Assembly: GCA_035526585.1 (NCBI GenBank)
Contig: DATLCC010000065.1
Location: 11,581-75,580 of the forward strand
Direction: 5' to 3'
Length of the DNA stretch: 64,000 bases
Source: Thermoplasmatota archaeon
GTDB taxonomy: Archaea; Thermoplasmatota; SW-10-69-26; JACQPN01; JAJPHT01
In this document: positions 1 to 64,000 of the stretch, in pieces
How the letters are laid out: each line of letters starts with the position of its first letter
Position numbering within the stretch: the stretch's first letter is position 1
The notes under the pieces: model-generated
What the model was told of the DNA's origin: nothing
The model's database searches: none
Seen by the model: the letters and a program-made list of their open reading frames with translations, nothing else
Program-made: the position numbers and the translations under genes

Positions 1-135
1 GCAGCGAGGGCGCCGCCGGCGCTCGTGCCGTACACCGCGTCGGGGACGAAGCCCGCGGCCTGCAACGACGCGAGCGCGCCGGTCGCGTAGGCGGCGCGGT
101 TCGCTCCTCCCTCGACGACGAGCGCGGGCACAGCG
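1..135 (-). CDS. patatin-like phospholipase, N-terminal fragment; gene continues beyond the left window edge
   Basis: Reverse-complement translation of nt 1-135 reads VPALVVEGGANRAAYATGALASLQAAGFVPDAVYGTSAGGALA. This matches the patatin GGxR/K and GxSxG (GTSAG) motifs. A GTG start is possible near 133-135. Confidence 0.45.
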
Positions 136-249
136 CGCGATGGTCGCTGTCGGGTCAAGAGCGTTGCGCCGGCGCGCCCTCTTGAAGCCGAAGCCTGCGA
201 GAGGTGCACGATGGCAACGATGATGTGAGCGGGCTGAGGTGCGCGACGC

Positions 250-615
250 ATGGACGAGTCCTTCTTCAAGCAGGCCTACGAGCGCGACGCGACGAACAAG
301 GCGAAGCAGTCGTGGAGCGACTACTGGGGCTGGGTCAAGACGTTCTACGCGGGGAAGTCGTTCCCGCCGGTCCCTGGCTGGAGCGCGCGCGAGAAGGATC
401 TCGTCGCGAAGGCGCCCGCGCAGCGCGAGGCCATCGAGCGCACGGGCCGCGCGCTCGCCGCCGAGTGGGCGAAGGACAACAGCGTTCGCAAGGTCGCGAC
501 TTCCGACCTCCAGGCGTGGGGGAAACGCTTCAGCGACGCCGCGAAGACGTCCGACGGGCTCGCCGCTGCGCTCGCCGAGGTCGAAGGGGAATTGAAAAAG
601 CGCGGCGCGATCTAG
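250..615 (+). CDS. hypothetical protein (121 aa)
   Basis: ORF with balanced, non-repetitive composition (MDESFFKQAYERDATNKAKQSWSDYWGWVKTFY...). I recognise no family. Confidence 0.4.
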   Translation: MDESFFKQAYERDATNKAKQSWSDYWGWVKTFYAGKSFPPVPGWSAREKDLVAKAPAQREAIERTGRALAAEWAKDNSVRKVATSDLQAWGKRFSDAAKTSDGLAAALAEVEGELKKRGAI

Positions 616-734
616 CGCCGCGAGGAAGACACAGAGGAAGGCGAAATGGGAGGACGACGGGAGCGGACGCAGATCGGGACGACGACGATGTCGTCTCGCC
701 GTCCCGCTCCCGCTTCCGCCTCCTCTTCCGGTCG

Positions 735-1337
735 TCAACAGAGCGAGAGGTCCGCGTAGACGCAGGCGTTCAGGTCGTCGTTCCCCGTGAAGGGCGCGAC
801 GGCCGGGACGAAGACGTCCTGTCCGGTCTCGGCCTCGATCTGCGCGATCGTTTCCCACGTCGCGCCGTCGAGGTCGCCAAGCTCGCTTTCATCGAAGTCG
901 AACTCGCATTCGGTCTGCACTCCGGCCGCGTCGCAGATGTCCTGCGTGCCGACGACGCTCGCGTCGACGTCGACGCCGTTCGATTCGGCGTAGACGTCCA
1001 CATTGGCGTCCACGTCGGTGTGGACGTGGAGCATCTCTTCGATGTCGTCGACGAAGGCGCTCAGGCAGAGGCTGAACCAGAGCCAGAACCCCTTCTCGCT
1101 GTCTTCGTGTGCGTAGGAAGCGTCCGTGTCGGCGAGCGCTTCCGTCTCGTTCTCATCGATCAGGCCTGCATCGACGCTGTGATACGAATCGTTCGCATCT
1201 CCCGGACCGTCCGGGTCGCAATCGGGGCAGGGCGCATTTTGCGCCGCCGCGGCGCCTGCGAGGAGCAGGAGCCCGGCGAGCACGATGAGCGTGGTGTAGC
1301 CGCGCATCGGCCGCTCGTACTCGGGACCGGATATCAC
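735..1337 (-). CDS. secreted acidic protein, D/E-rich with VDVD-type repeats
   Basis: N-terminal signal peptide (LIVLAGLLLLAGAAAAQNA). Very acidic mature part with repeated DVD/VDV motifs and several Cys. Confidence 0.5.
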   Translation of the reverse strand: MISGPEYERPMRGYTTLIVLAGLLLLAGAAAAQNAPCPDCDPDGPGDANDSYHSVDAGLIDENETEALADTDASYAHEDSEKGFWLWFSLCLSAFVDDIEEMLHVHTDVDANVDVYAESNGVDVDASVVGTQDICDAAGVQTECEFDFDESELGDLDGATWETIAQIEAETGQDVFVPAVAPFTGNDDLNACVYADLSLC

Positions 1338-1382
1338 CGCACTGGTTCAGCGCGGGAAGGGAGCGGCGGCGTCAGGGATGCT

Positions 1383-1967
1383 TCAAGGACGGAGCTTCGC
1401 GGCGAGCGCCGCCTTGGCTTCGGGCCACTCGCGATCGATGAAGCTGAAGTAGGGCGAGTCGCGGAGGTTCCCATGCACGTCGCGTCGGTGGTTGCGGAGG
1501 ATCCCTTCGAAGGTCGCGCCCAGCGCCGCGATGGCCTCGCGGCTGCGCGTGTTGCGCGCGTCGGTGACGATCTGGATGCGCGCGAGGCCCATCGCCTCGA
1601 ACCCGTGGGAAAGGAGCAGGAGCTTCGCCTCGCGGTTGGCGCCGGAGCGTCGGAACGGCGCGACCATCCACGTATGGCCGATCTCCGCGCAGCGATCCTT
1701 CTCGCTCCAGTCGAAGAGGCTCGTCGATCCCATGACGTGGCCGTTCTCCGGGTCGCGCAGCAGGAACGGGATCGCCTTCCCCGCGGGCCGGTCCGTCTGG
1801 CGATCCAGGATCCACTGCCGCATCGCAGCCACGCCGCGCGGCGCGGTCGAGGTCCAGCGGAAGACATCGTCGTCGGGAGCGATGGCCGCCGCGAGCGCCT
1901 CCGCGTGCTCGACGCGCAGCGGCTCCAGCGTCACGCGGCGGCCCTTGAGGACGATGCTGTGCTCCAC
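1383..1967 (-). CDS. GNAT family N-acetyltransferase (RimJ/RimL-like)
   Basis: VEHSIVLKGRRVTLEPLRVEHAEAL start typical of RimJ/RimL. GNAT core (IGHTWMVAPFRRSGANREAKLLLLSHGF). GTG start at about 1965-1967, so the longer ORF is probably 5'-extended. Confidence 0.7.
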   Translation of the reverse strand: MEHSIVLKGRRVTLEPLRVEHAEALAAAIAPDDDVFRWTSTAPRGVAAMRQWILDRQTDRPAGKAIPFLLRDPENGHVMGSTSLFDWSEKDRCAEIGHTWMVAPFRRSGANREAKLLLLSHGFEAMGLARIQIVTDARNTRSREAIAALGATFEGILRNHRRDVHGNLRDSPYFSFIDREWPEAKAALAAKLRP

Positions 1968-2200
1968 GGGTCTGGAGCAGAGGCCATCCCCCTGAAGCTT
2001 TGCGAGACACGTGACACAAGTTGTCGGCGGACGCGCGAGCCAGGGTGGTCTTCTTCGGGATGGGGTCCGGGGTAGGGACGGGCGAAGGCCGACGGTCGAG
2101 CCGAGACCTTTGTCCATCCCCTTCCCCATCCCGACCCCGAAAGAGACACCGTTGGCACGGGTGCAACATTTTCAAGCGCGGCTGTGCTGCGGCTCATCCC

Positions 2201-3181
2201 ATGCCCCCTCTGCTGCGGCCCGACAGGATGGGGATCGCCGCCGCCGCCCTTGCGCTTCGCAACGGGAAGCTCGTCGTCTTCCCCACGGAGACGGTGTATG
2301 GGGTCGGCGCGCACGCGCTGGATGCCGAGGCGGTGCGTCGGATCTTCGACGCGAAGGGGCGCCCCGCGGACAACCCGCTCATCGTCCACGTGGCCGACGT
2401 CGCCGCCGCGAGGGCGCTCGCGCGCTCGTGGCCCGCGGCCGCGGAGACGCTCGCGCGCGCGTTCTGGCCCGGGCCGCTGACGCTCGTGCTTCCGCGCGCG
2501 CCGGGCGTGCCCGACGTCACGACGGGCGGCCTCGACAGCGTCGCCCTGCGCGTCCCGAGCCACGGCGTCGCCCGGATGCTGCTCGCCGCCGCGGGCGTCC
2601 CCGTCGCCGCGCCCAGCGCGAACCGCAGCGGACGCCCGAGCCCCACGCGCGTGGAGGACGCGCTCCACGACCTGGGGGGCGCGGTGGAATGCTATCTCGA
2701 CGGCGGGCCCACCGACGTCGGGCTCGAGTCGACGGTCGTCGGCCTGCTGGACGCCGAGCCCACCATCCTGCGCCAGGGCGGCCTGCCGCGCGAGGCCATC
2801 GAGGCCGTCGTCGGGCCCGTGAGGGTCGCGACGCACGGCGACGTCGCGCGCGCGCCGGGGATGAAGCACCGGCACTACTCGCCGCGCGCGCGGCTCCACG
2901 TCGTGGATGGCCCCGCGGACGCGCTCGTGACGAAGCTGCGCGCCGAGGGGCGCCGCGTCGCGCACGTGGCGGGCGCCGAGCGCGGGCTCTCCGGCCCGGA
3001 TGCGCGCGCGCCCGGCCGCAGCGACGAGCCCGAGGCGTGGGCGCGCCAGATCTTCGCCCTGATGCGCGATCTCGACGGCGCGGGCTACGAGGACATCGTG
3101 GTCGAGGCGATCCCCGAGCGCGGCGTGGGTGCCGCGGTCATGGATCGGCTGCGCAGAGGCGCAGCGCGCGAAGGAGACTGA
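2201..3181 (+). CDS. sua5: L-threonylcarbamoyladenylate synthase Sua5/TsaC (YrdC domain plus Sua5 C-terminal domain)
   Basis: LVVFPTETVYGVGAHALD, DAKGRPADNPLIVHV and PSANRSGRPSPT YrdC motifs. About 326 aa. ATG MPPLL at 2201; the ORF upstream of that is Arg-rich junk. Confidence 0.85.
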   Translation: MPPLLRPDRMGIAAAALALRNGKLVVFPTETVYGVGAHALDAEAVRRIFDAKGRPADNPLIVHVADVAAARALARSWPAAAETLARAFWPGPLTLVLPRAPGVPDVTTGGLDSVALRVPSHGVARMLLAAAGVPVAAPSANRSGRPSPTRVEDALHDLGGAVECYLDGGPTDVGLESTVVGLLDAEPTILRQGGLPREAIEAVVGPVRVATHGDVARAPGMKHRHYSPRARLHVVDGPADALVTKLRAEGRRVAHVAGAERGLSGPDARAPGRSDEPEAWARQIFALMRDLDGAGYEDIVVEAIPERGVGAAVMDRLRRGAAREGD

Positions 3182-3238
3182 GACCCCTGCCGCACGGGAG
3201 GTTGGGGGAGGCGTTTGAGAAATGGGGCGGCAGGGGTC
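3182..3238. terminator. perfect 12-bp stem hairpin (GACCCCTGCCGC ... GCGGCAGGGGTC) immediately after the sua5 stop
   Basis: Inverted repeat read directly in the sequence. About 33-nt loop. Confidence 0.4.
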
Positions 3239-3609
3239 GGGGAGGCGTTGACGCATGGGACGATGGCGCTCGTCGGGGCGGGGGACGCCCCACGACCGCG
3301 ATGGTTCCCGACCGGAGGAGGTTCGTGCGGTGCAAGAGGGCGACCGAAGGACCGTGGGGAGTTGCAGCCCATCGGCTCTCCTTTCCGGAGTTCGTCGAGT
3401 CGCTGGAAAGGGGTCGGTGCGAACCGGAGGAGGCGAGGGTGTGCCGGGGCGCCGACCGGGAGCGTCAGCGGACCTTGAGTTGAGGGTGCAAAGCCAACCG
3501 CGCGGCGGGCGCGGCACCCCGGCGGCGCCCCTACTGCCGACCTCGGTATTTGGAGCTTGTGAGGGCCTCGCCGAAGGGGCTCTTGTAACCGTTTGGTTAC
3601 GGGTCGCGG

Positions 3610-4119
3610 TCAGCCGTACATGACCATGGCGGAGAGCTCGTAGTTGGCGAGCCCGACGCTCGGGAGGGGCGCCTGGCTGCCGGCGACCGCCTGGAGCGTA
3701 TACGTCCCGGGGGCGGGCAGGTCCGCGGAGGTGAACGACCAGTCCACGGCGTTCCCGCTCCCGCCCAGGCCCAGCGTGTCGGAGATGACCTCGTTGCCGT
3801 CGGGGTCGATGAGCTGCAGGTTCACGTGCGCCGTGGGGGGTGCCCCGGCCTGCGCCCCGGTCAGCGCGAAGTGGATCATCGCGCTCGTGAAGGCCACGTT
3901 CTCCACCTCGATGCTCCAGCTCTGGCTGAACGGGCCCACGATCGGTCCGCTCTCCGTGATGTTGAAGTCCGAGATGTTGGCGCTGGCGGTCCCGTTGCCG
4001 CCCGACCCCGTGGGCGTCGTCGGTGTCGGGGTGGCGTCCTCGCCCTTCTTCGTGCAGCCCGACACGAGCGCGGTCGCGAGGAGGAGCGTGGCGAAAAGGA
4101 CCCAGCTGCGGCGCACCAT
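3610..4119 (-). CDS. lipoprotein (signal peptide with lipobox LVSGC), Thr/Pro-rich linker
   Basis: MVRRSWVLFATLLLATALVSGCTKKGEDATPTPTTPTGSGG. Start ATG at 4117-4119. The longer ORF upstream is Arg-rich junk. Confidence 0.55.
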   Translation of the reverse strand: MVRRSWVLFATLLLATALVSGCTKKGEDATPTPTTPTGSGGNGTASANISDFNITESGPIVGPFSQSWSIEVENVAFTSAMIHFALTGAQAGAPPTAHVNLQLIDPDGNEVISDTLGLGGSGNAVDWSFTSADLPAPGTYTLQAVAGSQAPLPSVGLANYELSAMVMYG

Positions 4120-4142
4120 CGTCCGAGCGAGGAGGCGGGCCT

Positions 4143-4862
4143 CTATGAGCGTTGTCCTTCGGGCCCTGTGGGCCATCGGGCCGTAAGCCAGGCGAACCCC
4201 GTCGCGCGGTCGCCCGGCGCGAGGTGGGCCGCGTGCCGCGACGCGACGGGGAATGCGAGGCCGTTCTGGAAGGCGAGATCGAGCACCTCGCCCGCGCCGG
4301 CCCTGTGCACCGCGCGCACGTCGGCCTCGAACGAGTAGTCGTCGGGAAGGAAGCGCGCGTCCATCGCGCCCGCGGGCTTCAGCCGGCTCGGCCCCGCCGC
4401 GAGGGGCGCCCGGTCCATCGTGTAGGCCAGCCCGCCGACCTCGAGCGCGATCTCGCCTCGGGCCCGCTGATAACGTTCCGCGTTCTCGACGAGGTCGGTG
4501 AGGAAGAGGGTGAGCGCGCCCGCGCCCTCGTGCTCGACCACGAGCCACGCCTCGACGCGCGTCTCCCAGAGGTGCAGCTCGCGCGGCCGCACGTGGACGA
4601 GCGCGGTCGCCCGCGGCTCGGGGTACGCGGTGACGAGGCGCGCCACCGAGCGCGGGTCGTCCCCCTTCGCGCGCCGCGCGGTGACCTGCACCATGTCGAG
4701 CGCCTCGGTGAGCGGCTGCCGGTGCGCGTGCACGCCGGGCGGCGCGTCGGTGGGGATCGCGACGACGTCGGCGAGGCGCGGATCGTCCTGCTCGAGCGCA
4801 GCGAGCCAGTGATCGCCGTGGCCGGGCCGCGTTCGTCCCGAGGTCAAGAAAGCACGCTCCAC
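4143..4862 (-). CDS. hypothetical protein, possible HATPase-like ATP-binding fold
   Basis: C-terminal 240 aa of the 4143..5396 ORF has ordinary composition (LFLTDLVENAERYQRARGEIALEVGG). The upstream part is Arg-rich and overlaps the FKBP gene in another frame. GTG start near 4860-4862. Confidence 0.35.
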   Translation of the reverse strand: MERAFLTSGRTRPGHGDHWLAALEQDDPRLADVVAIPTDAPPGVHAHRQPLTEALDMVQVTARRAKGDDPRSVARLVTAYPEPRATALVHVRPRELHLWETRVEAWLVVEHEGAGALTLFLTDLVENAERYQRARGEIALEVGGLAYTMDRAPLAAGPSRLKPAGAMDARFLPDDYSFEADVRAVHRAGAGEVLDLAFQNGLAFPVASRHAAHLAPGDRATGFAWLTARWPTGPEGQRS

Positions 4863-4915
4863 GTCGTCGCTCTGAGATCGAAGGACTCTGGGGGGTGAAC
4901 CCCCCAGACCCCCAT

Positions 4916-5347
4916 TCAGGCCTTCACGATCTCGTCCACGCGCACCTCGAAGGTGAGCGCCTGGCCGGCGAGGTGGTGGTTGAGATCGACCGTGACGCTC
5001 GTGTCGTCGAACGAGACGACGTCGGCGTGGTACACGTTCCCCGCCTCGTCCTCGAGGTCGAGGTGCTGCCCGACGGCGAGGTCGTCGCCTTCGAAGAGCT
5101 TCCGATCGAGCTTCGTGACGAGGCGCTCGTCGCGCGGGCCGTACGCCTCCTCGGGCGCGATGCGGACCGTGCGCGTCTCGCCTTCGCCAAGGCCGAGGAC
5201 GGCCGTCTCGAAGCCGGAGATGACCTGTCCGGCGCCCACCGTGAACTCGAGCGCCTCGTCCCCCTCGAGGTTGCTGTCGAACACGTCGCCGTTGTCGAGT
5301 CGGCCGGTGTAGCGGACGGCGACGGTGTCGCCCTTTTCCACCTTCAT
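4916..5347 (-). CDS. FKBP-type peptidyl-prolyl cis-trans isomerase (SlyD-like, with IF/flap insert)
   Basis: MKVEKGDTVAVRYTGRLDNGDVFDSN...FTVGAGQVISGFETAVLGLGEGE. Start at MKVEKG. Confidence 0.8.
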   Translation of the reverse strand: MKVEKGDTVAVRYTGRLDNGDVFDSNLEGDEALEFTVGAGQVISGFETAVLGLGEGETRTVRIAPEEAYGPRDERLVTKLDRKLFEGDDLAVGQHLDLEDEAGNVYHADVVSFDDTSVTVDLNHHLAGQALTFEVRVDEIVKA

Positions 5348-5431
5348 GTTCGGTCGTACGCGGGTCTCGTACATAAAGCGCCCGGAGCGCGAGCACAAGC
5401 GACTTGAGGGGCGCCGTTCCCTCGCGCTCCT

Positions 5432-6190
5432 GTGCGTACGTGGCTCCTCGTCGTCGCGCTCGTGGCCGCCCCGATCGGCGGCTGCCTGGGAGCGAAGGAC
5501 GACGGCGCCCGCCTGGCGCACCCCACGGACAAGGTGCCGCTGCCGCCCCGCGTCACGCCGCAGGCGCCGACGACCGCCTACAACTTCTCGGATCCGGGCT
5601 ATCGCGTGACGGGAGCGTGGAAGGCGGGCGACGGATGGGACTATGAATCCAACCAGTCGCACTTCCGTCGCGTCCGCGTGCTCGACGTTCGCACGCAGAA
5701 CGGCGGCCCCGTCTACGTCGTGGAGGAGAGGACGGGCGACGTCGGTCAGCCCGCAGCGGAGCGGACCGTCTCCTGGATCGACGGCCGCCAATGGCTCCTC
5801 CTCAACACGACGCGGGATGACGGCGGCCCCGCCGATCGATATCAGCCGGGCGTGGCGACCCGCTTCTGGAAGAACGGAAGCTTCTCCTACAACCACTCGA
5901 GCGTGCAAGCCTCGGGCCGGACGAGCGCGGAGGGATCGGTGACCGTCCAGTCGCGCCTCGCGGGCACCCACACGACGATCCTCTTTCCTTGGGGCTATCT
6001 CGAGGCGAAGAAGGTCGAGCAGGCCGCGTACGGGCGCGACGCGGCCGGGAACCGCAGCTACGCGCTCACGACGCACTACGTGCACCGCGACTACTTGAAC
6101 GACGTGCAGTATCAGCTTCCGGGCGGCGAGCTTTTCAAGCTCACCGCCGTGAAGGCGGGCGACTTCCGCCGCGGAAAGCTATCGACCTAG
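5432..6190 (+). CDS. lipoprotein, hypothetical
   Basis: Signal peptide plus lipobox (LVAAPIGGCLGAKDD). GTG start. Confidence 0.5.
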   Translation: MRTWLLVVALVAAPIGGCLGAKDDGARLAHPTDKVPLPPRVTPQAPTTAYNFSDPGYRVTGAWKAGDGWDYESNQSHFRRVRVLDVRTQNGGPVYVVEERTGDVGQPAAERTVSWIDGRQWLLLNTTRDDGGPADRYQPGVATRFWKNGSFSYNHSSVQASGRTSAEGSVTVQSRLAGTHTTILFPWGYLEAKKVEQAAYGRDAAGNRSYALTTHYVHRDYLNDVQYQLPGGELFKLTAVKAGDFRRGKLST

Positions 6191-7008
6191 GAAGCTCAAC
6201 AGGCCGAACGTCAGCGCCGTGTAGAGGACCGCGCCGCCGATCACGACGCCCAGCAGGAACTTCCAAAGCCGCATCTTCATGCTGCCGAAGACGTAGAGGG
6301 CGACCGCATCCGGGAGACCGGGCGTCGCGATGAAGACCGCGACGCCGAGGATGCCCAGTCGCTGCGCGAACCGCTCGCACTTGTCCAGCGCGGTGCGCAG
6401 CCACGGTCGCGTCTCCGCCTTCGCGCGCAACTTCTCGTTCACCTCGTCGCCGAGGAAGAAGACCATCCAGGCCGCGAGCACCTTCGCGAGGAGCGTGACG
6501 AGGATCGCGAAGACGGGGCCGATCGCGAGGGAGGCGGCGAAGAGGATCGGCTCGATGGGGAGCGGCAGCCCGATCGAGCCCACGAAGCCGTACAGGAAGA
6601 GGAAGAAGACGCTGCGCCATGCGCGCGCGAGGTCGGGCACGGCGAGGGTCACGACGAAGTGCGTGAGCATGAGCGTGCCGAGGATCGCGGCCACGCCGAC
6701 AAAGAGCGTCACCGCCTTCTGCTCGCCGTCCAGGTCGTGCGGATCGACGAGGCCGTGGCGGAAGCGGCGCCGCCCGTCGGCGGTCGAGAGGAAGGCGTAG
6801 GCGCGCCGCGCGGCGTTCGACAGCTTGTCCGGCACGGTCGCGACGCCGCGCGTGAGCGTCCGCGCGAAGCCCGCGAGGCGCGCCGTCGCGCGGTGGGCAG
6901 CGACCTCCGCCGGGTTCGAGGCGTCGTCGGCGCGCTGGTGCGCGTTCGCCTTGGCGTCCTCGAGCTTCTGGCCGATGAGCGAGCGCTCGGTCTCGATGAC
7001 GGGCGCCA
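6179..7008 (-). CDS. membrane protein with C-terminal DedA/YqaA (VTT/SNARE-associated) domain and a soluble N-terminal extension
   Basis: C-terminal YVFGSMKMRLWKFLLGVVIGGAVLY typical of DedA/YqaA. ATG at MAPVIETERS is the first start with non-junk sequence downstream. Confidence 0.5.
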
Positions 7009-7400
7009 TGGCGCGCGTCGTCACGGCGAGGCGGTCCTCGAGCTCGAGGGTCCCGTCCTCATGCAGCCGCACGAGGAGCGGATTCTCCACGCGGACGCCT
7101 CCGCTCACGATCTCCGCCCCGGTCACGCACCAGACCGGCGGCCCTCGCTCGGCGTCACCGGGCGGACCGTCGCGGAGCACGTCCTCCCACCGGAAGGGCG
7201 GGTCGACCGTCCCGCTCGTGGGGGCCGGCTCGGTCCGCAGCGACACGCGCGTCCGGAGCCGAGAGCCGGGGCGCTCGTCATCGAAGGGGTGACGCGCGCG
7301 CTCGGTGCGATGCACGACGTCGATGGGGGCGCAGCGATGCTGTGCATTGTGGCTGCATCGTCGTTGCGCAGGCGAGCAGATCCGCGTCCGCACGCAGAGA

Positions 7401-8147
7401 TCAAGGGGTGGGCCGGAGCCAGTCGTATCCGCGTTCTTCGAGCTTGAGCGCCAATTCGGGGCCGCCGCGCTGCACGACGCGCCCATCAAGCAGGACGGTG
7501 ACGTCCGTGGGCTTCACGTAGTTCAGGATCCTCTGATAGTGCGTGATGATGAGAACGCCCGTGTCCTGGGTCTTGAACGCGTTGATCCCGTCGGCGACGA
7601 CGCGGACCGCATCGATGTCCAGGCCGGAGTCGGGCTCGTCGAGGACGGCGATCGTGGGCTCCAGGACCGCCATCTGAAGCACTTCCAGGCGCTTCTTCTC
7701 GCCGCCGGAGAAGCCTTCGTTCACGTAGCGGCGCGCGAACTCCTTGGGCACGTTCATCTTCTGCATCTTCTCGAGGAAGTGCATGTTGAACTCGAGCGGC
7801 GTCAGGTCCTTCTGCTTCACGCCGTTGTACGCGGCGCGCAGGAAGTTCTGCACCGTGACGCCGGGGATGACGTGCGGATATTGGAAGGCGAGGAAGAGCC
7901 CCTTGCGGGCGCGCTCGTCGACGGGCATCTCCTTGACGCTGTGGCCCTTGACGAGGATGTCGCCCTTCGTGACCTCGTACTTCGGGTGCCCCATGAGCGT
8001 GTACGAGAGCGTGCTCTTGCCGCTCCCGTTGGGGCCCATGAGCGCGTGCACCTGGCCCTTGCGGACCTCGAGGTCCACGCCCTTGAGGATGGGCTTCCCT
8101 TCGACGCTGACGTGGAGGTCTCTGATCTCGAGCTCTGGGACTGACAT
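7401..8147 (-). CDS. sufC: Fe-S cluster assembly ATPase SufC
   Basis: Walker A GPNGSGKST. ABC signature FSGGEKKR. Walker B VLDEPDSGLD. 248 aa. Confidence 0.9.
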   Translation of the reverse strand: MSVPELEIRDLHVSVEGKPILKGVDLEVRKGQVHALMGPNGSGKSTLSYTLMGHPKYEVTKGDILVKGHSVKEMPVDERARKGLFLAFQYPHVIPGVTVQNFLRAAYNGVKQKDLTPLEFNMHFLEKMQKMNVPKEFARRYVNEGFSGGEKKRLEVLQMAVLEPTIAVLDEPDSGLDIDAVRVVADGINAFKTQDTGVLIITHYQRILNYVKPTDVTVLLDGRVVQRGGPELALKLEERGYDWLRPTP

Positions 8148-8151
8148 GATA

Positions 8152-8589
8152 TCAACCTGGGGGGGGGGGGGGAGCCGCAGCCCCCCCGCTGGATAGCTTG
8201 CGTTCGTAGATCTCGACGCCTTCGCGGAGGACGGCGAGGCTGAGGAGCGCGCACTTGAGGCGCACGGGGCTGACGGGGATGCCGAGCATCTTCACGACGT
8301 CGTCGCGCTCGATCTTCTTGATGTCATCGAGCGTCTGGCCCTTGACGCGCGACGTGAGGAGGGACGCGCTCGCCTGCGAGATGGCGCAGCCGCGGCCGGA
8401 GAACTTGACGTCCTTGATCTTGTGCGCTGCATCCACGAGGAAGGTCAGGCGGATCTGGTCGCCACACAAGGGGTTGTTCGCCTCGTGGTCCACGTCCGCG
8501 GGGTCCAGCACGCCGAAGTTCCTCGGGTGCTTGTAGTGGTCGAGGATGTGCTCCCGGTACATGTCCTCGCCGCTGCCCGGAGCCGTCAC
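8152..8589 (-). CDS. sufU: SufU/IscU-like Fe-S scaffold (NifU N-terminal domain) with unusual Pro5 C-terminus
   Basis: Conserved Cys motifs (NNPLCGDQIRLTF, FSGRGCAISQASAS, LKCALLSLAVL). The true start may be the internal MYREHILDHY. The C-terminal SSGGAAAPPPPPG is encoded by the G14 tract. Confidence 0.7.
   Translation of the reverse strand: MTAPGSGEDMYREHILDHYKHPRNFGVLDPADVDHEANNPLCGDQIRLTFLVDAAHKIKDVKFSGRGCAISQASASLLTSRVKGQTLDDIKKIERDDVVKMLGIPVSPVRLKCALLSLAVLREGVEIYERKLSSGGAAAPPPPPG
8159..8172. repeat. G14 homopolymer (C14 on the coding strand) followed by a C7 run at 8181-8187
   Basis: Read directly: cctgg gggggggggg gg agccgcag ccccccc. Confidence 0.9.
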
Positions 8590-8689
8590 TGGGATCCGCC
8601 TCCCGTCACCGCGGTAGGCACGCGATGGGCGCGATAGGACGCGACGTCCCCTCGCGTGCCTCGCGTCCTTTCCGGCGGTGCGGCTCCGA

Positions 8690-9916
8690 TCATAGCCGGA
8701 ACACCTCCCGCGCCTTGAGGAGCGCCGCCGCGAACGCGTCGACCTCTTCGCGCGTCGTGTACAGGTAGAACGAGGCGCGCGCGGTGCTCGCGATGCCCAG
8801 CGTCTGCATCAGGGGCTGCGCGCAGTGGTGGCCGGCGCGCACGGCGACGCCCTGGTCGTTGAGGAGCGAGGCGAGATCGTGCGCGTGGATGCCTTCCATC
8901 TCGACTGCGACGAGTCCTCCGCGATGCGCGGGGCCGGGGCCGATGATGCGCGTGTCGGGGACCGCGGCGATCGCCTTGAAGGCGTGCTCGACGAGCTTGT
9001 GCTCGTGGGCGACGATGTTCTCCATGCCGACGGCGTCGAGGTAGTCGATCGCGGCGTGGAGGCCGACGGCTTCCGCGATGACGGGCGTGCCCGCCTCGAA
9101 TTTCCACGGAAGCTCGTTCCACGTCGCGCCCTCGTTCGTGACGCTCCCGATCATCTCGCCGCCGAACAGGAACGGCTCCATGGCGAGGAACTCCTCCTTC
9201 TTCCCGTAGAGCACCCCGATGCCGGTGGGACCGAGCATCTTGTGGGCGCTGAAGGCGGCGAAGTCTTCGCCGGAGCTCGCGACGTCTGCCTTCACGTGCG
9301 GCACGCTCTGCGCGGCGTCGATGAGGACCTTCGCGCCCACCTCGTGCGCGAGCTTGGAGACCTCCTTCACGGGGACCACCGTGCCGAGCACGTTGCTCAT
9401 CGCGGTCATCGCGACGATGCGGGTCTTGCGGGAGAGGAGCGACCGGTAGGCCGCGAGGTCGAGCCGCCCCTCCTTCGTGAGCGGGGCGATGCGCAGACGC
9501 GCGCCGGTGATGCGGCACACCTCGAGCCAGGGGACGAAGTTGCTGTGGTGCTCCATCTGGCTGATGACGACCTCGTCGCCGGGCTTGAGCTCGCGGAGCC
9601 CTTTCGAGTACGCGACGAGGTTGAGCGCCTCGGTGCAGTTCTTCGTGAAGACGATCTCCTCCGCGCCCTTCGCGCCGACGAACTCGGCGACCCGCTCGTG
9701 CGCCAAGACGTAGAGCTCCGTCGCGCGCTCTCCCAGCTCGTGGATGCTGCGGTGCACGTTCGAGTTCGTCTCCCGGTAGAAGCCGTCCATCGCATCGAGG
9801 ACCTGCACCGGCTTCTGCGTCGTCGCCGCGTTGTCGAGGTAGACGAGGGGCTTCCCGTTCGACAGCGTGCGCTGGAGGATGGGGAAGTCCTTCCGGATGC
9901 GGGAGACGTCGAGCAT
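8690..9916 (-). CDS. sufS: cysteine desulfurase SufS (class V aminotransferase)
   Basis: LVYLDNAATTQKP. PLP lysine context SAHKMLGPTGIGVLYG. Active-site AGHHCAQP. About 408 aa from MLDVSRIRKDFP. The 5' part of the 907-aa ORF is Arg-rich junk. Confidence 0.9.
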   Translation of the reverse strand: MLDVSRIRKDFPILQRTLSNGKPLVYLDNAATTQKPVQVLDAMDGFYRETNSNVHRSIHELGERATELYVLAHERVAEFVGAKGAEEIVFTKNCTEALNLVAYSKGLRELKPGDEVVISQMEHHSNFVPWLEVCRITGARLRIAPLTKEGRLDLAAYRSLLSRKTRIVAMTAMSNVLGTVVPVKEVSKLAHEVGAKVLIDAAQSVPHVKADVASSGEDFAAFSAHKMLGPTGIGVLYGKKEEFLAMEPFLFGGEMIGSVTNEGATWNELPWKFEAGTPVIAEAVGLHAAIDYLDAVGMENIVAHEHKLVEHAFKAIAAVPDTRIIGPGPAHRGGLVAVEMEGIHAHDLASLLNDQGVAVRAGHHCAQPLMQTLGIASTARASFYLYTTREEVDAFAAALLKAREVFRL

Positions 9917-9921
9917 CTTGG

Positions 9922-11133
9922 TCACTTCTTCAGGCGCGACACGATGGCGCTCCGCACTTCCTCGCGCACGTCCTCGAGCTGGATCTTGGAGAGGAGCGGC
10001 TCGAAGAAGCCTTCGACGATGACGCGTTTCGCGGCGAGCGCGTGGAGTCCGCGCGACTGTAGGTAGAAGAGCTGCTCGGGGTCGACCTGGCCGACCGTCG
10101 CGCCGTGGCTTGCGGAGACGTCGTTGTTCTCGACGTCGAGCTTCGGGATGGCGTCGGCGCGCGCGCCTTCGGAAAGGACCATCGTCTCCTGGTGCTGGTG
10201 TCCGGAGGCGTTCTTCGCGTCGGTGCCGATGAACACGATGCTGTAGTTCGCGCTGTAGCCGTCGTCGTTCAGCGCGCCCTTCATGTCGAGCTGCGAGGAC
10301 GTGTGCGGCGCGCCGTGGAGCGCGGCGGTCGTGATGTCCATGTGCTGGCCCGCCGAGCCGAAGAAGGCGCCCACGAACTTCAGCGACGCGCCGGGGCCAT
10401 CGAGCAGGTTCTCGTTGACGCTGACGCTCGTCGCGGCCCCGAACTGCCCGTCGACCCACGAGAGCTCCGAATCGCGCGCGAGGTGCGTGCGGCGCCACGC
10501 GAGGAGGGTCGCGCCGTGGTCGATGTCCTGGATCGTGGAGAGGGCGAGGCGCGCGCCGTCGCGAAGCGACGTCTCGATGCCGTGGAGCGCGAGCGCGCCC
10601 TTCGATGCGCCCTGCGCGCGGGCGAGCGCCTGGAGCTTGGCCTGGCGGTCCACGACGACGAGGTCGCGCACGACGCCTGCCTCGGGCGCGAAGCGGGCGG
10701 GGGATTCGAGCGCGCCGGCGACCTCCGTCCCCTTCTCGACGTAGAGGAGCGAGCCGTCGCTCCAGAGCGCGGCGTCGAGCGCCTCCCACTTGTCGGCGCG
10801 CGGCGAGAGGCGCACGAGGGGTTGCACGAGGTCGGGGTGCTCGCGCGCCGCCTCGGCGAGGGGGATGTGGACGACGCCGGGCGCCTTCGCGAGGGAGCGC
10901 TTGGCGAGGGGCGAGCCCCGACCGAAGGCCCGCCACGCCAAGGCCTCGATGTCGAGGTCCGCGATCTCGGTGCGGCGCCACTGGGGCGCCTCCAGCGCCT
11001 GGTAGCGGGCCAGCGCTTCGGCACGCAGGTCGACGAGCCAGTCGGGCTCGCCGCGCGCCTTCGAGCGCTCGCGGATGGACTGGGAGGAGAGGAGGGCGTT
11101 CATCCCTGTGGAGCCAGTGACAGGGGTCCCCAT
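9922..11133 (-). CDS. sufD: Fe-S cluster assembly protein SufD (SufBD family)
   Basis: C-terminal EQLFYLQSRGLHALAAKRVIVEGFF typical of SufB/SufD. About 400 aa from MGTPVTGSTGMNALL. No sufB in the window. Confidence 0.75.
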   Translation of the reverse strand: MGTPVTGSTGMNALLSSQSIRERSKARGEPDWLVDLRAEALARYQALEAPQWRRTEIADLDIEALAWRAFGRGSPLAKRSLAKAPGVVHIPLAEAAREHPDLVQPLVRLSPRADKWEALDAALWSDGSLLYVEKGTEVAGALESPARFAPEAGVVRDLVVVDRQAKLQALARAQGASKGALALHGIETSLRDGARLALSTIQDIDHGATLLAWRRTHLARDSELSWVDGQFGAATSVSVNENLLDGPGASLKFVGAFFGSAGQHMDITTAALHGAPHTSSQLDMKGALNDDGYSANYSIVFIGTDAKNASGHQHQETMVLSEGARADAIPKLDVENNDVSASHGATVGQVDPEQLFYLQSRGLHALAAKRVIVEGFFEPLLSKIQLEDVREEVRSAIVSRLKK

Positions 11134-11149
11134 TTTCGGGCTTACGGTT

Positions 11150-11345
11150 GCGGCAAACGCGCCTCGGCCGCGGGCCGAGGCGCGTTTCCTCGCCCTCGCC
11201 CTCTTCCTCGGCCTCGGGCCTCGGCCTCGGGCCTCGCTCTTCGTGCCTCGTGCCTCCTTCCTCCTGCGAAGAAGGAAGAAGGCAATGAGAGCGAGGAACG
11301 AAGGCACCGAGGCGAGGCACCAAGGACGAGAACGAGGACGAGGGT
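11150..11345. repeat. long imperfect palindrome with strand asymmetry (pyrimidine arm CCTCG units, purine arm CGAGG/GAAGG units) in the divergent sufD/corA intergenic region
   Basis: cctcgccctcgccctcttcctcggcctcgggcctcggcctcgggcctcgc ... cgaggaacgaaggcaccgaggcgaggcaccaaggacgag, read directly. Confidence 0.4.
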
Positions 11346-11396
11346 GCCGCCGCAACCCAGCGCCCCTTATGTAGCCCGTCCGGAGATGCCCGCCAC

Positions 11397-12455
11397 GTGA
11401 GCGCGACGGCCATCGCCCCGACCTACGAGGGCTTCATGGTGAGCGTCGCGAACGGCAAGCCGACGCGCCTGGATGCGCCCCGCGTGCACGACATGGTGCG
11501 CGGGCTGCACGAGGCGGAGGTCGCCTGGCTCAACTTCGAGGTCGACGACCTCGAGGCGGACGCGCAGCGCATCGCGTCGATCCTCGGCTTCTCGGGGACG
11601 CTCATCGAATCGCTCATCCGTACGGAGCTCTCCGAGTACGAGGACCGCGACACGGAGCTCGGGATGCTCCTGCCCATCATCCGGATCGAGAACCTCGCCG
11701 TCGAGGTGCAGCCGCTCCTGATGCTCGTGCGCGACAACTTCGTGCTCACGATGTACCAGCGCGGCAAGGTCACGCGCTTCCGGAAGTTCGCGCGCTACGC
11801 CGAGACGGCGATGCGCAAGATCCCGCAGGACTACAACACGCCCGACAAGCTCACCGTGCTCGTCACGCGCCTTCTCGACGAGAACAACACGAGGAACTTC
11901 GACGGCATCCGCCGCATCGAGGAGCTGGGCGAGAAGATCGCCGGGGACCTCATCCAGGAGGACCTGGACCGCCGGAGCCTCGCGCCGCGCATCTACGAGA
12001 TGAAGCGCGCGCTCATCCAGTACCTCGACGGGCTGTGGGCCTCGCTCGACGTGATCCAGTCGCTGCGCCATGGCGACGCGGAGCTCATCTCGGACGACGC
12101 GCAGCTTCTCGCGCGCGTGGCGCTTTTGGGCGACGACGTGCAGCGTCACATCCAGCTCTCCGAGCACATGAGCGAGGTGCTCTCCAGCGGCCTCGAAGTG
12201 ATGCAGAGCATCTACAACAACCAGCTCGCGGTCCTCAACAACCGCATGAACTTCGTCATCACGTGGCTCACGGTCCTCGGCACCGCCGTCCTCGTGCCCA
12301 ACACGATCGCGACCGTCTTTGCCGCCTGGCCAGGCGGGACGCCGGTGACGGACCCGCGCGTCTATCTCATGATCATGCTCGCGGCGACCCTGGCGTCCAC
12401 CCTCTGGGCCTGGATGTGGGTCCGCCGCAAGGCGCCCATCCCTCGCCTCGACTGA
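11397..12455 (+). CDS. CorA-superfamily divalent cation transporter lacking the canonical GMN motif
   Basis: CorA-like soluble N-domain and two C-terminal TM helices (VITWLTVLGTAVLV, LMIMLAATLASTLWAWMWV). Loop reads FAAWPGG where GMN is expected. Confidence 0.65.
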   Translation: MSATAIAPTYEGFMVSVANGKPTRLDAPRVHDMVRGLHEAEVAWLNFEVDDLEADAQRIASILGFSGTLIESLIRTELSEYEDRDTELGMLLPIIRIENLAVEVQPLLMLVRDNFVLTMYQRGKVTRFRKFARYAETAMRKIPQDYNTPDKLTVLVTRLLDENNTRNFDGIRRIEELGEKIAGDLIQEDLDRRSLAPRIYEMKRALIQYLDGLWASLDVIQSLRHGDAELISDDAQLLARVALLGDDVQRHIQLSEHMSEVLSSGLEVMQSIYNNQLAVLNNRMNFVITWLTVLGTAVLVPNTIATVFAAWPGGTPVTDPRVYLMIMLAATLASTLWAWMWVRRKAPIPRLD

Positions 12456-12507
12456 GCCTGTCGCGGTATGCTCTAGATTTATCACGAGACCGGCTCTTTT
12501 CCGGCAG

Positions 12508-13764
12508 GTGCTGGTGGAGATCCAGGCCGACTCGCACGATGGTGCGGGCGGCATCGTCGCGCGCCCGAGCATCGCGCGCGGCCGCAACATGAGCCCCGGC
12601 ATCCAGCAGGCCCAATACTACTGGCGCGACGTCGTCCACGGGCCGCCGCCGCGCCGCCGCGAGCGCGGCACGTGCCTCCACGTCACGTGGCATGGCTCGG
12701 ACGACAGCGGTGACGTTCGCATCTCCTTCACGACCATCGTGCGCGTGGACAGCGGCGTCGACAAGGAGTCCGTCTGGGACGACATCATCCACGTCGAGGA
12801 GCGCACCAACGTCCAGCGGCGCCTCCTCCAGGAGATGATCGATCGCGAGCGCCACTTCACGGACCGCGTGTGCCTGCGCATGCGCTCCCGCCTCGCGCAG
12901 AGCATGGTGGACCAGCGCCGGCGCGCGAACGACATCGAGACGCCCTGGGTCGCCACGATGGTGCTCGGCTGGATCCGATTCCAGGCCAAGGCAGGCACGC
13001 TCACGATCAAGGTCTTCCGCGGCTTCATGCGCGCGCTCGTCGCCGTGCCCGACGCCATCCTCACGCAGACCGAGCGCGCGTCGATCCACCTCGCCTCGAA
13101 GAGCGGCCGCCGCTGGCTCAAGCGCGCGATCCGCGATCCGGCCGCCGCGACGCCGCAGGAGAAGGCGGGCGTGCTCGTGTGGCTCATCGTCGCGACGACC
13201 GTCTGGGTCCTGCTCGCGGCCGTGCTCTTCGCGACGTTCCTCTCGGCCTACGACGATTACTTCAAGGGCGTGTTCAAGGACTTCCTCTTCGCGATCGGCA
13301 ACGCGGTGGGCATCCCGCTCCCCCCCGCCGAGACGTTCTACATCCAGAGCACGATCGATTACTCCGCGATCCTCGGCCTCACGGGCGCCTTCGTGCTGGC
13401 TGGCCTCGGCCTCCTCATCGGGAAGACGTTGGGCTCGTGGATGATCTACCTCATGGGCGACTCGCTCTACGACACGCTCAACAAGAAGAGCGGGCCCAAG
13501 ATCAAGAAGGCGCTCGCGTGGCTGCAGCGAAGCGCCGCCAAGAGCGGCTTCGCCTGGGTCGCGATGCTCTGCGCCGTGCCCGCGCTCCCCGACCCGCTCA
13601 TCATCCCGTTCGCCGTCTCGGGCATGAAGTTCCGCAGCTACATGATCGCGGTCGTCTTCGGCACGATCGTCAAGTTCGCCATCCTCGCGGGCCTCATCCT
13701 CTGGATCGGTCCCGACCGCGTCGCGGGCTTCATGGCGCATCCGTTCAAGAGCATGGGTCTGTAG
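12508..13764 (+). CDS. membrane protein with C-terminal DedA/YqaA (VTT) domain and an N-terminal cytoplasmic extension of about 200 aa
   Basis: IIPFAVSGMKFRSYMIAVVFG. Alternative ATG at 12589 (MSPGIQQAQ). TATA-like tctagatttatcac at about 12470. Confidence 0.5.
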   Translation: MLVEIQADSHDGAGGIVARPSIARGRNMSPGIQQAQYYWRDVVHGPPPRRRERGTCLHVTWHGSDDSGDVRISFTTIVRVDSGVDKESVWDDIIHVEERTNVQRRLLQEMIDRERHFTDRVCLRMRSRLAQSMVDQRRRANDIETPWVATMVLGWIRFQAKAGTLTIKVFRGFMRALVAVPDAILTQTERASIHLASKSGRRWLKRAIRDPAAATPQEKAGVLVWLIVATTVWVLLAAVLFATFLSAYDDYFKGVFKDFLFAIGNAVGIPLPPAETFYIQSTIDYSAILGLTGAFVLAGLGLLIGKTLGSWMIYLMGDSLYDTLNKKSGPKIKKALAWLQRSAAKSGFAWVAMLCAVPALPDPLIIPFAVSGMKFRSYMIAVVFGTIVKFAILAGLILWIGPDRVAGFMAHPFKSMGL

Positions 13765-13775
13765 TCGCCAAGGCC

Positions 13776-13831
13776 GCCAAGGAGGCCAAGGGCGCCAAGA
13801 TGCGCCGCTTGGCGCCCTTGGCCTCCTTGGC
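13776..13831. terminator. perfect 24-bp stem hairpin between convergent genes, followed by a T-rich run
   Basis: gccaaggaggccaagggcgccaag atgcgccg cttggcgcccttggcctccttggc. Confidence 0.5.
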
Positions 13832-13842
13832 GCGCTTGGCGT

Positions 13843-14406
13843 CTATTCTTTCCAGCGCGGGTAAAGATCGTGCTCCAGCCCCAGCGCGTCGAGCGCCTTC
13901 CCAGCGACGTGGTCCACCATGTCGTCGATGCTCTTCGGGTGCACGTAGAAGCCGGGCATCGCGGGGACGATGCGCGCGCCGGCTTCGCTCAGCGTGAGCA
14001 GATTGCGCAGGTGGATCGTGGAGAGCGGCGTCTCGCGGGGCACGATCACGAGCGGCCGGCGCTCCTTGAGGCACACGTCCGCCGAGCGGCTCACGAGGTC
14101 GAGGCCGATGCCGGCCGCCATGAGGCCGACGTGCTTCATCGACGCAGGGATGACGAGCATGCCCACGAAGCGGTGCGAGCCGCTCGCGATGGGCGCGAAG
14201 AAGTCGTCGTTCCGGTGCACCTCGTGCGCGAGCGACCTCACCTTCTCCACGTCGGCCTTCGCCTCGAAGGAGAGGAGCTTCTCCGCCGTCGGCGTGAGGA
14301 TCAGGTGGATGCGGAGGTCGGGCATCTTCGCGAGCGTCTCGAGCGCGCGGATGCCGTAGGGCGTGCCGCTCGCGCCCGTCATGGCCAGCACGACCTCGCG
14401 CGTCAT
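13843..14406 (-). CDS. ubiX: flavin prenyltransferase UbiX/Pad1 (prenylated-FMN synthase)
   Basis: MTREVVLAMTGASGTPYGIRALETL...LILTPTAEKLL...VIPASMKHVGLMAAGIG. About 187 aa. Confidence 0.85.
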   Translation of the reverse strand: MTREVVLAMTGASGTPYGIRALETLAKMPDLRIHLILTPTAEKLLSFEAKADVEKVRSLAHEVHRNDDFFAPIASGSHRFVGMLVIPASMKHVGLMAAGIGLDLVSRSADVCLKERRPLVIVPRETPLSTIHLRNLLTLSEAGARIVPAMPGFYVHPKSIDDMVDHVAGKALDALGLEHDLYPRWKE

Positions 14407-14431
14407 GGGGAGGGACCGGCGGCTCCTGCCC

Positions 14432-15592
14432 ATGAAGGTTATCCGGGCGCGCGCATCTGCCGCGCCCATGGCGGCGATCGGGGTGCGCGTGCACGGATAC
14501 GCCGCCGCCGCGCTCCTCGCGCTCGCGGCGCCGCTCGGGATCCTCGCGGCGCTCCGGCGCGGCCCGTTCGCGCCCGATCTCCATCTGCTCGCGGCGCTTG
14601 GCGGCCTGACGCTCCTGATGCAGTGCATCCTCTACTGGTATCTTCCGAGCTTCGCGAAGCGCGAGGTCTCCTTCGAAGGCATGGCCAGTTACTCCGGCCC
14701 GATCCTCTTCCCCGCGACGCTCGTCGGGGCGGCCCTGGACATGGGCGCGCTGCGCGTCGGCCTTCCTGCGATCGGGCTTGGCATCTTCGGCGCGATCCTG
14801 CTGCTCTCGCCGGTGGTCGGCCGGCGCTGGCGAAGCGGCGTCCCATTCTGGCGCACCCCGGGTCCGTTCCAGCGCGGCGACCGGCTCTCGATGATGACCC
14901 TCGCGGCCGGGGCGCTGTGGCTGCTGCTCTGCGCGTGGCTCGGCTTCACGCGCCCGACGATGCTCGCCCTCGTCTGGCCCATCGCGCTCCTCACGCTCGT
15001 CCTCGGCGCGCTCGCCCACTACGTCCCTCGGGGCCGCGGCCGCGCGATGCTCGCGGCGGCGTACGCGCTGGGCGCGTGCGCGTTCACGCTCGGCGCGGCG
15101 CTCCTCGTCGCGGAGCGCGCGGGCGCCGCCATCCCGCGCGGCCTGCCCGAGTCGCTCATCGCGGGTCTCCTCGTCGCCGGCGCCGCGATCGCCCCGCCTG
15201 GCGCGGCGAAAGCGGCCGGCGCGCGGCTTGGCCAAGCGGCGCCCTTCCTCCTCGCCGGGAGCGCGGCGATGGCCGGGGCGATCGTTTTCTCCGTCAGCGG
15301 ACGAGGCATCGGCTTCGCCTTCGCGGCATACTATGGCCTGCTCGCCGCCCTTGCGCTAGCCGTCGCGGGGCTCTCTCTTCTGCTGCTCCCCGTCGTGTTC
15401 AACGAGCGCCCCGACGCGCGCGGGCTCTGGCCGTCGGTCGGCTGCGCGCTCGGAGGGGCCGCGCTCTTCGCAGCGGGCGTCCTCACGCGCCTTCCGCGCT
15501 GGCCAGGCGCGGCGCTTCTCGCGATATCAGTCCTCTGCTGGCTCGCGATGATGGCGCCCTTGCGTCGACCCAGACGGGATTGCCCGGTGTGA
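14432..15592 (+). CDS. polytopic membrane protein, hypothetical
   Basis: About 10 predicted TM segments, Ala/Leu-rich. ATG at 14432 avoids overlap with the ubiX 5' end. Confidence 0.45.
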   Translation: MKVIRARASAAPMAAIGVRVHGYAAAALLALAAPLGILAALRRGPFAPDLHLLAALGGLTLLMQCILYWYLPSFAKREVSFEGMASYSGPILFPATLVGAALDMGALRVGLPAIGLGIFGAILLLSPVVGRRWRSGVPFWRTPGPFQRGDRLSMMTLAAGALWLLLCAWLGFTRPTMLALVWPIALLTLVLGALAHYVPRGRGRAMLAAAYALGACAFTLGAALLVAERAGAAIPRGLPESLIAGLLVAGAAIAPPGAAKAAGARLGQAAPFLLAGSAAMAGAIVFSVSGRGIGFAFAAYYGLLAALALAVAGLSLLLLPVVFNERPDARGLWPSVGCALGGAALFAAGVLTRLPRWPGAALLAISVLCWLAMMAPLRRPRRDCPV

Positions 15593-15602
15593 GTTCGACG
15601 AA

Positions 15603-15672
15603 CGAAGCCACGGAGGGCCACGGAGGCTGAAGGACAACATTCCCCTCGTCTCCGTGGGCCTCCGTGGCTTCG
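15603..15672. terminator. about 23-bp imperfect inverted repeat (cgaagccacggagggccacggagg / cctccgtgggcctccgtggcttcg)
   Basis: Read directly, downstream of the 14432..15592 gene. Confidence 0.35.
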
Positions 15673-15697
15673 TCCGCGAAGGCGCGCGCCAACCTTC

Positions 15698-16003
15698 TTG
15701 AGCGCGGCGCGCGCTGGCGACCCGACGATGGTCGAGTACAGCGTCCTCGAGCTGTGCAAGAACCGCGCGGGGTACGAGGCGTTCCCGCACGCGCGCCTGA
15801 AGCTCGACCTCAGGGCTCTTGAAGGGGAGCTGAAAGAGGCCGGTTTCGAGCCGCTCGCGAATGCGGGGATCCTCCTCGTCGTGCGCTGGGAGGACGTCGA
15901 GCTCTCGATCTTCGAGTCGGGGAAGCTCCTCTTCAAGACGCGCGAGATGGACAAGGCGCGCGTCGCGATGGCCGCGTTCCGGGGGGCGATGCGATGGAGC
16001 TGA
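15698..16003 (+). CDS. small hypothetical protein, translationally coupled to the downstream cysteine desulfurase
   Basis: 101-aa ORF overlapping the next start by 10 nt. Ordinary composition (ILLVVRWEDVELSIFESGKLLFKT). Confidence 0.4.
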   Translation: MSAARAGDPTMVEYSVLELCKNRAGYEAFPHARLKLDLRALEGELKEAGFEPLANAGILLVVRWEDVELSIFESGKLLFKTREMDKARVAMAAFRGAMRWS

Positions 16004-17199
16004 GCGCGGAGCTCCGCAGGGATTTCCCGTTCCTCCTGCGCCACGACGCGCCGATCTATCTCGACAACGCGTGCATGACGCTCAAGCCCCAGAGCGTGAT
16101 CGACGCCGTCACGCGCTACTACACGGAGACCCCGTATTGCGCTGGCCGCGCCGTGTACGAGGGGTCGCACGTCGTCGAGGAGATGGTCGAGCACGCGCGC
16201 GCGGACCTCGCGCGGCTCCTCGGCGGCGCTCCCCAGGCGACGGTGTGGACGAAGAACGCCACGGAAGCCGTGAACCTCGTCGCGCACGCCTTTCCCTGGA
16301 AGCGCGGCGACGTCGTCCTCACGAGCGACCGCGAGCACAACTCGAACCTCGTGCCCTGGCAGATGCTCGCCGCGCGGGGCGTCAGGCACGAGGTCGTTGC
16401 GTCGCGGGCCGATGGCACGTTCGACCTCGACGCATGGGAGACGCGGCTCGCGCGCCGCGACGTGGCGCTCGTCGCCTCCGTCCACGTCTCGAACCTTGAT
16501 GGCTACGAGGCTCCGGCGCGCGCGCTCGTCGAGCTTGCGCATGCGCGCGGCGTGCCGGTCCTTCTCGATGGCGCGCAGGCGGCGCCCCACATGCCCGTGG
16601 ACCTCGCGCGCCTCGGGGCCGACTTCTACGCGGTAAGCCTCCACAAGATGCTCGGCCCGACGGGCGTGGGCGCGCTCCTCGCCGCGCCGGATGCGCTTGC
16701 GAAGCTCGGGCCCTTCATCACGGGCGGCGACACCGTCGCGCGCACGACCTACGCGGAGGCGGAGCTCCTGGACGCGCCCGCGAAGTTCGAGGGGGGGCTC
16801 CAGAACTACGCGGGGATCGCGGGCGTCACGCCGGCCCTCGCGTATCTGCGCGCCATCGGCCTCGACGCGATCCACGCGCACGAGCGCGCCCTTGCCGCGC
16901 GCCTCGCAGAGGGGCTCGCGGGCGTCGAGGCCCTGCATCTGCTCGGCGCTCCCATCGGCACGCGCGCCGGGATCGTGCCCTTCTCGCTCGACGCGATCGA
17001 TCCGCATGCGTTGGCGATCCTGCTGGAGGACAAGCACCGCATGCTCGTGCGCTCGGGCGACCATTGCCTCCACAGCTGGTTCAATGCGCGAGGCGTGCCA
17101 GGCGCCGTGCGCGCAAGCTTCTACCTCTACAACACGAGCGCCGAGGCGGACGCGCTCGTCGAGGCCGTCACGCAGCTTCTGGCGCAGCTGCGGCGCTGA
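15994..17199 (+). CDS. second cysteine desulfurase (SufS/CsdA-like class V aminotransferase)
   Basis: IYLDNACMTLKP, SLHKMLGPTGVGAL, SGDHCLHSW. 401 aa. Confidence 0.85.
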   Translation: MELSAELRRDFPFLLRHDAPIYLDNACMTLKPQSVIDAVTRYYTETPYCAGRAVYEGSHVVEEMVEHARADLARLLGGAPQATVWTKNATEAVNLVAHAFPWKRGDVVLTSDREHNSNLVPWQMLAARGVRHEVVASRADGTFDLDAWETRLARRDVALVASVHVSNLDGYEAPARALVELAHARGVPVLLDGAQAAPHMPVDLARLGADFYAVSLHKMLGPTGVGALLAAPDALAKLGPFITGGDTVARTTYAEAELLDAPAKFEGGLQNYAGIAGVTPALAYLRAIGLDAIHAHERALAARLAEGLAGVEALHLLGAPIGTRAGIVPFSLDAIDPHALAILLEDKHRMLVRSGDHCLHSWFNARGVPGAVRASFYLYNTSAEADALVEAVTQLLAQLRR

Positions 17200-18460
17200 C
17201 CGGCGACGCAAGGGCCGCGCGCGCGTCCGCGAGCCGACGGAAGCGGGGCCGCGCGAGGAGAAGCCCGACCGTCGCGGCCATGGTCACGAGCGTCCAGAGG
17301 ATCCACGTCGCCTGCCAGCCGATCGCGGGCTGCGCGATCCCGGTGAGGAACACCGCGGCGCCAAAGCCGATCGAGTGCACGAGCGCCCAAGCGCCCTGGT
17401 ACGCGCCGCGCATGCCCGGAGGCGCGAGCGCCGCGATCGCGGCCGGGAGGGCGCTGCTGAAGACGAGCTCGCCGGCAGTGAAGACGACGCTCGCGAGGAT
17501 GAGCGCGGCGAAGCCGCCGCTCCACACGAAGAAAAGATAGCTCGCCGCGAGGAACGCGGCGGAGTGGACGAGGTGCCGGTAGGGGCCGTGCCGCGTGAGC
17601 CATGTGGCGACGGGGATCGAGAGGATGGCGAGGAGCGGGCCGTTCACCGCGAGCGCGAGCCCGATCTCGCCAGTGCCCACGCCCGCGTCCTGCGCGTAGA
17701 GCGGCGCGACCGTGGCGATGAGGCCGATGCCGAGCGGAAAGACGATCGCGAGCGCGGCGAGGAGGAGGAACGCGGGATCGCGCGGCGCGCGGGCGAGGTC
17801 GCTCGCAAGCGAGCTTCGCGTCTCGGGGCGCTCGGGCGGCGGGAGCCGGCGAAGGCCCAGGACGAGGACCGCGACGACGAGGAGCTGGGCGAGCGCGCTT
17901 GCGAGGGCGAGGGAGGTGAAGCCGTACGCGAGGAGGAAGCCCGCGGGCGCGACGCCCAGCGTGTACCCGATGCTGAGCATCGTGTAGTTGAGGCCCAGCA
18001 CGGCGCGCCGTTTCTCGGGCGGCGTCAGGTCCAGGAGAAGCGCCGAGGTCGTCGGGAACGCGCCCGCTTGGGCTGCGCCGATGGCGGCGGTCCAGAGGAA
18101 AAGCTCGAGCGGCGTGCGCACGAAGAGGAAGAGAGGGAGGATCGCCGCGGAAAGGAGCGAGCTTGCGAGGAGGACGGGGCGGCGGCCGATCCGGTCGGAG
18201 AGCGCGCCTACGACCGGCGCGATCAGGCCGCGTAGCACGTTCTCCACGAGGTATGCGGCGCCGACGACGGAGAGCGCGATCCCGACGTCGCGTGTGAAGT
18301 AGATGCCGAGGAACGTGTACACGCTCATGCGCGCGGCGATGGCGAGGAGCGTCATCGTGACGACGACGTAGACGCGCCGATCGACGCCTTGGAGCCCTTC
18401 CCGATAGGGGGCCGCGATGCGCGCGAAGAGCGCCACGGCGCAGCGAGCCCGCTCCCGCAC
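17168..18460 (-). CDS. MFS transporter
   Basis: 12-TM pattern, GALSDRIGRRPVL motif. 3' end overlaps the convergent desulfurase by about 32 nt. Confidence 0.7.
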   Translation of the reverse strand: MRERARCAVALFARIAAPYREGLQGVDRRVYVVVTMTLLAIAARMSVYTFLGIYFTRDVGIALSVVGAAYLVENVLRGLIAPVVGALSDRIGRRPVLLASSLLSAAILPLFLFVRTPLELFLWTAAIGAAQAGAFPTTSALLLDLTPPEKRRAVLGLNYTMLSIGYTLGVAPAGFLLAYGFTSLALASALAQLLVVAVLVLGLRRLPPPERPETRSSLASDLARAPRDPAFLLLAALAIVFPLGIGLIATVAPLYAQDAGVGTGEIGLALAVNGPLLAILSIPVATWLTRHGPYRHLVHSAAFLAASYLFFVWSGGFAALILASVVFTAGELVFSSALPAAIAALAPPGMRGAYQGAWALVHSIGFGAAVFLTGIAQPAIGWQATWILWTLVTMAATVGLLLARPRFRRLADARAALASPVSAAAAPEAA

Positions 18461-18472
18461 GTAAGCCTTCGC

Positions 18473-19537
18473 TCAGGCGCGGCGAAGGAGCGTCGGCGCC
18501 ACGTCGGCGAGCGTGCGGCAGCCCGTGAGCGCCATCGCGTTGTCCAGCTCGTCGCGCAGCAGGTCGAGCACGCGGCCCGCGCCCGCGCTGCCGCCGGCGG
18601 CGAGCCCCCACACGACGGGGCGGCCGACCATCACGAAGGAGGCGCCAGTGGCGAGCGCGATGAGCGCGTCCACGCCGCGGCGCACGCCGCCATCCAGGAT
18701 GACGGGCACGCGGCCCGCCACGGCTTCGACGATCTCCGGAAGGACGTCGAGCGTCGCTGGCACGCGGTCGAGCATGCGCGCGCCGTGGTTCGAGACGATG
18801 ATGCCGGCGGCGCCGTGCTCGATGGCGAGCGCGGCGTCCTCCGCGGTGAGCACCCCCTTCACGAGGACGGGAAGCCCGAACGAGCGAAGCCACCCGACGT
18901 CGCGCCACGTGAGCGAGGGGTCGAGCTGCGAATTCACGTAGTTCGCGAGCCCGTCCGGTCCGCTCTGCCCGGTCGCCTTGTCCAGGTAGCGCTCGAAGTT
19001 CGCGAGCGTCAAGGGCGGCGGCAGCGTGAACTTGTTGCGGCGGTCGCGCTCGCGGATCGCCCACACGGGCGCGTCCACCGTGAGGACGAGCGCCTCGTAG
19101 CCCGCGTTCACTGCGCGCTGCACGAGCTCGCGCGACAGCTCCCTGTCACGATGGATGTAGACCTGGAACCATCGTGGCGCCTGCTCCTGGGCCACCTCCT
19201 CGAGCGGCGTCGTCGCGAGCGTGGAGACGCAGTGGAGGACGCCGCGCTCTGCGCACGCACGGGCGACGCCGCGCTCGCCATCCTCGTGGAAGAGGCGATG
19301 GAAGGCGGTGGGCGCGACCCCGATCGGCATCGGATACCGCTTGCCGAGGAGCGCCGTGGACATGTCGCGCTTCGCGACGTCCACGAGGAAGCGCGGCCGC
19401 AGCGTCTGCCGGCGGAAGGCGGCGACGTTGTCGGAGAGCGTCCGCTCCTCGCCTGCGCCGCCCGCGACGTAGTCGTACGCAAGCTGGCTGAGCTTGCCGC
19501 GCGCGACCGCTTCGACGTCCGTGAGCGTCCAATCCAC
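18473..19537 (-). CDS. FMN-dependent alpha-hydroxy acid dehydrogenase (L-lactate dehydrogenase/glycolate oxidase family)
   Basis: LVLTVDAPV, GIIVSNHGARMLD, PVILDGGVRRGVD motifs. 354 aa. Confidence 0.8.
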   Translation of the reverse strand: MDWTLTDVEAVARGKLSQLAYDYVAGGAGEERTLSDNVAAFRRQTLRPRFLVDVAKRDMSTALLGKRYPMPIGVAPTAFHRLFHEDGERGVARACAERGVLHCVSTLATTPLEEVAQEQAPRWFQVYIHRDRELSRELVQRAVNAGYEALVLTVDAPVWAIRERDRRNKFTLPPPLTLANFERYLDKATGQSGPDGLANYVNSQLDPSLTWRDVGWLRSFGLPVLVKGVLTAEDAALAIEHGAAGIIVSNHGARMLDRVPATLDVLPEIVEAVAGRVPVILDGGVRRGVDALIALATGASFVMVGRPVVWGLAAGGSAGAGRVLDLLRDELDNAMALTGCRTLADVAPTLLRRA

Positions 19538-19575
19538 AGCAGCACGAAGGCGCGGGACGGCTTCAACCGTTCTTC

Positions 19576-19929
19576 TCAGACGAGCCCACAGTACGTGCGG
19601 TCATAGCGGAAGACTTCGACCATCACGACCGACAAGGCCGCGAAGGACGCGCAGAACGACAGCCATGCGCGACCTTCGTTCGAGAAGGGGCGCGGCGTTG
19701 CGGGTAGCCAGAGGATCGCGGTCACAAGGAACACCGTGGGCATCCATGGCCTGTCCAGCGGCGTCGCTTCGAGGCCCGTCCAGATGGCCGCCGCGCCGTA
19801 TGCGAGCGCGGGGAGGAAGCGCCATGACCCGCCGCGTCGCGTGGCCCAGAGCGCGGCAAGCGCGGGCGCCAGCGCGAAGGGGATGACCACGACGAGGAAG
19901 TAGAAGCCCAGCCCCGTAAGGAACCCCAT
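19576..19929 (-). CDS. small membrane protein (3-4 TM), hypothetical
   Basis: MGFLTGLGFYFLVVVIPFALAPALAAL. The upstream part of the ORF is Arg/His-rich junk. Confidence 0.4.
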   Translation of the reverse strand: MGFLTGLGFYFLVVVIPFALAPALAALWATRRGGSWRFLPALAYGAAAIWTGLEATPLDRPWMPTVFLVTAILWLPATPRPFSNEGRAWLSFCASFAALSVVMVEVFRYDRTYCGLV

Positions 19930-19946
19930 GCAGGAGGTCAAGGGTG

Positions 19947-20354
19947 TCAATACTCTCGCAGGATGAGGCGGCTGCGGGTCGATTGCACTTCCTTGAAGGC
20001 GCGGATGCGGTCGACGATGTCGTTGAGCTCGTTGGTGCTTGCGACGTCGACGATCACGACGATGTCGTGCTCGCCGGTGACCTCCCAGACCCGCTCCACG
20101 CCGTCCCACTTCTGGATCTGCTGCGAGACGCTCGCCATGTTGACGTTCGTCTCGATGCGGATCTCGATCAGCGCCTTCACGTTCGAGCCCGCGGTCTGGA
20201 TCGTGAACTTCTTGATCGCGCCTTCGTCCTGCAGCTTCTTGAGGCGCGCGCGGACGGTCCCCTCGCTCGTGCCGAGGACCTCCGCCATGCGGACGAACGA
20301 CTCGCGCGCGTTGTCCTTGAGGATGCGCAGCAGCGTCTTGTCGAGCTCGTCCAC
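19947..20354 (-). CDS. Lrp/AsnC family transcriptional regulator
   Basis: DELDKTLLRILKDNARESFVRMAEVLGTSEGTVRARLKKLQDEG HTH plus RAM domain. GTG start. Confidence 0.8.
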   Translation of the reverse strand: MDELDKTLLRILKDNARESFVRMAEVLGTSEGTVRARLKKLQDEGAIKKFTIQTAGSNVKALIEIRIETNVNMASVSQQIQKWDGVERVWEVTGEHDIVVIVDVASTNELNDIVDRIRAFKEVQSTRSRLILREY

Positions 20355-20560
20355 AACGATCGATCTCCGTCGCGTCCTTTGCGGAAAACGTAGCGCGCGG
20401 ATGAAGCCTGCTGCGGGCGTAGGGGGCCGGTCCGCGCTCACCTGTCTCTACAGGAGGTGCCTCTCGGGCTCGTGGAACCGACAGGATGCAGATACGGTAT
20501 CACTAAGCACTCCCGTTGCGTTGCGCGGCCGGCCCCCGTCCCCCGGAGGCCCAGGAGTTG

Positions 20561-20830
20561 CCGAAGTTGGACAAGTCCATCGTTGCCGTCCTCATGCTCG
20601 TCGTGCTCGCCTTCCCAGCCTCCGCTTCCCACTGCGTCGGGTACCGGACGTCGCACCCCGAGCTGACGCTCGAGGGCTACTACCTTGACAACGACGTCTG
20701 CCAGCCCGGATGCCTCGCCTCCACGTGGGCCTACGAGGAATCCAACGGGATCCCGGGCCTCCAGCGGCACGACGCCGGCGTGGACGACACGTGTCATGGG
20801 ATGGTGAGCGGCGACCGCCGCATCGTCTGA
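20561..20830 (+). CDS. small secreted Cys-rich protein, hypothetical
   Basis: Signal peptide IVAVLMLVVLAFPASAS. 5 Cys in the mature part. Possible TTG start preceded by GGAGG. Confidence 0.3.
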   Translation, partial: PKLDKSIVAVLMLVVLAFPASASHCVGYRTSHPELTLEGYYLDNDVCQPGCLASTWAYEESNGIPGLQRHDAGVDDTCHGMVSGDRRIV

Positions 20831-20862
20831 GACTTCAAGTGCCGCCGCGGGGTCGAGGAGGC

Positions 20863-21498
20863 GTGGAGCCCCCGACGCCCGACGCGGCGCTCTCGTTCCT
20901 GAAGACCGGCAAGATCGACGGCGCGCCCGCCGACCTCGCCGCGCGCCGCGCCTACCTGAACCGGTGCCTCAGGGTGCGCGAGTTCAAGGAGAAGGCCTGG
21001 CCGCACTTCGCGTGCTTCGTGGACGCCTCGAACGTGGCGCGCCGGAAGCCCGTGCCCGTGCACGAGGTGAACACGCCCAAGGCGCGGCTCGCCGACCTCG
21101 ATGCGGTCGTCGACGAGCTCCGGCGGCTCAAGTACGTCCCCTTCGTCGTCTCGGACGGGAACCTCTTCCAGCTCATCGACAGGCCCTACGAATGGCAGGC
21201 GAAATACACGAAGTACCCGCACAGCGTCGCCGAGCGACGGCAGGCGGACAGCATCGTGCTGCGCGCGTTGCGCGAGCTGCCCGAAGCGGCATGCGTCACG
21301 AACGATCGCTTCTCGAAGCCCGACGAGGCGCGCGACTTTCCGGATGTGCTCGCGCTACGCGACTGCTTCTACCGGCATAGCTGGGCAGACGATATTCCGA
21401 CGCTGATCGGGATGCCGGACGCGCTGACGCGGTTGGCCACCCGCCTCGGGAACGGTCAGCCCTCCAGACTGCGGAAGGAGGGAGGCAGCGAGGCATGA
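20863..21498 (+). CDS. NYN/Zc3h12a-like PIN-fold ribonuclease domain protein
   Basis: FVDASNVARRKPV ... YVPFVVSDGNLFQ ... ACVTNDRFSKPDE resembles the Asp-rich PIN/NYN catalytic pattern. GTG start with GGAGG upstream. Confidence 0.5.
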   Translation: MEPPTPDAALSFLKTGKIDGAPADLAARRAYLNRCLRVREFKEKAWPHFACFVDASNVARRKPVPVHEVNTPKARLADLDAVVDELRRLKYVPFVVSDGNLFQLIDRPYEWQAKYTKYPHSVAERRQADSIVLRALRELPEAACVTNDRFSKPDEARDFPDVLALRDCFYRHSWADDIPTLIGMPDALTRLATRLGNGQPSRLRKEGGSEA

Positions 21499-21700
21499 GG
21501 CAGCGAAGCCCCGAGGCGAGGTACTCACTGAGGCAGTAGGAACGCAGCGAGACCGAGAGCGAGGCATCGAGGCAAGCGGAGGGGCGAGTTCACCTTGGCC
21601 TCGTCCTCCGCCTCGCTACGTCGCCTTGCGCCTCCTTGCCTCTCTCGCACCTTCGTGCCTCGGTCTCGTCGCCCCTTGCCTCACTCCGAACCGCAGAGTT
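21499..21700. repeat. long imperfect palindrome: purine-rich GAGGCA/GCGAG arm followed by its pyrimidine-rich complement
   Basis: Read directly. Sits between the NYN gene stop and the PRC-barrel promoter. Confidence 0.4.
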
Positions 21701-21756
21701 TGAAAAAACAAGCGTCATATAGTCCACGCGGCCCATCACGGCCCGGGATGCACTAA

Positions 21757-22053
21757 ATGGAAGAGATCACGCGCTTCGTGAACCTCCCCGTCTACACTGC
21801 GACGGGCACCTTCGTCGGACACATCAAGAACGTCATCCTTGACGTCACGGGGCGCAAGCTCGATTCGCTCCTTGTCGGCAAGACCAACCCTGCCCTCGTC
21901 GAGGGCGGCGTCGACGTCGCCGTTCCCTACCGATGGGTCCGCGCCTTCGATGACATCCTGATCCTCAGCTACTTCCCGACGCGCGTGGAGCTCCCCGCTC
22001 CCGCGGCCGCCGCGGAAGGCGAAGAGGAGCTGGAAGCGCTACCCGCCCAGTAG
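21757..22053 (+). CDS. PRC-barrel domain protein
   Basis: MEEITRFVNLPVYTATGTFVGHIKNVILDVTGRKLDSLLVG. TATA-like tcatatag about 45 nt upstream. Confidence 0.7.
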   Translation: MEEITRFVNLPVYTATGTFVGHIKNVILDVTGRKLDSLLVGKTNPALVEGGVDVAVPYRWVRAFDDILILSYFPTRVELPAPAAAAEGEEELEALPAQ

Positions 22054-22095
22054 TGCGCCAAAACCTTCACAAGGCGGAACGCCGAGCAGGCACCC

Positions 22096-23055
22096 ATGGA
22101 CGCCAGTGTCCCCTTCGATGCGCCACGCGCGCGACGGGGCGCCGACGTCTGGTACGACATGAAGGCCGGGCTCGACTTCGTCGCGCACAACCTGCCGCGC
22201 GCGCACCGCGTCCTCGTGCGGCTCAATCCCTATCCACGACCCTGGCGCCCCATCTCGATCCTCGGACACGATGGCGCGCCGCTCGCCGCCTGGTACGGGC
22301 CGGGCGAGCCGGGCGGGCCCGCGGTCCTCTTTGCGCCTGGCACCTTCCAGACGAAGGACGACACGCCCCGCAAGCGCCGCGCGCTCGACCTGTGGCGCAG
22401 GCTCGGAGCGAGCGTCCTGATCCTCGACCTGCGCGGCTTTGGCGGCAGCCACGGCGTCGCCGGCACCGCGGGCTATCACGAGGCGCGCGACCTGCATTTC
22501 GCGGCCGACCGGCTCATCGCGCAAAGCGGCGCCGATCGCGTGACGCTGTGGGGCGAGAGCCTGGGCGGCGCGGTGGGCCTCCTCGCCGCGACGCTCCCCG
22601 ACGCCGACAAGCGCTTCGATCGGGTGGTCGCATGGAGCCCTTTCTGCGACCTGGCCGACGCGAGCGACGTGGCGAACCCGGATACGGAGGTGGGCCGTTC
22701 GATCCTCGGACGCACGTACCGCTGGCTCATCCGGCGCCGCACCAACAACCAGGTGCGCGACTTCCAGGAATGGCTCGCCTTCTGCGCGCAGGAGCTCGAC
22801 ATGAGCGTCGAGGACCTGCTGCGCCACGGAAGCCCGCTCCTCCACGTCGACAAGCTGCGCGTGCCGGCCACGGTCTTCCATGCCGAGGACGACGACGTCG
22901 TCCCCGTGCGCCACGCCCAGCGGCTCGCGGCCACGAGCGCGCCCAAGCTCGCCGTCCACGTGGTCCCACGTGGCGGCCACCTGGACTTCGACCGCGCCGC
23001 GCCCCTCTGGTACGCGCAGATGACAGAGAAGATTCTTGCCCGCCGCGCCGCCTGA
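22096..23055 (+). CDS. alpha/beta hydrolase
   Basis: Nucleophile elbow GESLGG. DDDVVP and GGH region for the acid and His. Confidence 0.75.
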   Translation: MDASVPFDAPRARRGADVWYDMKAGLDFVAHNLPRAHRVLVRLNPYPRPWRPISILGHDGAPLAAWYGPGEPGGPAVLFAPGTFQTKDDTPRKRRALDLWRRLGASVLILDLRGFGGSHGVAGTAGYHEARDLHFAADRLIAQSGADRVTLWGESLGGAVGLLAATLPDADKRFDRVVAWSPFCDLADASDVANPDTEVGRSILGRTYRWLIRRRTNNQVRDFQEWLAFCAQELDMSVEDLLRHGSPLLHVDKLRVPATVFHAEDDDVVPVRHAQRLAATSAPKLAVHVVPRGGHLDFDRAAPLWYAQMTEKILARRAA

Positions 23056-23062
23056 TCGCTCC

Positions 23063-23881
23063 ATGCGCGTGTGCGCGGTCCAGATGGCGCACGGCACGCA
23101 ACTCGCCGACAACCTCGCACGCGCCGCGGCCCACGTCGCTCGGGCGGCGCAAGGCGGCGCGCGCCTCGCGCTCCTGCCCGAGTACTTCTTCTCCACGTTC
23201 CAAGGCCCCCCGGTCGCGCTCGTGGAAGCCGCGCCGCAGGTGCGCGCGATGATGCAGGACGCGAGCCGCGCGCACGGCATCGCCGTCGGGGGCAACGTCA
23301 TCGAGGGGGCCGGGACGCCAGGCAACGAAGGAGCGAAGAACGTCGGGGTCGTCTACGAGAGGGGCGCGCTCGTCCTCTCGCAGCCGAAAGTGCATCCGAT
23401 GCCGCGCGAGGCGGCGAGCGGCGTGGTCGGCGGCGCGGGCTTTGGCGCCGCGACCGTCGAGGGCCGGCGCGCAGGGATGCTCGTGTGCGCGGACATCCTC
23501 TACCCCGAGGCCGCGCGCGTCCTGGCGCTCGCGGGCGCGGACATCCTGCTCAACCCCGTCATGAGCCCGTGGAAGGAGAAGGACGATGGGCGCGAGGCGC
23601 GCGTCGCGATGTACGTCGCGCGCGCGTACGACTCGGGCGCGTTCGTCGTGAAGGCGGCCGGCTTCCGCCGCCCCACACCCGGCGCGGCGCCCCCCTTCGG
23701 GATCGCGGGGCGAAGCCTGATCACGGCGCCATGGGGCGTGCTCGCTCGCGCGAGGGACGACTTCGAGGAGGAGCTCCTCTTCGCAGACCTCGACTTCGAG
23801 CGGCTGGCCACGTTCCGCGCGGGCCAGGCGCAGTTCCCGCCGAGGCGGCCCGACGCGTACGGCGACCTTGTCCGTCCATGA
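23063..23881 (+). CDS. carbon-nitrogen hydrolase (nitrilase superfamily)
   Basis: MRVCAVQMA ... LALLPEYF ... MLVCADILYPE (catalytic Cys context). Confidence 0.75.
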   Translation: MRVCAVQMAHGTQLADNLARAAAHVARAAQGGARLALLPEYFFSTFQGPPVALVEAAPQVRAMMQDASRAHGIAVGGNVIEGAGTPGNEGAKNVGVVYERGALVLSQPKVHPMPREAASGVVGGAGFGAATVEGRRAGMLVCADILYPEAARVLALAGADILLNPVMSPWKEKDDGREARVAMYVARAYDSGAFVVKAAGFRRPTPGAAPPFGIAGRSLITAPWGVLARARDDFEEELLFADLDFERLATFRAGQAQFPPRRPDAYGDLVRP

Positions 23882-24226
23882 TCAGAGGCGGTCGTACTTG
23901 TCGGCGCGCCCTCGCGCCTTCTCGACCGGATACTTCCGCGCGTTCTCCTCGAGCTTGCGCTCCACTGCGTCGAGCAGATCGATGTCCGCCTTGTCCGCGA
24001 GGAGCATCGCGTACATCGTCACGTCGGCAAGCTCGTCCGCGATGCGCCGCCGGTCGTCGGGCGTCATCTCGCGCGCGGAAAGCTCCCGCCACTGGAAGAC
24101 CTCGAGGAGCTCGGCGGCCTCGATCGTGAGCGACAGGGCGAGGTCCTTCGGGTGGTGGAACGCGTCCCACGCGCGCTCGTCCACGAAGGCGCGAAGGCGC
24201 GCGCGCACGTCCTCGAAGCTCGGCAT
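23882..24226 (-). CDS. MazG-like nucleotide pyrophosphohydrolase
   Basis: LSLTIEAAELLEVFQW ... ELADVTMYAMLLA. Confidence 0.65.
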   Translation of the reverse strand: MPSFEDVRARLRAFVDERAWDAFHHPKDLALSLTIEAAELLEVFQWRELSAREMTPDDRRRIADELADVTMYAMLLADKADIDLLDAVERKLEENARKYPVEKARGRADKYDRL

Positions 24227-24285
24227 GCGGCGCCATCGACGACCCGGCGCTAATGCCCTTTGCATAGGAAGGCCGCATCGGCGCC

Positions 24286-25047
24286 GTGCGCGCGGCCGCC
24301 CTCCTCCTCGTCGCCACCCTCGCCCTCTCCGGGTGCATCGACGCGGGCGTCCAGCTCATCGAGGATGCGCGTCGCGACGCGGGCGTCGACGAGTCCACAG
24401 AGGCGCCGACGGCGACGCCCCAGGGCCCGCCCACACCACGGAGCCCGACCCCCGGTCCGAGCCCCGGCCCCACCATCCCGAGCCCCACCATCCCGAGCCC
24501 GAGCCCGAGTCCGAGCCCGAGTCCGGGCCCGAGCCCGAGCCCAAGCCCAAGCCCGATCCCGGTGACCCCAAGCCCGAGCCCTAGCCCAAGCCCGACGTCG
24601 CCAACCCCCAGCCCCAGCCCCCCGCCCACCCCGTCGGCGCGCCCCTGGCCCGTGAAGGGCAGCTTCGTCCGCGTGCATGTCGCAGGCCCCGAGAGCGAGG
24701 CTGCCGCGCTCTGGACGTACAGCGGCAAGGACTGGAGCGGACGCTGCGAGCGCGACGGCGAGGATCCCGTGCCGTATACGTCGAAGGATCCTCCGCACTG
24801 GCCGCTCTTCGACACGCGCTCGCCGCCGCCCGAAGGCGAGAGCGTGAAGGTCTGGTACCTCGAGGGATGCTCGATCGTCAACCGGACCGCGACGTACTCG
24901 GGCGGTTTCGCGGCGCAGGCTTCGTCGTTCGAGACGACGTGGGACAGCGCCACCGGGCTCGTCCTATCCTGGGACGCCGATGGAGACCGCGGGCGCCTGG
25001 TGGCGACGGACGCGCCGCTCGCGCCCACGCCCGCGCGCGGGACTTAG
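24286..25047 (+). CDS. lipoprotein with Pro/Ser/Thr-rich linker
   Basis: [15 protein letters not shown] lipobox. [19 protein letters not shown] low-complexity linker. Confidence 0.55.
24420..24640 (+). repeat. coding low-complexity (CCN AGC)n repeat encoding the PSPS linker
   Basis: Read directly. Confidence 0.6.
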
Positions 25048-25877
25048 CGCGCCGGCACGCGGATGCTTTCACGAGCGCTCGCCCAGAGCGACTCGAAGAG
25101 CGACTTCTGCGCCAGGACGAAATCGGTCGCGTTCGTCCACATCGCGACGTCCTCGCGCGCATCGATGCTCGCCGCAGGATCGTTGATGAGCCAGTAGACG
25201 ACCTCGCGGTCGTCCACGATGAGGAAGCGGAACGCGTGATGCGGGTGGAAGTAGCGCACCTCGACGTGGCGATGCGCGGTGAGCGGCGCGAGCGCGCGAT
25301 CGAGCCCCGGGAGGTCGCGCAGCAGGATGCGCATCGGCAGCCCCTCGCTCGCGCGCTTGAGCATGGTCTGGTACGCCTTGTTCTGCGGAGAGACCATGCC
25401 GGGCCCGAAGGTGGTGCTCACCATGCTCTCGCTCGATCGCGCGTTCCGGACGACTCCTTCCACGGCTCCGAGGATCGCGCGGCGCCCCTGGACGATCTTG
25501 TATCCCCAACGCGCGCCGCTGGGCTCTTGCGCCTCGCGCGCCGTGGCCACGGCAGCCGAGACGCGCTCCCGCAGGCTCTCGATCTCGGCGCGGCGCTGCT
25601 CATGGCCTGCGAGGAGCTCGCCGAACACGGCATCCGGGGCGACGGCCTCGTAGACCACGGGGCGCGTGAGGTGCGCCGTGACGAAGCCGCGCCTCATGAG
25701 CGACTCCAGGGCGCGGTAGGTCTCGGTGCGCTTCAGCTTCGTCGCCGCGGCGGCGTCGCTCGCGCGGGTGGGTCCGCGCAGGCAGAGGTGCACGAAGAGC
25801 TTCGCTTCGCGCTCCTCGACGCCGATGCTCGCCAGGCGTTCGACCAGCTCGCCCGCGCTAGGGGATTCCCCGCTCAT
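25044..25877 (-). CDS. TrmB family transcriptional regulator
   Basis: N-terminal w[68 protein letters not shown]. Confidence 0.65.
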
Positions 25878-25989
25878 CCCGGGGGGCAACGCGCTCCTTG
25901 GACAAAGCATGCGCGCTATCCGCGGGAACGACAAAGCGCGGACGTCCGTCCCGCCAGACGGACATGCTGCCAAGCGTAAGCCGCCGAGA

Positions 25990-27768
25990 TTAGAGCGAGT
26001 AATCTTTCCAGCGGCGGCTGACGAGCGCGCGCGTCCCCTCGTCCATGCGGATGATGGGCGGCCACGGGCGGGCGTCCTCGTCGGGCAGCTTCACCGTCGC
26101 GTCCACTCCGATGCGCGGCGGTGCGAGCGTGATGTCGCGCGCGGGGTCGAGGTTCGCCGTCGCGTGGAACGCGCACGCGGAAAGGTCGCGGACGTCCACG
26201 TCGCGATCGAAGACGACGATCGCCGCGCTCTGGGGAAGGCCCGCGGCCCACAGCTTCTCCATCGCCTCCCGCGCCTGGCCCGCGTGGTCCTTGCGGATGC
26301 AAGCGAGCACGAGGCGCTCGTGCGGCCTCGCGAGCGCGAGGACCTCGGGGACCTTCGCCTGGAGCTCGTCGAGGGCGGGCCCCACGCGGGGTGGCGGCGT
26401 GCGTCGCGCGGGCTCGTTCGGGAGGGGCGCCGTGGCGTCGATGCCGACGTGGCTTCCGAGGTCCGGCCGGGGCGCCGCATGGTCGAGCGTGTCCGTCGGC
26501 ATCTGGTCCACGATGAGCACGTCGCGTCCCACGTCCAGGCGCGCGAGGAGCGTGTCCAGGACGCGGCGCGGATCGTGGATGTCGACGTCCTCGTCGAAGA
26601 CGAGGATCGTCTTCTCGAGGGCGATCATGCCCGCGCCCCACAGGCTCATCATGACCTTGCGCGCGTGCCCGGGATATCGTTTCCTGATGGACACGAGCAT
26701 CAGGTTGTGGAAGGCGCCTTCGACGGGCATGTGCATGTCCACGAGCTCCGGGATCTGGAAGCGGATGAGCTCCAGGAACAGGCGCTCGGTCGCCTTTCCC
26801 ATCGGGCCGTCCTCCTGCGGCGGGATCCCGACCACCGTTGTCGGGTAGATCGCCTCCTTGCGGTGCGTGATCGCCGTGACGTGGAACGTGGGAAAGTGGT
26901 CGGCGAGCGAGTAGTAGCCGGTGTGGTCCCCGAAGGGACCCTCGAGCGCCAGCGGCTCCTTCGGGTCGACGTAGCCTTCGAGCACGATGTCGGCGTCCGC
27001 CGGCACCTCCAGGTCGACGGTCTTGCACTTCACCATCCGCACGCGACGCCGGCGGATGAAGCCGCAGAACATGACCTCGTCGAAGCCGGGCGGCAACGGC
27101 GCCGTCGCGCCGTACGTGAGGGCGGGATCGCCCCCGAGCGCGACCGCGACCGGCAGGCGGACGCCCAGGCGCTTCGCCGTGCGGTAGTGCTCGGTGCCGT
27201 GCTTGTGCGTCTGCCAGTGCATGCCGGTCGTCGTGGGGCCGAAGACCTGCATGCGGTACATCCCCATGTTGCGCTCGCCCGTCTCCGGATCGCGCGTGTA
27301 GACCTGGGGAAGCGTGATGAAGCGGCCCGCGTCCAGCGGCCAGCATTTGAGCACGGGGAGCTGGGTGAGATCGACGTCGCCGCCGGTGAGGACCACCTCC
27401 TGGCATTTCGCCTTCCGCACCTTCTTGGGCGGGAAGCTCAGGAGGTCCTTCGCGCGCCGCATTAGGGAGACCATCTCGGCGAAGCTGCGCGGAGGCCTCG
27501 TCTTCACGAGCGCCATGAGATCGCGGCCGATCTCCGCCGGCTCGCGGCCCAGCGCCATCGCCATGCGCTTGTCGGTGCCGAAGGCGTTGATGAGCACCGG
27601 CATCGTGGATCCGCGCACGTTTTCGAAGAGGAGGGCGGGCCCTCCTGCCTTCACGACGCGATCGTAGATCTCCGCGATCTCCAGCTCGGGATCGACCTCG
27701 GCCTTCACGCGCTTGAGCTCGCCCGCCGCCTCGAGCTCGCGGACGAAGGCATGGAGGTCGTACGCCAC
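25990..27768 (-). CDS. UbiD-family prenyl-FMN-dependent decarboxylase
   Basis: UbiD hallmarks: RMQVFGPTTTGMHWQ, GGDPAL, EGPFGDHTGYYS. GTG start near 27768. The upstream Arg/Ser-rich part was rejected. Confidence 0.8.
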   Translation of the reverse strand: MAYDLHAFVRELEAAGELKRVKAEVDPELEIAEIYDRVVKAGGPALLFENVRGSTMPVLINAFGTDKRMAMALGREPAEIGRDLMALVKTRPPRSFAEMVSLMRRAKDLLSFPPKKVRKAKCQEVVLTGGDVDLTQLPVLKCWPLDAGRFITLPQVYTRDPETGERNMGMYRMQVFGPTTTGMHWQTHKHGTEHYRTAKRLGVRLPVAVALGGDPALTYGATAPLPPGFDEVMFCGFIRRRRVRMVKCKTVDLEVPADADIVLEGYVDPKEPLALEGPFGDHTGYYSLADHFPTFHVTAITHRKEAIYPTTVVGIPPQEDGPMGKATERLFLELIRFQIPELVDMHMPVEGAFHNLMLVSIRKRYPGHARKVMMSLWGAGMIALEKTILVFDEDVDIHDPRRVLDTLLARLDVGRDVLIVDQMPTDTLDHAAPRPDLGSHVGIDATAPLPNEPARRTPPPRVGPALDELQAKVPEVLALARPHERLVLACIRKDHAGQAREAMEKLWAAGLPQSAAIVVFDRDVDVRDLSACAFHATANLDPARDITLAPPRIGVDATVKLPDEDARPWPPIIRMDEGTRALVSRRWKDYSL

Positions 27769-27799
27769 GCTCGCGCGACGGGGCCGCTCCCAGAAAAGG

Positions 27800-28756
27800 C
27801 TATCCCGGTCTCGCCGGCGGCCCGGGCTCGGGGATGAGCGCGCCCGCGATCGCGAGGAGCGGCCCCCAGAGGAAGCCCGCATAGAGCGCGAACGCCGCCA
27901 CCGCCACGGCCGCGACGGCGGCGCGCTGCCACGCGCGAGGATGGGCGCGCGCCGGATGCGCGAGGGCGAGGAGGAGCGCGCTGCTTGCGAGCCCGCCCGC
28001 GACGAGCGCCCACCCTACGCCCGAGCGCGCGGCATCGGGCGCGAGCGCGAGCGAGGAGGCCGCGATGAAGGCGGCGCCCGCGCGCGCCGCGAGCGCGAGG
28101 AGGCTCGCGGGACGGCGGCGCGCGCGCCACGCGTACGCGCCGACGCCCGCGGCGCCCACCGCGCCCGTCACCACCGGGGGCCACGTGGGCGCGCCCGTCC
28201 ACGCGCGCGCATCGTCGCGCAGCCCCGGGAGGACGAGCCAGTCCAGCGCGGCGCGCCCGGGCGCGTCGGCGAAGAGGGAGAGCGGCGTCTCGTCCTGCGC
28301 GCGAAGCACGAGATGGTGACGCCCCGGTCCGAGATGGAGCGTGCGATCCAGGAGCGTCGTCCAGCGCGCCCCCAGCGCGGGCACCGTCGCGGGTGCGCGC
28401 TCGGCGGCCGAGAAGGAGAGCGCGCCGGTCCCGTTCGCGCGCTCGACGTCAGAAGGGACCGCGGCCTCGACGGGAAGCTCGGGACCGAAGACGAAGAGAG
28501 TCGGCACGGCGGAGGGTACGCGTCCCTCCGGCGCGAAGAGGCGCAGGTGAACGTCCTCCGCGCGAGCGAGATCGAGGCGATAGTAGCGCACGCTGACGCC
28601 CATGCCGGGGCTCTCGAAGACGCGCGCGGGGAGGCCGAGCGGCGTCGCGGCTGCGACGCTGTCGCCGCCGACGGTAGGCCCCGCAACGTGCGCCGATGCC
28701 TCGCCGATGCTCAGGCCGAGGAGGAGAAGGACGACGACGAAGCCGAGCCGTCGCAC
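27800..28756 (-). CDS. secreted/membrane protein, hypothetical
   Basis: Signal peptide MRRLGFVVVLLLLGLSIGEASA. C-terminal hydrophobic segments. Confidence 0.45.
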   Translation of the reverse strand: MRRLGFVVVLLLLGLSIGEASAHVAGPTVGGDSVAAATPLGLPARVFESPGMGVSVRYYRLDLARAEDVHLRLFAPEGRVPSAVPTLFVFGPELPVEAAVPSDVERANGTGALSFSAAERAPATVPALGARWTTLLDRTLHLGPGRHHLVLRAQDETPLSLFADAPGRAALDWLVLPGLRDDARAWTGAPTWPPVVTGAVGAAGVGAYAWRARRRPASLLALAARAGAAFIAASSLALAPDAARSGVGWALVAGGLASSALLLALAHPARAHPRAWQRAAVAAVAVAAFALYAGFLWGPLLAIAGALIPEPGPPARPG

Positions 28757-28811
28757 GCGTGGACGAGGAGGCGCTGGCGTTTAATCCTCGCGCGCCGTCG
28801 CGACCGTTGCC

Positions 28812-29261
28812 ATGTTCACGAGCGCGCACCTTACGAGCGGCGTCGCGGTCGGCCTCGCGCTCGGCCTTCACGACGCGCCGCTCGCAGCGTTCGTCCTCGC
28901 GAGCGTCTTCACCGATTGGGACTACGCGTTCCAGCTCGCGACGGGGCGCAACCACCGGACGCTCGTGACGCACTCGCCGCCGGTCCACCTTGTCGTGTGG
29001 GGCGCGCTCGGCTTCGCACACTCGATCTTCTGGTGGATCCTCGCCGGGACGATGCTGCACTTCTCGCTGGACGTCTGGGAGTATGGGCTCCGGCTTGACC
29101 CGTTCCACAACAGGATCTACGGCTTCCGCCTGCTGCCAGGCGTCGAGGACATGCGCTTTGGCGAGTATCTTCGCACCTACTTCACGGACAAGCGTTTCCT
29201 CGCGGCCGAGGTGGGCTTCGCGGCGCTCGCCGCGCTCCTTGTCGCATGGCGCTACCACTAG
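28812..29261 (+). CDS. small membrane protein, hypothetical
   Basis: 149 aa, about 4 TM, Trp-rich. Confidence 0.4.
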   Translation: MFTSAHLTSGVAVGLALGLHDAPLAAFVLASVFTDWDYAFQLATGRNHRTLVTHSPPVHLVVWGALGFAHSIFWWILAGTMLHFSLDVWEYGLRLDPFHNRIYGFRLLPGVEDMRFGEYLRTYFTDKRFLAAEVGFAALAALLVAWRYH

Positions 29262-30261
29262 AGCGCGAGGTCCGCGAGGTGCTCGCCGATCGCAGGCCCG
29301 AACTTGAAGCCGTGGCCGGAGAACCCGGCGCCCAGCGTCACGCCGTCCACCTTCTGCAGGAGGAAGTCGTCGTTCGACGTGTTGTCGTACAGACAGACGC
29401 GCTGGCGAGCGAGCGGCCGCTGCGCGAGCTCCGGCATGCGCTTCGCAAGCCACGCGCGCGCCGTCGCGACCTCCTTCGCGCTCGCGGGGGGCCGATGCTC
29501 GAAGTCGGTGACGAGCGGTCCCTTGTGGTGGTCTGCGACCTTCACCGCGCCGTCGCGCCGGGGGAAGCCGTAGAAGCCCTCTTCGAACGCAGCGAACGTC
29601 GCCGTCTCGGGAAAATCGGACGGCACGTCGAAGAAGAGCTCGGGCTGCCTCGTCACGCGGATCTTCCCGCGAAGCCACGGGAGGATGCGGGGCGCGTGGA
29701 AGCCGGCCGTCACGACGACCGCGCGCGCGGATAGCACGGAGCCATCGTCGAGCGTCACGCCGCCCGCGCGCACGGCCTTCGCGCCCACGTCGCGCCGGAT
29801 GTGCGCGCCGTGCGCGAGTGCGCGCTCCTCGAGCGCCCGCAGCGCCGCGCGCGGGTCGAGCCAGCCTCCAAGCGGATCCAGCACGGCCTCCTCGATGCCG
29901 TGGAAGCCGGGAAAGGGTCCCTTCATGATCTGCACGCGCTCGCCCATCTCGAGTAGCGTGCGCGCGCTCTGCTGGTGGAAGCCGCCGGGCGGGCCGAACA
30001 TGAGAAGGCCCGTCTGGTGCAGGATGGCGCGCCCCGAGTCCTCCTCCAGCGCGCGCCATCCCACGAGCGCCTTCTTCGCGAGCTGCACGTAGTTGCGCTG
30101 GCGCCCGTACGCGATGCGGAAGACCTTGCTCTCGTCGTTCGATGCGCTGTGCTCGTTGATGGTCGGTCGCGGATCGACGAGGGTCACGCGCGCGCCGCGC
30201 TTCGCGGCCGCCCAGGCGGTCGAGAGCCCCATGAGGCCGCCACCGACGATCGCGAGGTCCA
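29258..30261 (-). CDS. FAD-dependent oxidoreductase (DAO/sarcosine oxidase-like)
   Basis: MDLAIVGGGLMGLSTAWAAAKRGARVTLVD Rossmann motif. About 334 aa. Confidence 0.7.
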
Positions 30262-30318
30262 TGCTCGCTTCAGACGAAGCGGCCGGAAGACGTTTTCCCT
30301 CTTGTGGCGAGCGAGCCC

Positions 30319-31912
30319 CATGGCCGCCCCGCACGAGACGGGGAACTCGCGTTCTCTCTCCTACTGGATCGACACCACTGCGTCGACATCCTTCCCGCCG
30401 CTTGGCGCCGACGACAAGGCGGACGTCTGCGTCGTGGGGGGCGGGATCGCGGGCATCACGGCCGCCTACCTGCTCGCGAAGGCGGGAACGAGCGTCATCG
30501 TCCTCGACCGCGAGCGCGTCGCGATGGCGGAGACAGGCCACACGACCGCGCATCTGCAGATCGTCCTTGACACGCGCCTTTCGGACCTCGTGCCCCGCTT
30601 CGGGCTCGACGGCACGAAGCTCGCATGGGACTCGCAACTGGAAGCCGTGAATCTCATCGAGTCCATCGCGCGCGAGCACCGGATCTCGTGCGAGCTCGAG
30701 CGCCTCCCCGCCTACCTGTATTCGCCGCACAAGAAGGACAAGAAGCTCCTGAAGGAGGAGCTGCGTCTCACGCGCAAGATCGGCTACGAAGCCGAGTGGG
30801 CGTCGCCCGACGAGATCCCGTTCCCAGCCGAGCACGCGATCAAGTTCCCGGACCAGGGGAAGTTCCACGTGCGCAAGTACCTCCTGGGCGTCGTGAAGGC
30901 CGCGCAGGCGCTCGGGGTCCGCTTCCACGAAGGGACCGAGGTCAGCGACGTCAAGAGCGGCCGCCACGTCGTCGTCGAGACGCGCCACGGCGCTCGCGTC
31001 AAGGCCAAGTGGCTCCTCTGCTGCACCAACACGCCGATCGTCGGGCGCGAGACCATCCATGCGAAGGTCGAAGCCTACCGGACGTACGCCATCGGCGCGC
31101 TCGTCCCTCGCGGCGTGTTCGGCGAAGCGCTCTACTGGGACACGCTCGATCCCTACCACTACACGCGCGTCGAGCGGCGCGGCGAGCAGGACCTCGTGAT
31201 CCACGGCGGCGAGGACCATCTCGTCGGCGACGTCGAAGACACTGAGTCCCGCTGGGCGAAGGTCTACGATCACCTGCGGGAGGCGACGACCGAGTCCACG
31301 CTCGCGTATCGCTGGTCCGGGGAGATCATGGAGACCGCCGACGACATGCCCTACATCGGGCGCATCCCCGGCCGCGGCAAGAACGAGCTCATGGTCACGG
31401 GCGACAGCGGCACCGGCATGACGAACGGCACGATCGGCGCGCTCATGCTCGCGGAGCACGTGCTGGGCCGCGGCACGCCGTGGGACGAGCTGTACGACCC
31501 CGCGCGCATCGAGATGGACATGAACGTCGCGAAAGAGACGCTACGCTACAACCTGCACGCGGGGAAGCGCTTCGTCAAGGGCGCGCTCATGCGCGGCGAG
31601 ATCGCGGACATCGCGGAGCTCCAGCTGGGCGAGGGCGCGATCGTCAAACAGGGGATGAGGCCCATCGCGGTCTCGCGCCTGGAGGACGGCACGCTCTGCG
31701 CCGTCTCCGGCGTCTGCACGCACGTCGGCTGCACCGTCGCATGGAACCACGGCGAGCAGAGCTGGGACTGCCCATGCCACGGCTCGCGATTCACCCCGAA
31801 GGGGGAGATCCTGCACGGCCCCGCGCGCGATCCGCTCGCGCCCGTCGACCTGGAGGGCCTCCTCGATGCGCGCGAGGATCGTGTCGAGAAGCAGGCCGGG
31901 CGCCGAAGCTGA
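30319..31912 (+). CDS. FAD-dependent oxidoreductase fused to a C-terminal Rieske [2Fe-2S] domain
   Basis: VCVVGGGIAGITAAYLLAKAGTSVIVLD. C-terminal CTHVGCTV ... CPCHGSRF Rieske boxes. Confidence 0.75.
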
Positions 31913-33067
31913 CTAGCCCGACAGCGACGCCACGATGCGCATGAAGTCCTTCGCGCTCGCGTCCGTCCGCACGCCGAGCCTGTTGAAATGCACGGGAGCC
32001 GCGGCGAAGCCCTGCTCGCGGAGCGCCTCCCAGACGCGCTCCGTCCGCGGCGAGCCCATGCGCGCGCGGCTGCCCGCCTCGTGGATGTCGAAGAAGAGCG
32101 GGGGCGCCCCCGCCTCCTGGGCCAGAAGATCGAGGATGCGCGGCGAATCGAGAGCGGCGAACGGGAACTCTCCCGCCTTCGCAAGCATCGCCTGCGCGGT
32201 CGCCGCATCGATGAGCGGCGCCGTCCAGACCGGGCCCGCGGAGTCGACGGGCGCGCCGCATGCGGGGCAGATCTCGGAGTCCGAGAAGCCCCGATCCGCG
32301 CACGTGGGGCAGTAGTGCGCGACGCCCACGTGCTTGAGCGCCTCGTCGGCGCGCGAGGCGCCGCGGCGCGCCGCGAACATCACGCGGTAATAGTGGTCCG
32401 TCGCGTGCGCGAGCACCGGAGTGAGCGCGACCTCGTGCTTCGCGGCGTGTCGGACGCCCGCCGCGACGAGGATACGCAGCGCGATCTCGTGCATGAGCTC
32501 GTTGTGCATCGGCGTCGCAAGATAGCGCCGACGACACACGTTCGGGTACACGCCGGCGAGCGCGGTCGCGTCCGTCGCCGTGATGCCCAATAGCCCGCGG
32601 TCGCGCACGGCCCGCGTCGCGGCGTCGAGGAACGGCGCCGGGCTTCCGTAGGGATCGATATCGACGAGATGCCAGACGCTCTCGTAGAGGAGGGGCGCAA
32701 GGTTCCGCTGGGTCACGTGCGGCTCGACGCCGTTCATCGCGCAGTTCTCTGCAATGAGGCGCGCGGCCATCGGATTCCAATCGTTGAACTCCACCGAAAG
32801 CGCGCGCCCCGACTCCAGCGCGTAGCGCAACCCGCGCGCCCCGCTCGCCGCGAGCCCGTCGAGCGCGCTCCAGCCGTCCTGCGCCTTCGTCGACACGAGG
32901 AGGGACGAGAGGTCGCGGTTCAGCGCCATCGCCGGGTTGTAGAAGACCGCCGCCGTGTCCTTCGACTCCGGGCCGCGCAGGGAGCGCTCCGCTGCGGGCA
33001 GGCGCAGGCGCGCGCGCCCCTCCATGACCTCGACATGCGGCGCGCCCTCGGACACGGGCACGCGCAC
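31913..33067 (-). CDS. trm1: tRNA (guanine26-N2)-dimethyltransferase Trm1
   Basis: VFYNPAMALNRDLS, IDPYGSPAPFLD, C-terminal Cys cluster CPTC ... CPAC. Confidence 0.8.
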   Translation of the reverse strand: MRVPVSEGAPHVEVMEGRARLRLPAAERSLRGPESKDTAAVFYNPAMALNRDLSSLLVSTKAQDGWSALDGLAASGARGLRYALESGRALSVEFNDWNPMAARLIAENCAMNGVEPHVTQRNLAPLLYESVWHLVDIDPYGSPAPFLDAATRAVRDRGLLGITATDATALAGVYPNVCRRRYLATPMHNELMHEIALRILVAAGVRHAAKHEVALTPVLAHATDHYYRVMFAARRGASRADEALKHVGVAHYCPTCADRGFSDSEICPACGAPVDSAGPVWTAPLIDAATAQAMLAKAGEFPFAALDSPRILDLLAQEAGAPPLFFDIHEAGSRARMGSPRTERVWEALREQGFAAAPVHFNRLGVRTDASAKDFMRIVASLSG

Positions 33068-33279
33068 ACGGGCGCGGGGCTAAAAGCGGGATTATGAGGA
33101 AAGCAGAGAAGATTATGAGTGGCGCTATGAAAATCCAGCAAGAGTGTCATAATCGGTTATGAGAGATCGTTTGAAAGCTCATAATGCGTGCGCCGAGCGC
33201 CTTTGGCGCAGGTACGCGCGCGCACGCCTTCGAGCAGGCGCGCCCGCGTCTTGATGCGCCGACGCAAGCTTGCGCGCGC

Positions 33280-33600
33280 GTGAACGAGTTCGTCTCCGTG
33301 TATGTCACGTGCCCCGACCTTGCGCAGGCGCGCTCCCTCGCGCAGGCGCTCGTGACGGAGGAGCTCGTGGCGTGCGCGAACATGGTGCAGGGGTCGAGCG
33401 TGTATCGGTGGGAGGGCGCGCTCGTCGGGGAGCCGGAGGTGATCGTGTTCCTGAAGACGCGGCGGGCCCTCGTGGAGCGCGTGGTGGCGGCGGTGAAGGT
33501 GCTGCATCCGGCCGAGGTGCCGTGCATCGTCGCGCTCGACGTCGTCGCAGGGCATGCGCCGTTCCTCGAGTGGGTGCGCGCGAACACGCGCGCGCCCTAG
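33280..33600 (+). CDS. cutA: divalent-cation tolerance protein CutA
   Basis: VSVYVTCPDLAQARSLAQALVTEELVACANMV ... SVYRWEG. GTG start. Confidence 0.7.
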   Translation: MNEFVSVYVTCPDLAQARSLAQALVTEELVACANMVQGSSVYRWEGALVGEPEVIVFLKTRRALVERVVAAVKVLHPAEVPCIVALDVVAGHAPFLEWVRANTRAP

Positions 33601-34742
33601 GCTGGCGGCAGCGGGAGCCGGCGCCGGCTGGCGAGCTCGATCTCGAGCGCTTCGCGGGCGCCAAGGCCCAGCTCGTCGGCGAGGGTGGCGAGCATGGCGC
33701 GTTCTTTGGCGGTGAGTTGTCCGTCGTCGGTGGCGCTTTCGACGGCGGCTTTGTAGATGTCGCGGCGGCGTTCGAGGCGGTATTGTTCGGTGTCGGCGAC
33801 GCGTGGCATCGCGGCGTTGGCGAGCGTGCTCGCGGCGCGTTCGAGGGGGCGCAGCGCGAAGACGAGGAATCCTGCGGCGACGCCGCCGGCGAGCCAGCCG
33901 AGGTTCGTGCTGAGGTAGTTCTGGGCGACCTCGGCGACGACGAAGAAGACGGCGACGAAGACGGCGGCGACGGTGCCGCGCTGCAGGGTCCATTTGATCT
34001 TGAGGTCGATGCCAAGGAGCTGGTACTGGAGCATCGCGTAGACGAGGAGCGACGCGGTGACGATGTTGAGGATGGAGAAGCCGTAGGCGGCGAGGAAGCG
34101 GGAGAGGATGTCGCCGCCGCCTGTCGCCACTTCGAGCGCGATGTCGGTGAGGAACGAGACTTCGAGGAGGCCGAACGCGGCGAGGTAGAGCGCGGCCTGG
34201 CGGCGGCTGGGTGTGGCTGGGCTCGCGCGTCGGAAGGCGCTCACGGCGCAGGCGAGCGTGTAGAGGTAGAGCGGCACCGCGAGCAGGAAGATGGAGCGCG
34301 CGAGCGTCGTGAAGCGGAGGAAGCCGTCTGCGTCGACGACAGCGAAGAGCGAGGGCGCCGCGATCGCTCCGAGGGCGAGCGCGCCCGCGACGATCGTGAG
34401 CGAGACGATGGCGGCGCGCTCGCGGAAGGGCCACGCGAGGGGCGAGGAGACGACCTGCCCGACGAAGATCAGGTAGATGGGGAGCGCGATCGTGAGCGCC
34501 ATGTTCGCCCAGTAGTCGAGGTTCGCGCGCACGAAGATCGAGGTGAGCCCGAGCGCGCTCGCAGGGAGCGAGTCGAGCGCGTTCGCGACGAGGACGAAGG
34601 CCAGAGCGATCGAGGCGAGGCGGCGCTTCGAGGTCGAGAGCGTGAAGGCGACGAGCGCGAGGAGCGTCAAGGCTGAGACGATCGCCAGGACGCGGCTCGC
34701 GAGGTCGGCCACGCGGTCGCGAGGAAAGAGGGGCGTCTTCAA
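33597..34742 (-). CDS. polytopic membrane protein with C-terminal soluble coiled region, hypothetical
   Basis: About 8 TM, then AKERAMLATLADELGL. Confidence 0.45.
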   Translation of the reverse strand: MKTPLFPRDRVADLASRVLAIVSALTLLALVAFTLSTSKRRLASIALAFVLVANALDSLPASALGLTSIFVRANLDYWANMALTIALPIYLIFVGQVVSSPLAWPFRERAAIVSLTIVAGALALGAIAAPSLFAVVDADGFLRFTTLARSIFLLAVPLYLYTLACAVSAFRRASPATPSRRQAALYLAAFGLLEVSFLTDIALEVATGGGDILSRFLAAYGFSILNIVTASLLVYAMLQYQLLGIDLKIKWTLQRGTVAAVFVAVFFVVAEVAQNYLSTNLGWLAGGVAAGFLVFALRPLERAASTLANAAMPRVADTEQYRLERRRDIYKAAVESATDDGQLTAKERAMLATLADELGLGAREALEIELASRRRLPLPPA

Positions 34743-34743
34743 T

Positions 34744-36321
34744 CTACTGAGGCGGCTTCGTGTTCGACGCGTACGTGCGGCTCTGCTCGCGCAGGAACTG
34801 CTGCAGGTACCACGGGCCGCCGGCGCCGCGCGAGGTCGTCGCGCTGAACTTCCAGCCGCCGAAGCTCTGCCCGCCCACCATCGCGCCGGTGGACGTGCCT
34901 CGGTCGCGGTTCGCGTACTGCACGCCCGCTTCGACCCGGTCGAAGAACCATTGCACCTCGTTCGCGTCCTTGCTCACGACGCCGAAGGTGAGCCCGTAGT
35001 CCGCCGCGTTCACTTCGCGCACGGCCTGCTCGTTGTCGTGGAACTTGCCGATCGCGACGAAGGGCACGAAGTATTCCTGGCGGAACGCCTCGTGGTCGAG
35101 CGGGAGCCCGGTGACGATGGTCGGCTCGACGAAATTCCCCTGGGCAAAGGCGCCTTCCTTGAGTCGGTGGCCGCCGACGATGAATTTGCCGCCCGCTGCG
35201 GTCGCCGCAGCGACCGCCGCGAGCCACGTCTCCACGGCGCCCGCGTTGATGACGGGGCCGAGGTCGGCTTCCTTCTTCCACGGGAGGTCGACGCGCAGCT
35301 TCTTGCCCTTCTCGGTGAGCTTCGCGACGAAGGCGTCGTAGACCGACTCGTGCACGTAGACGCGGGACGTCGCGCTGCACTTCTGGCCGCCGAAGCCGAA
35401 CGCGCTCTTCAGCACGCCGGTGGCCGCGATGTCGAGGTCGGCGTTCTTCGTCACGACGGTCGCGTTCTTGCCGCCCATCTCCGCGATGTAGGGCCGGGGG
35501 CGCTTGCCGACGAACGACTGGTAGTTGCGCATGCCGACCTCGCGGCTGCCCGTGAAGACGAGACCATCCACCTCGGGGTGGTCGATGAGCGGCTGGCCGA
35601 CCTCGCGGCCGCCTCCGGTGACGAAGGAGAGGACCTCCTTCGGGACGCCGGCATCGTGCAGGATGCGCACGACCTCGTACGCGGTCCACGGCGTGTCGCT
35701 CGCCGGCTTCAGGACGACCGCGTTCCCGGTGATGAGCGCGCCCACCGTCATGCCGGTCGGGATGGCGACGGGGAAGTTGAAGGGCCCGACGACCGCGAAG
35801 ACTCCCCACGGGCGCATGACGCTCACGCACGTCTCATCCGGGAACGGCTTCCCGAGCGGGACGGTGAAGCCGTTCTCGTGGCGGATCTTCCACGCGTAGA
35901 ACTTGAGGAAGTCGATCGCTTCGTCGACGTCGTAGTACGCCTCGACGCGGTTCTTCCCGTTCTCGATCGACATGAGCGCCGCGAGCATCGGCCGGCGCTC
36001 GCGCATGATCTCGACCGCGCGCTCCACGATCGCCGCGCGCTTCGCGTGCCCGAGCCGCTCCCATGCGGGCTGCGCCGCCTTCGCGGCCGTCACGGCCGCG
36101 TCCACGTCGGCGGTCGTGCCGTGCGGGAAGGTCGCGATGACCTCGCCGGTCGAAGGATCGCGGTCCTCGAAGCTCTTCGCATGGCGGACCTCCTTGCCAC
36201 CGACGAGCATCGGGAACGACTGCCCCGTCCGCTTGCGCAGATCGGAATACGCCTCCTCGAACTCCCGGTCCAACCGAGCCATGTCGCGGAAGGCGGTGTT
36301 CTCGTTCTCGAAGGCGGCCAT
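34744..36321 (-). CDS. aldehyde dehydrogenase family, likely 1-pyrroline-5-carboxylate dehydrogenase
   Basis: ELGGKN-type AEMGGKNATVV. Catalytic Cys FGFGGQKCSATSR. 525 aa. Confidence 0.85.
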   Translation of the reverse strand: MAAFENENTAFRDMARLDREFEEAYSDLRKRTGQSFPMLVGGKEVRHAKSFEDRDPSTGEVIATFPHGTTADVDAAVTAAKAAQPAWERLGHAKRAAIVERAVEIMRERRPMLAALMSIENGKNRVEAYYDVDEAIDFLKFYAWKIRHENGFTVPLGKPFPDETCVSVMRPWGVFAVVGPFNFPVAIPTGMTVGALITGNAVVLKPASDTPWTAYEVVRILHDAGVPKEVLSFVTGGGREVGQPLIDHPEVDGLVFTGSREVGMRNYQSFVGKRPRPYIAEMGGKNATVVTKNADLDIAATGVLKSAFGFGGQKCSATSRVYVHESVYDAFVAKLTEKGKKLRVDLPWKKEADLGPVINAGAVETWLAAVAAATAAGGKFIVGGHRLKEGAFAQGNFVEPTIVTGLPLDHEAFRQEYFVPFVAIGKFHDNEQAVREVNAADYGLTFGVVSKDANEVQWFFDRVEAGVQYANRDRGTSTGAMVGGQSFGGWKFSATTSRGAGGPWYLQQFLREQSRTYASNTKPPQ

Positions 36322-36361
36322 GGTTCGCCATCGCCCCGTCCTGGGGAAAAGCGTTGCGGCC

Positions 36362-36901
36362 TCACGGCCGCCTGCGGAGCGCGGCGTCCAGCTCGCGCAC
36401 GAGCGCGCCCAGGCGCCCGCCGCCCGCCGGCGCGGCCGGGTAGCGGGCGAGCACCGCGACCACGACCGGCGACGCTCGCCGCCGCGCGCCTTCGAGGCTC
36501 GCGAGCGCGGCCGCGCCCTCCCCGCCCGCCGCGAGCTCCTGCGCGCGCGCCGAGTACGCGGCCGAGCCGAGGATGTGCTTCACCTGGTGCGCGTCGGCCA
36601 GCGGGTGCAGATACGCCGCGCCCGCGGCCGCCATCGCGGCGCGCGCGGCCTCCGCGGCGGCCGGCGCCTGCGCGTCCTTCGCCGCGCGCATCGCCCCCCA
36701 CGCCGCGTCGCGCAGCGCCTTCCCGCGCTTCCCGCCGCGCGCGAACGTCCACGCCTCCGCGATCGCCTGGCGAGGACGAGCGTCCTCCGGATGCGCGGCC
36801 TCGAAGAGAGGGAGGACCTCCTCCGCGCACTGGGCCGCGAAGGCCGCGACCTCCCGCAGCTCGTCGAGCGTCAAGGGGAGCCCGCGCGCCTCGGCCGCCA
36901 T
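36362..36901 (-). CDS. hypothetical Ala-rich helical protein
   Basis: 179-aa ORF, all-alpha and Ala-rich. Could be partly compositional. Confidence 0.35.
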   Translation of the reverse strand: MAAEARGLPLTLDELREVAAFAAQCAEEVLPLFEAAHPEDARPRQAIAEAWTFARGGKRGKALRDAAWGAMRAAKDAQAPAAAEAARAAMAAAGAAYLHPLADAHQVKHILGSAAYSARAQELAAGGEGAAALASLEGARRRASPVVVAVLARYPAAPAGGGRLGALVRELDAALRRRP

Positions 36902-36997
36902 CGGGCCCGCGAGCGGAAGGCGCGCCCTTCAAACCTGCGAGGCTCCGCTCCGCACATCACCACCTATTTAGCGCGAGCCTGCGGTATCGCGGGCGTC

Positions 36998-37546
36998 ATG
37001 GTCAAGGAGCTCAAGATCGGCATCACCGGTCTTCCCTCCGTCGGAAAGACGAGGACCCTTCTCAAGATCGTCGAGAAGCTCGAGGAGAAGGAGCAGATCG
37101 TCGGCGGCATGGTCACCGAAAGCATGGACGAAGGAGCCACGCGCCTCGGCTTCAAGATCGTCAACTGGCTCACCAAGGAGGAAGGCATCCTCGCCCACGT
37201 CGACTTCGCCGACGCCAAGGTCAAGGTCGCCGGCTTCGGCGTCGACATGAACATCCTCGACGGGATCGGCGTCACCGCGATCGAACAGGCCATCAAGGAA
37301 GCCGAAGTCATCGTCATCGACGAGGTCGGCAAGATGGAGATGGAAAGCCCCGCCTTCTGCGCCGCCGTCAAGAAAGCGCTCGACAGCAGCAAACCCATGA
37401 TCATGACGCTGCACAAGAAGAGCCGCAACCCCCTCCTCCAGGACATCCGGCGCCGGGATGACATCCGAATACTGGAAGTCACGAAGATCAACCGCAACCT
37501 CCTCCCCTACAAGATCGAGAAGCTCCTCGAAGGCGAGAACATCTAG
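36998..37546 (+). CDS. nucleoside-triphosphatase, THEP1/Mj1559 family
   Basis: Walker A GITGLPSVGKTR, Walker B VIVIDEVGKME. TATA-like ctatttag about 35 nt upstream. Confidence 0.75.
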   Translation: MVKELKIGITGLPSVGKTRTLLKIVEKLEEKEQIVGGMVTESMDEGATRLGFKIVNWLTKEEGILAHVDFADAKVKVAGFGVDMNILDGIGVTAIEQAIKEAEVIVIDEVGKMEMESPAFCAAVKKALDSSKPMIMTLHKKSRNPLLQDIRRRDDIRILEVTKINRNLLPYKIEKLLEGENI

Positions 37547-37778
37547 CCTGGCCCTTTTTCGAGTCGGACCTCGGGCTCGCGCACCTGCGGTCACGCCATG
37601 CGCTGCGGCGCACGGCTTGGTCCTTGCTTGCTTCGCCTCGCTGCGGGTGCGTCGCCCAAGGTCCTCGCCCGCGCCGCTGCGCGAGCGCTCGCTGCGGCGC
37701 GCGTCGAAAAGGCGCCAGCGGAAACTCCGAGCTATCCACACTTGTCGCTGCGCGTTCGCAAATGGGGAAACCCTTTCT

Positions 37779-37800
37779 GTAACCATTTAGTTACACGTCT
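37779..37800. promoter_or_regulatory. dyad motif GTAACC-N4-aGTTAC-ACGTCT about 200 nt upstream of the RHH array
   Basis: Near-identical motif at 47031-47052 and a related one at 3585-3605. Confidence 0.3.
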
Positions 37801-38003
37801 TCCGCGAAGGCTGAGGTGGCGAGGATCCCCGGCCCTGGGCCGCGACCGGGCCCGGGCCCGGACCCCCCGTGCCCGGGAACCTCCAGCCCGGCTGTCCCCG
37901 CGCCCGGACGCGCCGGCGCCAGGGCCAGCGAGCAGCCGCTTGTCCCGTTGGTTCGAACAACGTACCATACCCTCCCTGGCCACCAAGGGGTTGGGCTCAC
38001 CCC

Positions 38004-38186
38004 ATGCTCATCCACGACCCCCCGAAGAAGACCGGCACGAAGGAACTGAAGGTCCACATCCCGGTGAAGTACCACCTCCAGCTCCACCAGTTGAAGGTCC
38101 TCCAGGGCCGCCAGATCCACGGCGTCATCGAGGAAGCCCTCGACCTCTGGTTCCAGCGCGTGAACGGGGCGGCCAAGGCCGACTGA
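38004..38186 (+). CDS. small ribbon-helix-helix (CopG/Arc-like) protein, paralog 1
   Basis: MLIHDPPKKTGTKELKVHIPVKYHLQLHQLKVLQGRQIHGVIEEALDLWF. Confidence 0.5.
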   Translation: MLIHDPPKKTGTKELKVHIPVKYHLQLHQLKVLQGRQIHGVIEEALDLWFQRVNGAAKAD

Positions 38187-38260
38187 GGCGGCTGCCTGCT
38201 TGTTCGCCCATGGCGAACAACCCCACATACCCTGGAAAACCGGAACTGGAGTCGGACACC

Positions 38261-38473
38261 ATGTTCATCCACGACCCCCCCAAGCCGACGACGCGCAAGG
38301 AGCTGAAGGTGAACCTGCCCGCGAAGCAGCACCGCGACCTGCGCGCCCTCCAGCAGGAGATGGGCGAGGACGCCCCCAAGATCGTCGCCGAGGCGCTGGG
38401 CCTCTACTTCAGCCGGCTCGCCCAAGAGGCGAACCCGCAGCGCCCCGTCTTCGCGAAGCTGGGTCGTCTGTAA
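38261..38473 (+). CDS. small ribbon-helix-helix protein, paralog 2
   Basis: MFIHDPPKPTTRKELKVNLPAKQHRDLRALQQEMGEDAPKIVAEALGLYF. Confidence 0.5.
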   Translation: MFIHDPPKPTTRKELKVNLPAKQHRDLRALQQEMGEDAPKIVAEALGLYFSRLAQEANPQRPVFAKLGRL

Positions 38474-38527
38474 AGGCGAGACGAGCGACGCGATATCCCA
38501 TCACATCCCACCTCGGAAGGAGACCCC

Positions 38528-38749
38528 ATGCTGATCAAGGAACGACCCAAGAAACCGGGAATGAAGGAACTCAAGGTCAACATCCCGGTGAAGTACCACC
38601 TTCAGCTCCACAGCCTGAAGGTCATGGAAGGTCGCCAGATCCACGGGGTCGTCCAGGAAGCGCTGGACAAGTACTTCGCGTCGCTGCGCGCGGCTCAGGA
38701 AGACGCGCGCGACGATGACGGGACCGAAGACAGCGGGATGTCGAAGTAG
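38528..38749 (+). CDS. small ribbon-helix-helix protein, paralog 3
   Basis: MLIKERPKKPGMKELKVNIPVKYHLQLHSLKVMEGRQIHGVVQEALDKYF. Confidence 0.55.
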   Translation: MLIKERPKKPGMKELKVNIPVKYHLQLHSLKVMEGRQIHGVVQEALDKYFASLRAAQEDARDDDGTEDSGMSK

Positions 38750-38898
38750 GTCGCCCGAGCATCGGTGCCGTTTTCCGGGCGCGCTTTTCGGATGCGCGCC
38801 CGCAGGCGCGCACCCCGCGCCCAGGCGCGGGGCGAGGGCCGCAGCGCGCGTCGCGCACGACGCGCCCGGAGCGCCCGAGTCCGAAAAGGGTGCGGCGG

Positions 38899-39057
38899 CA
38901 CCCGGTGAAGTACCACCTTCAGCTCCACAGCCTGAAGGTCATGGAAGGTCGACAGATCCAGGGGGTCGTCCAGGAAGCGCTGGACAAGTACTTCGCGTCG
39001 CTGCGCGCGGATCAGGACGCGGCGAACGAGGATGAAGAGAAGGAAGAGACCGCCTAG
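38899..39057 (+). pseudogene. 5'-truncated copy of RHH paralog 3
   Basis: nt 38899-39008 match nt 38581-38690 with about 2 mismatches. The N-terminal Met and beta-strand region are absent. Its stop overlaps the convergent TrmB-like gene stop (CCTAGG). Confidence 0.45.
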
Positions 39058-40305
39058 GTCGCCTTCGCCGTTTCCCAGCTCTTCTCGAACCCGCGCCACA
39101 TGCCTTCGACCGAAGGCACGAGCGAGACCCACACTCCATACTCGGCGAGCGCGGCGACCTCCTCCGTCGCGGCTTTGCCCGTGAACACGAGCAGCGTCTC
39201 GGCCCGGTCCACGAGCACCATCGGCGCGCCCAGCGCCCCCTCGCCCGCGCGCACCTGCGCGCCCGCGATCTCCGCGCGCACGCCCGGCGGCACGAGGATC
39301 CGCACGCGCACGCCCTCGCGGATGCGCGACGCGAGCGCGCGCCCGATGCCGCTCGCAGCAAGGCGCGCCGCTTCTCCCGCGGAGAGGACGAGCGCGATCT
39401 CGGTCGCCGCGCGAAGCAGCATCTCCTTCTGCTTCTCGTAGCGCGTCAGGCGCCCTTTCACGACGAGCACCTGCTCGGACGCGCGCCCGCTCGTGAGCTC
39501 TTCGAGGCGCGATGCGGCCGGCATGGCGAGCGTCCACTGGTCGTCGAAGAACGCGCGCTGCGCCTGCACGTGGTCGCGGGCGCCGATCCAGAGCGCGGTC
39601 TCCTTCGCGTCCTTCCCCATTGGGTCCGCCGTGACGTACTGGACGATCTCGCGCTCGTCGGCCACGAAGAAGCGCAGCGGGCGCGGCACCATCAGGTGGC
39701 GCACCTCGGCGAACTCCGACATGCGGCGCAGCACGTCCTCCTGGCCCGGCAGCACCTCGGTGAGGATACGCGCCGAGACGCCGCGCTTGTGGGCGGCGCG
39801 CAGCTCCGTCTCCAGCCCCTCGTCGAGGAGGAGCCGGAAGAGCGCGCGGGAGGACGCGACGACGCAGAGCTCCTTCTGCGCGGCGCGGATCGTGCGCGCG
39901 AGCTGGCCGTTGATCTGGTTGCGATCGTGCAGGATGCGGAACGACTCGGAGACCTTCTCCTGCTTCGCCGTGCCGCCTGAAAGTCGGCCCAGCCGCGCGG
40001 CGAGGTCCTCCTTCATCGTCTCCACGGCCTTGAGGCCCGCGGCGCGCTCCTCGACGAGGATGGAGAGCGCCCGCTCCGCCGGCACGGCCGTGAACTGCCG
40101 CGGGCGCGAGAGCGTGCCTTCGACGAGGCCGCGCCCCTGGAGGCGCTCGAGGATCTGGTACGTCTCGGCGCGCTTCAGGAGCGCCGCCTTGGCGAGGTCC
40201 GTGACCTTGCTCGCTCCGAGATGCGTGAGATGCGCGAACGCGCGCGCCTCTTTCTCGCCCAGCCCGCACTGCTGGAGGCGGGTCACGACATCGTCGACCT
40301 TCATG
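39054..40305 (-). CDS. TrmB-family-like transcriptional regulator with long C-terminal sensor region, co-transcribed with a response regulator
   Basis: N-terminal wHTH LTHLGASKVTDLAKAALLKRAETYQILERLQGRGLV. ATG overlaps the stop of the upstream receiver gene (ATGA). Confidence 0.6.
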
Positions 40306-40690
40306 CGCCGTCCTCCTTGGAGAGAAGCCACTCTTTGACCTCGTACACCAGCCGCTTCCCGAACTCGTTGTTCTTCACGACGTAGGCGGCGGCGCCCAGC
40401 TGCAGCGCCTGGATGGCGACCTCCTCGCTGCCTTGCGAGGTCATGAGGATCACGGCCGGCTCCTTGCCTTTCGCGCGCAGCGTCCGCAGCACGTCGAGCC
40501 CGCTCATGTCGGGGAGCCTGTAGTCGAGAAGGACGAGGTCGTAGCGCTCCTCGTTCGCGCGCTCCAAGGCCTCGTCGCCCAGGCGCGCGGTGTCGACGCG
40601 CCACGACGCCTCGACCCGCAGCGCGCGCGTCGCGAGCTGCACGTGGTCGAGATTGTCGTCGACCAAGAGGATGCGCAGAGCCCCGACCAT
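40301..40690 (-). CDS. response regulator receiver domain protein (CheY-like, stand-alone)
   Basis: LRILLVDDN ... YDLVLLDYRLPDMSGLDVL ... AVILMTSQG. No histidine kinase within the window. Confidence 0.75.
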   Translation of the reverse strand: MVGALRILLVDDNLDHVQLATRALRVEASWRVDTARLGDEALERANEERYDLVLLDYRLPDMSGLDVLRTLRAKGKEPAVILMTSQGSEEVAIQALQLGAAAYVVKNNEFGKRLVYEVKEWLLSKEDGA

Positions 40691-41336
40691 TGTATGACCA
40701 ATTCTGACAATCAGGCAATAAGCTTCGCGTATTGGCTCCAAGGTTGCCAGGGTCTTGCGCCTTCGCCCTCCAGCCGCGAGTCGTTGGCCGAACCATCGAA
40801 CCACCGGATCAACGAGCGAGGGTGCTATCCTCGCGCTGGTCCGATGGTTCGGCCAGGATCGCAAGCCGAGCGGCTGACGCGGCGACTTCGTTCGAGTCGC
40901 TATGCCAGATGGCACGAGCGAGTCCTAACGCATCGTATCGCGCGCTGTGGCTCGTTGCCATGACATCAGGGGTCATGCAGGGTGCTCAGGTTTCCATGTG
41001 AGCGACACCCTGATCGGGATCTCAGCGTCGGTGGCCCGCGGGAAGGCCACAGCGCTTTCTTCGCTTTCGGGGCCCGAAGGCACGCGAGATCGCCCCTGCT
41101 CGTTGATGTTCTTCGGAGAGGATCGCGCGGGCCCTGGCGAGTACTCTCTTGCATGGACGGGCGCGCATGCTGATGTCAAGGAACCAGTCTTCTGGTGGGC
41201 AGACGTCCCGACGCCGCCGTTCGCGTCCCCATAGCACCGCGCGTGGCCGTCACTCAGCCACCATTTCCCCTCGCGATGGTTCGAGGGTTCGATGGTTCGG
41301 CTCAGAATATCGAGTCCCGTGACTGAAAAAGGGGGA

Positions 41337-42164
41337 TCAAGGGCGCGTCTGGCGTCGCTCGCGCCTTCTGCCGCGCGCATAGAAGAACGGCAGCAGGGCC
41401 ACGGCCAGGATGACGAACGTGAACGAGCCGCGCAGGACGTTCGGTTGGTTCTCCGGGAAGAACAGGATCACCGCGACGGTGACGAGCGCCGCAGCCGCCA
41501 TCAGCAGCGCCAGCACGACGGCGCGGCCGCGCGACTTCGGGTACGCCACGTTCGACATGTTGAGGAAGGCGAGGAGCACGACGACCGGGAGCGCGTAGTT
41601 GTACGGGATGCGAGCCACGATCAAGAGCGCGATGGTGACCGCGGACCATGGCGTCGGGAGACCTTGGAACGTCGTCGTCTGGCCTTCGACCGGGTTGCTG
41701 TTGAAGCGCGCGAGTCGCAGCATGCCCATCACGAGCACGAGGCCGGCGGCGAGGAGCGCGGGGAACGTGTGCACGGCGCCGTAGTAGGTGAAGACCATGA
41801 ACGCGGGCGTCATCACGAACGTGATCGTGTCGCTCAGCGTGTCGAGGTCACCACCCAGGCGCGAGCCGCCGAACTTGCGCGCGACGATGCCGTCGAGCGC
41901 GTCGCAGATGCCGCCCAGCGTGATGAGGACGGACGCGAGGAGGAAGCGGTCGTCCTGCCCGTTGGGCGCGAGCCCCGGGAAGACGCGGTCGAGGCCGGGG
42001 AAGAAGGGCGGCTCGTAGAGGACGACGACCTTCGTGAGGACGGCGATCGCGAGGAACCCCGCGAGGCCGTTCGTGAGCGTGAAGAGGTCCGCGGCTGATA
42101 TCACGCTGCGGATGCGCGGCAGCCGGGGGATGCGCCCGCGCACCGCGTGCCCGAAGCGCCGCAT
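41337..42164 (-). CDS. pssA: CDP-alcohol phosphatidyltransferase, archaetidylserine synthase-like
   Basis: DALDGIVARKFGGSRLGGDLDTLSD motif. Several TM segments. Alternative starts at 42236 or 42284 would add a repetitive LKVP N-terminus. Confidence 0.7.
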   Translation of the reverse strand: MRRFGHAVRGRIPRLPRIRSVISAADLFTLTNGLAGFLAIAVLTKVVVLYEPPFFPGLDRVFPGLAPNGQDDRFLLASVLITLGGICDALDGIVARKFGGSRLGGDLDTLSDTITFVMTPAFMVFTYYGAVHTFPALLAAGLVLVMGMLRLARFNSNPVEGQTTTFQGLPTPWSAVTIALLIVARIPYNYALPVVVLLAFLNMSNVAYPKSRGRAVVLALLMAAAALVTVAVILFFPENQPNVLRGSFTFVILAVALLPFFYARGRRRERRQTRP

Positions 42165-42169
42165 GCGCG

Positions 42170-42245
42170 GGTGGATCGGGACCTTGAGCTCCGGCACCTT
42201 GAGCGGCGGAAGCCGCGGCACCTTGAGCTGCGGCATGCGCGTGAA
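42170..42245. repeat. four tandem copies of about 15 nt (GGCACCTTGAGCNNC)
   Basis: gaccttgagctccggcaccttgagcggcggaagccgcggcaccttgagctgcggc. Would encode (LKVP)n if translated. Confidence 0.5.
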
Positions 42246-42270
42246 GCGCGGGCCGTGGCGCTTGGGCGCG

Positions 42271-42885
42271 CTAGAGCTCGGCAAGCACCGTCTCCCCTGC
42301 CACCATCTTGTCGCCCTCCTTCACGGCCGGCCGAAGCCCCGCCGGAAGGTAGACGTCGACGCGCGAGCCGAGGCGGATGATGCCGATCCGATCCCCCTTC
42401 TCGACCTTCGCGCCCTGCGCAAGGTAGGGGAGGATGCGGCGCGCGAGCGTGCCCGCGATCTGCACGACCTCGAGGTCGCCGACCTCCGTCTCGAAGTGCC
42501 ACACGACGCGCTCGTTGCGCTCCGACTCCTTGTTGAACGCGGGGACGAAGCCGCCCTGCACGTGCTCGACGCTCGCGACGCGGCCCGCGAGCGGCGCGCG
42601 GTTCACGTGCACGTTGAAGGGGTCCATGAACGTCGCCACGCGCGTGCGGCCATCCGGATAGACGTCGATCGACTGCACGACGCCATCCGCAGGCGCAAGG
42701 AGCCCCGGCCGCTTCGCATCGCGCTCCGGATCGCGGAAGAAGTTCAGCATGATGAGCGCGAGCGCGAGGAGCGGAGCGACGAGCGCCCACCACCACGCGC
42801 TCACCGCGAGCGCGAGCGCAAGCGCGAGGAACGTGGCGGCCCACGTGACGTAGAACCATGGACTCGTGCCCTTCGCGAGGCGCAT
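42271..42885 (-). CDS. psd: phosphatidylserine (archaetidylserine) decarboxylase proenzyme
   Basis: N-terminal TM, FMDPFNVHVNRAP, C-terminal LGSRVDVYLP (pyruvoyl-forming G-S site). Confidence 0.75.
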   Translation of the reverse strand: MRLAKGTSPWFYVTWAATFLALALALAVSAWWWALVAPLLALALIMLNFFRDPERDAKRPGLLAPADGVVQSIDVYPDGRTRVATFMDPFNVHVNRAPLAGRVASVEHVQGGFVPAFNKESERNERVVWHFETEVGDLEVVQIAGTLARRILPYLAQGAKVEKGDRIGIIRLGSRVDVYLPAGLRPAVKEGDKMVAGETVLAEL

Positions 42886-42963
42886 GATATCCCTCGCAGC
42901 TTGGCCTCGCGCTTAAAGCGTTCCGTCTTGCGGCGTTGCACGGCCGGAACGGCGGACCGCAGG

Positions 42964-43878
42964 TCACGCGTCGGTGGGCGCCGGCGCGGGATCGACCTTG
43001 CTGGGCGGCGGAGGCGGCGGCTTGCTGAAGAAGCCGGCGTGCTTGCGCTTGCGCAGGTCGAAGAGGTCGAGGATGTTCGAGTGGAGCTCCGGCAGCAGGG
43101 CGAAGACCCCGAGCGCGATGAAGACCATCGCGACGAGGGAGCCGATCTTGCCGACGTAGCTGTGCATCCATTCGAAGGGATCGATGCCGAACATCCCCCA
43201 GCCGAGCACCTTGTAGCCGTACACGATCCCCGCGTTGCGGAAGAGGTTCAGCACGTAGATGACCGGGACGGTGATCGCGTACGCCTTCCACTTCCGCGAG
43301 CTGGATGCGCGCAGGCAGGCGATCGCGCCGACGAAGATCATGATGCTCTGGATCGCCGTGCACGCGAGGATCACGGTGACGGCGTACTCGGTCCCGCCGT
43401 TGAGGAAGATGTGCGCGTCGCCGGTGGAGTCCTGCACGACGCCGTTCGGGACTCCGAAGATCGTGCTCAGCATCCAGCTCGACTGGATCGCGGTCTGGTA
43501 GATGAGCCACTTCTGGACGGCGGGGATCTCGTAGATGACGAAGTACGTGAGGGCGGAGACGAACGAGGCGCCGGTGAACCAGCGCAGCGCCTCCGGATCC
43601 TCCCTCCAGCGGTAGCTCTTGATCTCGTGCCAGGCGATCCACAGGAGGAAGATCGGTCCCAGGAGCGTGAACCACCCGTTGATCGGGTCGGGCTCGGTGT
43701 CGACGGGGTGGAAGAACTCGGGCGCCTGGAAGGGCCAGTAGAGCGCGAAGAGCGTCCAGCCCGCGGCGCGCAGCCAGTGGGCTCGGCGGTCGCGCCAGAG
43801 GAACCCGGCGCCCATGAGGCCAAGGCCCGTGAAGACCATGACCAGGAGCGCGGGCTGCCAGGCCGAGAAGTCCACCAT
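42964..43878 (-). CDS. artA: archaeosortase/exosortase family protein (ArtA-like)
   Basis: Polytopic. VTVILACTAIQS candidate active-site Cys. LNLFRNAGIVYG candidate Arg. PPPPPPS tail. Confidence 0.65.
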   Translation of the reverse strand: MVDFSAWQPALLVMVFTGLGLMGAGFLWRDRRAHWLRAAGWTLFALYWPFQAPEFFHPVDTEPDPINGWFTLLGPIFLLWIAWHEIKSYRWREDPEALRWFTGASFVSALTYFVIYEIPAVQKWLIYQTAIQSSWMLSTIFGVPNGVVQDSTGDAHIFLNGGTEYAVTVILACTAIQSIMIFVGAIACLRASSSRKWKAYAITVPVIYVLNLFRNAGIVYGYKVLGWGMFGIDPFEWMHSYVGKIGSLVAMVFIALGVFALLPELHSNILDLFDLRKRKHAGFFSKPPPPPPSKVDPAPAPTDA

Positions 43879-43978
43879 CTGGCTTCGGACGAGTCGCCGG
43901 GGGTTAAAAGGGTTTGCGGACAGCGCGTGCAAGCGCTGCGGCGCTTGCCCGCGTCGTCCGTGTCGGCCTGCGGGCCGG

Positions 43979-45568
43979 CTATCGGTCTGGCACGACTCCG
44001 AAGGGCGCGTACGCCTCCGCCGCCCGCTGCAGGACGGCCGCGCGGTCCGCACCGGGCAAGAGCGGCACGATGACGCGCGGCGCGACGGGCGCGCCTTGCC
44101 CCGCGATGAACGCGGCGCTCGTCCACAGCGCCTGCGAGGGGCCGCCGAGCACGCCGCCGATGCCGACGATGGTGCGCGAGACGTTCCCGTGCCCGAGCTC
44201 GATGCGCGCCGTCGCGAACGGCGTCGCGACGAGGTCGGGGCTCCCGAGCGCGAGCGTGCGCGAGCGCGACAGGTTGTCGAGCGCGTCGGCCGTGTCGTTC
44301 CAGCGCCCCGAGGGGTCGAGCGCCCAAGGAGTCGGGCCCTCCGCGTGCGCAAGGAGGAGCACGTCGCGCGCGAGGGGCGCCGCGTCCATCGTCGTCGCCT
44401 CGCCCACGCCCGGTCGCCCGGCGAGCGCGAGCGCGGGCGCGCCGGCGCCTTCGACCGCGGGGAGCTTGGTGATATCGAGGTCGTGGGCAGCGGCGAAGAC
44501 GAGCGCGCCCTCGCTCGCGCGCTCAACGCGCGCGGGGAGCGGGCGCGGGTGGAGGGCGAGCGTCAGCCCGTCGGGCCCGCGCGCGGCGTCGAGCGCGCGC
44601 TCGTCGGCGTGGGTGAGGTTCGCAAGGAGCGCGGTGACGCCGTGCGTGCCGGCGAGCGCGCGTGCGTCGTCGAGGTTCAGGATGATATCAGCGCCGAGCG
44701 GGAGCTCGGCTTGAGCGCGCGCCACCGTCAGGTCGCGCGCGGTGGGCGTCGCGTTCGCGAGGATCGAGCGCGCCTGCGCGGCCGCGCCCTCGACCTGCTG
44801 GAGGCGGTCGTCGAACCACGTGTAGCCCGGCTCGCGCACGCGCACGATCCCCGCAGCGGCCGCGGTCGCAAGCTGACCGTTCGCCTCGAGCGTGAACGCG
44901 ATCACCCAGTCGCCCGCGGCCATCGTCTCGGGGAACGCGCCCGTCGTGAGCGGACCGTCGAGCGGCGCGGCGGCGCCAAACGGCGTCGCCGTGCCATCGG
45001 GCGCGGTCGCGGTCCCGTTCCAGTACGCGGGGCGCGCTCCGGGCCCGAGCTCGACGAGGTCCGGGAGGAACGCGCCATCGCGCGCGCCTTCGTCCACGCG
45101 CAGCCGCAGCCGCGCCTCGCCCTGGCGCACGGTGGGGAGCGCGCAGAGCTTCGCCGCCTCGCGCGCCTCGCATGTGGTGAGGCGCTCCATCTCGAAGTAG
45201 GTCGCCACGTAGGGCGTGGGCCACGCGTGCGAGCGCAGCGCGAGGGCGTCGCCGGTTGCGAGCCCGGTCGACGCCGCGACGATCGCGGTGCCCGGCTCAG
45301 GGAGCGCGATGCCCAGCGCTTCCGCTGCGCGCGCGTCGAGGCCCGCGTAGTCGTGGACGCGCGCGCCCATCGCCTCCCCCAGCACGAGCGCGCCAAGCGC
45401 CGCGGGCGCGTGCGCCTCCGCGAGGAGCGCATCTGCGCGCGTCGCGTCGAAGGGCCAGCGCCCATCGAGCGCGAGCAGGCGGAGCTGCGCCACGTCGGGC
45501 TCGGGCGTGGGCGTCGGCGGCGGCCCGCCGGGCGTGCCGCACCCCGCAAGCAGCGCGACGGCGAGAAG
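43979..45568 (-). CDS. lipoprotein, hypothetical (about 530 aa)
   Basis: ALPLLLAVALLAGCGTPGGPPPTPTPEP. Probable TTG start. The rest of the 1031-aa ORF is Arg-rich junk. Confidence 0.4.
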   Translation of the reverse strand, partial: LLAVALLAGCGTPGGPPPTPTPEPDVAQLRLLALDGRWPFDATRADALLAEAHAPAALGALVLGEAMGARVHDYAGLDARAAEALGIALPEPGTAIVAASTGLATGDALALRSHAWPTPYVATYFEMERLTTCEAREAAKLCALPTVRQGEARLRLRVDEGARDGAFLPDLVELGPGARPAYWNGTATAPDGTATPFGAAAPLDGPLTTGAFPETMAAGDWVIAFTLEANGQLATAAAAGIVRVREPGYTWFDDRLQQVEGAAAQARSILANATPTARDLTVARAQAELPLGADIILNLDDARALAGTHGVTALLANLTHADERALDAARGPDGLTLALHPRPLPARVERASEGALVFAAAHDLDITKLPAVEGAGAPALALAGRPGVGEATTMDAAPLARDVLLLAHAEGPTPWALDPSGRWNDTADALDNLSRSRTLALGSPDLVATPFATARIELGHGNVSRTIVGIGGVLGGPSQALWTSAAFIAGQGAPVAPRVIVPLLPGADRAAVLQRAAEAYAPFGVVPDR

Positions 45569-45742
45569 AAGAGGGAGCGCCCGCAACGCGCGACGAACCG
45601 ACGCTTGCGCCTTGAAGGGTTCGTTGCCGGAAGCGGAGGAGGAAGCGGGATCCGGAACCGGGACGGACGACCGCCGGGTCCCAGGTTCCGCTACCGCATC
45701 CTCTTCCGAGGTCCACAAACGAGAAGAGAGAGCGGAGTCGTC

Positions 45743-46993
45743 GCGGCGCCGATGCGTGCGCTCGCGCTCCTCCTCGTCCTCCTCCTCGCGGGCTGCTCGA
45801 CGCCGGGCGCGAAGGACGGCGGCTCCCCGACGGCGCCGACGGCGTCGGCGTCGCGCTTCCTCGCGCCGCAGGTCATGGGCGAGGGAGGCCCCGAGCCCGT
45901 GCTCGCGTTCTCGCCCGAGGGGGATCGGCTGTATCTCGCGGCCCAGGATCCCGAGGGGGGTGGCCCGTTCGTGTGGGTCTCGAAGGATGGCGGCGCGACG
46001 TTCGACCTCAAGCGCCCGACGCAGCAGGGGGGCGGCGAGGTGGATCTTGCGGCCGGCCCGAACGGCGCCGTCTATCTCACGCAGCTCGGGGCGCGCGGGA
46101 ACATCGTGAGCGTGTCGCGCGACAAGGGCGAGACGTGGGACTCGGCCCCCCTCGGGGGGGCCTCGCAATATTTCGACCGCGAGTGGCTCACGGTCGACGC
46201 GAACGGGCGCGCGTATCTCGTGGCGCGCGAGTTCGGCACGACCGCGAGCGCGGGCGTCGCAAGGAGCGACGATCGCGGGCTCACGTGGCCGCCGCGCGGG
46301 AAAGCGTGGACCGCGCTCGACGAGCCGGGCGAGGCGAACGGGCCGCTCGTCGCAGTGGGAGCCAACGTGCACCTCGCATACATCTGCCGCCAGGGCGAGG
46401 CCGTGTGCGTGTCCACGACGCGCGACGGCGGCCTCACGTGGTCGCGCGCGGTCGTGGCGAGCCGCGGCACGAACGCCGCGAACGTGTACCCTGCGCTCGC
46501 GAGCGTGGGCGGCGCGCTCCTTGTCGCGTGGGCGGATGCGAGCGACGGCGCGCTTGCGGTCTACACGTCGCGCTCGAGCGATGCCGCGTCGTGGTCCGCG
46601 CCCCAGCGGGCCTCCGCGACCGGCGGCACGGCGGCGCTCCCGTGGCTCGCCTCGCGCGGCGGCGCGACATGGCTCGTCTACCTGCGGGCCGACGAGGCGA
46701 TGGCCGCAACGGACTGCGCGCAGGCGCAGGGCGCGCGGTGGATCCCGACCGCGCAGCCCCTCGACGCGCAGGGCGCGCCGCAGGGCGAGCCGATGCCCCT
46801 CACGACGGAGCCGGCGCACGTGGGCATCGTGTCGCCGCCCGTGGGCCAGTCGTGCAGCGGCGGCGCCCGGGACCGCAACTTCGGCGATTTCTTCACCGCC
46901 GCGATCTCGCCCCCGGGGAAGCTCGTGGTCGCGTGGTCGGCCGACACCGGCACGATCGCGAGCACGCGGGACATCGTCGTTCGGGAACGATGA
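45743..46993 (+). CDS. lipoprotein with BNR/Asp-box sialidase-like beta-propeller (paralog 1)
   Basis: MRALALLLVLLLAGCSTPG. Asp-boxes SKDGGATF, SRDKGETW, SDDRGLTW, TRDGGLTW. Confidence 0.7.
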   Translation, partial: AAPMRALALLLVLLLAGCSTPGAKDGGSPTAPTASASRFLAPQVMGEGGPEPVLAFSPEGDRLYLAAQDPEGGGPFVWVSKDGGATFDLKRPTQQGGGEVDLAAGPNGAVYLTQLGARGNIVSVSRDKGETWDSAPLGGASQYFDREWLTVDANGRAYLVAREFGTTASAGVARSDDRGLTWPPRGKAWTALDEPGEANGPLVAVGANVHLAYICRQGEAVCVSTTRDGGLTWSRAVVASRGTNAANVYPALASVGGALLVAWADASDGALAVYTSRSSDAASWSAPQRASATGGTAALPWLASRGGATWLVYLRADEAMAATDCAQAQGARWIPTAQPLDAQGAPQGEPMPLTTEPAHVGIVSPPVGQSCSGGARDRNFGDFFTAAISPPGKLVVAWSADTGTIASTRDIVVRER

Positions 46994-47030
46994 GGCCGAG
47001 GGAACGACGGATCGGGGGCAGAGAGAAAGC

Positions 47031-47052
47031 GTAACCTCTTGGTTACACGTCT
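47031..47052. promoter_or_regulatory. dyad motif GTAACC-N4-GGTTAC-ACGTCT, followed by the ATGGCGCCAT palindrome
   Basis: Read directly. About 190 nt upstream of BNR paralog 2. Confidence 0.3.
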
Positions 47053-47173
47053 GCCACATGGCGCCATATGGCACACCCGTCGCGGTCCCGGTTCCCGGCT
47101 TCCGGCTTCCGGGTCCCGGGTCCTCGGTCCCCGGGTCCCGGTCCCCGGTCCCCTCTTTCCCGCGTTCCCACGT

Positions 47174-47212
47174 CCGTCACCCCCGTCCGGGGTGACACGA
47201 AGCATTTTAGTC
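47174..47212. promoter_or_regulatory. CCGTCACC-N8-GGTGACACG dyad plus TATA-like CATTTTAG about 25 nt upstream of the ATG
   Basis: Read directly. A related GTCACC/GGTGACACG pair lies upstream of paralog 3 (50560-50638). Confidence 0.35.
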
Positions 47213-47223
47213 GTCTAGACAAC

Positions 47224-50200
47224 ATGCCTCGGCTCAAGGTACTGGGGAGGCTCACCCACGTGTCCAACCGCGCTGCTTCGTTCATCGTCCTCGCTCTCCT
47301 AGTGCCGCTTGCGGCTCCCTTCGTGCCCGGCGCGGGCGCGCTCCCTTCGACAGCGCCGCGGTACTCGACGTACGTGGGTCCGGACGAGAACCAGGTCTTC
47401 ACGGTCTTCATCGACTCGGGCGGCGAGCCGTCGATCGGCGTGGACTGGAGGACGGGGGAGATCCTCTACCAGCGCGGGTTCCACACGTTCCGCGCGGAGC
47501 TCCAGGACGACGGCGGCTCGGACTGGATCGACGTCTCGGCGCCCAACACACCGTTCAACATCGACCCGATGCTCTTCACCGACAGCGCTACGGGCCGTAC
47601 GTTCGCGGGTGGGCTGGATGGCATGTGCAGCTCGATGGCCATCACGGACGATGGCGGCCGCACGTGGATCCCCGCGGGGAACATGTGCGTCCCGACGCTC
47701 GACCACCAGACGATCGCGTCGGGCCCGTGGGCGGCGACGACGCTCCCCTCGTCGCCCGCGTTCGATCGCGCGACCTACTACTGCGCGCAGGCGTCCGCCG
47801 TCACGTGCATCACGAGCCAGGACGGCGGCCTCACGTGGGGCCCGCCCGTTCCCGTGACGTGCGGTTTCGTCGATCCCGGCTTCCACGGGAGCGTGCACGT
47901 GGGCCCGGATGGCAAGGTCTTCCTTCCATTCAAGAACTGCCAGGGCGGCGCGGGCGTCGCGGTGAGCGCCGACAACGGCCTCACGTGGACGTCCCACAAG
48001 GTCCCGAGCGCGGTGTACCCGGGTGCTGGGTTCGACCCCGATGTCGCCACGACCCCGAGCGGCTGGCTCTATCTCGGCTACGCGAACGGCGCGACGGGCG
48101 CGGCCACGGCCACGATGTCCAAGGACAACGGCACGACCTGGTCCACGCCCGTGGACGTCGGCGCGCCGCTGGGCGTCGTCGCGAGCACGTTCCACGAGAT
48201 GGTCGCCGGCGACGACGGGCGTGCCGCGCTCGCGTTCCTTGGCACGACCACCGCGGGCAACGGGTACGACCCGGCCTTCGCGGGCGTGTGGGACCTCTAC
48301 GTCGCGACCACCTACGACGCGGGCGCGACCTGGACGACGGTCAAGGCCAGCACGGACCCGGTGCAGCGCGGCTGGATCTGCGCGGGCGGCACGGGCTGCG
48401 CGACGGACGAGTCCGGCCACCGCAACATGCTCGACTTCATGGACGCGCAGGTGGACGCGCAGGGCCGCGTGCTCGTGGGGTATGCCGACGGCTGCACCGG
48501 CGAATGTGCGGGTCCCGCAGGCACGAGCGCGCAGTCCTTCCACAGCCAGGCCACGATCACGCGTCAGTCGAGCGGGCTCACGCTCTTCTCGGCGTTCGAC
48601 CCGTCGACGGGCGCGCTCTTTGCGACCGGCGGCGGACCGTACACGACGCAGGCCGGGAGCGCCGTCGCGCTCGATGGCGAGGCGGCCAACGGCGTCGCGC
48701 CCTACAGCTACTCGTGGAGCGTGCTGAGCCGGCCCGCGGGCTCGGCGGCCGGCGCCTCGTCGATCGCCGCCGCCGCGACCGCGGGCGCGAGCTTCACGCC
48801 CGACGTCGTCGGCGACTATCTGCTGCGCTTCGAAGCGCGCGACGCCTCGGGCGAGCGCGCCGTCGACGTCGTGAAGGTCACCGCCGCGAGCCTGCCGGGC
48901 GTCCCCGTCGCGACGTGCGGCGTCCCGCTCGCGAGCGACGCGGTGGGCGACTCGACCGCCGCGGGCGCGGGCTCCTCGCGTCGTGATATCACGAGCGTCT
49001 CCGCGAGCGACGCGCAGGGCATTTGGACGCTCTGCGTGAGCGTGGCGAGCATGGCGGAGGCGGCGACGGCGGGCTCCAAGTTCACGTTCTTCTGGGACGC
49101 GCCCTACGAGCTTCCTCTCATCACGTACTCCGCATCGGCCACAGTCACGGCGGGCGGCACCGTCGGCAGCGCCCAGTTCTCCAAGGGCGTCGCGGGCGTG
49201 ACCCTCGCGCAGCTGGGCGGCCCGGCCTCCGCGTCGCTCGATGGCGACACGCTGCGCATCACGCTCCCGCGCCCCGGCGTCGGCGGCCCGCAGGATGGCG
49301 AGAGCGCGACGAACCTCTTCGTGCGCGTGGAGAACACCGCGACGCCTACGACGACGTGGGACCGTGCGCCCGACGCGGGCGGGCTCGCGTACACGTTCGG
49401 CCACAATGCGCCCGACGCGGTCGCGCCCGCGCAGGTGACGGGCCTCGCCGGCGAGGACGCGCAGACGGGCGGCCTCGTGAACCTCTCGTGGGACGCCTCC
49501 AGCGACGACATCGGCGTGAAGGACTACGTCGTCCGCCGCTCGACGCTTGCGGGCGGCCCGTACCGGACGGTCGCGCTCGTCGAGGGCCTCGCGTTCCAGG
49601 ACGCCGGCCTCGTCGACGGGACCGCGTACTACTACGCCATCGGCGCGCGTGATGGCGCGGGCAACATCGGCCCGCTCTCGGCCGAGGTCGCCGTCACGCC
49701 CACCGGGCCCGGTGGTCCCGCGGGCGACACGAGCGCGCCCACGTCGCCCGGCTCGCTCGCGACGAGCGCGCTCGCGTCCACCTCGCTCACGCTCACCTGG
49801 CTCGCGGCCGACGATCCCGAGACGGGGATCGACCACTACGAGGTGTACAAGGACGGCGTACGCATCGCGCAGACGACGCTCCTCACGCAGTCCGTGGGAG
49901 GCCTCGCGCCCTCCACGAGCTACGACCTCGAGGTGCGCGCGGTGAACGGCGCCGGCCTCGTCGGCGCGGGCGCGACGTTGACCGTGACGACACCCGCGCG
50001 CCCGCCCGACTGCGGGCAGGCCGCGTCGCCGTTCACGCTCGCGACCGACGCGGGCGGCGACAGCGCGCGCGGCGACGGGCGCGCGGAGATCGTGCGCGTG
50101 GGCGTGAAGGAGACGTCCACGCGCATCGGGTTCTACGTGAGCCTCGCCGACGCGAGCACCCCCGCCCCGAACACGATGTTCCGCGTGTCCTGGCGCACCG

Positions 50201-50505
50201 ACGACCTGCACGGCTTCGCCCTCTACGTCCGGCTCACGGACGCGGGAGCGGCGCCGGCGGGCGTGTGGGTCGTGACGCCGGCGAACGAGGTGAACACGCT
50301 CCGGCAGCCCCAGTTCGGCCTCCAGTGCGACACGGTGTTCATCAGCGTCCAGAAGCAGGACCTGCTGAACCCCGCGCCTGGCGAGCTCCTCCGGGATCTG
50401 CGCGTGACGGCGTCCGTGGACACGACGAACCCGCCCGAGTCCCAGATCTATGATGCCGCTCCTGATACCGGGGGCGTCGATTACGTGATGGGGAGCGCGG
50501 CCTGA
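47224..50505 (+). CDS. secreted BNR/sialidase-like propeller protein with PKD-like region and two fibronectin type III domains (paralog 2, 1093 aa)
   Basis: Signal peptide. Asp-boxes TDDGGRTW, SQDGGLTW, SADNGLTW, SKDNGTTW. N-terminal 470 aa collinear with paralog 3. Confidence 0.7.
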   Translation: MPRLKVLGRLTHVSNRAASFIVLALLVPLAAPFVPGAGALPSTAPRYSTYVGPDENQVFTVFIDSGGEPSIGVDWRTGEILYQRGFHTFRAELQDDGGSDWIDVSAPNTPFNIDPMLFTDSATGRTFAGGLDGMCSSMAITDDGGRTWIPAGNMCVPTLDHQTIASGPWAATTLPSSPAFDRATYYCAQASAVTCITSQDGGLTWGPPVPVTCGFVDPGFHGSVHVGPDGKVFLPFKNCQGGAGVAVSADNGLTWTSHKVPSAVYPGAGFDPDVATTPSGWLYLGYANGATGAATATMSKDNGTTWSTPVDVGAPLGVVASTFHEMVAGDDGRAALAFLGTTTAGNGYDPAFAGVWDLYVATTYDAGATWTTVKASTDPVQRGWICAGGTGCATDESGHRNMLDFMDAQVDAQGRVLVGYADGCTGECAGPAGTSAQSFHSQATITRQSSGLTLFSAFDPSTGALFATGGGPYTTQAGSAVALDGEAANGVAPYSYSWSVLSRPAGSAAGASSIAAAATAGASFTPDVVGDYLLRFEARDASGERAVDVVKVTAASLPGVPVATCGVPLASDAVGDSTAAGAGSSRRDITSVSASDAQGIWTLCVSVASMAEAATAGSKFTFFWDAPYELPLITYSASATVTAGGTVGSAQFSKGVAGVTLAQLGGPASASLDGDTLRITLPRPGVGGPQDGESATNLFVRVENTATPTTTWDRAPDAGGLAYTFGHNAPDAVAPAQVTGLAGEDAQTGGLVNLSWDASSDDIGVKDYVVRRSTLAGGPYRTVALVEGLAFQDAGLVDGTAYYYAIGARDGAGNIGPLSAEVAVTPTGPGGPAGDTSAPTSPGSLATSALASTSLTLTWLAADDPETGIDHYEVYKDGVRIAQTTLLTQSVGGLAPSTSYDLEVRAVNGAGLVGAGATLTVTTPARPPDCGQAASPFTLATDAGGDSARGDGRAEIVRVGVKETSTRIGFYVSLADASTPAPNTMFRVSWRTDDLHGFALYVRLTDAGAAPAGVWVVTPANEVNTLRQPQFGLQCDTVFISVQKQDLLNPAPGELLRDLRVTASVDTTNPPESQIYDAAPDTGGVDYVMGSAA

Positions 50506-50694
50506 GGCGCCTGCCGCATCCAAGCCAAGCGCATACGGGCTCGCGGGAACTCTTATCCTCCGTCACCTGTTCGGCCGAGCCTGAGGCATCGGAGGCAGAG
50601 AGAGCCCTCCCCGTGTCCCTCCCCCCAGGTGACACGGACCGTTCAAGGCCGCTCGACGCGCCCCCGGTGCTGGAGCTTCAGGAGGCCCCACCCA

Positions 50695-53600
50695 GTGTCC
50701 GCTCGCCGTTTCGCATCCGTCGTCACGCTCGCGATGATCCTTCCCCTCGCGCTGCCCCTCGTCCCGACCGCGCTCGCCGTGACGGCGAGCCCGCCCGGAC
50801 CCACGCTTCCGGGCTTCGCGGTCTTCGCGGCCCCCTCGGGAGCCTTCCACGGCGGTGAGCCCACCGTCGGGATCAACTGGCAGACGGACGCCATGATGTA
50901 CCACTCGGCGACGACGACCTACAAGGTCGTCGCGAACCTCGCTGCGAGCCCGCCCACCGCTTCGTGGACGGACGTCAGCCCCCCGAACTCGATCGAGAAC
51001 ATCGACCCGATGCTCTTCACGGACGTCGGCACCGGCCGCACCTTCGCGGGCGGCCTGGACGGCGAGTGCAGCATCATGTCGTTCACGGAGAACGACGGCG
51101 CGGACTGGACGCCCGTGGGCAACATGTGCGCCGGCGCCATCGACCACCAGTCGATCGGCCAGGGCGCCTGGAAGGAGCCGCGCCCGATCGGCGCCACCTA
51201 CGACCGCGCCACCTACTACTGCGCCCAGGGCTGGGTCTCGTTCCCCCAGAACGCGTGCGCGACCTCGCTCGATGGCGGCCTCACCTTCCTCCCCCCCGTC
51301 ATGTGGGATGGCAACTGCTTCGGCCTCCACGGCCACGTGAACGTCTCCACCGTGACGGGCACGGCGTTCGTCCCGACGCGCACGTGCGGCGGCAAGGCCG
51401 GCATGGGCTGGAGCGACGACAACGGCGCCACCTGGCACGACAAGCAGATCGCGCCCACGAACTCCCCCTCGAACGGCTTCGATCCCTCCATCGGCGTCGC
51501 GAGCGGCGGCCGCGTCTGGTTCGCGTACGAGAGCTCCTCCTGGCTCCCCTACGTGGCCTACTCGGACGACGACGGCGCGAACTTCAACATCCTGGGCACG
51601 AACATCGGCGCGGACAAGGGCATCCAGACGGCGACCTTCATGCGCGCGATCGCCGGCGACAACGACCGCATCGCCGTCGCGTACCTCGGCTCCACGACCG
51701 ACGGGAACCCCTTCGTCGCCAACTGGCCCGGCGTCTGGGACCTCTACGTCTCCTTCTCGTACGACAGCGGCGCGACGTGGGAGACCGTGAAGGTCACGAG
51801 CGACCCCGTCCAGCGCGGCTGGATGTGCAGCGCCGGCCTCAGCTGCAACTCGGGCCGCAATCTCCTCGACTTCATGGGCAGCACCCTCGACGCGACCGGG
51901 CACGTCATCGTCGGCTTCCCCGACGGCTGCATCGGCGCGTGCGCGAGCGCCTTCGGCACCGCGTCGCAGTCCACGAACAACTGGCCCACCATCGCGCGCC
52001 AGGTCACCGGCAAGGGCCTCTTCGCGGCGTACGACCCGGTGAGCATCTCGCTTGCGCCCCTCACGGGCACCGCCGGCTCGCCCGCGACCCTCGCGGGCAC
52101 GGCGACGCTCTCGCAGCCCTACTCGCTCGTCATCAACTGGGGCGACGGCAGCACGCAGACCGTCTCCTCCCTCACCGACGCTGCGCTAAGCGTCGCGCAC
52201 ACCTACCTTGCGGCCGGCACGTACACCGTGACGGTCGACGGCACCGGCGCCTCGGGCGACGAGGCCTCCGGCAGCACGAGCGCGACCATCTCCGGCGGCC
52301 AGGGCCCCGGCAGCTCGGTCCTCATCGACGAGCCCGCCGCGCACGAGACCGTCGGCGCCGCCGTCCACGTCGTGGGCCGCGTCGTCGGCGACGGCAGCAA
52401 CCTGCCCCCGACCGCCGCGTTCAGCTTCGTCGTCAGCGGATCGAGCGTCGCCTTCGACGGCACGGGCTCCAGCGACCCCGAGAGCGGCGCGCTCGCGTAC
52501 GCCTGGGCCTTCGGCGACGCCGCGACCGGCGCCGGCGCGACCGCGAGCCACGCGTACGCGACGCCGGGCACGTACGACGTCTGCCTGACCGTCGCCGACG
52601 TCGGCGGCCTCACGGACGACGCGTGCGCCTCCGTCACGATCCAGGGCCAGGCGAGCGTGGACACGATCGCCGAGGACGCCGAGGGCGACGAGGCCGCGAA
52701 CAGCCTCAGCGGCTCCAACGTCCCCGCGATGGACATCCTCAAGCTCGAGATCACGAAGAACGCGGCGCAGGAGCCCGTCTTCATCCTGACCCTGAAGGAC
52801 CTGCAGACCGACCCGCCCGTCACGGAGGCCGCGAACGGCATCTACTGGGCGGTCGACTGGAGGTCCCCCGACAACGCGCACTCCTACGTGCAGTACAGCG
52901 TGACGACGACGGGCGCGGAGCCCACCGTCACGTGCGTCTACGGCATCATCACCGTCACGCAGGGGCAGAACATCCAGGAGAACGAAGGGACCACGACCTG
53001 CAGCACGACGCTTGGCCCGAACGGCAAGCTGTACCTCACGTACCCGTCCGCGGGCCTCGAGGCGCACGGATTCGAGGCCGACAGCACGCTCGGGAACGTC
53101 GTCGGCGCGGCCGGCACGGTCCTCGAGGTCCCGGAGGCCGCCTCCGGCTTCTTCGCGTACGACACGACGAGCGCCGCGGACCACCAGCTCCACGCGGGCG
53201 TCGCCCCCTGGCAGCTCATCGGCTCGCAGCCCGCGCACGTCGCGAAGGCCGCGCCCGCCACGCCGCCCGCGAACCCGCAGATCGTCGACAAGGTCAGCGA
53301 CCCCGTCGGCGACAACTCGCCCGTGGGCAACATCCAGAGCGCCTGGTTCGACGCGGACCCTGACAACCTCTACGTCGGCATGAAAGTGGCCGACATCCCC
53401 GCCGACTCCACCGCGACGGCCTTCACGTACTACTCGGTGAACTTCCAGCCCGCCTACGAGGTCGACGACCCCCAGTGGGGCGCGACCGGCACCGTCACGG
53501 GCCTGCGCGTCACCGCGCTCTACAGCCCCGTCGCCTTCGACAGCCTCCCCAGCGTCCCCCACACCGAGGACGCGACGAGCTTCGAGCTGCAGGTCCTCTC

Positions 53601-56600
53601 GATCAACCCGACGACGGGTGCCAGCAACTTCGGCACGCTTGGCGTCGTCACCGGCACGGTGGACCCGAACAGCGATATCATCTGGTGGGTCGTGCCCCGC
53701 ACGCTGCTCCAGAGCCCGCCCGGCGGCGCGCTCCTGGACACGACGAGCGCGGCCTCCGCGCCCGCGATCGCTGGCGCCGTCACCTTCGGCGGCGCGCTCG
53801 CCGACACGACCGGCACGGGCGACGCCTACTCCTTCCCGAGCGTCGTCGTGACGCCGCCCACCGTGACGCTCTCCGCGACGCCCGCCGCGGGCGCCGCGCC
53901 GCTCAGCGTCACGTTCGCGCCCACCGTCACGCCCGCCTCCATGGCGACGTGGAACCTCGACTTCGGCGACGGCACGCCCGACGCGACCGGCACGACGAGC
54001 TTCCCCGTCCTCTCGCACGTCTACGAGGGCGAGGGCAGCTATCACGCCGTCCTCACCGTGACCGCGCCCAACGGCGGCGTCGGCACCGGCGCGACGGACG
54101 TCACCGTCGGCAGCACGGAGCTCCCGCCCGTGCGCGTCACCGTCGCCGCCGGGAACCTTCCCGCCGTCGACGCCATCTGCGTCGCGAGCTGCAGCGACTG
54201 GAGCGCCGACCTCGACCTTGGCTCCCTCCCCGACGGCGAGGTCACCCTCACCGCGACGCTCCTCGTGAACGGCAACGTCGTCGACACGGACGCGACCGTG
54301 GTCGAGCTCGCGACCGCGACGAGCGCGATCACCATCGACGCGCCCGCCTCCGGCGCCACGATCGACGTCGGCACGACGCTCGACGTCGCGGGCCGCATCG
54401 TCGGCTCGACGAACCTCCCGCCGCAGGCGAGCCTCGCGGGCGACGTCGGCAGCGGCCTCGCGCCCCTCGACGTGACCTTCACGCTGGGCGGCGACGACGA
54501 CAGCGGCATCGCGGGCTGGCGCTTCAGCTCCGGCGACGGCCGCATCGTCGATGGCACCGCGATCCTGCCCCTCGAGATCCAGCACACGTACCAGACGCCG
54601 GGCACGTATCACCCGAGCTTCCGCGTCACCGACACGAACGGCGTCCAGGCCACGAGCACGGGCCAGGTCGTCGTGCAGGCCGAGAACCGCCTCCCGACGA
54701 CCCCCGCCTCGCCCGTCCCCGCGGACGCCGCGGCGAACGTGCCCGTGGGCGCGACGCTGAGCTGGGTCTCCACCGACCCCGACGCGACGCCGCTCACCGC
54801 CGACGTGTACCTCGACGCGGTCGACGGCACGACGCTCGTCGCGAGCGACCAGACCGGCGCGTACATGCCGGTGGGCCTCCTGCCCTCCACGACGTACTTC
54901 TGGCACGTGGACGTGAGCGACGGGATCGCCACCGTCGCCGGCCCGACCTGGAGCTTCACGACGGCCGCCCCCGTCCTCACGGAGGCGCAGAAGCCCCACG
55001 TCGTCGTCGCGCTCATCGACACCGGCACGAACCCGTACCACACGCAGTTCACGCGCGCCGGCCTCGTCGAGGACCCCTCGACCTACATCACGGGCCTCGC
55101 CTCCTCGCAGCTCAAGGAAGTGGACCTCTGCTTCTACGACGCCGCGACGAAGACGGTCGACCGCACGCGCTGCCCCAGCGGCTTCACGAGCGCCTGGCAG
55201 CAGGACGTCGCGAACGGCCGCTGGGCCGGCTTCGGCGTCTCGCCCCTCTCCGCGATCGGCGCGGGCCAGGGCAAGGTCGCGTGGTTCCCCGGCACGAACA
55301 TGATGGTCGTCTCGTTCGCGCACGACCCGAGCGTCGCCCCCGTGGGCGTCGACACCGGCGTCGGCCTCCCGCTTGACGCGGGAGACGCGCACGGCTCGTG
55401 GACGAGCTCCAACGTGGGTGGCCTCACGACCGGCACGTGCCCCGAGTGCATCGTCGTCATGATCGAGGCCGACTCGGTCGACGCGATCAGCGCCGGCTAC
55501 CGCTGGGCCGCGAACCAGCCGTGGATCGACGTCATCACGAGCAGCACGAGCGTCGGCCTCGTCGGCGCCGGCTGGAACCCCGGGGACTTCTTCGACACGA
55601 ACTCGCAGGCCGCGAAGACGACCGTCACGCGCGGCGGCCTCATGTTCGAGTCCTCGGGCAACGGCGTCGCGAACGCCGGCGTCGCCCCGACCTCGACCTA
55701 CCTCTACGGCAACAGCAACCCGTGGACCATCGCCGTCGGCTGCAGCGCCGACGGCACGGGCCAGCCCTGCGGCTACTCGGACTTCCCGAACCCCATCACG
55801 GCGAGCGGCGACGCGCGCATGAGCGCGAGCCCCGCGAGCATGAGCGGCACGGAGCCCGTCGGCGGCACGAGCTTCTCGAGCCCGAGCGCGGCCGGCGTCA
55901 CGGCGCGCGCGCTCTACGGCATCCGCGCCGCCGTCGGCGACACCGGCGAAGGCGCGAAGGCCACGGCGACGCACAGCCTCGTGCGCATCCCGAGCGGCTA
56001 CACGCTCCCCGCGCGCGGCCCGCTCGCGAACGGCGAGCTCACGCGCCTCGAGCTCGAAGAGGCGCTCTTCAAGACCGCGCGCCGCGGCATCGTCCCCAAG
56101 GTGCCCACGTACCTCACGCCCAACAGCGAGATCCCGCAGAGCCCCGTCTCCTTCGTCAAGGAAGGCTACGGCGACGTCTACCGCGGCGACTGGGGCGTCG
56201 GCCACGCGAGCGCCGAAGCCACGTGGGCGAGCACGGGCGACATCGTGAGCCACATCCTCACGCCGCCCGCGACGGGCGCCGTCTGGCCCAACCGCTTCAT
56301 CGAAGAGACGTGGTGGGAGACGGTCGTCGAGCCCACGCAGATCGCCCTCTTCGGCGGAGACGTCCCCGACACCGACGGCAACGACGGGTTCCCGATGAAC
56401 GCGGCCGGCGCCCAGGGCGGCCTGCAGGGCTACGCGGGCCCCGCGTTCGGCGTGAGCGCGCACGTCCCCGCCATCACGGACGCGAACGCGGACGTGCCGG
56501 TGGGCGTCGTGCCCTCGGCGAGCGCGAACCGCATCTACCTCCACCACGCGAACCTCGGCCCCGACCCCGCCGACCCCGTGAACGACCTGATCGAGTTCTA

Positions 56601-59600
56601 CATGAACACGATCGTCGACCCCGCGGGCGGCACGGACTGCAGCGGCACGGAAGGCTGCGCCGACCAGAGCGGCCTTGGCGGCACGGGCGGCGGCACGGCG
56701 GCGGCGACGCAGGTGTACGAGCTGAGCTACCCGCGCCTCGATGGCATCTCGCTCCTCGACCGCAGCAAGGACGCGCTCGTGCACATCGACGCGACCGGCT
56801 TCGCCGGCGCGCCCGCGAGCCCGCTCACGCTCCACGTCGCGCTGAAGACGGGCGAGTCGCTCGTCCTCGCGGGCGACGTGACGCGCTCGGGCACGGGCAC
56901 CTACGAGCTGCGCGGCAAGCCCCTCGTCGACAGCGTCTCCGACCCCGTGACGCTCACGATCGGCTGGGACGGCCCCGTCTACAGCTTCCACGTGAACTCG
57001 CAGGGCGCCTCGTACCTGGATCTCCCGATCCAGGCGACGCTCCCCCCGACGGACGCGGTCCCGGTCAAGTACTACGTCGACGACATCTCGACGTTCACCA
57101 CGAACGGCGGCAGCGTCTTCCTCACGCGCGACGCGACGAAGGTCGCCGGCGACGCGGACAAGGTGACGTTCTTCCCCTTCCCGCAGGTGGGCGGCGTGAA
57201 GCTCAACCTCGCTTCCGATGACGCGCTCGCGGCGAGCCAGGGCGTCCTCGCGGACGCGGGCGAGGCGCACATCTACATCTGCACGTCGTCCACCTCGCAG
57301 GGCGGCAGCCCCCGTGTGCCTCCGGGCGGCGCGGCGCAGTACACGGCCGCGCTCGCGCTCACGATCGGCAACATCCCGGTGGGCGGCGGCTCGGTCACGA
57401 CGACGATCGGCGGCACCGACAGCTCGACGAACTTCATCCCGCTGACGATCCCGCTGACCCTGCACACGGCGCTCTTCCCCGCGGACGCGCCCGTCACCGG
57501 CACGCTCACGCTGAACGGCCCCGGCGGCGTGTTCACCGAGAACATGGGCGTCTGCGGCGGCGGCGGCGCGCACCCCTGGAGCATCGAGTTCGCATACCAC
57601 GAGCTCGCGGCCCCGACGGCGACCATCGACGCTCCGGGCGGCGCGCTCAAGGGCATCGCCACCCTCACGGGCACGGCGAGCTTCCCCGCGGCGCCCGCTG
57701 CGGCGGACGTCAAGTGGTTCGCGCAGGACTTCGACGGCTGGGACACGCAGGTCGACTCGTTCACGATGGACACCGGCGGCCCCGGCGCGGCCTCGGGCGG
57801 ACCGCTCTTCGAGCCGACGCCCGGCGGCTACGTCCTCACGTTCAAGAGCGCGCGCCCCGTCGCACAGGACGCGCCGCGCCTCTCGAGCGCGGGCGTCGCC
57901 TCGGCGCACTTCTGGGTCCTCGGCGTCCCCGCGGCCCCTGACGTGACGGTCGACTTCAGCATCCTCCTCGAGAATGCGCAGGGCGGCCAGCGCCTCCTGG
58001 GCTCGGGCAGCGAGACGAAGCACGTCATGTCCGAGCTGGGCGCGGTCGCGCCCTTCGCCGAATCCGAGTACGTCGTGAGCTTCACCCCCGCGATCCTCGA
58101 GCCCGCGGCCGACGAGCGCCTCGTCATGATCGTGCGCGTCCACCACGCCACGATCGACGCGACGACCACCGGCGTGAGCTCGTTTGGCGGCGACGAGGCC
58201 GAGCCCATCTACGTGAGCCTCCCGAAGGACGTGAGCGCCGCGCCCACCGCGCAGGCGATCGACCTCGTCATCGGCCCGCTCGCGAAGACGGTGCCCGTCA
58301 CGAACGGCGCCTGGAGCACGACCATCGACACCGCGCAGCTCGCGAACGGCCAGCACGCCGCGCGCGCCACGCCGCACGCGGACTACGCGGGCGTCGTGCG
58401 CAGCGGCATCGCGGCGCTCCGCGGCGTCACGGTGAGCAACACGCAGGGCACGCTCAACACGCCGCCCGTCGCGGACCTCACCATCCCCGGCGCGAGCGGC
58501 GCCGCCCCGCTGCGCGTCGTCGCGCAGATCGCGGGCAGCGACGCCCAGACGCCCGCGGGCCAGCTCGCGTGGCGCCTCGACTGGGGCGACGGCAGCGCGC
58601 CGGCGAGCGGCACGGGCGTCCCCGCGACGGCCGTCCACACCTACGGCGTCGCCAACGCGGTCGCGCGCCTCACGGTCACGGACCTCGGCGGCGAGATCGG
58701 CTCCGACACGGCGCCCGTCTCCGCCTTCGAGGCGCCCCCCGTGCGCCGCGTGCTCGTCTCGCTGGGCGATGGCGACCTCATCGACGCGGTCGACGAAGCC
58801 GGTGACGGCTCGTTCAGCACGTGGTCCGCGAGCGTCCCCGCCAACGTGGCGGGCGACCTCGAGCTCGTCGCGCAGGAGCTGCGCGGCAGCGACGTCCGCT
58901 CCACGATGACGATCCCGCTCCACGTGATCGTCCCCGAGCTCCCCGACGTGCGCATCCTCTCGCCCGCAGACGGCGCGGTCGTCGCGCCTGGCACCCTCCT
59001 CAGCGGCACCGTCTCGTACGAGACGGGCCCCGTGGAGAGCGTCGTCGTCTACACGGCCACGGGCCCCGGCGTCCTTGCGACGAGCGGTGACGGCTTCGCC
59101 ACCTGGAGCGCGAACGTGGACGACCTGGGCCTCACCGAGGACTGGCCCTCGTACGTGCACGCGGTCGCCACGAGCGCGACGGGCAACGGCGAGGCCGCCG
59201 TCTCGCTGACGCTCAACGCGGCGCCCAACGCCGAGATCCGCGCGCCCTTCGCGCCGCTCGCCATGAGCGACGCGAGCTTCGAGGCCGTCTACGTCCCGTC
59301 CGCCACCGAGGCGCCCGTCGCGTCGTACGCGTGGAGCTTCGGCGACGGCGGGACGAGCACGGACGCGAACCCGACGCACGTCTTCGCGCACAGCGGCACC
59401 TACGAGCTCCTGCTCACGGTGACCGACACGAACGGCGCGAGCGGCTCCGCGGCGAGCTTCGTCTACGTGCTCAACAACGCGCCCATCGTCACGCTCGACG
59501 TCGACGTCGCCGAGCCCACGGTGCAGGACACCGTGACGTTCACCTCGACGGCGGACGACATCGACGGCACGATCGAGAGCCTCCGCATCTCCGTCTACGA

Positions 59601-61464
59601 CGCGCAGGAGGAGCTCCTCGCCGAGGGCGGCGACTCGCTGAGCCTCAGCTTCCCCGACGACGGAACGTATCTCGTCGTCGCGCGCGCGACCGACAACGAG
59701 GGCGCGGAGAGCCTCAGCTCGATGCGCATCTGGGTCCTCAACCTACGCCCCGTCGCAGCCCTCACGGCCGCGCCGACTCTCGTGGGCACGGGCCAGGACG
59801 TGACGCTCGACGCGAGCGGCAGCAGCGACCCCGACGGCGCGATCGCCGAATACCGCTTCGATCCCGGCGACGGAACGGGCGTCTCGATCTGGAGCCAGCC
59901 CGTCGTCGCCCACACGTACGCGATCGCCGGCACGTTCCTCGCGACCGTGACCGTCGTCGACGACGACGGCAGCGACGCGACGAGCGACGCGGTCCAGATC
60001 GTCGTGAACGCGGCGCCCATCCTCGACGCGATCGGCAACAAGATCGTCGGCGAGGCCGAGGCGCTCGGCTTCACGGTGACGGCGAGCGACGCGGAGGGCG
60101 ACCCGCTGACCTTCAGCGCAGACGCGCTCCCCGCCGGCGCGACCTTCGACACCGCGACCGGAGAGTTCGCCTGGACGCCCGACTTCGGCACCGAGGGCAA
60201 CTACGTCGTCACCTTCGGCGTCACCGACGGTCTCAGCAGCGACAGCGAGCCGATCTACATCAGCGTCGGCAACGTGGACCGCCCGCCGGTCCTCGCGGGC
60301 GTGGGCGACAAGCTCGGAGCCGAGAACGCGCTCCTGACGTTCGCCCTCGCGGCGACGGACCCGGACGCCGCGGACACGCTGCGCTACACGGCGACGGGCC
60401 TGCCGCAGGGCGCGTCGCTGGGCGAGCTCACCGGCGTCTTCAGCTGGACGCCCAGCTACACGCAGGCGAACGACTACACGGTGACGTTCACCGTGAGCGA
60501 CGGCGAGATCACGGACAGCGAGACGGTCACGCTCGCGATCGCGAACGTCGACCGCGCGCCGGTCCTCCAGGCGATCGGCGCGACGAGCGTCAAGCAGCTC
60601 GCGACGGTCTCGATCCCGCTCACGGCGACGGACGCGGATGGCGACGCCATCACGTTCACGGCCGAGGGCGCGCCGGGCCTCAGCGTCGAGGACCGCGGCG
60701 CCGGGCATGGCGTGCTGCACTTCACGCCGCCGCTCGTGACGCCAGGCCCGTACGTCATCACGGTGTACGCGCTCTCGGGCGAGTCGTTCGCCGCGCAGTC
60801 CACGGTGATCACCGTCCTCTTCAAGACGGACTTCACCGTGAGCGGCGTGGGCACGACCTTCCTCAGCGCCTCGCCGGGCGAGACCGTCTCGCTGCACGCG
60901 CGCATCGCGAACACGGGCCCGCAGACGGACACGTTCGCGCTCGACCTCGGGCTCACGAGCTCGCTGTGGAAGCACACGGACCTGCCGCCCACGATCACGC
61001 TCGAGCCTGGCCAGGTGGCGGACCTCGACGTGGACGTCTCCGTGCCGCCCACGCAGCCCGTGACGTTCACGACCATCACCGCGACCTCGCTTGGCGACGG
61101 CACGACGGCGCGCACGCTGCGCTTCCGCATCGACGTCCCCGTCATCGTGACGCTCGCCGAGATGGGCCACCTGTCGAACGCGGTGGACGTCCCCCGCGGC
61201 GTCGTGCGCGTCACGCACCTCGACGGCACGCCCGCCGTCGCCGCGCTCGTCACGGTGTCCCAGATGCCTCCCGCGCTGGGCGGCAGCTTCCGCACGAGCG
61301 CGACGGGCTCGACGAACAGCTCCGGCGACTTCGCCTTCGACCTCTCGCAGGACCCGAGGGCGATGACGCCGGGCGAGCACCAGCTCGTCATCACGGCGAA
61401 GAAGGTCGGCGGCCTCGAGACGACGCTTGTCACCCGCTACTTCGTCGGGCGCGCGCCCATCTGA
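50695..61464 (+). CDS. giant secreted multidomain protein (about 3589 aa): BNR propeller, PKD, subtilisin S8, cadherin-like, CARDB and carboxypeptidase-regulatory-like domains
   Basis: GTG start with GGAGG 10 nt upstream. Possible RR (SARRFAS) signal. S8 triad contexts ALIDTGTNPYH, DAHGSWTSSNVGG, GTSFSSPSAAG at about nt 55000-55900. PKD signatures INWGDGSTQ, WAFGDA. Three tandem cadherin-like repeats of about 95 aa at about nt 60000-60850. Confidence 0.75.
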   Translation: MSARRFASVVTLAMILPLALPLVPTALAVTASPPGPTLPGFAVFAAPSGAFHGGEPTVGINWQTDAMMYHSATTTYKVVANLAASPPTASWTDVSPPNSIENIDPMLFTDVGTGRTFAGGLDGECSIMSFTENDGADWTPVGNMCAGAIDHQSIGQGAWKEPRPIGATYDRATYYCAQGWVSFPQNACATSLDGGLTFLPPVMWDGNCFGLHGHVNVSTVTGTAFVPTRTCGGKAGMGWSDDNGATWHDKQIAPTNSPSNGFDPSIGVASGGRVWFAYESSSWLPYVAYSDDDGANFNILGTNIGADKGIQTATFMRAIAGDNDRIAVAYLGSTTDGNPFVANWPGVWDLYVSFSYDSGATWETVKVTSDPVQRGWMCSAGLSCNSGRNLLDFMGSTLDATGHVIVGFPDGCIGACASAFGTASQSTNNWPTIARQVTGKGLFAAYDPVSISLAPLTGTAGSPATLAGTATLSQPYSLVINWGDGSTQTVSSLTDAALSVAHTYLAAGTYTVTVDGTGASGDEASGSTSATISGGQGPGSSVLIDEPAAHETVGAAVHVVGRVVGDGSNLPPTAAFSFVVSGSSVAFDGTGSSDPESGALAYAWAFGDAATGAGATASHAYATPGTYDVCLTVADVGGLTDDACASVTIQGQASVDTIAEDAEGDEAANSLSGSNVPAMDILKLEITKNAAQEPVFILTLKDLQTDPPVTEAANGIYWAVDWRSPDNAHSYVQYSVTTTGAEPTVTCVYGIITVTQGQNIQENEGTTTCSTTLGPNGKLYLTYPSAGLEAHGFEADSTLGNVVGAAGTVLEVPEAASGFFAYDTTSAADHQLHAGVAPWQLIGSQPAHVAKAAPATPPANPQIVDKVSDPVGDNSPVGNIQSAWFDADPDNLYVGMKVADIPADSTATAFTYYSVNFQPAYEVDDPQWGATGTVTGLRVTALYSPVAFDSLPSVPHTEDATSFELQVLSINPTTGASNFGTLGVVTGTVDPNSDIIWWVVPRTLLQSPPGGALLDTTSAASAPAIAGAVTFGGALADTTGTGDAYSFPSVVVTPPTVTLSATPAAGAAPLSVTFAPTVTPASMATWNLDFGDGTPDATGTTSFPVLSHVYEGEGSYHAVLTVTAPNGGVGTGATDVTVGSTELPPVRVTVAAGNLPAVDAICVASCSDWSADLDLGSLPDGEVTLTATLLVNGNVVDTDATVVELATATSAITIDAPASGATIDVGTTLDVAGRIVGSTNLPPQASLAGDVGSGLAPLDVTFTLGGDDDSGIAGWRFSSGDGRIVDGTAILPLEIQHTYQTPGTYHPSFRVTDTNGVQATSTGQVVVQAENRLPTTPASPVPADAAANVPVGATLSWVSTDPDATPLTADVYLDAVDGTTLVASDQTGAYMPVGLLPSTTYFWHVDVSDGIATVAGPTWSFTTAAPVLTEAQKPHVVVALIDTGTNPYHTQFTRAGLVEDPSTYITGLASSQLKEVDLCFYDAATKTVDRTRCPSGFTSAWQQDVANGRWAGFGVSPLSAIGAGQGKVAWFPGTNMMVVSFAHDPSVAPVGVDTGVGLPLDAGDAHGSWTSSNVGGLTTGTCPECIVVMIEADSVDAISAGYRWAANQPWIDVITSSTSVGLVGAGWNPGDFFDTNSQAAKTTVTRGGLMFESSGNGVANAGVAPTSTYLYGNSNPWTIAVGCSADGTGQPCGYSDFPNPITASGDARMSASPASMSGTEPVGGTSFSSPSAAGVTARALYGIRAAVGDTGEGAKATATHSLVRIPSGYTLPARGPLANGELTRLELEEALFKTARRGIVPKVPTYLTPNSEIPQSPVSFVKEGYGDVYRGDWGVGHASAEATWASTGDIVSHILTPPATGAVWPNRFIEETWWETVVEPTQIALFGGDVPDTDGNDGFPMNAAGAQGGLQGYAGPAFGVSAHVPAITDANADVPVGVVPSASANRIYLHHANLGPDPADPVNDLIEFYMNTIVDPAGGTDCSGTEGCADQSGLGGTGGGTAAATQVYELSYPRLDGISLLDRSKDALVHIDATGFAGAPASPLTLHVALKTGESLVLAGDVTRSGTGTYELRGKPLVDSVSDPVTLTIGWDGPVYSFHVNSQGASYLDLPIQATLPPTDAVPVKYYVDDISTFTTNGGSVFLTRDATKVAGDADKVTFFPFPQVGGVKLNLASDDALAASQGVLADAGEAHIYICTSSTSQGGSPRVPPGGAAQYTAALALTIGNIPVGGGSVTTTIGGTDSSTNFIPLTIPLTLHTALFPADAPVTGTLTLNGPGGVFTENMGVCGGGGAHPWSIEFAYHELAAPTATIDAPGGALKGIATLTGTASFPAAPAAADVKWFAQDFDGWDTQVDSFTMDTGGPGAASGGPLFEPTPGGYVLTFKSARPVAQDAPRLSSAGVASAHFWVLGVPAAPDVTVDFSILLENAQGGQRLLGSGSETKHVMSELGAVAPFAESEYVVSFTPAILEPAADERLVMIVRVHHATIDATTTGVSSFGGDEAEPIYVSLPKDVSAAPTAQAIDLVIGPLAKTVPVTNGAWSTTIDTAQLANGQHAARATPHADYAGVVRSGIAALRGVTVSNTQGTLNTPPVADLTIPGASGAAPLRVVAQIAGSDAQTPAGQLAWRLDWGDGSAPASGTGVPATAVHTYGVANAVARLTVTDLGGEIGSDTAPVSAFEAPPVRRVLVSLGDGDLIDAVDEAGDGSFSTWSASVPANVAGDLELVAQELRGSDVRSTMTIPLHVIVPELPDVRILSPADGAVVAPGTLLSGTVSYETGPVESVVVYTATGPGVLATSGDGFATWSANVDDLGLTEDWPSYVHAVATSATGNGEAAVSLTLNAAPNAEIRAPFAPLAMSDASFEAVYVPSATEAPVASYAWSFGDGGTSTDANPTHVFAHSGTYELLLTVTDTNGASGSAASFVYVLNNAPIVTLDVDVAEPTVQDTVTFTSTADDIDGTIESLRISVYDAQEELLAEGGDSLSLSFPDDGTYLVVARATDNEGAESLSSMRIWVLNLRPVAALTAAPTLVGTGQDVTLDASGSSDPDGAIAEYRFDPGDGTGVSIWSQPVVAHTYAIAGTFLATVTVVDDDGSDATSDAVQIVVNAAPILDAIGNKIVGEAEALGFTVTASDAEGDPLTFSADALPAGATFDTATGEFAWTPDFGTEGNYVVTFGVTDGLSSDSEPIYISVGNVDRPPVLAGVGDKLGAENALLTFALAATDPDAADTLRYTATGLPQGASLGELTGVFSWTPSYTQANDYTVTFTVSDGEITDSETVTLAIANVDRAPVLQAIGATSVKQLATVSIPLTATDADGDAITFTAEGAPGLSVEDRGAGHGVLHFTPPLVTPGPYVITVYALSGESFAAQSTVITVLFKTDFTVSGVGTTFLSASPGETVSLHARIANTGPQTDTFALDLGLTSSLWKHTDLPPTITLEPGQVADLDVDVSVPPTQPVTFTTITATSLGDGTTARTLRFRIDVPVIVTLAEMGHLSNAVDVPRGVVRVTHLDGTPAVAALVTVSQMPPALGGSFRTSATGSTNSSGDFAFDLSQDPRAMTPGEHQLVITAKKVGGLETTLVTRYFVGRAPI
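60000..60850 (+). repeat. three tandem cadherin-like domain repeats of about 285 nt within the giant gene
   Basis: Protein-level repeat ...FTVTASDAEGDPLTFSA.../...FALAATDPDAADTLRYTA.../...IPLTATDADGDAITFTA... Confidence 0.5.
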
Positions 61465-61508
61465 CGCGGGCAGAAGGGCTAAGCCGGGGGTCCCGACATG
61501 GGACCCCC

Positions 61509-62246
61509 GTGCTCGGGGAACAAGGCGAGCCGCCGAAGCGGCTCGCCGGCGTCGACGAAGCCGGCCGCGGGCCCGTCCTGGGACCGCTCGTCGTCGCCGC
61601 CGTCCTCGTGGAGAACGAGCGCAAGCTCAAGCGGCTCGGCGTCAAGGACAGCAAGCTCCTCTCCGCGAAGAGGCGCGAGGAGCTCGAACCCGAGATCCGC
61701 AAGCTCGCCACGCAGGTCGAGGTCCGCGTCATCCCGCCCGAGGAGCTCAACGCGCGCATGCCAGGCCAGAACCTCAACGAGATCGAGGTCGAGGCCTTCG
61801 CCGAGCTCCTCGAGCGCCTCGCGCCCACCGTCGCCTACGTCGACGCATGCGACGTCGTCGCGGAGCGCTTCGGCCGCAACGTCGCCGCGCGCGTGACGCA
61901 CGTGTGCGCGATCCACGCCGAGCACGAGGCCGACGCCCGCCATCCGATCGTCGCGGCCGCGAGCATCGTCGCGAAGGTCGAGCGCGACCGGCGCATCGCA
62001 GAGCTTCAGAACGCGCACGGCGAGCTGGGGAGCGGCTACTCGCACGACGTCGTGACACAACGATGGCTCGCCGACTACGTCAAGGCGAACCGGCGCCTGC
62101 CCCCCTTCGCGCGCCGCGAGTGGGAGACCTCGCGCCGCCTCATGCAGCGCGACCTCACCGAATTCCTCGGGCCCGCCCCACCCCCGGCGCCCCCGGCCCA
62201 GGCCGCAAAGCCTAAGAAAGCCGCCGCCGGCTCCCGACGCAAGTGA
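61509..62246 (+). CDS. rnhB: ribonuclease HII with low-complexity basic C-terminal tail
   Basis: LAGVDEAGRGPVLGPLVVAAV. GTG start. The preceding part of the 971-aa ORF is antisense to the giant gene. Confidence 0.8.
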   Translation: MLGEQGEPPKRLAGVDEAGRGPVLGPLVVAAVLVENERKLKRLGVKDSKLLSAKRREELEPEIRKLATQVEVRVIPPEELNARMPGQNLNEIEVEAFAELLERLAPTVAYVDACDVVAERFGRNVAARVTHVCAIHAEHEADARHPIVAAASIVAKVERDRRIAELQNAHGELGSGYSHDVVTQRWLADYVKANRRLPPFARREWETSRRLMQRDLTEFLGPAPPPAPPAQAAKPKKAAAGSRRK

Positions 62247-62593
62247 CCAAGTACCACACCGTGGAGGAATGCCTGAAGCGCATGGAGGAAGGCTTCTGGC
62301 GACGCTACCACGCCAACGCGGACCTCCGCGACAAGCTCGCCGGGAAAACGCGCGTCATCCAGCTCGCCCTCACCGACGGCCACGGCTACTGGTTCCACAT
62401 CGTCGACGGCCAGCTCGCCGCCATCCAGCACGGCACGCACGCCTCCCCCGACGCCATCGTGACCGTCTCCAAGCACGACCTCCTGGCCGTCTTCAACGGC
62501 GAGCTGAAAGCCATGCAGGCCTACCTCACGGGGCGAGTGCGCGTGAAGGCGAGCTTCGGCGACATGCTCTTCGCCAAGTCGCTCATCGGCTAG
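62243..62593 (+). CDS. SCP2 sterol-carrier-like domain protein
   Basis: AYLTGRVRVKASFGDMLFAKSL. GTG start overlaps the rnhB stop (GTGA). Confidence 0.6.
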   Translation: MTKYHTVEECLKRMEEGFWRRYHANADLRDKLAGKTRVIQLALTDGHGYWFHIVDGQLAAIQHGTHASPDAIVTVSKHDLLAVFNGELKAMQAYLTGRVRVKASFGDMLFAKSLIG

Positions 62594-62790
62594 CCGATGT
62601 CATCCAACGCACCCGCCAAGAGCGACTCCTCGTTCGACAACGCGCACGCCAACACGATGCTGAAAAGCTCCCACTGGGTGACGCTTCGACCATACCTCAC
62701 CCGGAACCAAGCCTTCAACGCATCCATGACGTCCTTGTCATCGGGACGCAACGCATACCCCGACACCTTCTGCACAACAGGCCCGTCCAT
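62590..62790 (-). CDS. small hypothetical protein (about 66 aa)
   Basis: MDGPVVQKVSGYALRPDDKDVMDALKAWFRVRYGRSVTQWE. Weak. Confidence 0.25.
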   Translation of the reverse strand: MDGPVVQKVSGYALRPDDKDVMDALKAWFRVRYGRSVTQWELFSIVLACALSNEESLLAGALDDIG

Positions 62791-63119
62791 CACCGGCTCG
62801 ACCTGCAGATGGCCACCCCGCGTCCCGGGCTTGGGCCAGCCGGTCGCGGTCGTCGGGTCGAAAGCCCGCGGCGAGATCGAAGTCGGGGATCGGCGAGAGG
62901 ACATGCAAGGACCGAGATGACCGGGTAGGCCAAGGCCATTGTCCCCGCCTGGCTGCACGAGCAGGCTGGGCCGATGCCACCGGTCATGAACATTGTCCCC
63001 GCCGGGTCGCCTAAGCGCTCGCGCGTACTCTGCATGGCCAGCCTGGCTGGCCTAAGTGGCCTGATCAGACCAAGCCGCCTAAGCGGCCTGCGTTGGCGGC
63101 TCCGACACGTCCCCCCGGC

Positions 63120-63995
63120 TCACCCGATCGTCCCGGACCCCACGATCCGCTGGGCCGCGTTGTCCAGGTTGACGAGCACGGCGCGGTCGCCGGGGTCGTA
63201 CGCGAGCGGCTTGGAGAGCTCGAAGCTCACGGCGCCGTCCTTGCCTGCGGCGAGGTCGCTCTTGGCGCGGCAGGAGATGACTTGCCAGCCGTGCGCGAGG
63301 TGGTAGATGCCGTCCGCCTTGATGCCGGGGCGGAAGAAGGGGCTGACGCTCGTCTTCAGGGTGATGATGGCGTTCGCGTCGGCGACGCTCACGGTGCCTT
63401 CGGGGGCGAGGACGAAGCCGCGGTCGAGGTCGTCGTTCTCGATGTTCTTGAGCGCGAGGCCGACGTGGTCGCCGGTGTGGGCTTCGTTCACGTCGGTGTC
63501 GTGGACCTGGATGCTGCGGACGACGGCGCCTTTGGCGCTCGGGTAGGCGCGTAGGGCGTCGTGCTTCTTGATGGTGCCTTGTTTCACGAATCCGAGGATC
63601 ACGGTGCCGACGCCTTTGACGTTGAAGTGGTGGTCGATCGGGATGCGGACGGGGCCTTGGCGCGGTGCGCTGGCGAGGGCGACGAGTTTTTGGCGGATGC
63701 TCGCGGGCTTGTCGTCGGTCGTGATCTCCATGCCTGCGAGCGTCGTGCCTTTGAGGAGCGGCGCGATCTGCTCGGGCTGGACGTAGTTCTGGAGGACGAT
63801 GAGTCCGCGTGTGTGGCCTGCGGCCGCGGCGGCGACGATGCTTTCGCCCAGGTCGCGGTTCACGGCGTTCACGACGATGAGGAGCGCGTCGGCGGCGTTG
63901 ACGGCGTAGCAGAGGGCGTGGACCTTCTCGGGGTAGCGGAAGGGGACGACCATCGAGACGTGCGTGTCGCCCTCCTTGAAGGTGATGAGCTGCAC
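63120..63995 (-). CDS. EF-Tu-like protein with beta-barrel domains II/III and a degenerate GTPase domain, possibly 5'-truncated by the window edge
   Basis: EF-Tu domain-2-like DHHFNVKGVGTVILGFVKQGTIKKHDAL ... HTGDHVGLALKNIENDDLDRGFVL. No P-loop (GxxxxGKS/T) seen in the available N-terminus. Confidence 0.5.
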   Translation of the reverse strand: MQLITFKEGDTHVSMVVPFRYPEKVHALCYAVNAADALLIVVNAVNRDLGESIVAAAAAGHTRGLIVLQNYVQPEQIAPLLKGTTLAGMEITTDDKPASIRQKLVALASAPRQGPVRIPIDHHFNVKGVGTVILGFVKQGTIKKHDALRAYPSAKGAVVRSIQVHDTDVNEAHTGDHVGLALKNIENDDLDRGFVLAPEGTVSVADANAIITLKTSVSPFFRPGIKADGIYHLAHGWQVISCRAKSDLAAGKDGAVSFELSKPLAYDPGDRAVLVNLDNAAQRIVGSGTIG

Positions 63996-64000
63996 GTCGC

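Follow-up and report, generated by a model that had tools for sequence, protein, structure and literature searches.

Three small genes, here called A, B and C, lie in tandem on the forward strand of the 64-kb window (the whole stretch of DNA that was analysed). Gene A (38004..38186; 60 aa) encodes a subtype A member of an RHH-like family (LHQLKVL..EEALDLWF), identical to the NCBI protein VM370_06710. Gene B (38261..38473; 70 aa) encodes subtype B (MFIHDPPK..KELKVNLPA.QHR), and the intact copy of gene C (38528..38749; 73 aa) encodes subtype C (LHSLKVMEGRQIHGVVQEALDKYF plus an acidic tail). The three are paralogs with a common N-terminus, M-[LF]-I-[HK]-[DE]-[PR]-P-K, and share the further segments KELKV[HN][IL]P and EAL..[YW]F. 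An earlier note on this DNA had described three small paralogous ORFs with a shared N-terminus; we recover them with slightly corrected coordinates, at 60, 70 and 73 aa. Beyond gene C, also on the forward strand, lie a GC-rich, structured element of ~125 nt (element E, 38770..38894) and a 5'-truncated copy of gene C (repeat R2, 38899..39057).

Upstream, the array's conserved neighbour is a THEP1-type NTPase gene (NTPase_1; 36998..37546, forward strand; Pfam 2.3e-48). A 457-nt non-coding gap lies upstream of gene A. On the other side, a TrmB-family regulator gene (39054..40304, reverse strand; Pfam TrmB 4e-12, Regulator_TrmB 8e-9) is convergent with the array and is the most constant of all its neighbours. 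The start of this gene is overlapped by 4 nt by a gene for a single-domain response regulator (40301..40690, reverse strand; Pfam Response_reg 7e-26).

Conservation of the array and its neighbourhood

The protein collection contains 98 homologs of the array proteins (22 of subtype A, 18 of subtype B and 58 of subtype C). Elsewhere the family occurs as one to three standalone copies in many archaea, and at 50% identity it falls into at least 500 clusters. No Pfam or NCBIfam model covers it at threshold, searches of PHROGs and PADLOC with the array proteins gave nothing usable, and a literature search found no description of it. The A, B and C proteins belong to a family of small RHH-type regulators that is widespread among archaea and has no curated model.

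The A-B-C order is kept in the window and in L001/L013, L006, L019, L022 and L027, and also in L017, L132 and L133, whose contigs start within gene A. The chromosomal site is kept in several Thermoplasmatota genomes, with NTPase_1 followed by the array and then by the convergent TrmB-like gene and the response regulator; the full conserved neighbourhood reads NTPase_1 / array / TrmB / Response_reg / CDP-OH_P_transf / PS_Dcarbxylase. NTPase_1 is also found upstream of the array in L019, L020, L022, L023 and L027, and at loci with a single family member NTPase_1 and TrmB are the sole neighbours nearby. Conservation of the array in relatives, on which the earlier note had let its reading depend, is therefore seen both in gene order and in neighbours.

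Synonymous and non-synonymous differences number 162 and 60 in the core of gene A, 166 and 283 in that of gene B, and 573 and 142 in that of gene C. Genes A and C are under strong purifying selection, and B is the faster evolving paralog. The 98 homologs and the large excess of synonymous changes in A and C confirm that these are not random ORFs. A, B and C represent separate orthologous groups, and the triad is old, with no recent expansion. The suggestion that they are ‘diversifying’ factors does not agree with the extreme conservation of A and C or with a triad that forms an old orthologous set. At one related locus, L010, there is an A/C hybrid gene, possibly a chimera.

Fold and affinities of the encoded proteins

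An RHH (CopG/Arc-like) fold, proposed in the earlier note, is supported by several lines of evidence that are all sub-threshold, yet consistent. The Pfam model Antitox_RHH (PF20605) matches the product of gene A and the truncated copy at 18.2 bits, below the cut-off of 27.2, and is matched sub-threshold by 29 of 79 family members (best member, E 1.4e-4). When a profile of the wider family was compared with the PDB, the best match was 9kkd, an RHH/CopG-family protein (E 0.018); ORF56, omega and a CopG-family chain came next. With hhalign, the alignment to CopG has P 0.0027 and the correct register at a probability of only 11%, and that to Arc is limited to the G-R-S turn.

Structural models point the same way. 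The AlphaFold monomer model (pLDDT 79.5) places helices at residues 21-34 and 38-59 (38-59/62 across the models), after the conserved extended segment KELKVxIP; the strand is not formed in monomer models, in which the intersubunit beta-ribbon cannot appear. If the extended segment is taken as the strand, the models agree with a strand-helix-helix topology in a domain of ~45 residues. The top Foldseek matches are nearly all RHH proteins (CdbA, SSV-RH protein, CopG, Arc, ParD), with target-normalised TM scores of 0.64-0.74 and an rmsd of ~2 A over 41-51 residues; E values are 0.4 or worse because the RHH-like domain is so short. The inter-helix turn is of the Gly-x-Ser/Thr/Asn type, reading G-R-Q-I-H in A and C and G-K-x-I-S across the wider family; its glycine, G35, is invariant in the close family (alignment A2) and present in at least 90% of the wide alignment (A6).

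The CopG (pMV158), Arc (phage P22) and MetJ repressors, which give the best fold and profile matches (no curated model reaching threshold), share with the A, B and C proteins a domain of ~45-60 aa with a predicted extended N-terminal segment, two helices and a Gly-containing turn. The array proteins differ from them in an extra conserved motif, M-x-I-x-[DE]-P-P-K-K, before the strand, and in being chromosomal and archaeal and encoded as an A-B-C triad. Another counterpart is the aCcr1 clade of the Sulfolobales, standalone RHH proteins of ~58 aa with several paralogs per genome, conserved neighbourhoods and very highly conserved sequences, which are repressors acting through a short promoter motif (PMC9976892). 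These too are small standalone archaeal RHH proteins with several conserved paralogs; however, they belong to another phylum, no sequence relationship to them was detected, and their paralogs are dispersed, whereas A, B and C are in tandem (the comparison drew on the published description of aCcr1). No link between the array and viruses was found, either in PHROGs or by searching viral contigs for a 17-mer of element E.

At the sequence level the closest families are RHH antitoxins (PF20605, ParD, VapB), all sub-threshold, and ‘orphan antitoxin-like modules’ had been among the functions first suggested. If the proteins were type II antitoxins, either orphaned or paired with an unrecognised toxin, one could understand why Antitox_RHH is their best Pfam similarity and why weak matches to VapB, ParD and PSK_trans_fac occur among relatives. 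However, no candidate toxin gene adjoins any copy at the ~20 loci, single-copy loci are flanked by NTPase_1 and TrmB only, and the proteins match nothing in PADLOC and no antitoxin or defence family of Pfam or NCBIfam at threshold. A fixed chromosomal position, extreme conservation and promoters of their own are also unlike mobile toxin-antitoxin pairs. We consider an antitoxin role extremely unlikely.

Palindromes in the putative promoter regions

Upstream of gene A, and again of gene B, lies a palindrome specific to the family, TTGTTCG-N-CGAACAA, at a distance of ~40 nt from the ATG. The putative promoter and operator of gene A (37940..37972, forward strand) consists of the inverted repeat TTGTCCCGTTGGTTCGAACAAC followed by a TATA-like CCATACCC, with the right half-site stopping 42 nt short of the ATG. 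That of gene B (38200..38232, forward strand) is a perfect 9+3+9 palindrome, TTGTTCGCC-CAT-GGCGAACAA, followed by ACATACCC. In general form, the inverted repeat TTGTYYG-N-CGAACAAC occurs twice in the window (37940-37961 and 38200-38221; 0.01 expected), and CCATACCC or ACATACCC follows it after 3-4 nt. The similarity upstream of each copy that had been noted as ‘ACATACCC-like’ is real and forms a minor part of this larger inverted-repeat signal. The putative promoter region of gene C (38464..38509, forward strand), read from the sequence, contains a degenerate palindrome, TCGTCTGTAAAGGCGAGACGA, plus GATATCCC/ATCACATCCC; this site is weaker than those of A and B but has equal spacing to the ATG (~40 nt); gene C has such a degenerate palindrome where the intergenic spacer is long enough.

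In related loci the palindrome was found upstream of family genes only, and ~0.7 Mb of unrelated control loci yielded a single chance match. It also precedes a distant family member (L128) in another gene context. In autoregulated RHH repressors the palindromic site overlaps the repressor's own promoter. Given the palindromes before A and B, and the degenerate one before C, we therefore infer that the array genes are subject to auto- or cross-repression. The right half of the palindrome could in part serve not as an operator but as a BRE (TFB recognition element, which precedes the TATA box) specific to this lineage.

The same palindrome bears on whether the proteins are instead abundant nucleoid- or chromatin-type DNA binders that do not act as sequence-specific repressors. 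Their near-invariant sequence across genomes, the acidic tail on C and the one to three standalone copies in many archaea would all suit such a role, but a specific palindrome co-conserved upstream of the family genes is typical of autoregulated RHH repressors, and we regard general DNA packaging as unlikely.

Under the specific repressor model that we prefer, A and B would each have a promoter region of their own, with the palindrome directly before the TATA-like box. The proteins would dimerise through the N-terminal strand and the two helices, and homo- or heterodimers and tetramers would bind the palindromes, as the position and conservation of the motif suggest. RHH dimers insert an antiparallel beta-ribbon into the major groove of DNA, and the palindromes conserved before these genes lend indirect support to such a mode of binding. 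Once bound, the proteins would repress transcription of their own gene and of the others, so that the array would work as a small auto- and cross-regulated transcription-factor module, which may be functionally tied to the convergent pair of TrmB-like regulator and response regulator. With so clear a candidate operator, the family can be tested directly, in a lineage that has no cultured members.

Element E and the truncated fourth copy

Repeat R1 (38584..38755, forward strand) comprises the 3' part of gene C and 6 nt beyond its stop, and is duplicated downstream as R2, which extends from P-V-K-Y-H to the stop; TAGGTCGCC follows the stop codon of both gene C and R2. Between 38584-38730 and 38901-39047, at an offset of 317 nt, 134 of 147 positions are identical (91%). 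Identity reaches 98% (108/110) across the first 110 nt and falls to only ~70% across the final ~37 nt, the part coding for the acidic tail. In the core, the mismatches are of the types C to A and C to G; in the tail, every kind occurs. The ~98% identity claimed for the fourth copy is real for this core, but the alignment of 38899-39008 with 38581-38690 that accompanied the claim is one position out of register and gives 27/110 matches, and the tail departs from it. Since the tail is only ~70% identical, the fourth copy is not uniformly ‘fresh’. The window and L017 both combine a duplicated core that is 98-99% identical with a tail at only ~70%; a single recent duplication is insufficient to produce this contrast, which would take either gene conversion restricted to the core or an event further back in time. 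The stop codon of R2 overlaps that of the TrmB gene (CTAG), and because R2 still abuts TrmB, its position is the native position of the end of gene C.

Element E, which separates the two repeats, has a 15-bp closing helix (GCGC.CTTTTCGGATGCG / CGAGTCCGAAAAG.GGTGC) around two or three hairpins, and its conserved left arm, CATCGGTGCCGTTTTCCGGG, begins at ~38760. It was defined by alignments A3 and A5, RNAalifold and covariance model R1 (99 bits). In the structure test, 96.5% of cells are paired and four pairs covary, compared with at most 56% in slid controls. The closing helix constitutes the terminal inverted repeats of E; in five copies its pairing is complete (100%).

E was found in six copies, on five contigs from four samples, always in short-read metagenome assemblies, whose contigs often break within the conserved core. 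The five copies with assembled downstream sequence are each preceded by an intact A or C gene and followed by a 5'-truncated duplicate of the same gene. Among the loci examined there is no E without a duplicate and no duplicate without E. The length duplicated differs: in the window it is ~170 nt of gene C, and for gene A it is 52 nt in L006 and ~150 nt in both L017 and L019. L019 has two copies of E, and its remnant is frameshifted by a 2-nt deletion.

This recurrence, on four other contigs and at A or C, goes beyond ‘recent duplication or gene conversion’, as the fourth copy was first explained. A simple recent tandem duplication or conversion of gene C, with an incidental spacer, accords with direct-repeat geometry and with 98% identity across the first 110 nt of the repeat. 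However, the spacer is a conserved structured element that recurs on the four other contigs in an arrangement that is always alike and involves two different genes. Had the gene been duplicated with its spacer, moreover, another spacer should follow the truncated copy, which in fact abuts TrmB directly; the tail identity of ~70% also speaks against this explanation. We judge it very unlikely.

The source of the data raises the question of whether E and the truncated copy were created by short-read metagenome assembly across a repeated core. Contig ends do often fall within the conserved core or E (L017, L019, L132, L133), and the hybrid gene of L010 is a possible chimera. Yet the non-homologous junction of E and gene must have been present in the reads, and the arrangement comes from five contigs, four samples and several assemblers, with differing junctions and diverged repeat copies. 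An artefact is hardly credible on this evidence.

The truncated copy might also be functional, either as a strand-less subunit started within E that poisons or tunes dimers, or as a silent cassette that swaps the acidic C-terminal tail through repeat recombination. E and the remnant are joined by an open frame in the window (possible GTG start at 38890, within E), L017 (ATG, P0095), L018 and L006, and in the window the tails differ while the cores are identical. The open frame weighs little, however, because 80%-GC DNA leaves nearly every frame open. Against function, the remnant of L019 is frameshifted, that of L006 has only 17 codons, and R2 carries an H39Q substitution at a conserved His; we find a functional product quite unlikely. 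The ‘genes’ of 50-55 aa annotated at such sites, VM370_06725 and its like (P0085, P0095, P0097), are remnants, not genes, and short annotations of the VM370_06725 type should be read with this warning. The NCBI gene call in R2 (P0085) starts at the GTG at 38905 and gives 50 aa.

Taken together, the locus would consist of three old paralogs of an uncurated archaeal family of small RHH proteins, at a fixed chromosomal position within a high-GC soil lineage of the Thermoplasmatota, and of a fourth copy that is probably a non-functional remnant. E, structured and non-autonomous, lies just beyond the stop of gene C, and the last ~170 nt of that gene recur on the other side of E. Since the arrangement recurs in related genomes at A or C with differing junctions, insertion of E and duplication are probably one coupled event; the repeat could later decay, or recombination between the repeats could remove repeat and E together. 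We have moderate confidence in this account as a whole, that is, in an old RHH triad acting as an auto- or cross-regulated module and a remnant coupled to E.

E has features of known mobile elements without conforming to any one type. Like MITEs, it is small, non-coding and non-autonomous, has inverted-repeat termini and occurs at least twice in one genome (L019). MITEs, however, have a fixed target-site duplication of 2-10 bp, whereas the duplication flanking E ranges from 52 to ~170 nt, varies between insertions and has no fixed short length. Integrative elements that target, for example, tRNA genes duplicate the 3' end of the target gene, and E is likewise flanked by direct repeats of its target gene, intact on one side; in contrast to these elements, only ~125 nt lie between the repeats, and there is no integrase. 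E with its long, variable 3'-end duplication thus matches none of the transposon or integrative-element patterns compared, and a literature search found no description of a similar element.

One conceivable mechanism is that E, as an undescribed non-autonomous mobile element or by RNA- or replication-templated insertion, lands at the stop of an RHH gene and deposits, on the side away from that gene, a copy of a long segment of it that varies in length, and that E is an engine building A-B-C arrays. We offer this tentatively and consider it doubtful. If it were true, a copied stretch reaching past the promoter would yield complete tandem paralogs, a possible origin of the A-B-C arrays; a defined mechanism of this kind would be a new route in archaeal genomes to gene fragments and possibly to tandem paralogs.

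A scan of 30 further ORFs of the window, the array neighbours and two giant ORFs turned up no recombinase, transposase or reverse transcriptase. Rfam gave no match with an E value of 1 or better in 37400-39400, and a tRNA/tmRNA scan of the window found none. The 17-mer CCCGAGTCCGAAAAGGG of E is absent from the viral contigs; when 80 of 100 viral DNA stretches matching a 15-mer of E were scanned with the covariance model, none proved to be E, the matches being due to chance. A plasmid search with E returned no match, and a protein-database search with its six concatenated reading frames returned nothing, probably because of low complexity.

Several other readings were rejected. For a diversity-generating retroelement, the mismatches between R1 and R2 are not adenine-specific, and no reverse transcriptase is present among the scanned ORFs. 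An integron attC site is at odds with the multi-branched structure of E, which has no GTTRRRY motif, and with the lack of an integrase in the scanned ORFs. A bulge-helix-bulge intron was dismissed by reasoning: the ‘exon’ junctions repeat each other in direct, not inverted, orientation and so cannot pair into that motif. Weak covariance-model matches in L003/L008 and L004/L011 were not E on inspection, that in L004 being a hairpin adjoining the 3' end of a tRNA.

Besides its one clear copy of E, the window contains a weak, degenerate E-like sequence in inverted orientation (37619..37726, reverse strand), the assignment of which is uncertain (covariance model R1 scores it at 31 bits under default filters, and at 15.6 bits once the filters are off). 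Its left ~60 nt align to E, and it sits in the 457-nt gap before gene A.

Three small paralogs of a ribbon-helix-helix-like family

The window is part of an archaeal chromosome of ~70% GC, and its four small ORFs are identical to VM370_06710 to VM370_06725 of an NCBI ‘Candidatus Thermoplasmatota archaeon’ metagenome-assembled genome. Genes A (38004-38186, 60 aa), B (38261-38473, 70 aa) and C (38528-38749, 73 aa) share, in order, the motifs M-x-I-x-[DE]-x-P-K, KELKV[HN][IL]P and EAL..[YW]F, which bears out an earlier note describing three related small ORFs with a common N-terminus. The fourth ORF is a 5'-truncated copy of C (38899 to a stop at 39057). A profile search recovered 98 homologs of 47-109 aa, whose named sources are all Thermoplasmatota archaea (the remainder are metagenome contigs); none of the 98 carries a Pfam domain. 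They form three sharp subtypes matching A, B and C, with 22, 18 and 58 members, respectively. Across core codons 13-50, synonymous and non-synonymous changes number 162 and 60 in A orthologs, 573 and 142 in C orthologs, and 166 and 283 in B orthologs. Judged from these counts, purifying selection acts strongly on A and C, while B is evolving faster with its N-terminus and strand retained. The ‘recent diversification’ proposed earlier thus finds no support, since A and C are constrained and the subtypes sharply separate orthologs.

Searching 1.84 billion cluster representatives with the family profile gave at least 500 relatives at E ≤0.001, with 70 at E ≤1e-10; the wider-family consensus is KELKVKIPVxxHxxLHxLKxLxGKxISxxVxEALDxYF. 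Two wider-family relatives were placed, both in other archaeal contexts, one adjoining TiaS and one in another tandem pair. As in the window, family members stand in tandem (73 and 71 aa) in a distant lineage with an unrelated neighbourhood (L129:4001-4637), and such pairing may be common throughout the family.

No curated family reached threshold for the array proteins or their relatives, and Antitox_RHH gave a weak, sub-threshold signal in 29 of 79 family members. Against the PDB, the family profile placed the RHH/CopG-family entry 9kkd first (E 0.018), with ORF56, omega and a CopG-family chain ranking next; hhalign to CopG returned the correct register at low probability. The AlphaFold model (pLDDT 79.5) has helices at residues 21-34 and 38-59, and its top Foldseek matches are nearly all RHH proteins (target-normalised TM 0.64-0.74). 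Each signal is sub-threshold, but all agree, and we accept the predicted RHH fold as very probable, in line with the original RHH/CopG interpretation. The array is probably an uncurated addition to a known class, the small RHH regulators that control their own expression; among archaeal systems, the aCcr1 clade (PMC9976892) comes closest to it in function.

An inverted repeat upstream of the family genes

The conserved upstream block consists of an inverted repeat, TTGTYYG-N(5-9)-CGAACAA[CG], whose end lies 39-42 nt ahead of the ATG, and, 3-4 nt after it, a TATA-like C[CA]ATAC or CTATCC. The ‘ACATACCC’-like upstream similarity reported earlier is real and forms the downstream edge of this larger block. 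Gene A is preceded by the repeat at 37940-37961 and gene B at 38200-38221, the B site being a perfect 9+3+9 palindrome; C is preceded by a degenerate version. Two matches were observed in the window vs. 0.01 expected. In related loci a relaxed pattern matches solely upstream of family genes; unrelated control loci totalling ~0.7 Mb gave one match. The repeat also precedes a distant member of the family that sits in another gene context. From its position and co-conservation, we infer that it is a putative autoregulatory operator.

Element E and the truncated gene copy

The unexpected part of the locus is element E, a ~125-nt GC-rich structured DNA at about 38770-38894, together with the truncated gene copy that accompanies it. 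Recognised by its core CCCGAGTCCGAAAAGGG and the covariance model R1, E was found at six places on five contigs. It follows C in the window (99 bits) and in L018 (136 bits), and A in L006 (129 bits), L017 (139 bits) and L019 (133 bits); in a second L019 copy, which follows C, the contig ends inside E. In all five copies with assembled downstream sequence, ~10-25 nt separate the intact family gene from E, and a 5'-truncated duplicate of that gene begins directly after E. The duplicate runs on into the gene's native downstream sequence, namely TrmB (window, L018) or the A-B intergenic region (L006, L017, L019). No locus examined had E without the duplicate or the duplicate without E.

In the predicted fold of E, two or three hairpins are enclosed by a 15-bp closing helix, with 96.5% of pair cells paired (≤56% in slid controls) and four covarying pairs; G-U pairs favour the gene strand. 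E matched no Rfam family, none of the viral contigs searched and no plasmid. The two L019 copies (4214-4280 and 3462-3582), one after A and one after C, both lack the first hairpin, whereas L018, from the same sample, has it in its C-linked E. The E copies of a single genome are therefore alike, suggesting copying or conversion between them.

In the window, 38584-38730 and 38901-39047 are identical at 134 of 147 positions. The ~98% identity noted earlier holds over the first 110 nt (108/110), although its coordinates were one base out of register; in the tail-coding part identity drops to ~70%. For this unevenness between core and tail, shared with L017, the event must be old or gene conversion must have affected the core alone; the L018 and L006 repeats are more uniform. 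The window remnant carries H39Q at a conserved His, and a loss of 2 nt has shifted the frame of the L019 remnant. The truncated copy is most plausibly a remnant that the arrival of E produced, and not an independent recent duplication.

The point at which the duplicate begins differs between copies: P-V-K-Y-H in the window, some ten bases further on in L018, L-N-I-P in both L017 and L019, and L-D-L-W-F in L006, whose repeat is only 52 nt long. Written as a-[X..Y]-E-[X..Y]-b, the arrangement keeps Y at the stop codon while X varies. It would fit an element making long, variable target duplications, a template switch (during replication or by a reverse transcriptase) in which E is copied before synthesis returns to an upstream point in the gene, or homologous integration of a small circle carrying E and a gene fragment. 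That E is a genuinely new kind of mobile element seems unlikely.

Ends of short-read contigs repeatedly fall in the conserved gene core or in E (L017:1, L132:1, L133:1, L019:4280); these repeats fragment assemblies, and binned genomes probably contain too few of the arrays.

Genomic neighbourhood and related loci

The array lies between a same-strand THEP1-type NTPase gene and a convergent TrmB-family regulator gene, which overlaps at its start a gene for a single-domain response regulator; beyond these lie archaetidylserine synthase and decarboxylase genes. This neighbourhood is kept in L020, L022, L023 and L027, and the TrmB/response-regulator pair stays adjacent despite a different upstream gene, e.g., in L025. 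The array is itself conserved in relatives: besides the window, A-B-C occurs in L001/L013, L006, L019, L022, L027, L017, L132 and L133 (the last three contigs start within gene A). Two family copies are present in L002, L003, L007 and L008, and one in L004, L020, L023 and L025.

Among 30 further window ORFs, the array neighbours and two giant ORFs, all encoding housekeeping or surface proteins, there was no toxin-like partner, integrase, transposase or reverse transcriptase, and the suggested antitoxin-like module is accordingly unsupported. The giant ORFs (1156 and 3652 aa, adjacent at 47035-61464) contain fn3, BNR, PKD, He_PIG and Big_9 domains and presumably encode surface proteins. A second TrmB-family regulator gene (25047-26090) adjoins a UbiD-type decarboxylase gene.

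Between the NTPase gene and A, the GC-rich non-coding gap is unusually long (37547-38003, 457 nt; 72 nt in L020). Within it are palindromes of the GGGCCCGG type (37837-37865) and, on the minus strand, a weak E-like sequence in inverted orientation (37619-37726). Only L019 among the relatives has a 23S_rRNA_IVP (four-helix-bundle) gene between the NTPase gene and A (L019:2799-3221). A hybrid gene at L010:2395-2619 combines a subtype A upstream region and N-terminus, identical to those of L006, with a subtype C core end and tail, identical to those of L017. It abuts TrmB directly, without B, and reflects either a genuine recombination between A and C in which B was deleted or a chimera created in assembly across the shared core. 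L003 (JAJPHT010000020.1), a 164-kb contig labelled ‘Proteobacteria bacterium’, has the same two-copy array as L008, with proteins identical to those of L008 and nearly identical to those of L002 (a Thermoplasmata contig), and is probably a mislabelled or contaminated bin.

Follow-up and report, generated by a model that had tools for sequence, protein, structure and literature searches.

[quoted passage not shown] The substrates of this pathway are PGF-CTERM proteins, and its presumed chemistry is that a thioester on the ArtA cysteine is resolved by archaetidylethanolamine. More than 70 haloarchaea carry the artA, pssA and pssD genes unlinked, whereas those described here are contiguous. Contiguity has a precedent in Methanosarcina, for which PMC7157517 mentions, with reference to Haft et al. 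2012, an artA-pssD-pssA synteny in which the decarboxylase gene likewise lies between artA and pssA. Both the need for PssA and PssD in Haloferax and the clustering in Methanosarcina had been pointed out in a first-pass annotation of the present DNA, and both are in that paper. The Methanosarcina cluster belongs to Methanosarcinales and the present one to Thermoplasmatota, where ArtA and Psd are in addition fused in Poseidoniales.

Several less closely related systems offer further points of comparison. In the exosortase/PEP-CTERM and rhombosortase/GlyGly-CTERM systems, as in the ArtA system, a polytopic enzyme in the membrane cleaves off a C-terminal signal made up of a motif, a transmembrane (TM) helix and a basic tail; the exosortases are distant homologues of ArtA, and rhombosortase is nonhomologous. 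A glycerophosphoethanolamine moiety is involved in the rhombosortase system, according to work mentioned in PMC7157517. In bacteria, the psd-pssA operon of the Actinomycetota type has the two lipid genes adjacent and in the order found here but, unlike the present cluster, has no sortase gene upstream, and the substrate of the archaeal enzymes should be an ether lipid, unlike that of the bacterial operon. A module of the artA-psd-pssA kind is already known, and the cluster that we describe is an ordinary example of it.

Organization of the locus

The cluster lies in a 64-kb stretch of DNA (the window) from an uncultured soil archaeon of the phylum Thermoplasmatota. The features referred to below are as follows.

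42964..43878, minus strand: artA, archaeosortase A (ATG at 43878, stop at 42964, 304 aa)
42271..42885, minus strand: psd, phosphatidyl-/archaetidylserine decarboxylase proenzyme (204 aa, two N-terminal TM helices)
41337..~42236, minus strand: pssA-type CDP-alcohol phosphatidyltransferase gene, putative archaetidylserine synthase (stop at 41337, start uncertain)
43903..43910, minus strand: TATA-like box CTTTTAAC, ~28 nt before the start codon (ATG) of artA (putative promoter, from resemblance to the consensus)
42912..42918, minus strand: TATA-like box CTTTAAG, ~30 nt before the start codon (ATG) of psd (from resemblance to the consensus)
41326..41330, minus strand: T5 run resembling an archaeal terminator, 7 nt beyond the stop codon of pssA (putative terminator)
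43979..45598, minus strand: gene for a lipobox protein (539 aa), between artA and the BNR/PKD genes

By their open reading frame coordinates, the three genes are contiguous in the order artA, psd, pssA, with a gap of 78 nt between artA and psd. Depending on which pssA start is chosen, psd and pssA either overlap or lie no more than 106 nt apart. The candidate pssA starts are ATG at 42164, ATG at 42236 and TTG at 42284; residues upstream of Met-42164 are conserved in two related loci (L002 and L007), which favors the longer N terminus.

The three genes are presumably cotranscribed. The position of the CTTTTAAC box ~28 nt before the ATG suggests a leaderless artA transcript, and the CTTTAAG box is a possible internal promoter for psd-pssA. 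With a TATA-like box in front of artA and another in front of psd, the module may not be strictly cotranscribed. Inspection of the sequence after the artA stop codon revealed no T run, so that readthrough from artA into psd may also be possible.

The first-pass annotation placed the cluster immediately upstream of a surface protein locus. That locus is indeed nearby, but the 539-aa lipobox protein gene intervenes, and the BNR/PKD genes begin at 45752 on the opposite strand, divergent from the artA cluster. The product of the intervening gene matches no Pfam or NCBIfam family and has no C-terminal anchor, and we left it out of the module. An N-terminal lipobox is present both in this product and in the BNR protein encoded at 45752..46993, and the signal sequences of the two large BNR/PKD proteins are free of cysteine. 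The nearness of the cluster to the BNR/PKD genes is no functional evidence. The 646-nt spacer after pssA showed no similarity elsewhere. Scans for RNA genes found no tRNA in the whole window and no credible Rfam RNA in 36000..47500, where the sole match, mir-H20 at 45630..45711, was rejected as being at chance level (29.5 bits; gathering score, 99).

Identity of the three enzymes

The product of 42964..43878 had been proposed to be archaeosortase-like, and profile searches bore this out: it scored 150.9 bits against TIGR04125 (cutoff, 75), with residues 26 to 277 aligned to profile positions 13 to 264 of 271, and 67.9 bits against the exosortase/archaeosortase signature model TIGR04178 (cutoff, 23). 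Its candidate Cys and Arg motifs are real, C173 and R214 being invariant in both ArtA alignments (18/18 and 85/85 homologues; H. volcanii ArtA was not among the sequences). The Cys and Arg of H. volcanii ArtA carry the same residue numbers. N211 and H239 are likewise kept in 85/85 homologues, and beyond R214 the basic residues K244 and R278 are kept in 84/85 each. An Asn had also been put forward as catalytic; the third critical residue of H. volcanii ArtA is reportedly Arg253, not an Asn. No relatives of ArtA or of Psd were found in the PDB.

The next gene was correctly taken to be of the phosphatidylserine decarboxylase type. Psd scored 263.5 bits against NF003683 (cutoff, 244) and 137.7 bits against PF02666 (5e-40). 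The LGS(R) self-processing site G173-S174, together with H93 and D67, is kept in 72 to 74 of 74 homologues; G173-S174 itself is found in 72 to 73 of them and, within LGSR, is invariant in alignment A2. Psd is 63 to 65% identical to the housekeeping Psd of cultured Actinomycetota (Nonomuraea and Streptomyces), and therefore nothing in its sequence marks specialization. Both ArtA and Psd are already annotated in GenBank under these names, in a Thermoplasmatota metagenome-assembled genome: the ArtA sequence is that of P0001 ("archaeosortase A [Ca. Thermoplasmatota archaeon]"; 100% identity), and Psd is identical to P0241 ("phosphatidylserine decarboxylase").

The third product, called a CDP-alcohol phosphatidyltransferase in the first-pass annotation, matched PF01066 at 37.4 bits (cutoff, 22), the only family model that it passed, and has the conserved motif D-x2-D-G-x2-A-R-x7-G-x3-D-x3-D. 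The motif residues (D88, D91, G92, A95, R96, G104, D108 and D112 in the numbering of the 275-aa form) are kept in 51 to 52 of 52 homologues, position 108 being D or E. The serine-type models all scored below their cutoffs (TIGR04217, 99 bits against 200; NF038087, 94.7 against 240; TIGR00473, 89.6 against 107; NF038086 anchor_synt_A, 67.4 against 200) and yet above pgsA (34 bits) and phosphatidylinositol phosphate (PIP) synthase (18 bits), and the sole PDB relatives are the phosphatidylserine synthases 7B1K and 7POW (E value, 1e-13). Because the serine-type equivalogs remain below cutoff, we infer, rather than regard as established, that the enzyme is specific for serine. It is 29% identical to PssA of an actinobacterial-type locus (L088). 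The "protein sorting system" enzymes NF038086 and NF038088 have the same folds, predicted reactions and archaeosortase linkage as PssA and Psd of the window, but by the curated cutoffs the latter are not members: PssA falls short as given above, and Psd scores 191 bits against NF038088 anchor_synt_D (cutoff, 240).

Conservation of the cluster and a natural ArtA-Psd fusion

We compared gene order in 85 distinct related loci, all from Thermoplasmatota, of which 81 were informative. The psd gene directly follows artA in 74 of the 81 and is followed by pssA in 51 of these, either as three separate genes (31 loci) or as a single ArtA-Psd open reading frame and then pssA (20 loci). Another 17 loci have artA-psd without pssA, 6 end just after psd, and 7 have no psd adjoining artA. 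The identity of ArtA across the sampled lineages is 31 to 74%, and the clustering of artA with psd is far beyond chance. The reverse comparison gave the same picture: among 11 Thermoplasmatota-type metagenome psd loci with room upstream, 10 have artA directly upstream. Judging by these loci, the module is conserved throughout the phylum, where its arrangement is near-universal.

The ArtA-Psd fusion is real. It occurs as a protein of ~550 aa in 20 Poseidoniales-type species, and a ~551-aa protein with PF09721 and PF02666 domains has been called in more than 100 independent assemblies. In the fusion at L049, which has no stop codon between the two parts, residues 4 to 251 match TIGR04125 (141.6 bits) and residues 309 to 476 match NF003685 (193.6 bits; cutoff, 183). 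That 20 species-level lineages make ArtA and Psd as a single polypeptide would hardly be expected unless the two enzymes were functionally coupled. A literature search, which was incomplete and is not proof of novelty, returned no paper linking an archaeosortase to Thermoplasmatota or Poseidoniales and none describing a Psd fusion.

Sorting signals and candidate substrates

The BNR proteins had been noted to lack a PGF-CTERM tripartite tail, and substrates elsewhere or a different sorting signal had been suggested. A tail scan agreed with this observation: no protein of the 64-kb window ends in a tripartite tail, of the PGF type or any other, and the BNR/PKD proteins have no C-terminal TM-plus-basic tail. 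The product of 14363..15592, which ends in ...WPGAALLAISVLCWLAMMAPLRRPRR, is polytopic and was rejected as a substrate. In this respect the fragment differs from the Haloferax pathway with its PGF-CTERM proteins, and the substrates presumably lie elsewhere in the genome or bear a different signal.

In relatives, tail-bearing surface proteins encoded beside the module are candidate substrates. A convergently oriented gene at 18 of the 20 fusion loci encodes a surface protein, as long as ~1,480 aa, that ends ...SLLPGPSF-TM-YRRK. At L017, whose ArtA is 55% identical to that of the window, a signal peptide protein ends PAF-TM-KRR, and PGF tails occur beside the module at L037 and L071. Neither the Poseidoniales PGPSF tails nor the L017 PAF tail matched TIGR04126 at an E value of ≤1, and only the L071 tail came near this model, with 21.4 bits, under the cutoff of 24.5. 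Variant signals of the kind suggested thus occur in relatives.

Alternative interpretations

In our view, the cluster is likely to be a module of the ArtA/PssA/PssD type that anchors proteins to lipid at their C termini. The first-pass annotation had read the cluster in this way, and that reading is strengthened by the Thermoplasmatota-wide synteny and the natural fusions; that the module is dedicated to anchoring we infer. One could instead hold that psd-pssA is a housekeeping route to bulk archaetidylserine and archaetidylethanolamine and that artA is close by as part of a general "envelope" neighborhood, with no dependence of ArtA on the lipid genes. Such an arrangement would suit the TATA-like box of psd, the resemblance of Psd to its actinobacterial housekeeping counterparts, its passing of the generic equivalog NF003683 and not of the sorting system model, and the fact that psd-pssA without artA is usual in bacteria (~65 of 80 metagenome loci). 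It fits poorly with an adjacency of artA and psd that persists while ArtA itself has diverged so widely, with the position of artA upstream of nearly all Thermoplasmatota-type psd loci, and with the union of the two enzymes in one polypeptide, and Haloferax genetics showed a direct dependence (PMC7157517). We therefore regard the housekeeping explanation as quite unlikely, although the two readings are not exclusive, in that a single pathway could fill both roles.

It is also conceivable, if on balance doubtful, that the module is intact and that ArtA of this lineage reads a signal other than PGF-CTERM. The TIGR04125 score of ArtA is moderate, and the PGPSF, PAF and L071 tails all escape TIGR04126. 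On the other hand, PGPSF and PAF, as close variants, retain the Pro...Phe before the TM helix, L037 and L071 have classical PGF tails, and no substrate of this genome is seen within the window from which an altered specificity could be read. The idea that 42964..43878 encodes a bacterial exosortase with PEP-CTERM partners, or that the contig itself is bacterial, draws on subthreshold matches of 25 to 29 bits and on the actinobacterial resemblance of Psd, and we consider it vanishingly improbable. The exosortase reading is refuted by the profile scores, all bacterial models being far below cutoff (XrtR, 29.1 bits against 150; XrtH, 27.3 against 86; XrtX, 24.7 against 170) and the ArtA model being passed, with C173 and R214 both present; the tail scan, PEP-CTERM included, found no partner in the window. 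Thermoplasmatota account for the best 120 ArtA homologues and for all of the 80 genome loci, none of which is from Haloferax or Methanosarcina, a TrmB-family regulator is encoded among the neighboring genes, and the promoters look archaeal.

Proposed pathway and significance

The gene identities, catalytic motifs, phylum-wide synteny and natural fusion in relatives are observed here; the chemistry is taken by analogy from the Haloferax model (PMC7157517), and by this model an anchoring module would work as follows. The PssA-type enzyme would take the archaetidyl group of CDP-archaeol and attach it to L-serine. Psd, a predicted pyruvoyl enzyme that would cleave itself at Gly173-Ser174, would decarboxylate archaetidylserine to archaetidylethanolamine. 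ArtA, as a putative polytopic cysteine transpeptidase acting through Cys173 and Arg214, would cut the C-terminal tripartite signal (short motif, TM helix and basic tail) of secreted proteins via a thioester intermediate, which the ethanolamine amine would resolve to leave the protein amide-linked to the lipid. By the same analogy, the attached lipid is probably the ethanolamine lipid made by Psd and PssA.

It is conceivable, though less likely than not, that ArtA, Psd and PssA of Thermoplasmatota form an obligate physical machine, that its signals may depart from PGF (PGPSF and PAF), and that psd of the soil lineage was perhaps exchanged with Actinomycetota. The single polypeptide of Poseidoniales could allow freshly synthesized archaetidylethanolamine to be channeled into the active site of the sortase, and in the soil lineage psd may have been exchanged while the slot behind artA was kept.

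The lipid anchor chemistry of ArtA, and the reason why PssA and PssD are needed, are still a speculative model from Haloferax, where the genes are unlinked. The Thermoplasmatota comparison provides independent comparative-genomic support for a direct coupling of ArtA to an ethanolamine lipid. This support rests on genes that travel together across a mostly uncultured phylum and on the fusion of ArtA to Psd in abundant marine archaea with a giant tail-bearing surface protein encoded next door. The ArtA-Psd fusion, a construct supplied by nature, could lend itself to reconstitution for biochemical or structural work. If the three enzymes do form an obligate machine, the substrate repertoire of the phylum, including that of the soil lineage, would be invisible to the current PGF-CTERM model.

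Gene order around artA

Third-position GC plots and an ORF listing placed four minus-strand genes in succession around artA in the window (G+C content, ~70%), with three BNR/PKD surface-protein genes divergent from the artA side. The first-pass annotation had proposed an artA-psd-pssA cluster at 41337-43878, and the ORF listing gave exactly these limits for the three genes.

Genes of the artA region
45598..43979, minus: unnamed lipobox protein gene (539 aa, GTG start, signal ...LLAGC)
43878..42964, minus: artA (304 aa)
42885..42271, minus: psd (204 aa)
~42236..41337, minus: pssA-type gene, CDP-alcohol phosphatidyltransferase
40690..40301, minus: response-regulator gene, beyond a 646-nt spacer after pssA
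40304..39054, minus: TrmB-family gene, next to the response-regulator gene
45752..46993, plus: BNR lipoprotein gene, lipobox (LLAGC), first of the divergent genes
47221..50505, plus: BNR/fn3/PKD surface-protein gene, cysteine-free N-terminal signal sequence
50704..61464, plus: PKD/He_PIG/BNR surface-protein gene (~3,600 aa), cysteine-free N-terminal signal sequence

Because TATA-like boxes lie at about −28 to −30 nt before both artA and psd, the two transcripts are probably leaderless. A T5 run follows pssA, and transcription of the unit may start at both the artA promoter and an internal psd promoter.

The lipobox protein encoded directly upstream of artA (43979..45598) had no family match in Pfam or NCBIfam. 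Its homologues at the related neighbourhoods L001 and L007 (47% and 38% identical, respectively) are separated from artA by an NfeD-Band_7 (stomatin) pair; this pair is kept upstream of artA in L001, L002, L004 and L005 and is absent from the window. L001 and L002 likewise encode large BNR or PKD proteins within a few kb of artA. The non-coding spacer between pssA and the response-regulator gene (40691..41336) is unusually long (in L001 and L002 the corresponding distance is 173-244 nt) and carries three exact copies of CCGAACCATCG[AG]ACC, at 40788-40802 (plus), 40838-40852 (minus) and 41286-41300 (minus), which may be a regulator binding site; the spacer had no Rfam match, and no similar sequence was found elsewhere. 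Just downstream of the TrmB gene and convergent to it are three tandem paralogous plus-strand genes (38004..38186, 38261..38473 and 38528..38749; ~60-73 aa) that have in common ...KELKVNIPVKYHLQLHSLKV..G..IH.V..EAL..YF. One unannotated small gene (63-70 aa) is found at about the same position in each of L001, L002 and L005.

Identity of the three enzymes

The window ArtA scored 150.9 bits against TIGR04125 (cutoff, 75) and 67.9 bits against the exo/archaeosortase signature TIGR04178 (cutoff, 23). Because all bacterial exosortase models fell far under their cutoffs, a bacterial exosortase reading was excluded and the original archaeosortase assignment stands. The candidate Cys and Arg proposed earlier correspond to C173 and R214, which, like H239, N211, Q177 and S178, were invariant in a first alignment of 18 homologues and in a later one of 85; K244 and R278 were kept in 84 of the 85. 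By residue number, C173 and R214 are also the critical residues of Haloferax ArtA, in which the third is R253 (PMC9263693).

The window Psd scored 263.5 bits against NF003683 (cutoff, 244) and retains the Gly-Ser self-processing site. Proteins identical to both enzymes are in GenBank: the ArtA, from a contig of 102,497 bp, is named "archaeosortase A [Candidatus Thermoplasmatota archaeon]" and the Psd "phosphatidylserine decarboxylase," so that artA and psd are already known at the level of annotation. Over its full length, this Psd is 63-65% identical to those of cultured Actinomycetota (Nonomuraea, Sinosporangium and Streptomyces), whereas its identity to most Thermoplasmatota Psd proteins is 40-57%, and in a neighbor-joining tree the actinobacterial clade is the sister of the window's clade. 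The gene was likely exchanged between domains, in either direction. This relationship is not shared by the window PssA, which is 29% identical to that of the actinobacterial-type locus L088.

PF01066, a general Pfam family, is the only model that the PssA-type protein passes, and the protein has a complete CDP-alcohol transferase motif. Its best specific matches are all serine-type but sub-threshold, and its PDB relatives are exclusively phosphatidylserine synthases; a ~35-aa insertion following the first helix sets it apart from them. Serine specificity is thus an inference, which the adjoining psd gene supports.

Conservation of the cluster and fusion of ArtA to Psd

We collected neighbourhoods by two routes. 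Exact-protein look-up was applied to five homologues of ArtA, whose identity to the window protein ranged from 74% to 38%, and a scan covering a single genome for each species yielded 80 loci, every one from Thermoplasmatota. The resulting 85 distinct loci were searched with profiles made from the window proteins.

Arrangements among the 85 loci
artA-psd-pssA: 31
single ArtA-Psd ORF, then pssA: 20
artA-psd only: 17
artA-psd, locus end directly after: 6
artA without adjoining psd: 7
locus too short to judge: 4

As a reverse test, we scanned metagenomes with a Psd alignment and found artA directly upstream in 10 of 11 Thermoplasmatota-type psd loci with upstream room, and beside none of the bacterial psd-pssA pairs. 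The clustering noted from the window sequence thus recurs, and from the survey and the reverse test together we conclude that the window cluster is an ordinary instance of an arrangement deeply conserved in Thermoplasmatota. In the 17 artA-psd loci (the L019-L039 group and L004), mostly from one Thermoplasmata clade with ArtA ~40% identical to that of the window, no pssA was detectable within 6 kb, and the synthase must be encoded elsewhere or replaced.

ArtA and Psd share one ORF of ~550 aa, with pssA following, in 20 species-level Poseidoniales/MGIII-type genomes (L044-L049, L054-L058, L061, L063, L064, L066, L068-L070, L073, L076 and L085).

Example of a fusion ORF
L049:5875-7530: one ORF with both domains

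These are true fusions, because no stop codon intervenes, each domain matches its own models, and >100 independent marine assemblies call a protein of ~551 aa that carries both Pfam domains; there it is annotated by one function only, as "archaeosortase A" or "phosphatidylserine decarboxylase."

The main alternative is that psd-pssA is merely a housekeeping pathway for ethanolamine lipids, which could coexist with an anchoring role. The window Psd passes only the generic model, missing the "sorting system" model, and its 63-65% identity to actinobacterial Psd points the same way; the near-obligate artA-psd linkage and the ArtA-Psd fusion, however, speak against an incidental neighbourhood.

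Candidate substrates

The first-pass annotation had remarked that the neighbouring BNR proteins lack a PGF-CTERM tail, and this holds for every ORF in the window: none has a PGF-type or other C-terminal motif-TM-basic tail, nor an internal one, and the two large BNR/PKD proteins have no C-terminal anchor. The sole look-alike was rejected as part of a polytopic membrane protein. The lipobox (LLAGC) proteins of 45752..46993 and 43979..45598 are candidates for AliA-type N-terminal lipidation, a separate route (PMC12462473), and not for ArtA; their nearness to the module is no functional evidence.

Directly after pssA, and convergent to it, 18 of the 20 fusion loci encode a multidomain surface protein that reaches ~1480 aa, has MAM, CARDB and Ig-like domains and ends in the PGF-like tripartite tail ...SLLPGPSF[ILV]S..L.[IL]VY[RK]R[KR] (PGPSF-TM-YRRK). 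At L017, whose ArtA is 55% identical to that of the window, a secreted protein encoded 3.7 kb downstream of artA ends PRPAFGWVALGLALLGGAVAGAAIVLAKRR (PAF-TM-KRR, PAF replacing PGF). PGF tails are present at L037 and L071.

Tailed proteins near the module in relatives
L049:8322-12770, minus: PGPSF-tailed surface protein, convergent to pssA
L055:8460-12866, minus: PGPSF-tailed surface protein, convergent to pssA
L017:11050-12315, plus: PAF-tailed protein (~420 aa), signal peptide, Pro/Asp/Glu-rich linker

Neither the PGPSF nor the PAF tails matched the PGF-CTERM model TIGR04126; they may represent the different sorting signal suggested at the outset, and their bearers are candidate ArtA substrates.

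Relation to known systems and proposed mechanism

This kind of system is already known: the artA cluster of Methanosarcina has the same synteny as that of the window, Haloferax genetics demonstrate functional dependence within the same kind of system, and NCBIfam holds "sorting system" models for both lipid enzymes. The window genes are already annotated one by one. In the searchable literature we found no report that the arrangement is conserved across the phylum Thermoplasmatota, nor any of the ArtA-Psd fusion or the PGPSF-tailed neighbour; these points lie mostly outside the window.

On the model proposed for ArtA anchoring in Haloferax (PMC7157517), the most likely one here, PssA and Psd would convert CDP-archaeol to archaetidylserine and then archaetidylethanolamine; ArtA would cut the sorting signal via a Cys173 thioester, which the amine of archaetidylethanolamine would resolve, leaving the protein amide-linked to lipid. 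We infer this chemistry for the window organism. The comparative data lend independent support to the ArtA-Psd coupling of the Haloferax model.

Follow-up and report, generated by a model that had tools for sequence, protein, structure and literature searches.

The window analysed, a stretch of 64,000 nucleotides from an uncultured Thermoplasmatota archaeon of roughly 70% GC, carries three consecutive genes on the + strand (p1, p2 and p3), each with an N-terminal export signal in its sequence, and the locus encodes putatively exported Asp-box β-propeller proteins. An archaeal origin, as proposed in the initial annotation, is borne out by the archaeosortase A, TrmB-like regulator and archaeal-type RNase HII encoded in the window and by the 100% identity of p1 to a protein from a Candidatus Thermoplasmatota MAG (P0132, "sialidase family protein"). 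Scans of the window for tRNA genes and Rfam families found nothing. The genes of interest are:

42964-43896, artA, archaeosortase A (TIGR04125, 150.8 bits against a cut-off of 75), about 2 kb upstream of p1
43979..45592, − strand, divergent neighbour, a 537-aa lipoprotein (LLAGCG) of undefined family, from its translation
45752..46993, + strand, p1, a 413-aa lipoprotein with a small BNR/Asp-box propeller
47224..50505, + strand, p2, a 1,093-aa secreted protein
50695..61464, + strand, p3, a 3,589-aa giant mosaic protein encoded by a single continuous gene

The start of p1 is the ATG at 45752; position 45743, from which a product of 416 aa had been read, is not a start codon, and the actual length is 413 aa. 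The protein begins with a signal peptide and a lipobox (LLAGC, reading MRALALLLVLLLAGCS; found by inspection of the sequence, with lipidation predicted), matches Pfam BNR_2 with 41.6 bits (cut-off 31.4), and contains four Asp-boxes of the form S/T-x-D-x-G-x-x-W/F. The protein also occurs in run SRR8554898. The 537-aa divergent lipoprotein, which has no match in Pfam or NCBIfam, carries a lipobox found in the same way (...LLAVALLAGCG, lipidation predicted). Its orthologue at locus L023 is 53% identical, reads LLLAGCA and occupies the same position adjoining the p1-like gene, and the neighbour is possibly part of the same surface-protein locus.

The p2 protein is composed of a signal, a seven-bladed propeller, a PKD-like domain, an undefined module, two FN3 domains, and a second copy of the module, located as follows:

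about nt 47371-48618, + strand, propeller of p2 (Pfam BNR_2, 42.2 bits)
aa 560-735, + strand, first module without a known family
about nt 49426-49998, + strand, two FN3 domains (Pfam fn3, 43.3 bits)
aa 930-1093, + strand, second copy of the module, homologous to the first (hhalign 96.5%)

Residues 728-928 also match the NCBIfam CbhB FN3 region. The FN3 pair originally assigned to p2 is thus recovered, whereas the PKD assignment rests at the level of a K319L-like match under the Pfam cut-off (21.4 bits against 27).

The three genes had been described as a tandem trio of paralogs sharing one collinear N-terminal propeller, which applies to two of them. The N-terminal modules of p2 and p3 align collinearly with 41% identity over 560 aa (E = 6e-104), the propeller accounting for about 410 aa of this, and each contains five Asp-boxes; p2 is a close, shorter paralog of p3, with the same propeller head and no protease. 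By BLASTP, p1 matches p2 with an E-value of only 1e-7 and gives nothing significant with p3. Profile comparison of p1 with the p2/p3 propeller by hhalign gives a probability of 93.8%, with p1 offset by about 130 residues and out of register. Since this match is remote and out of register, p1 is placed outside the p2/p3 propeller family: as judged from sequence, it is a distant BNR propeller relative and a separate lipoprotein, whose gene keeps synteny with the giant gene in related genomes. Conservation of the trio is likewise partial. In L023, a p1 orthologue (63% identity) lies directly upstream of the giant gene, p2 is missing, and the genes for RNase HII, SCP2 and an EF-Tu-domain protein keep their syntenic positions; in L024, it is a p2 orthologue (48% identity) that precedes the giant gene.

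Two upstream regions contain common elements:

47176..47210, + strand, promoter-proximal elements of p2, a dyad and then, some 20 nt ahead of the ATG, the AT-rich and TATA-like CATTTTAG
50594..50636, + strand, upstream block of p3 in common with p2, containing GGCAGAGAGA and GGTGACACG

The p2 dyad is a perfect 8-nt inverted repeat at 47176-47196 (GTCACCCC-N5-GGGGTGAC) that overlaps GGTGACACG, and the window has just two copies of GGTGACACG on its + strand, upstream of p2 and at 50628-50636 upstream of p3. Exact matches to GGCAGAGAGA are likewise confined to two sites, the p3 block and 47017-47026 (p2), and with one mismatch allowed the count is not above chance, as judged from shuffles. The p1 upstream region has neither GGCAGAGAGA nor GGTGACACG, and comparison of the three upstream regions revealed no shared dyad motif. 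The earlier suggestion that each gene has its own dyad motif holds only loosely: inverted repeats are present and that of p2 is perfect, but most are imperfect (72-90%).

p3 is a single gene with a mosaic of Ig-like and family-less domains

The longest open frame of p3 opens at GTG 50629; translation probably begins at GTG 50695, which a GGAGG precedes by about 10 nt, and the product from this codon is identical to the public protein P0178 (3,589 aa). Residue numbers of p3 given here count from 50629, and subtraction of 22 gives those of the annotated protein. A frame of 10.8 kb in DNA of 70% GC could in principle be several genes mis-assembled or open by chance, and high-GC DNA does yield long spurious frames, for example 43814-46993, which is open for 1,059 aa and noncoding upstream of 45752. 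Breaks are also found in two relatives, a scaffold gap in the giant homologue of L001 and an in-frame TAG in that of L024 at the equivalent of p3 residue ~2603. Against this, the GC3 of p3 is uniform (0.977±0.011, at least 0.945 in every 600-nt window), and the gene contains no Ns and no long or near-identical DNA repeats. Independently assembled orthologues are collinear with p3 in single HSPs: P0181 (3,643 aa) with 43% identity over residues 61-3610, P0179 with 51% over 23-2602, and P0180 with 48% over 1389-3606. In a Thermoplasmatales MAG (L003), a frame that stays open for at least 4,918 aa is 40% identical and collinear over 2,335 aa (p3 residues 469-2803). The possibility of a chimera or fused gene call, which had been named beforehand as grounds for refutation, is already effectively refuted and its remaining probability is negligible; p3 is a single genuine gene and not an artefact.

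The domains along p3 are:

50695..50784, + strand, signal peptide or signal anchor, the sole hydrophobic segment of the protein in a Kyte-Doolittle scan
50806..52038, + strand, seven-bladed BNR/Asp-box β-propeller (aa about 60-470)
52066..52644, + strand, PKD/Ig-like block 1 (aa about 480-672; PKD_4/PKD matches, internal repeats)
52651..53853, + strand, two ~200-aa modules without a family (aa 675-1075)
53854..54966, + strand, PKD/Ig-like block 2 (aa about 1076-1446; PKD matches, repeats)
54991..56403, + strand, divergent subtilase (S8) domain (about 470 aa, without I9 propeptide)
56404..58446, + strand, region without a family match (about 680 aa, aa 1926-2606)
58447..60018, + strand, PKD/Ig-like block 3 (aa about 2607-3130; PKD_4, PKD and Big_7 matches, repeats)
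60004..60828, + strand, three He_PIG/Big_9 (cadherin-like) repeats (aa about 3126-3400)
60862..61461, + strand, C-terminal Ig-like domain, then a carboxypeptidase-regulatory-like β-sandwich

About twenty Ig-like domains (PKD, FN3-like, He_PIG) are found in p3, and the many PKD domains and three cadherin-like repeats of the initial annotation were recovered with Pfam (He_PIG, 88 bits, and Big_9, 52 bits, each in three stretches that coincide with internal repeats; Cadherin_5 below threshold). Block 2 closes with an FN3-like domain directly before the protease, and this segment aligns to the FN3 of p2. About 1,080 aa of the protein (about 30%) match no Pfam family. When nine family-less segments were scanned singly against Pfam, only sub-threshold matches to Big_7, CarboxypepD_reg and FixG_C were obtained. 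The last two lie at the C-terminus (FixG_C, E = 0.009; CarboxypepD_reg, E = 0.0027 and 18.4 bits against a cut-off of 32.3), so that the proposed carboxypeptidase-regulatory-like domain has a match that stays below threshold, while the proposed CARDB domain lacks a significant match (E = 0.32). P0180 and the continuation of the L024 frame conserve the C-terminus, and P0179 and P0181 the N-terminus.

Residues 675-1075 have no Pfam match at E-values up to 5 and are conserved in L003, L001, P0179 and P0181; a relationship to the p2 modules was considered and rejected, the hhalign probabilities being not significant (0.1-20%). The region of residues 1926-2606, for which Pfam and NCBIfam return nothing, occurs only in the giant orthologues and contains an internal duplication, residues 2131-2330 resembling residues 2331-2606 (hhalign 96.9%).

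The divergent subtilase domain of p3

The residues expected of a subtilase active site are present in the order Asp-His-Ser, together with the oxyanion Asn, within D-T-G, H-G-S, G-N-G and G-T-S-x-x-x-P motifs:

nt 55018-55020, + strand, Asp D1464 (ALIDTGTNPYH)
nt 55390-55392, + strand, His H1588 (DAHGSW)
nt 55660-55662, + strand, oxyanion Asn N1678 (SSGNGV)
nt 55870-55872, + strand, Ser S1748 (GGTSFSSPSAAG)

Scans of the whole protein with Pfam and NCBIfam missed this domain; it is recognized as Peptidase_S8 (PF00082) only when residues 1441-1940 are scanned alone (30.7 bits against a cut-off of 21.8, E = 2.5e-7). With that score and with the Asp, His and Ser contexts and the oxyanion Asn in place, the complete-looking S8 domain of the initial annotation stands. 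The four residues are invariant in 12 out of 12 close homologues and are kept in 134 of the 138 representatives, and this strict conservation of the tetrad points to selection for catalysis. The best match of the region to PDB sequences is not significant (E = 0.11). The AF2 model is poor (pLDDT 57, pTM 0.64) because the alignment held only 12 sequences; the top 50 PDB matches of this model by Foldseek are nevertheless all subtilases, with target-normalised TM-scores of 0.4-0.55. Neither an I9 propeptide, on which the folding of most secreted subtilases depends, nor a PA domain was detected in p3. On these sequence grounds, the domain is a catalytically complete-looking but very divergent subtilase.

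Among 1.84 billion proteins, 17 representatives match the domain at E ≤ 1e-30 and 447 at E ≤ 1e-3, and the bacterial homologues carry C-terminal sorting tails. The combination of a propeller with an S8-like domain is also found in P0184 (a gene of L004) and in P0232. A propeller, an internal subtilase and adhesion domains in one polypeptide had been considered unusual; the architecture is indeed rare, but it recurs in at least five lineages that share less than 50% identity.

The propeller head and its family

The p3 propeller belongs to a family of at least 1,157 homologues, mostly from Actinomycetota and Thermoplasmatota, that has no solved or characterized relative. The family has invariant polar residues, including an invariant Asp-His pair, and seven invariant cysteines, which suggest disulfides in an extracellular protein; all of these residues and cysteines are shared by the heads of p2 and p3, both of which show 45-55% identity to the family. 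Among the matches listed, the p3 head is 45-55% identical to 120 members at 82-92% coverage, with all 52 invariant columns present. Typical members consist of just the propeller (440 aa), of the propeller and PPC (about 590 aa), or of the propeller together with PKD, FN3 and PPC (about 745 aa), whereas in p3 the same head is extended by about 3,100 residues that include the protease. The Actinomycetota homologues lie between miaB and miaA, a context that yields no functional hint.

Members are named "sialidase family protein" or "PKD domain-containing protein" by NCBI/PGAP, and the modules of the locus had been called sialidase-like. The likeness holds only at the level of the Asp-box propeller: GH33 sialidases such as NanA are likewise Asp-box (BNR) propellers, with weak Pfam BNR_2 similarity (29 bits for the p3 propeller alone, below the cut-off of 31.4) and Foldseek E-values of about 1e-10, but the TM-scores to them are only 0.34-0.40 at 12-15% identity. 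The FRIP/Arg-triad motif of the six-bladed GH33 propeller is absent, and the best structural matches by Foldseek are seven-bladed folds, the nearest of which include lectins (PLL/PHL). Identity as a sialidase was rejected on these two grounds. Against PDB sequences, the best match of the p3 propeller is not significant (E = 0.18).

A bolder interpretation would make the propeller a new extracellular enzyme family (hydrolase or lyase), which in Thermoplasmatota would be one of several exchangeable catalytic heads, a classical subtilase being another, on a conserved giant stalk in which a further, divergent subtilase is embedded; on this view p3 would be a bifunctional mega-enzyme that breaks down glycoproteins or cell-wall polymers, possibly self-matured. 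We regard this as speculative and on balance unlikely.

Export, function and relation to known proteases

The signal of p3 contains an RR pair, which raised the possibility of Tat export; this pair is not conserved in the orthologues, and Sec export is therefore more likely, as far as the signal sequence can tell. The single N-terminal hydrophobic segment, conserved in orthologues, and the C-terminal sorting tails on bacterial homologues of the S8-like domain speak for export. The three proteins, which end in ...DIVVRER, ...DYVMGSAA and ...RYFVGRAPI, have no C-terminal transmembrane segment and no PGF-CTERM in a hydrophobicity scan. The proposed surface anchoring is thus not borne out even though artA is nearby, and a role as archaeosortase A substrate was rejected, the tails being without a hydrophobic segment. 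Because no anchor was found, surface association of p3 is only a guess, and the protein could simply be released; the proposed association with an S-layer is a guess as well. Of the mosaic adhesin/protease originally envisaged, what stands is a secreted mosaic with an N-terminal BNR propeller and a subtilase amid adhesion-type Ig-like domains; the anchor does not.

We consider it reasonably probable (about 0.6) that p3 is an exported, protease-bearing and substrate-binding mega-protein, a large rearranged relative of the cell-envelope subtilases, and most likely it works outside the cell or at its surface, as an enzyme carried by a long stalk. A Sec-type signal would export it as a single 3,589-aa polypeptide, in which the propeller head is followed by a long Ig-like stalk interrupted by lineage-specific modules, with the divergent subtilase in the middle. 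The Ig-like array may space the enzyme and the propeller and present them to polymeric substrates, for example detrital protein or glycoprotein. The Thermoplasmatota of soils and sediments have yet to be cultured, and part of their nutrition is presumed to come from detrital protein.

More than half of p3 consists of Ig-like repeats typical of adhesins, the folds nearest to the propeller include lectins, and synteny links lipoprotein genes to the giant gene. These features would also suit a protein that is mainly an adhesin or matrix component, in which the Ig-like, He_PIG and propeller domains bind surfaces, cells or glycans and the S8 domain is a minor or regulatory accessory, for example in shedding or in maturation of p1, p2 or the neighbouring lipoprotein. 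The strict conservation of the catalytic tetrad argues against this, as do relatives in which the propeller is replaced by a second, classical subtilase, an exchange more in keeping with an enzymatic than with an adhesive head, and we see an adhesin as a less probable identity for p3.

The position of the protease in mid-chain, without a propeptide, is consistent with a precursor that processes itself, the internal subtilase cleaving its own chain between modules, so that head, protease and adhesin tail would each be set free or activated as a component of the surface. Autoprocessing is common among subtilases, and the TAG of L024 falls at a natural module junction. No cleavage motif or sign of processing was found, however, two other orthologues keep a single frame across the boundary at residue ~2603, and the L024 stop, in a short-read contig, could be a sequencing or assembly error; self-processing is improbable, somewhat more so than the adhesin role.

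On the preferred reading as an exported enzyme on a stalk, a conserved 370-kDa protein with an intact protease would be a candidate route to polymeric substrates. Two uncharacterized families are flagged for biochemistry, namely the divergent propeptide-less S8 subgroup and the large secreted propeller family, the latter publicly labelled "sialidase" though sialidase hallmarks are absent. Head-swapping between orthologous giants is a tidy example of modular evolution that does not overturn current understanding. Literature searches found no paper on the p3 architecture.

Large cell-envelope subtilases (MEROPS S8) include pyrolysin of Pyrococcus furiosus, lactococcal PrtP, streptococcal C5a peptidase and the STABLE protease on the Staphylothermus tetrabrachion stalk. 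In common with them, p3 has an extracellular S8 domain with large insertions and FN3/Ig-like spacers, all within one very long chain located at the cell envelope (a predicted location for p3), with the Asp-His-Ser order and the oxyanion Asn kept. It differs in that about 1,430 residues of the mature chain precede the S8 domain (which begins at about residue 1455), instead of a prepropeptide leading straight into it, in that no I9 propeptide, PA domain or C-terminal anchor is detected, and in having an N-terminal propeller head and an S8 domain of a rare divergent subgroup. The giant homologue of Thermoplasmatales archaeon SW_10_69_26 (PXUB01000034.1; L003) has the PKD blocks, the family-less modules and the S8-like domain in common with p3, whereas its head is a classical subtilase with a propeptide and not a propeller, and it is longer than p3, its frame being truncated at the contig edge. 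The L001 homologue, from a JGI metagenome, is apparently the same gene as that of L003. Since relatives carry the same gene, we conclude that p3 is a variant, specific to its lineage, of a known type of protein, the large cell-envelope proteases, and not a new kind of system.

Gene boundaries and neighbouring genes

The feature formed by p1, p2 and p3 is real and mostly well observed. As the initial annotation stated, these are three consecutive same-strand genes, all of them on the plus strand; its start for p1, 45743, is moved to 45752, which gives a protein of 413 aa.

Features of the window and their strands
About 38001-39057, plus: four tandem paralogous small ORFs of about 55-75 aa
39200-40298, minus: TrmB-like regulator, beside the small-ORF array
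About 40150-40700, minus: response-regulator-like ORF, beside the small-ORF array
41337-42236, minus: pssA, CDP-alcohol phosphatidyltransferase
42271-42882, minus: pssD, phosphatidylserine decarboxylase homologue, adjoining artA
42964-43896, minus: archaeosortase A (artA), TIGR04125 at 150.8 bits
43979-45592, minus: 537-aa lipoprotein (LLAGCG), divergent from p1
45752 (ATG)-46993, plus: p1, 413 aa
47224-50505, plus: p2, 1,093 aa
50695 (GTG, likely start)-61464, plus: p3, 3,589 aa, the same sequence as public protein P0178

Long false ORFs arise in high-GC DNA, and GC is about 70% across the whole window, where the true genes were found only with frame-specific third-position GC (GC3). Two ORFs of more than 1,000 aa, 43814-46993 (plus strand) and 43979-47074 (minus strand), lie over real genes on both strands but are spurious products of the 70% GC composition, the former reading through p1. 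The p1 protein is 100% identical to a public entry named by NCBI [quoted passage not shown]. The longest p3 ORF opens at GTG 50629 (3,611 aa), from which p3 residues are numbered here; GTG 50695, with GGAGG about 10 nt upstream of it, is the likely start, and orthologues start at the homologous position.

A single hydrophobic segment, at the N-terminus, is found in each of the three proteins, and p1 carries a lipobox. PGF-CTERM is absent from p1, p2 and p3, which is notable because archaeosortase A is encoded 2 kb upstream of p1. The 537-aa lipoprotein has no Pfam or NCBIfam match; its orthologue in L023, a contig of a relative, is 53% identical and occupies the same position. We also noticed that the four small ORFs share the pattern KELKV-IPVKYHLQLH-LKV--GRQI-GV--EALD-YF and look like ribbon-helix-helix proteins.

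Propeller heads and upstream regions

The proposed trio of paralogs with a collinear N-terminal module is really a p2/p3 pair with a distant p1. The modules of p2 and p3 are collinear (41% identity, E = 6e-104), with five Asp-boxes in each. BLASTP gave p1 an E-value of 1e-7 to p2 and nothing significant against p3, and profile comparison (93.8% probability) aligned p1 18-270 with p3 147-437; p1 is therefore a distant cousin of the pair, a smaller Asp-box propeller.

The seven-bladed propeller heading p3 (aa ~60-470) shares 45-55% identity with at least 1,157 homologues, which come chiefly from Frankiales and Mycobacteriales MAGs and from Thermoplasmatota; it is closer to these homologues than to the neighbouring p2. 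The homologues typically measure 440 aa, about 590 aa (PPC added) or about 745 aa (PKD, FN3 and PPC added). The family keeps 52 invariant columns, including seven cysteines as well as E77, D126, D132, D172-H173, Y197, D285, Q395, R410-N411 and D414. On Frankiales and related Actinomycetota contigs (L025, L026) the homologous gene lies between miaB and miaA/dapF, a conserved housekeeping position that is an odd site for a secreted propeller protein; no functional clue was found in this neighbourhood.

Upstream of p2 and p3, GGCAGAGAGA (47017-47026 and 50594-50603) and GGTGACACG (47191-47199 and 50628-50636) each have exact matches at only those two sites, and a proximal block of about 48 nt aligns. 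The p2 region further contains a TATA-like CATTTTAG and a perfect dyad, GTCACCCC-N5-GGGGTGAC; upstream of p1 there is none of GGCAGAGAGA, GGTGACACG, this dyad or the TATA-like element. Of the dyads suggested for every gene, that of p2 is perfect; the remaining inverted repeats are imperfect. The p2/p3 likeness looks like the result of a promoter-region duplication, probably together with the gene head, and not like a motif that p1, p2 and p3 all have; alternatively, GGCAGAGAGA and GGTGACACG could be a shared regulatory site.

Protease domain and integrity of p3

Profile scans of whole p3 do not list S8; aa 1441-1940 scanned alone reach 30.7 bits for Peptidase_S8 (E = 2.5e-7, cut-off 21.8 bits), and the motifs ALIDTGTNPYH, DAHGSW, SSGNGV and GGTSFSSPSAAG supply D1464, H1588, N1678 and S1748, which bears out the subtilisin domain of the initial annotation with its catalytic contexts. 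All four residues are invariant in a 12-sequence alignment of close homologues, and 134 of the 138 cluster representatives that span the domain keep them. Although the structural model has low confidence (pLDDT 57) and is poor, every one of its 50 top PDB hits is a subtilase; the sequence has no significant match among solved structures, and a profile scan found no I9 propeptide. The subgroup, rare and divergent, has only 17 representatives at E<=1e-30 and 447 at E<=1e-3 among 1.84 billion proteins searched. Bacterial members such as those of Fontimonas and P0007 have about 1,250 aa and C-terminal sorting tails. P0006 (1,891 aa) pairs a classical S8 domain with the divergent one.

The PKD and cadherin-like assignments for p3 hold: its PKD domains are numerous (together 263 bits), and He_PIG/Big_9 repeats occur three times. 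CARDB (E = 0.32) is not supported, and both the carboxypeptidase-regulatory-like domain (CarboxypepD_reg, 18.4 bits against a cut-off of 32.3) and FixG_C fall below threshold. Residues 675-1075 and 1926-2606 (about 1,080 aa) match no Pfam or NCBIfam family, and 2131-2330 is homologous to 2331-2606. Of the two FN3 domains assigned to p2, one was confirmed and the second has the support of a CbhB-type match at aa 728-928; the two family-less modules of p2 are homologous to each other.

That the 10.8-kb p3 ORF is an assembly chimera is effectively refuted, and the gene stands. GC3 is uniform (0.977±0.011, every 600-nt window), and the ORF is free of Ns and of DNA repeats exceeding about 80% identity across a few tens of bases. 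Collinear orthologues from independent assemblies each align in one piece: P0181 (3,643 aa; 43% identity over 61-3610), P0179 (51% over 23-2602) and P0180 (48% over 1389-3606). In the Thermoplasmatales MAG SW_10_69_26 (L003, PXUB01000034.1 5270-20023), a frame that runs into the contig end stays open for at least 4,918 aa and is collinear with p3 469-2803 at 40% identity.

Relatives and proposed role

L023 carries a divergent lipoprotein (minus strand), a p1-like gene, the giant gene, RNase HII, SCP2 and an EF-Tu-domain protein, flanks that match the window but without p2, and in L024 (a Logan SRR33230329 contig) the giant gene follows a p2 orthologue (48% identity). There, one in-frame TAG (9900-9951) breaks the giant orthologue at a module boundary equivalent to p3 aa ~2603, and gene calling yields two genes (2,545 and 1,007 aa); the stop may reflect a sequencing error, a true split or read-through. 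The propeller and S8-like combination also occurs in the shorter P0184 (2,282 aa) and P0232 (2,166 aa), and in L003 and L001, apparently the same gene, a classical subtilase with propeptide takes the place of the propeller head. The architecture is therefore recurrent in the clade and its head exchangeable. The L003 chain carries two S8 domains, classical and divergent. Within the set of papers searched, no description of the p3 architecture was found.

The best-supported reading, to which we give a probability of about 60%, is that p3 is an enzyme exported from the cell and borne on a long stalk. An active divergent subtilase would be combined with a ligand-binding or catalytic propeller, both held by the Ig-like array, and the protein would probably serve to reach polymeric substrates. 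A mainly adhesive role is unlikely, and that p3 is a self-processing protein is more doubtful still. As an exported enzyme, p3 would be related to the cell-envelope subtilases, but rearranged and very large. An artA-pssA-pssD synteny was reported for Methanosarcina, where it was connected with lipid anchoring of ArtA substrates (PMC7157517); this Thermoplasmatota genome has the same synteny (41337-43896), here beside putative surface-protein genes without PGF-CTERM.
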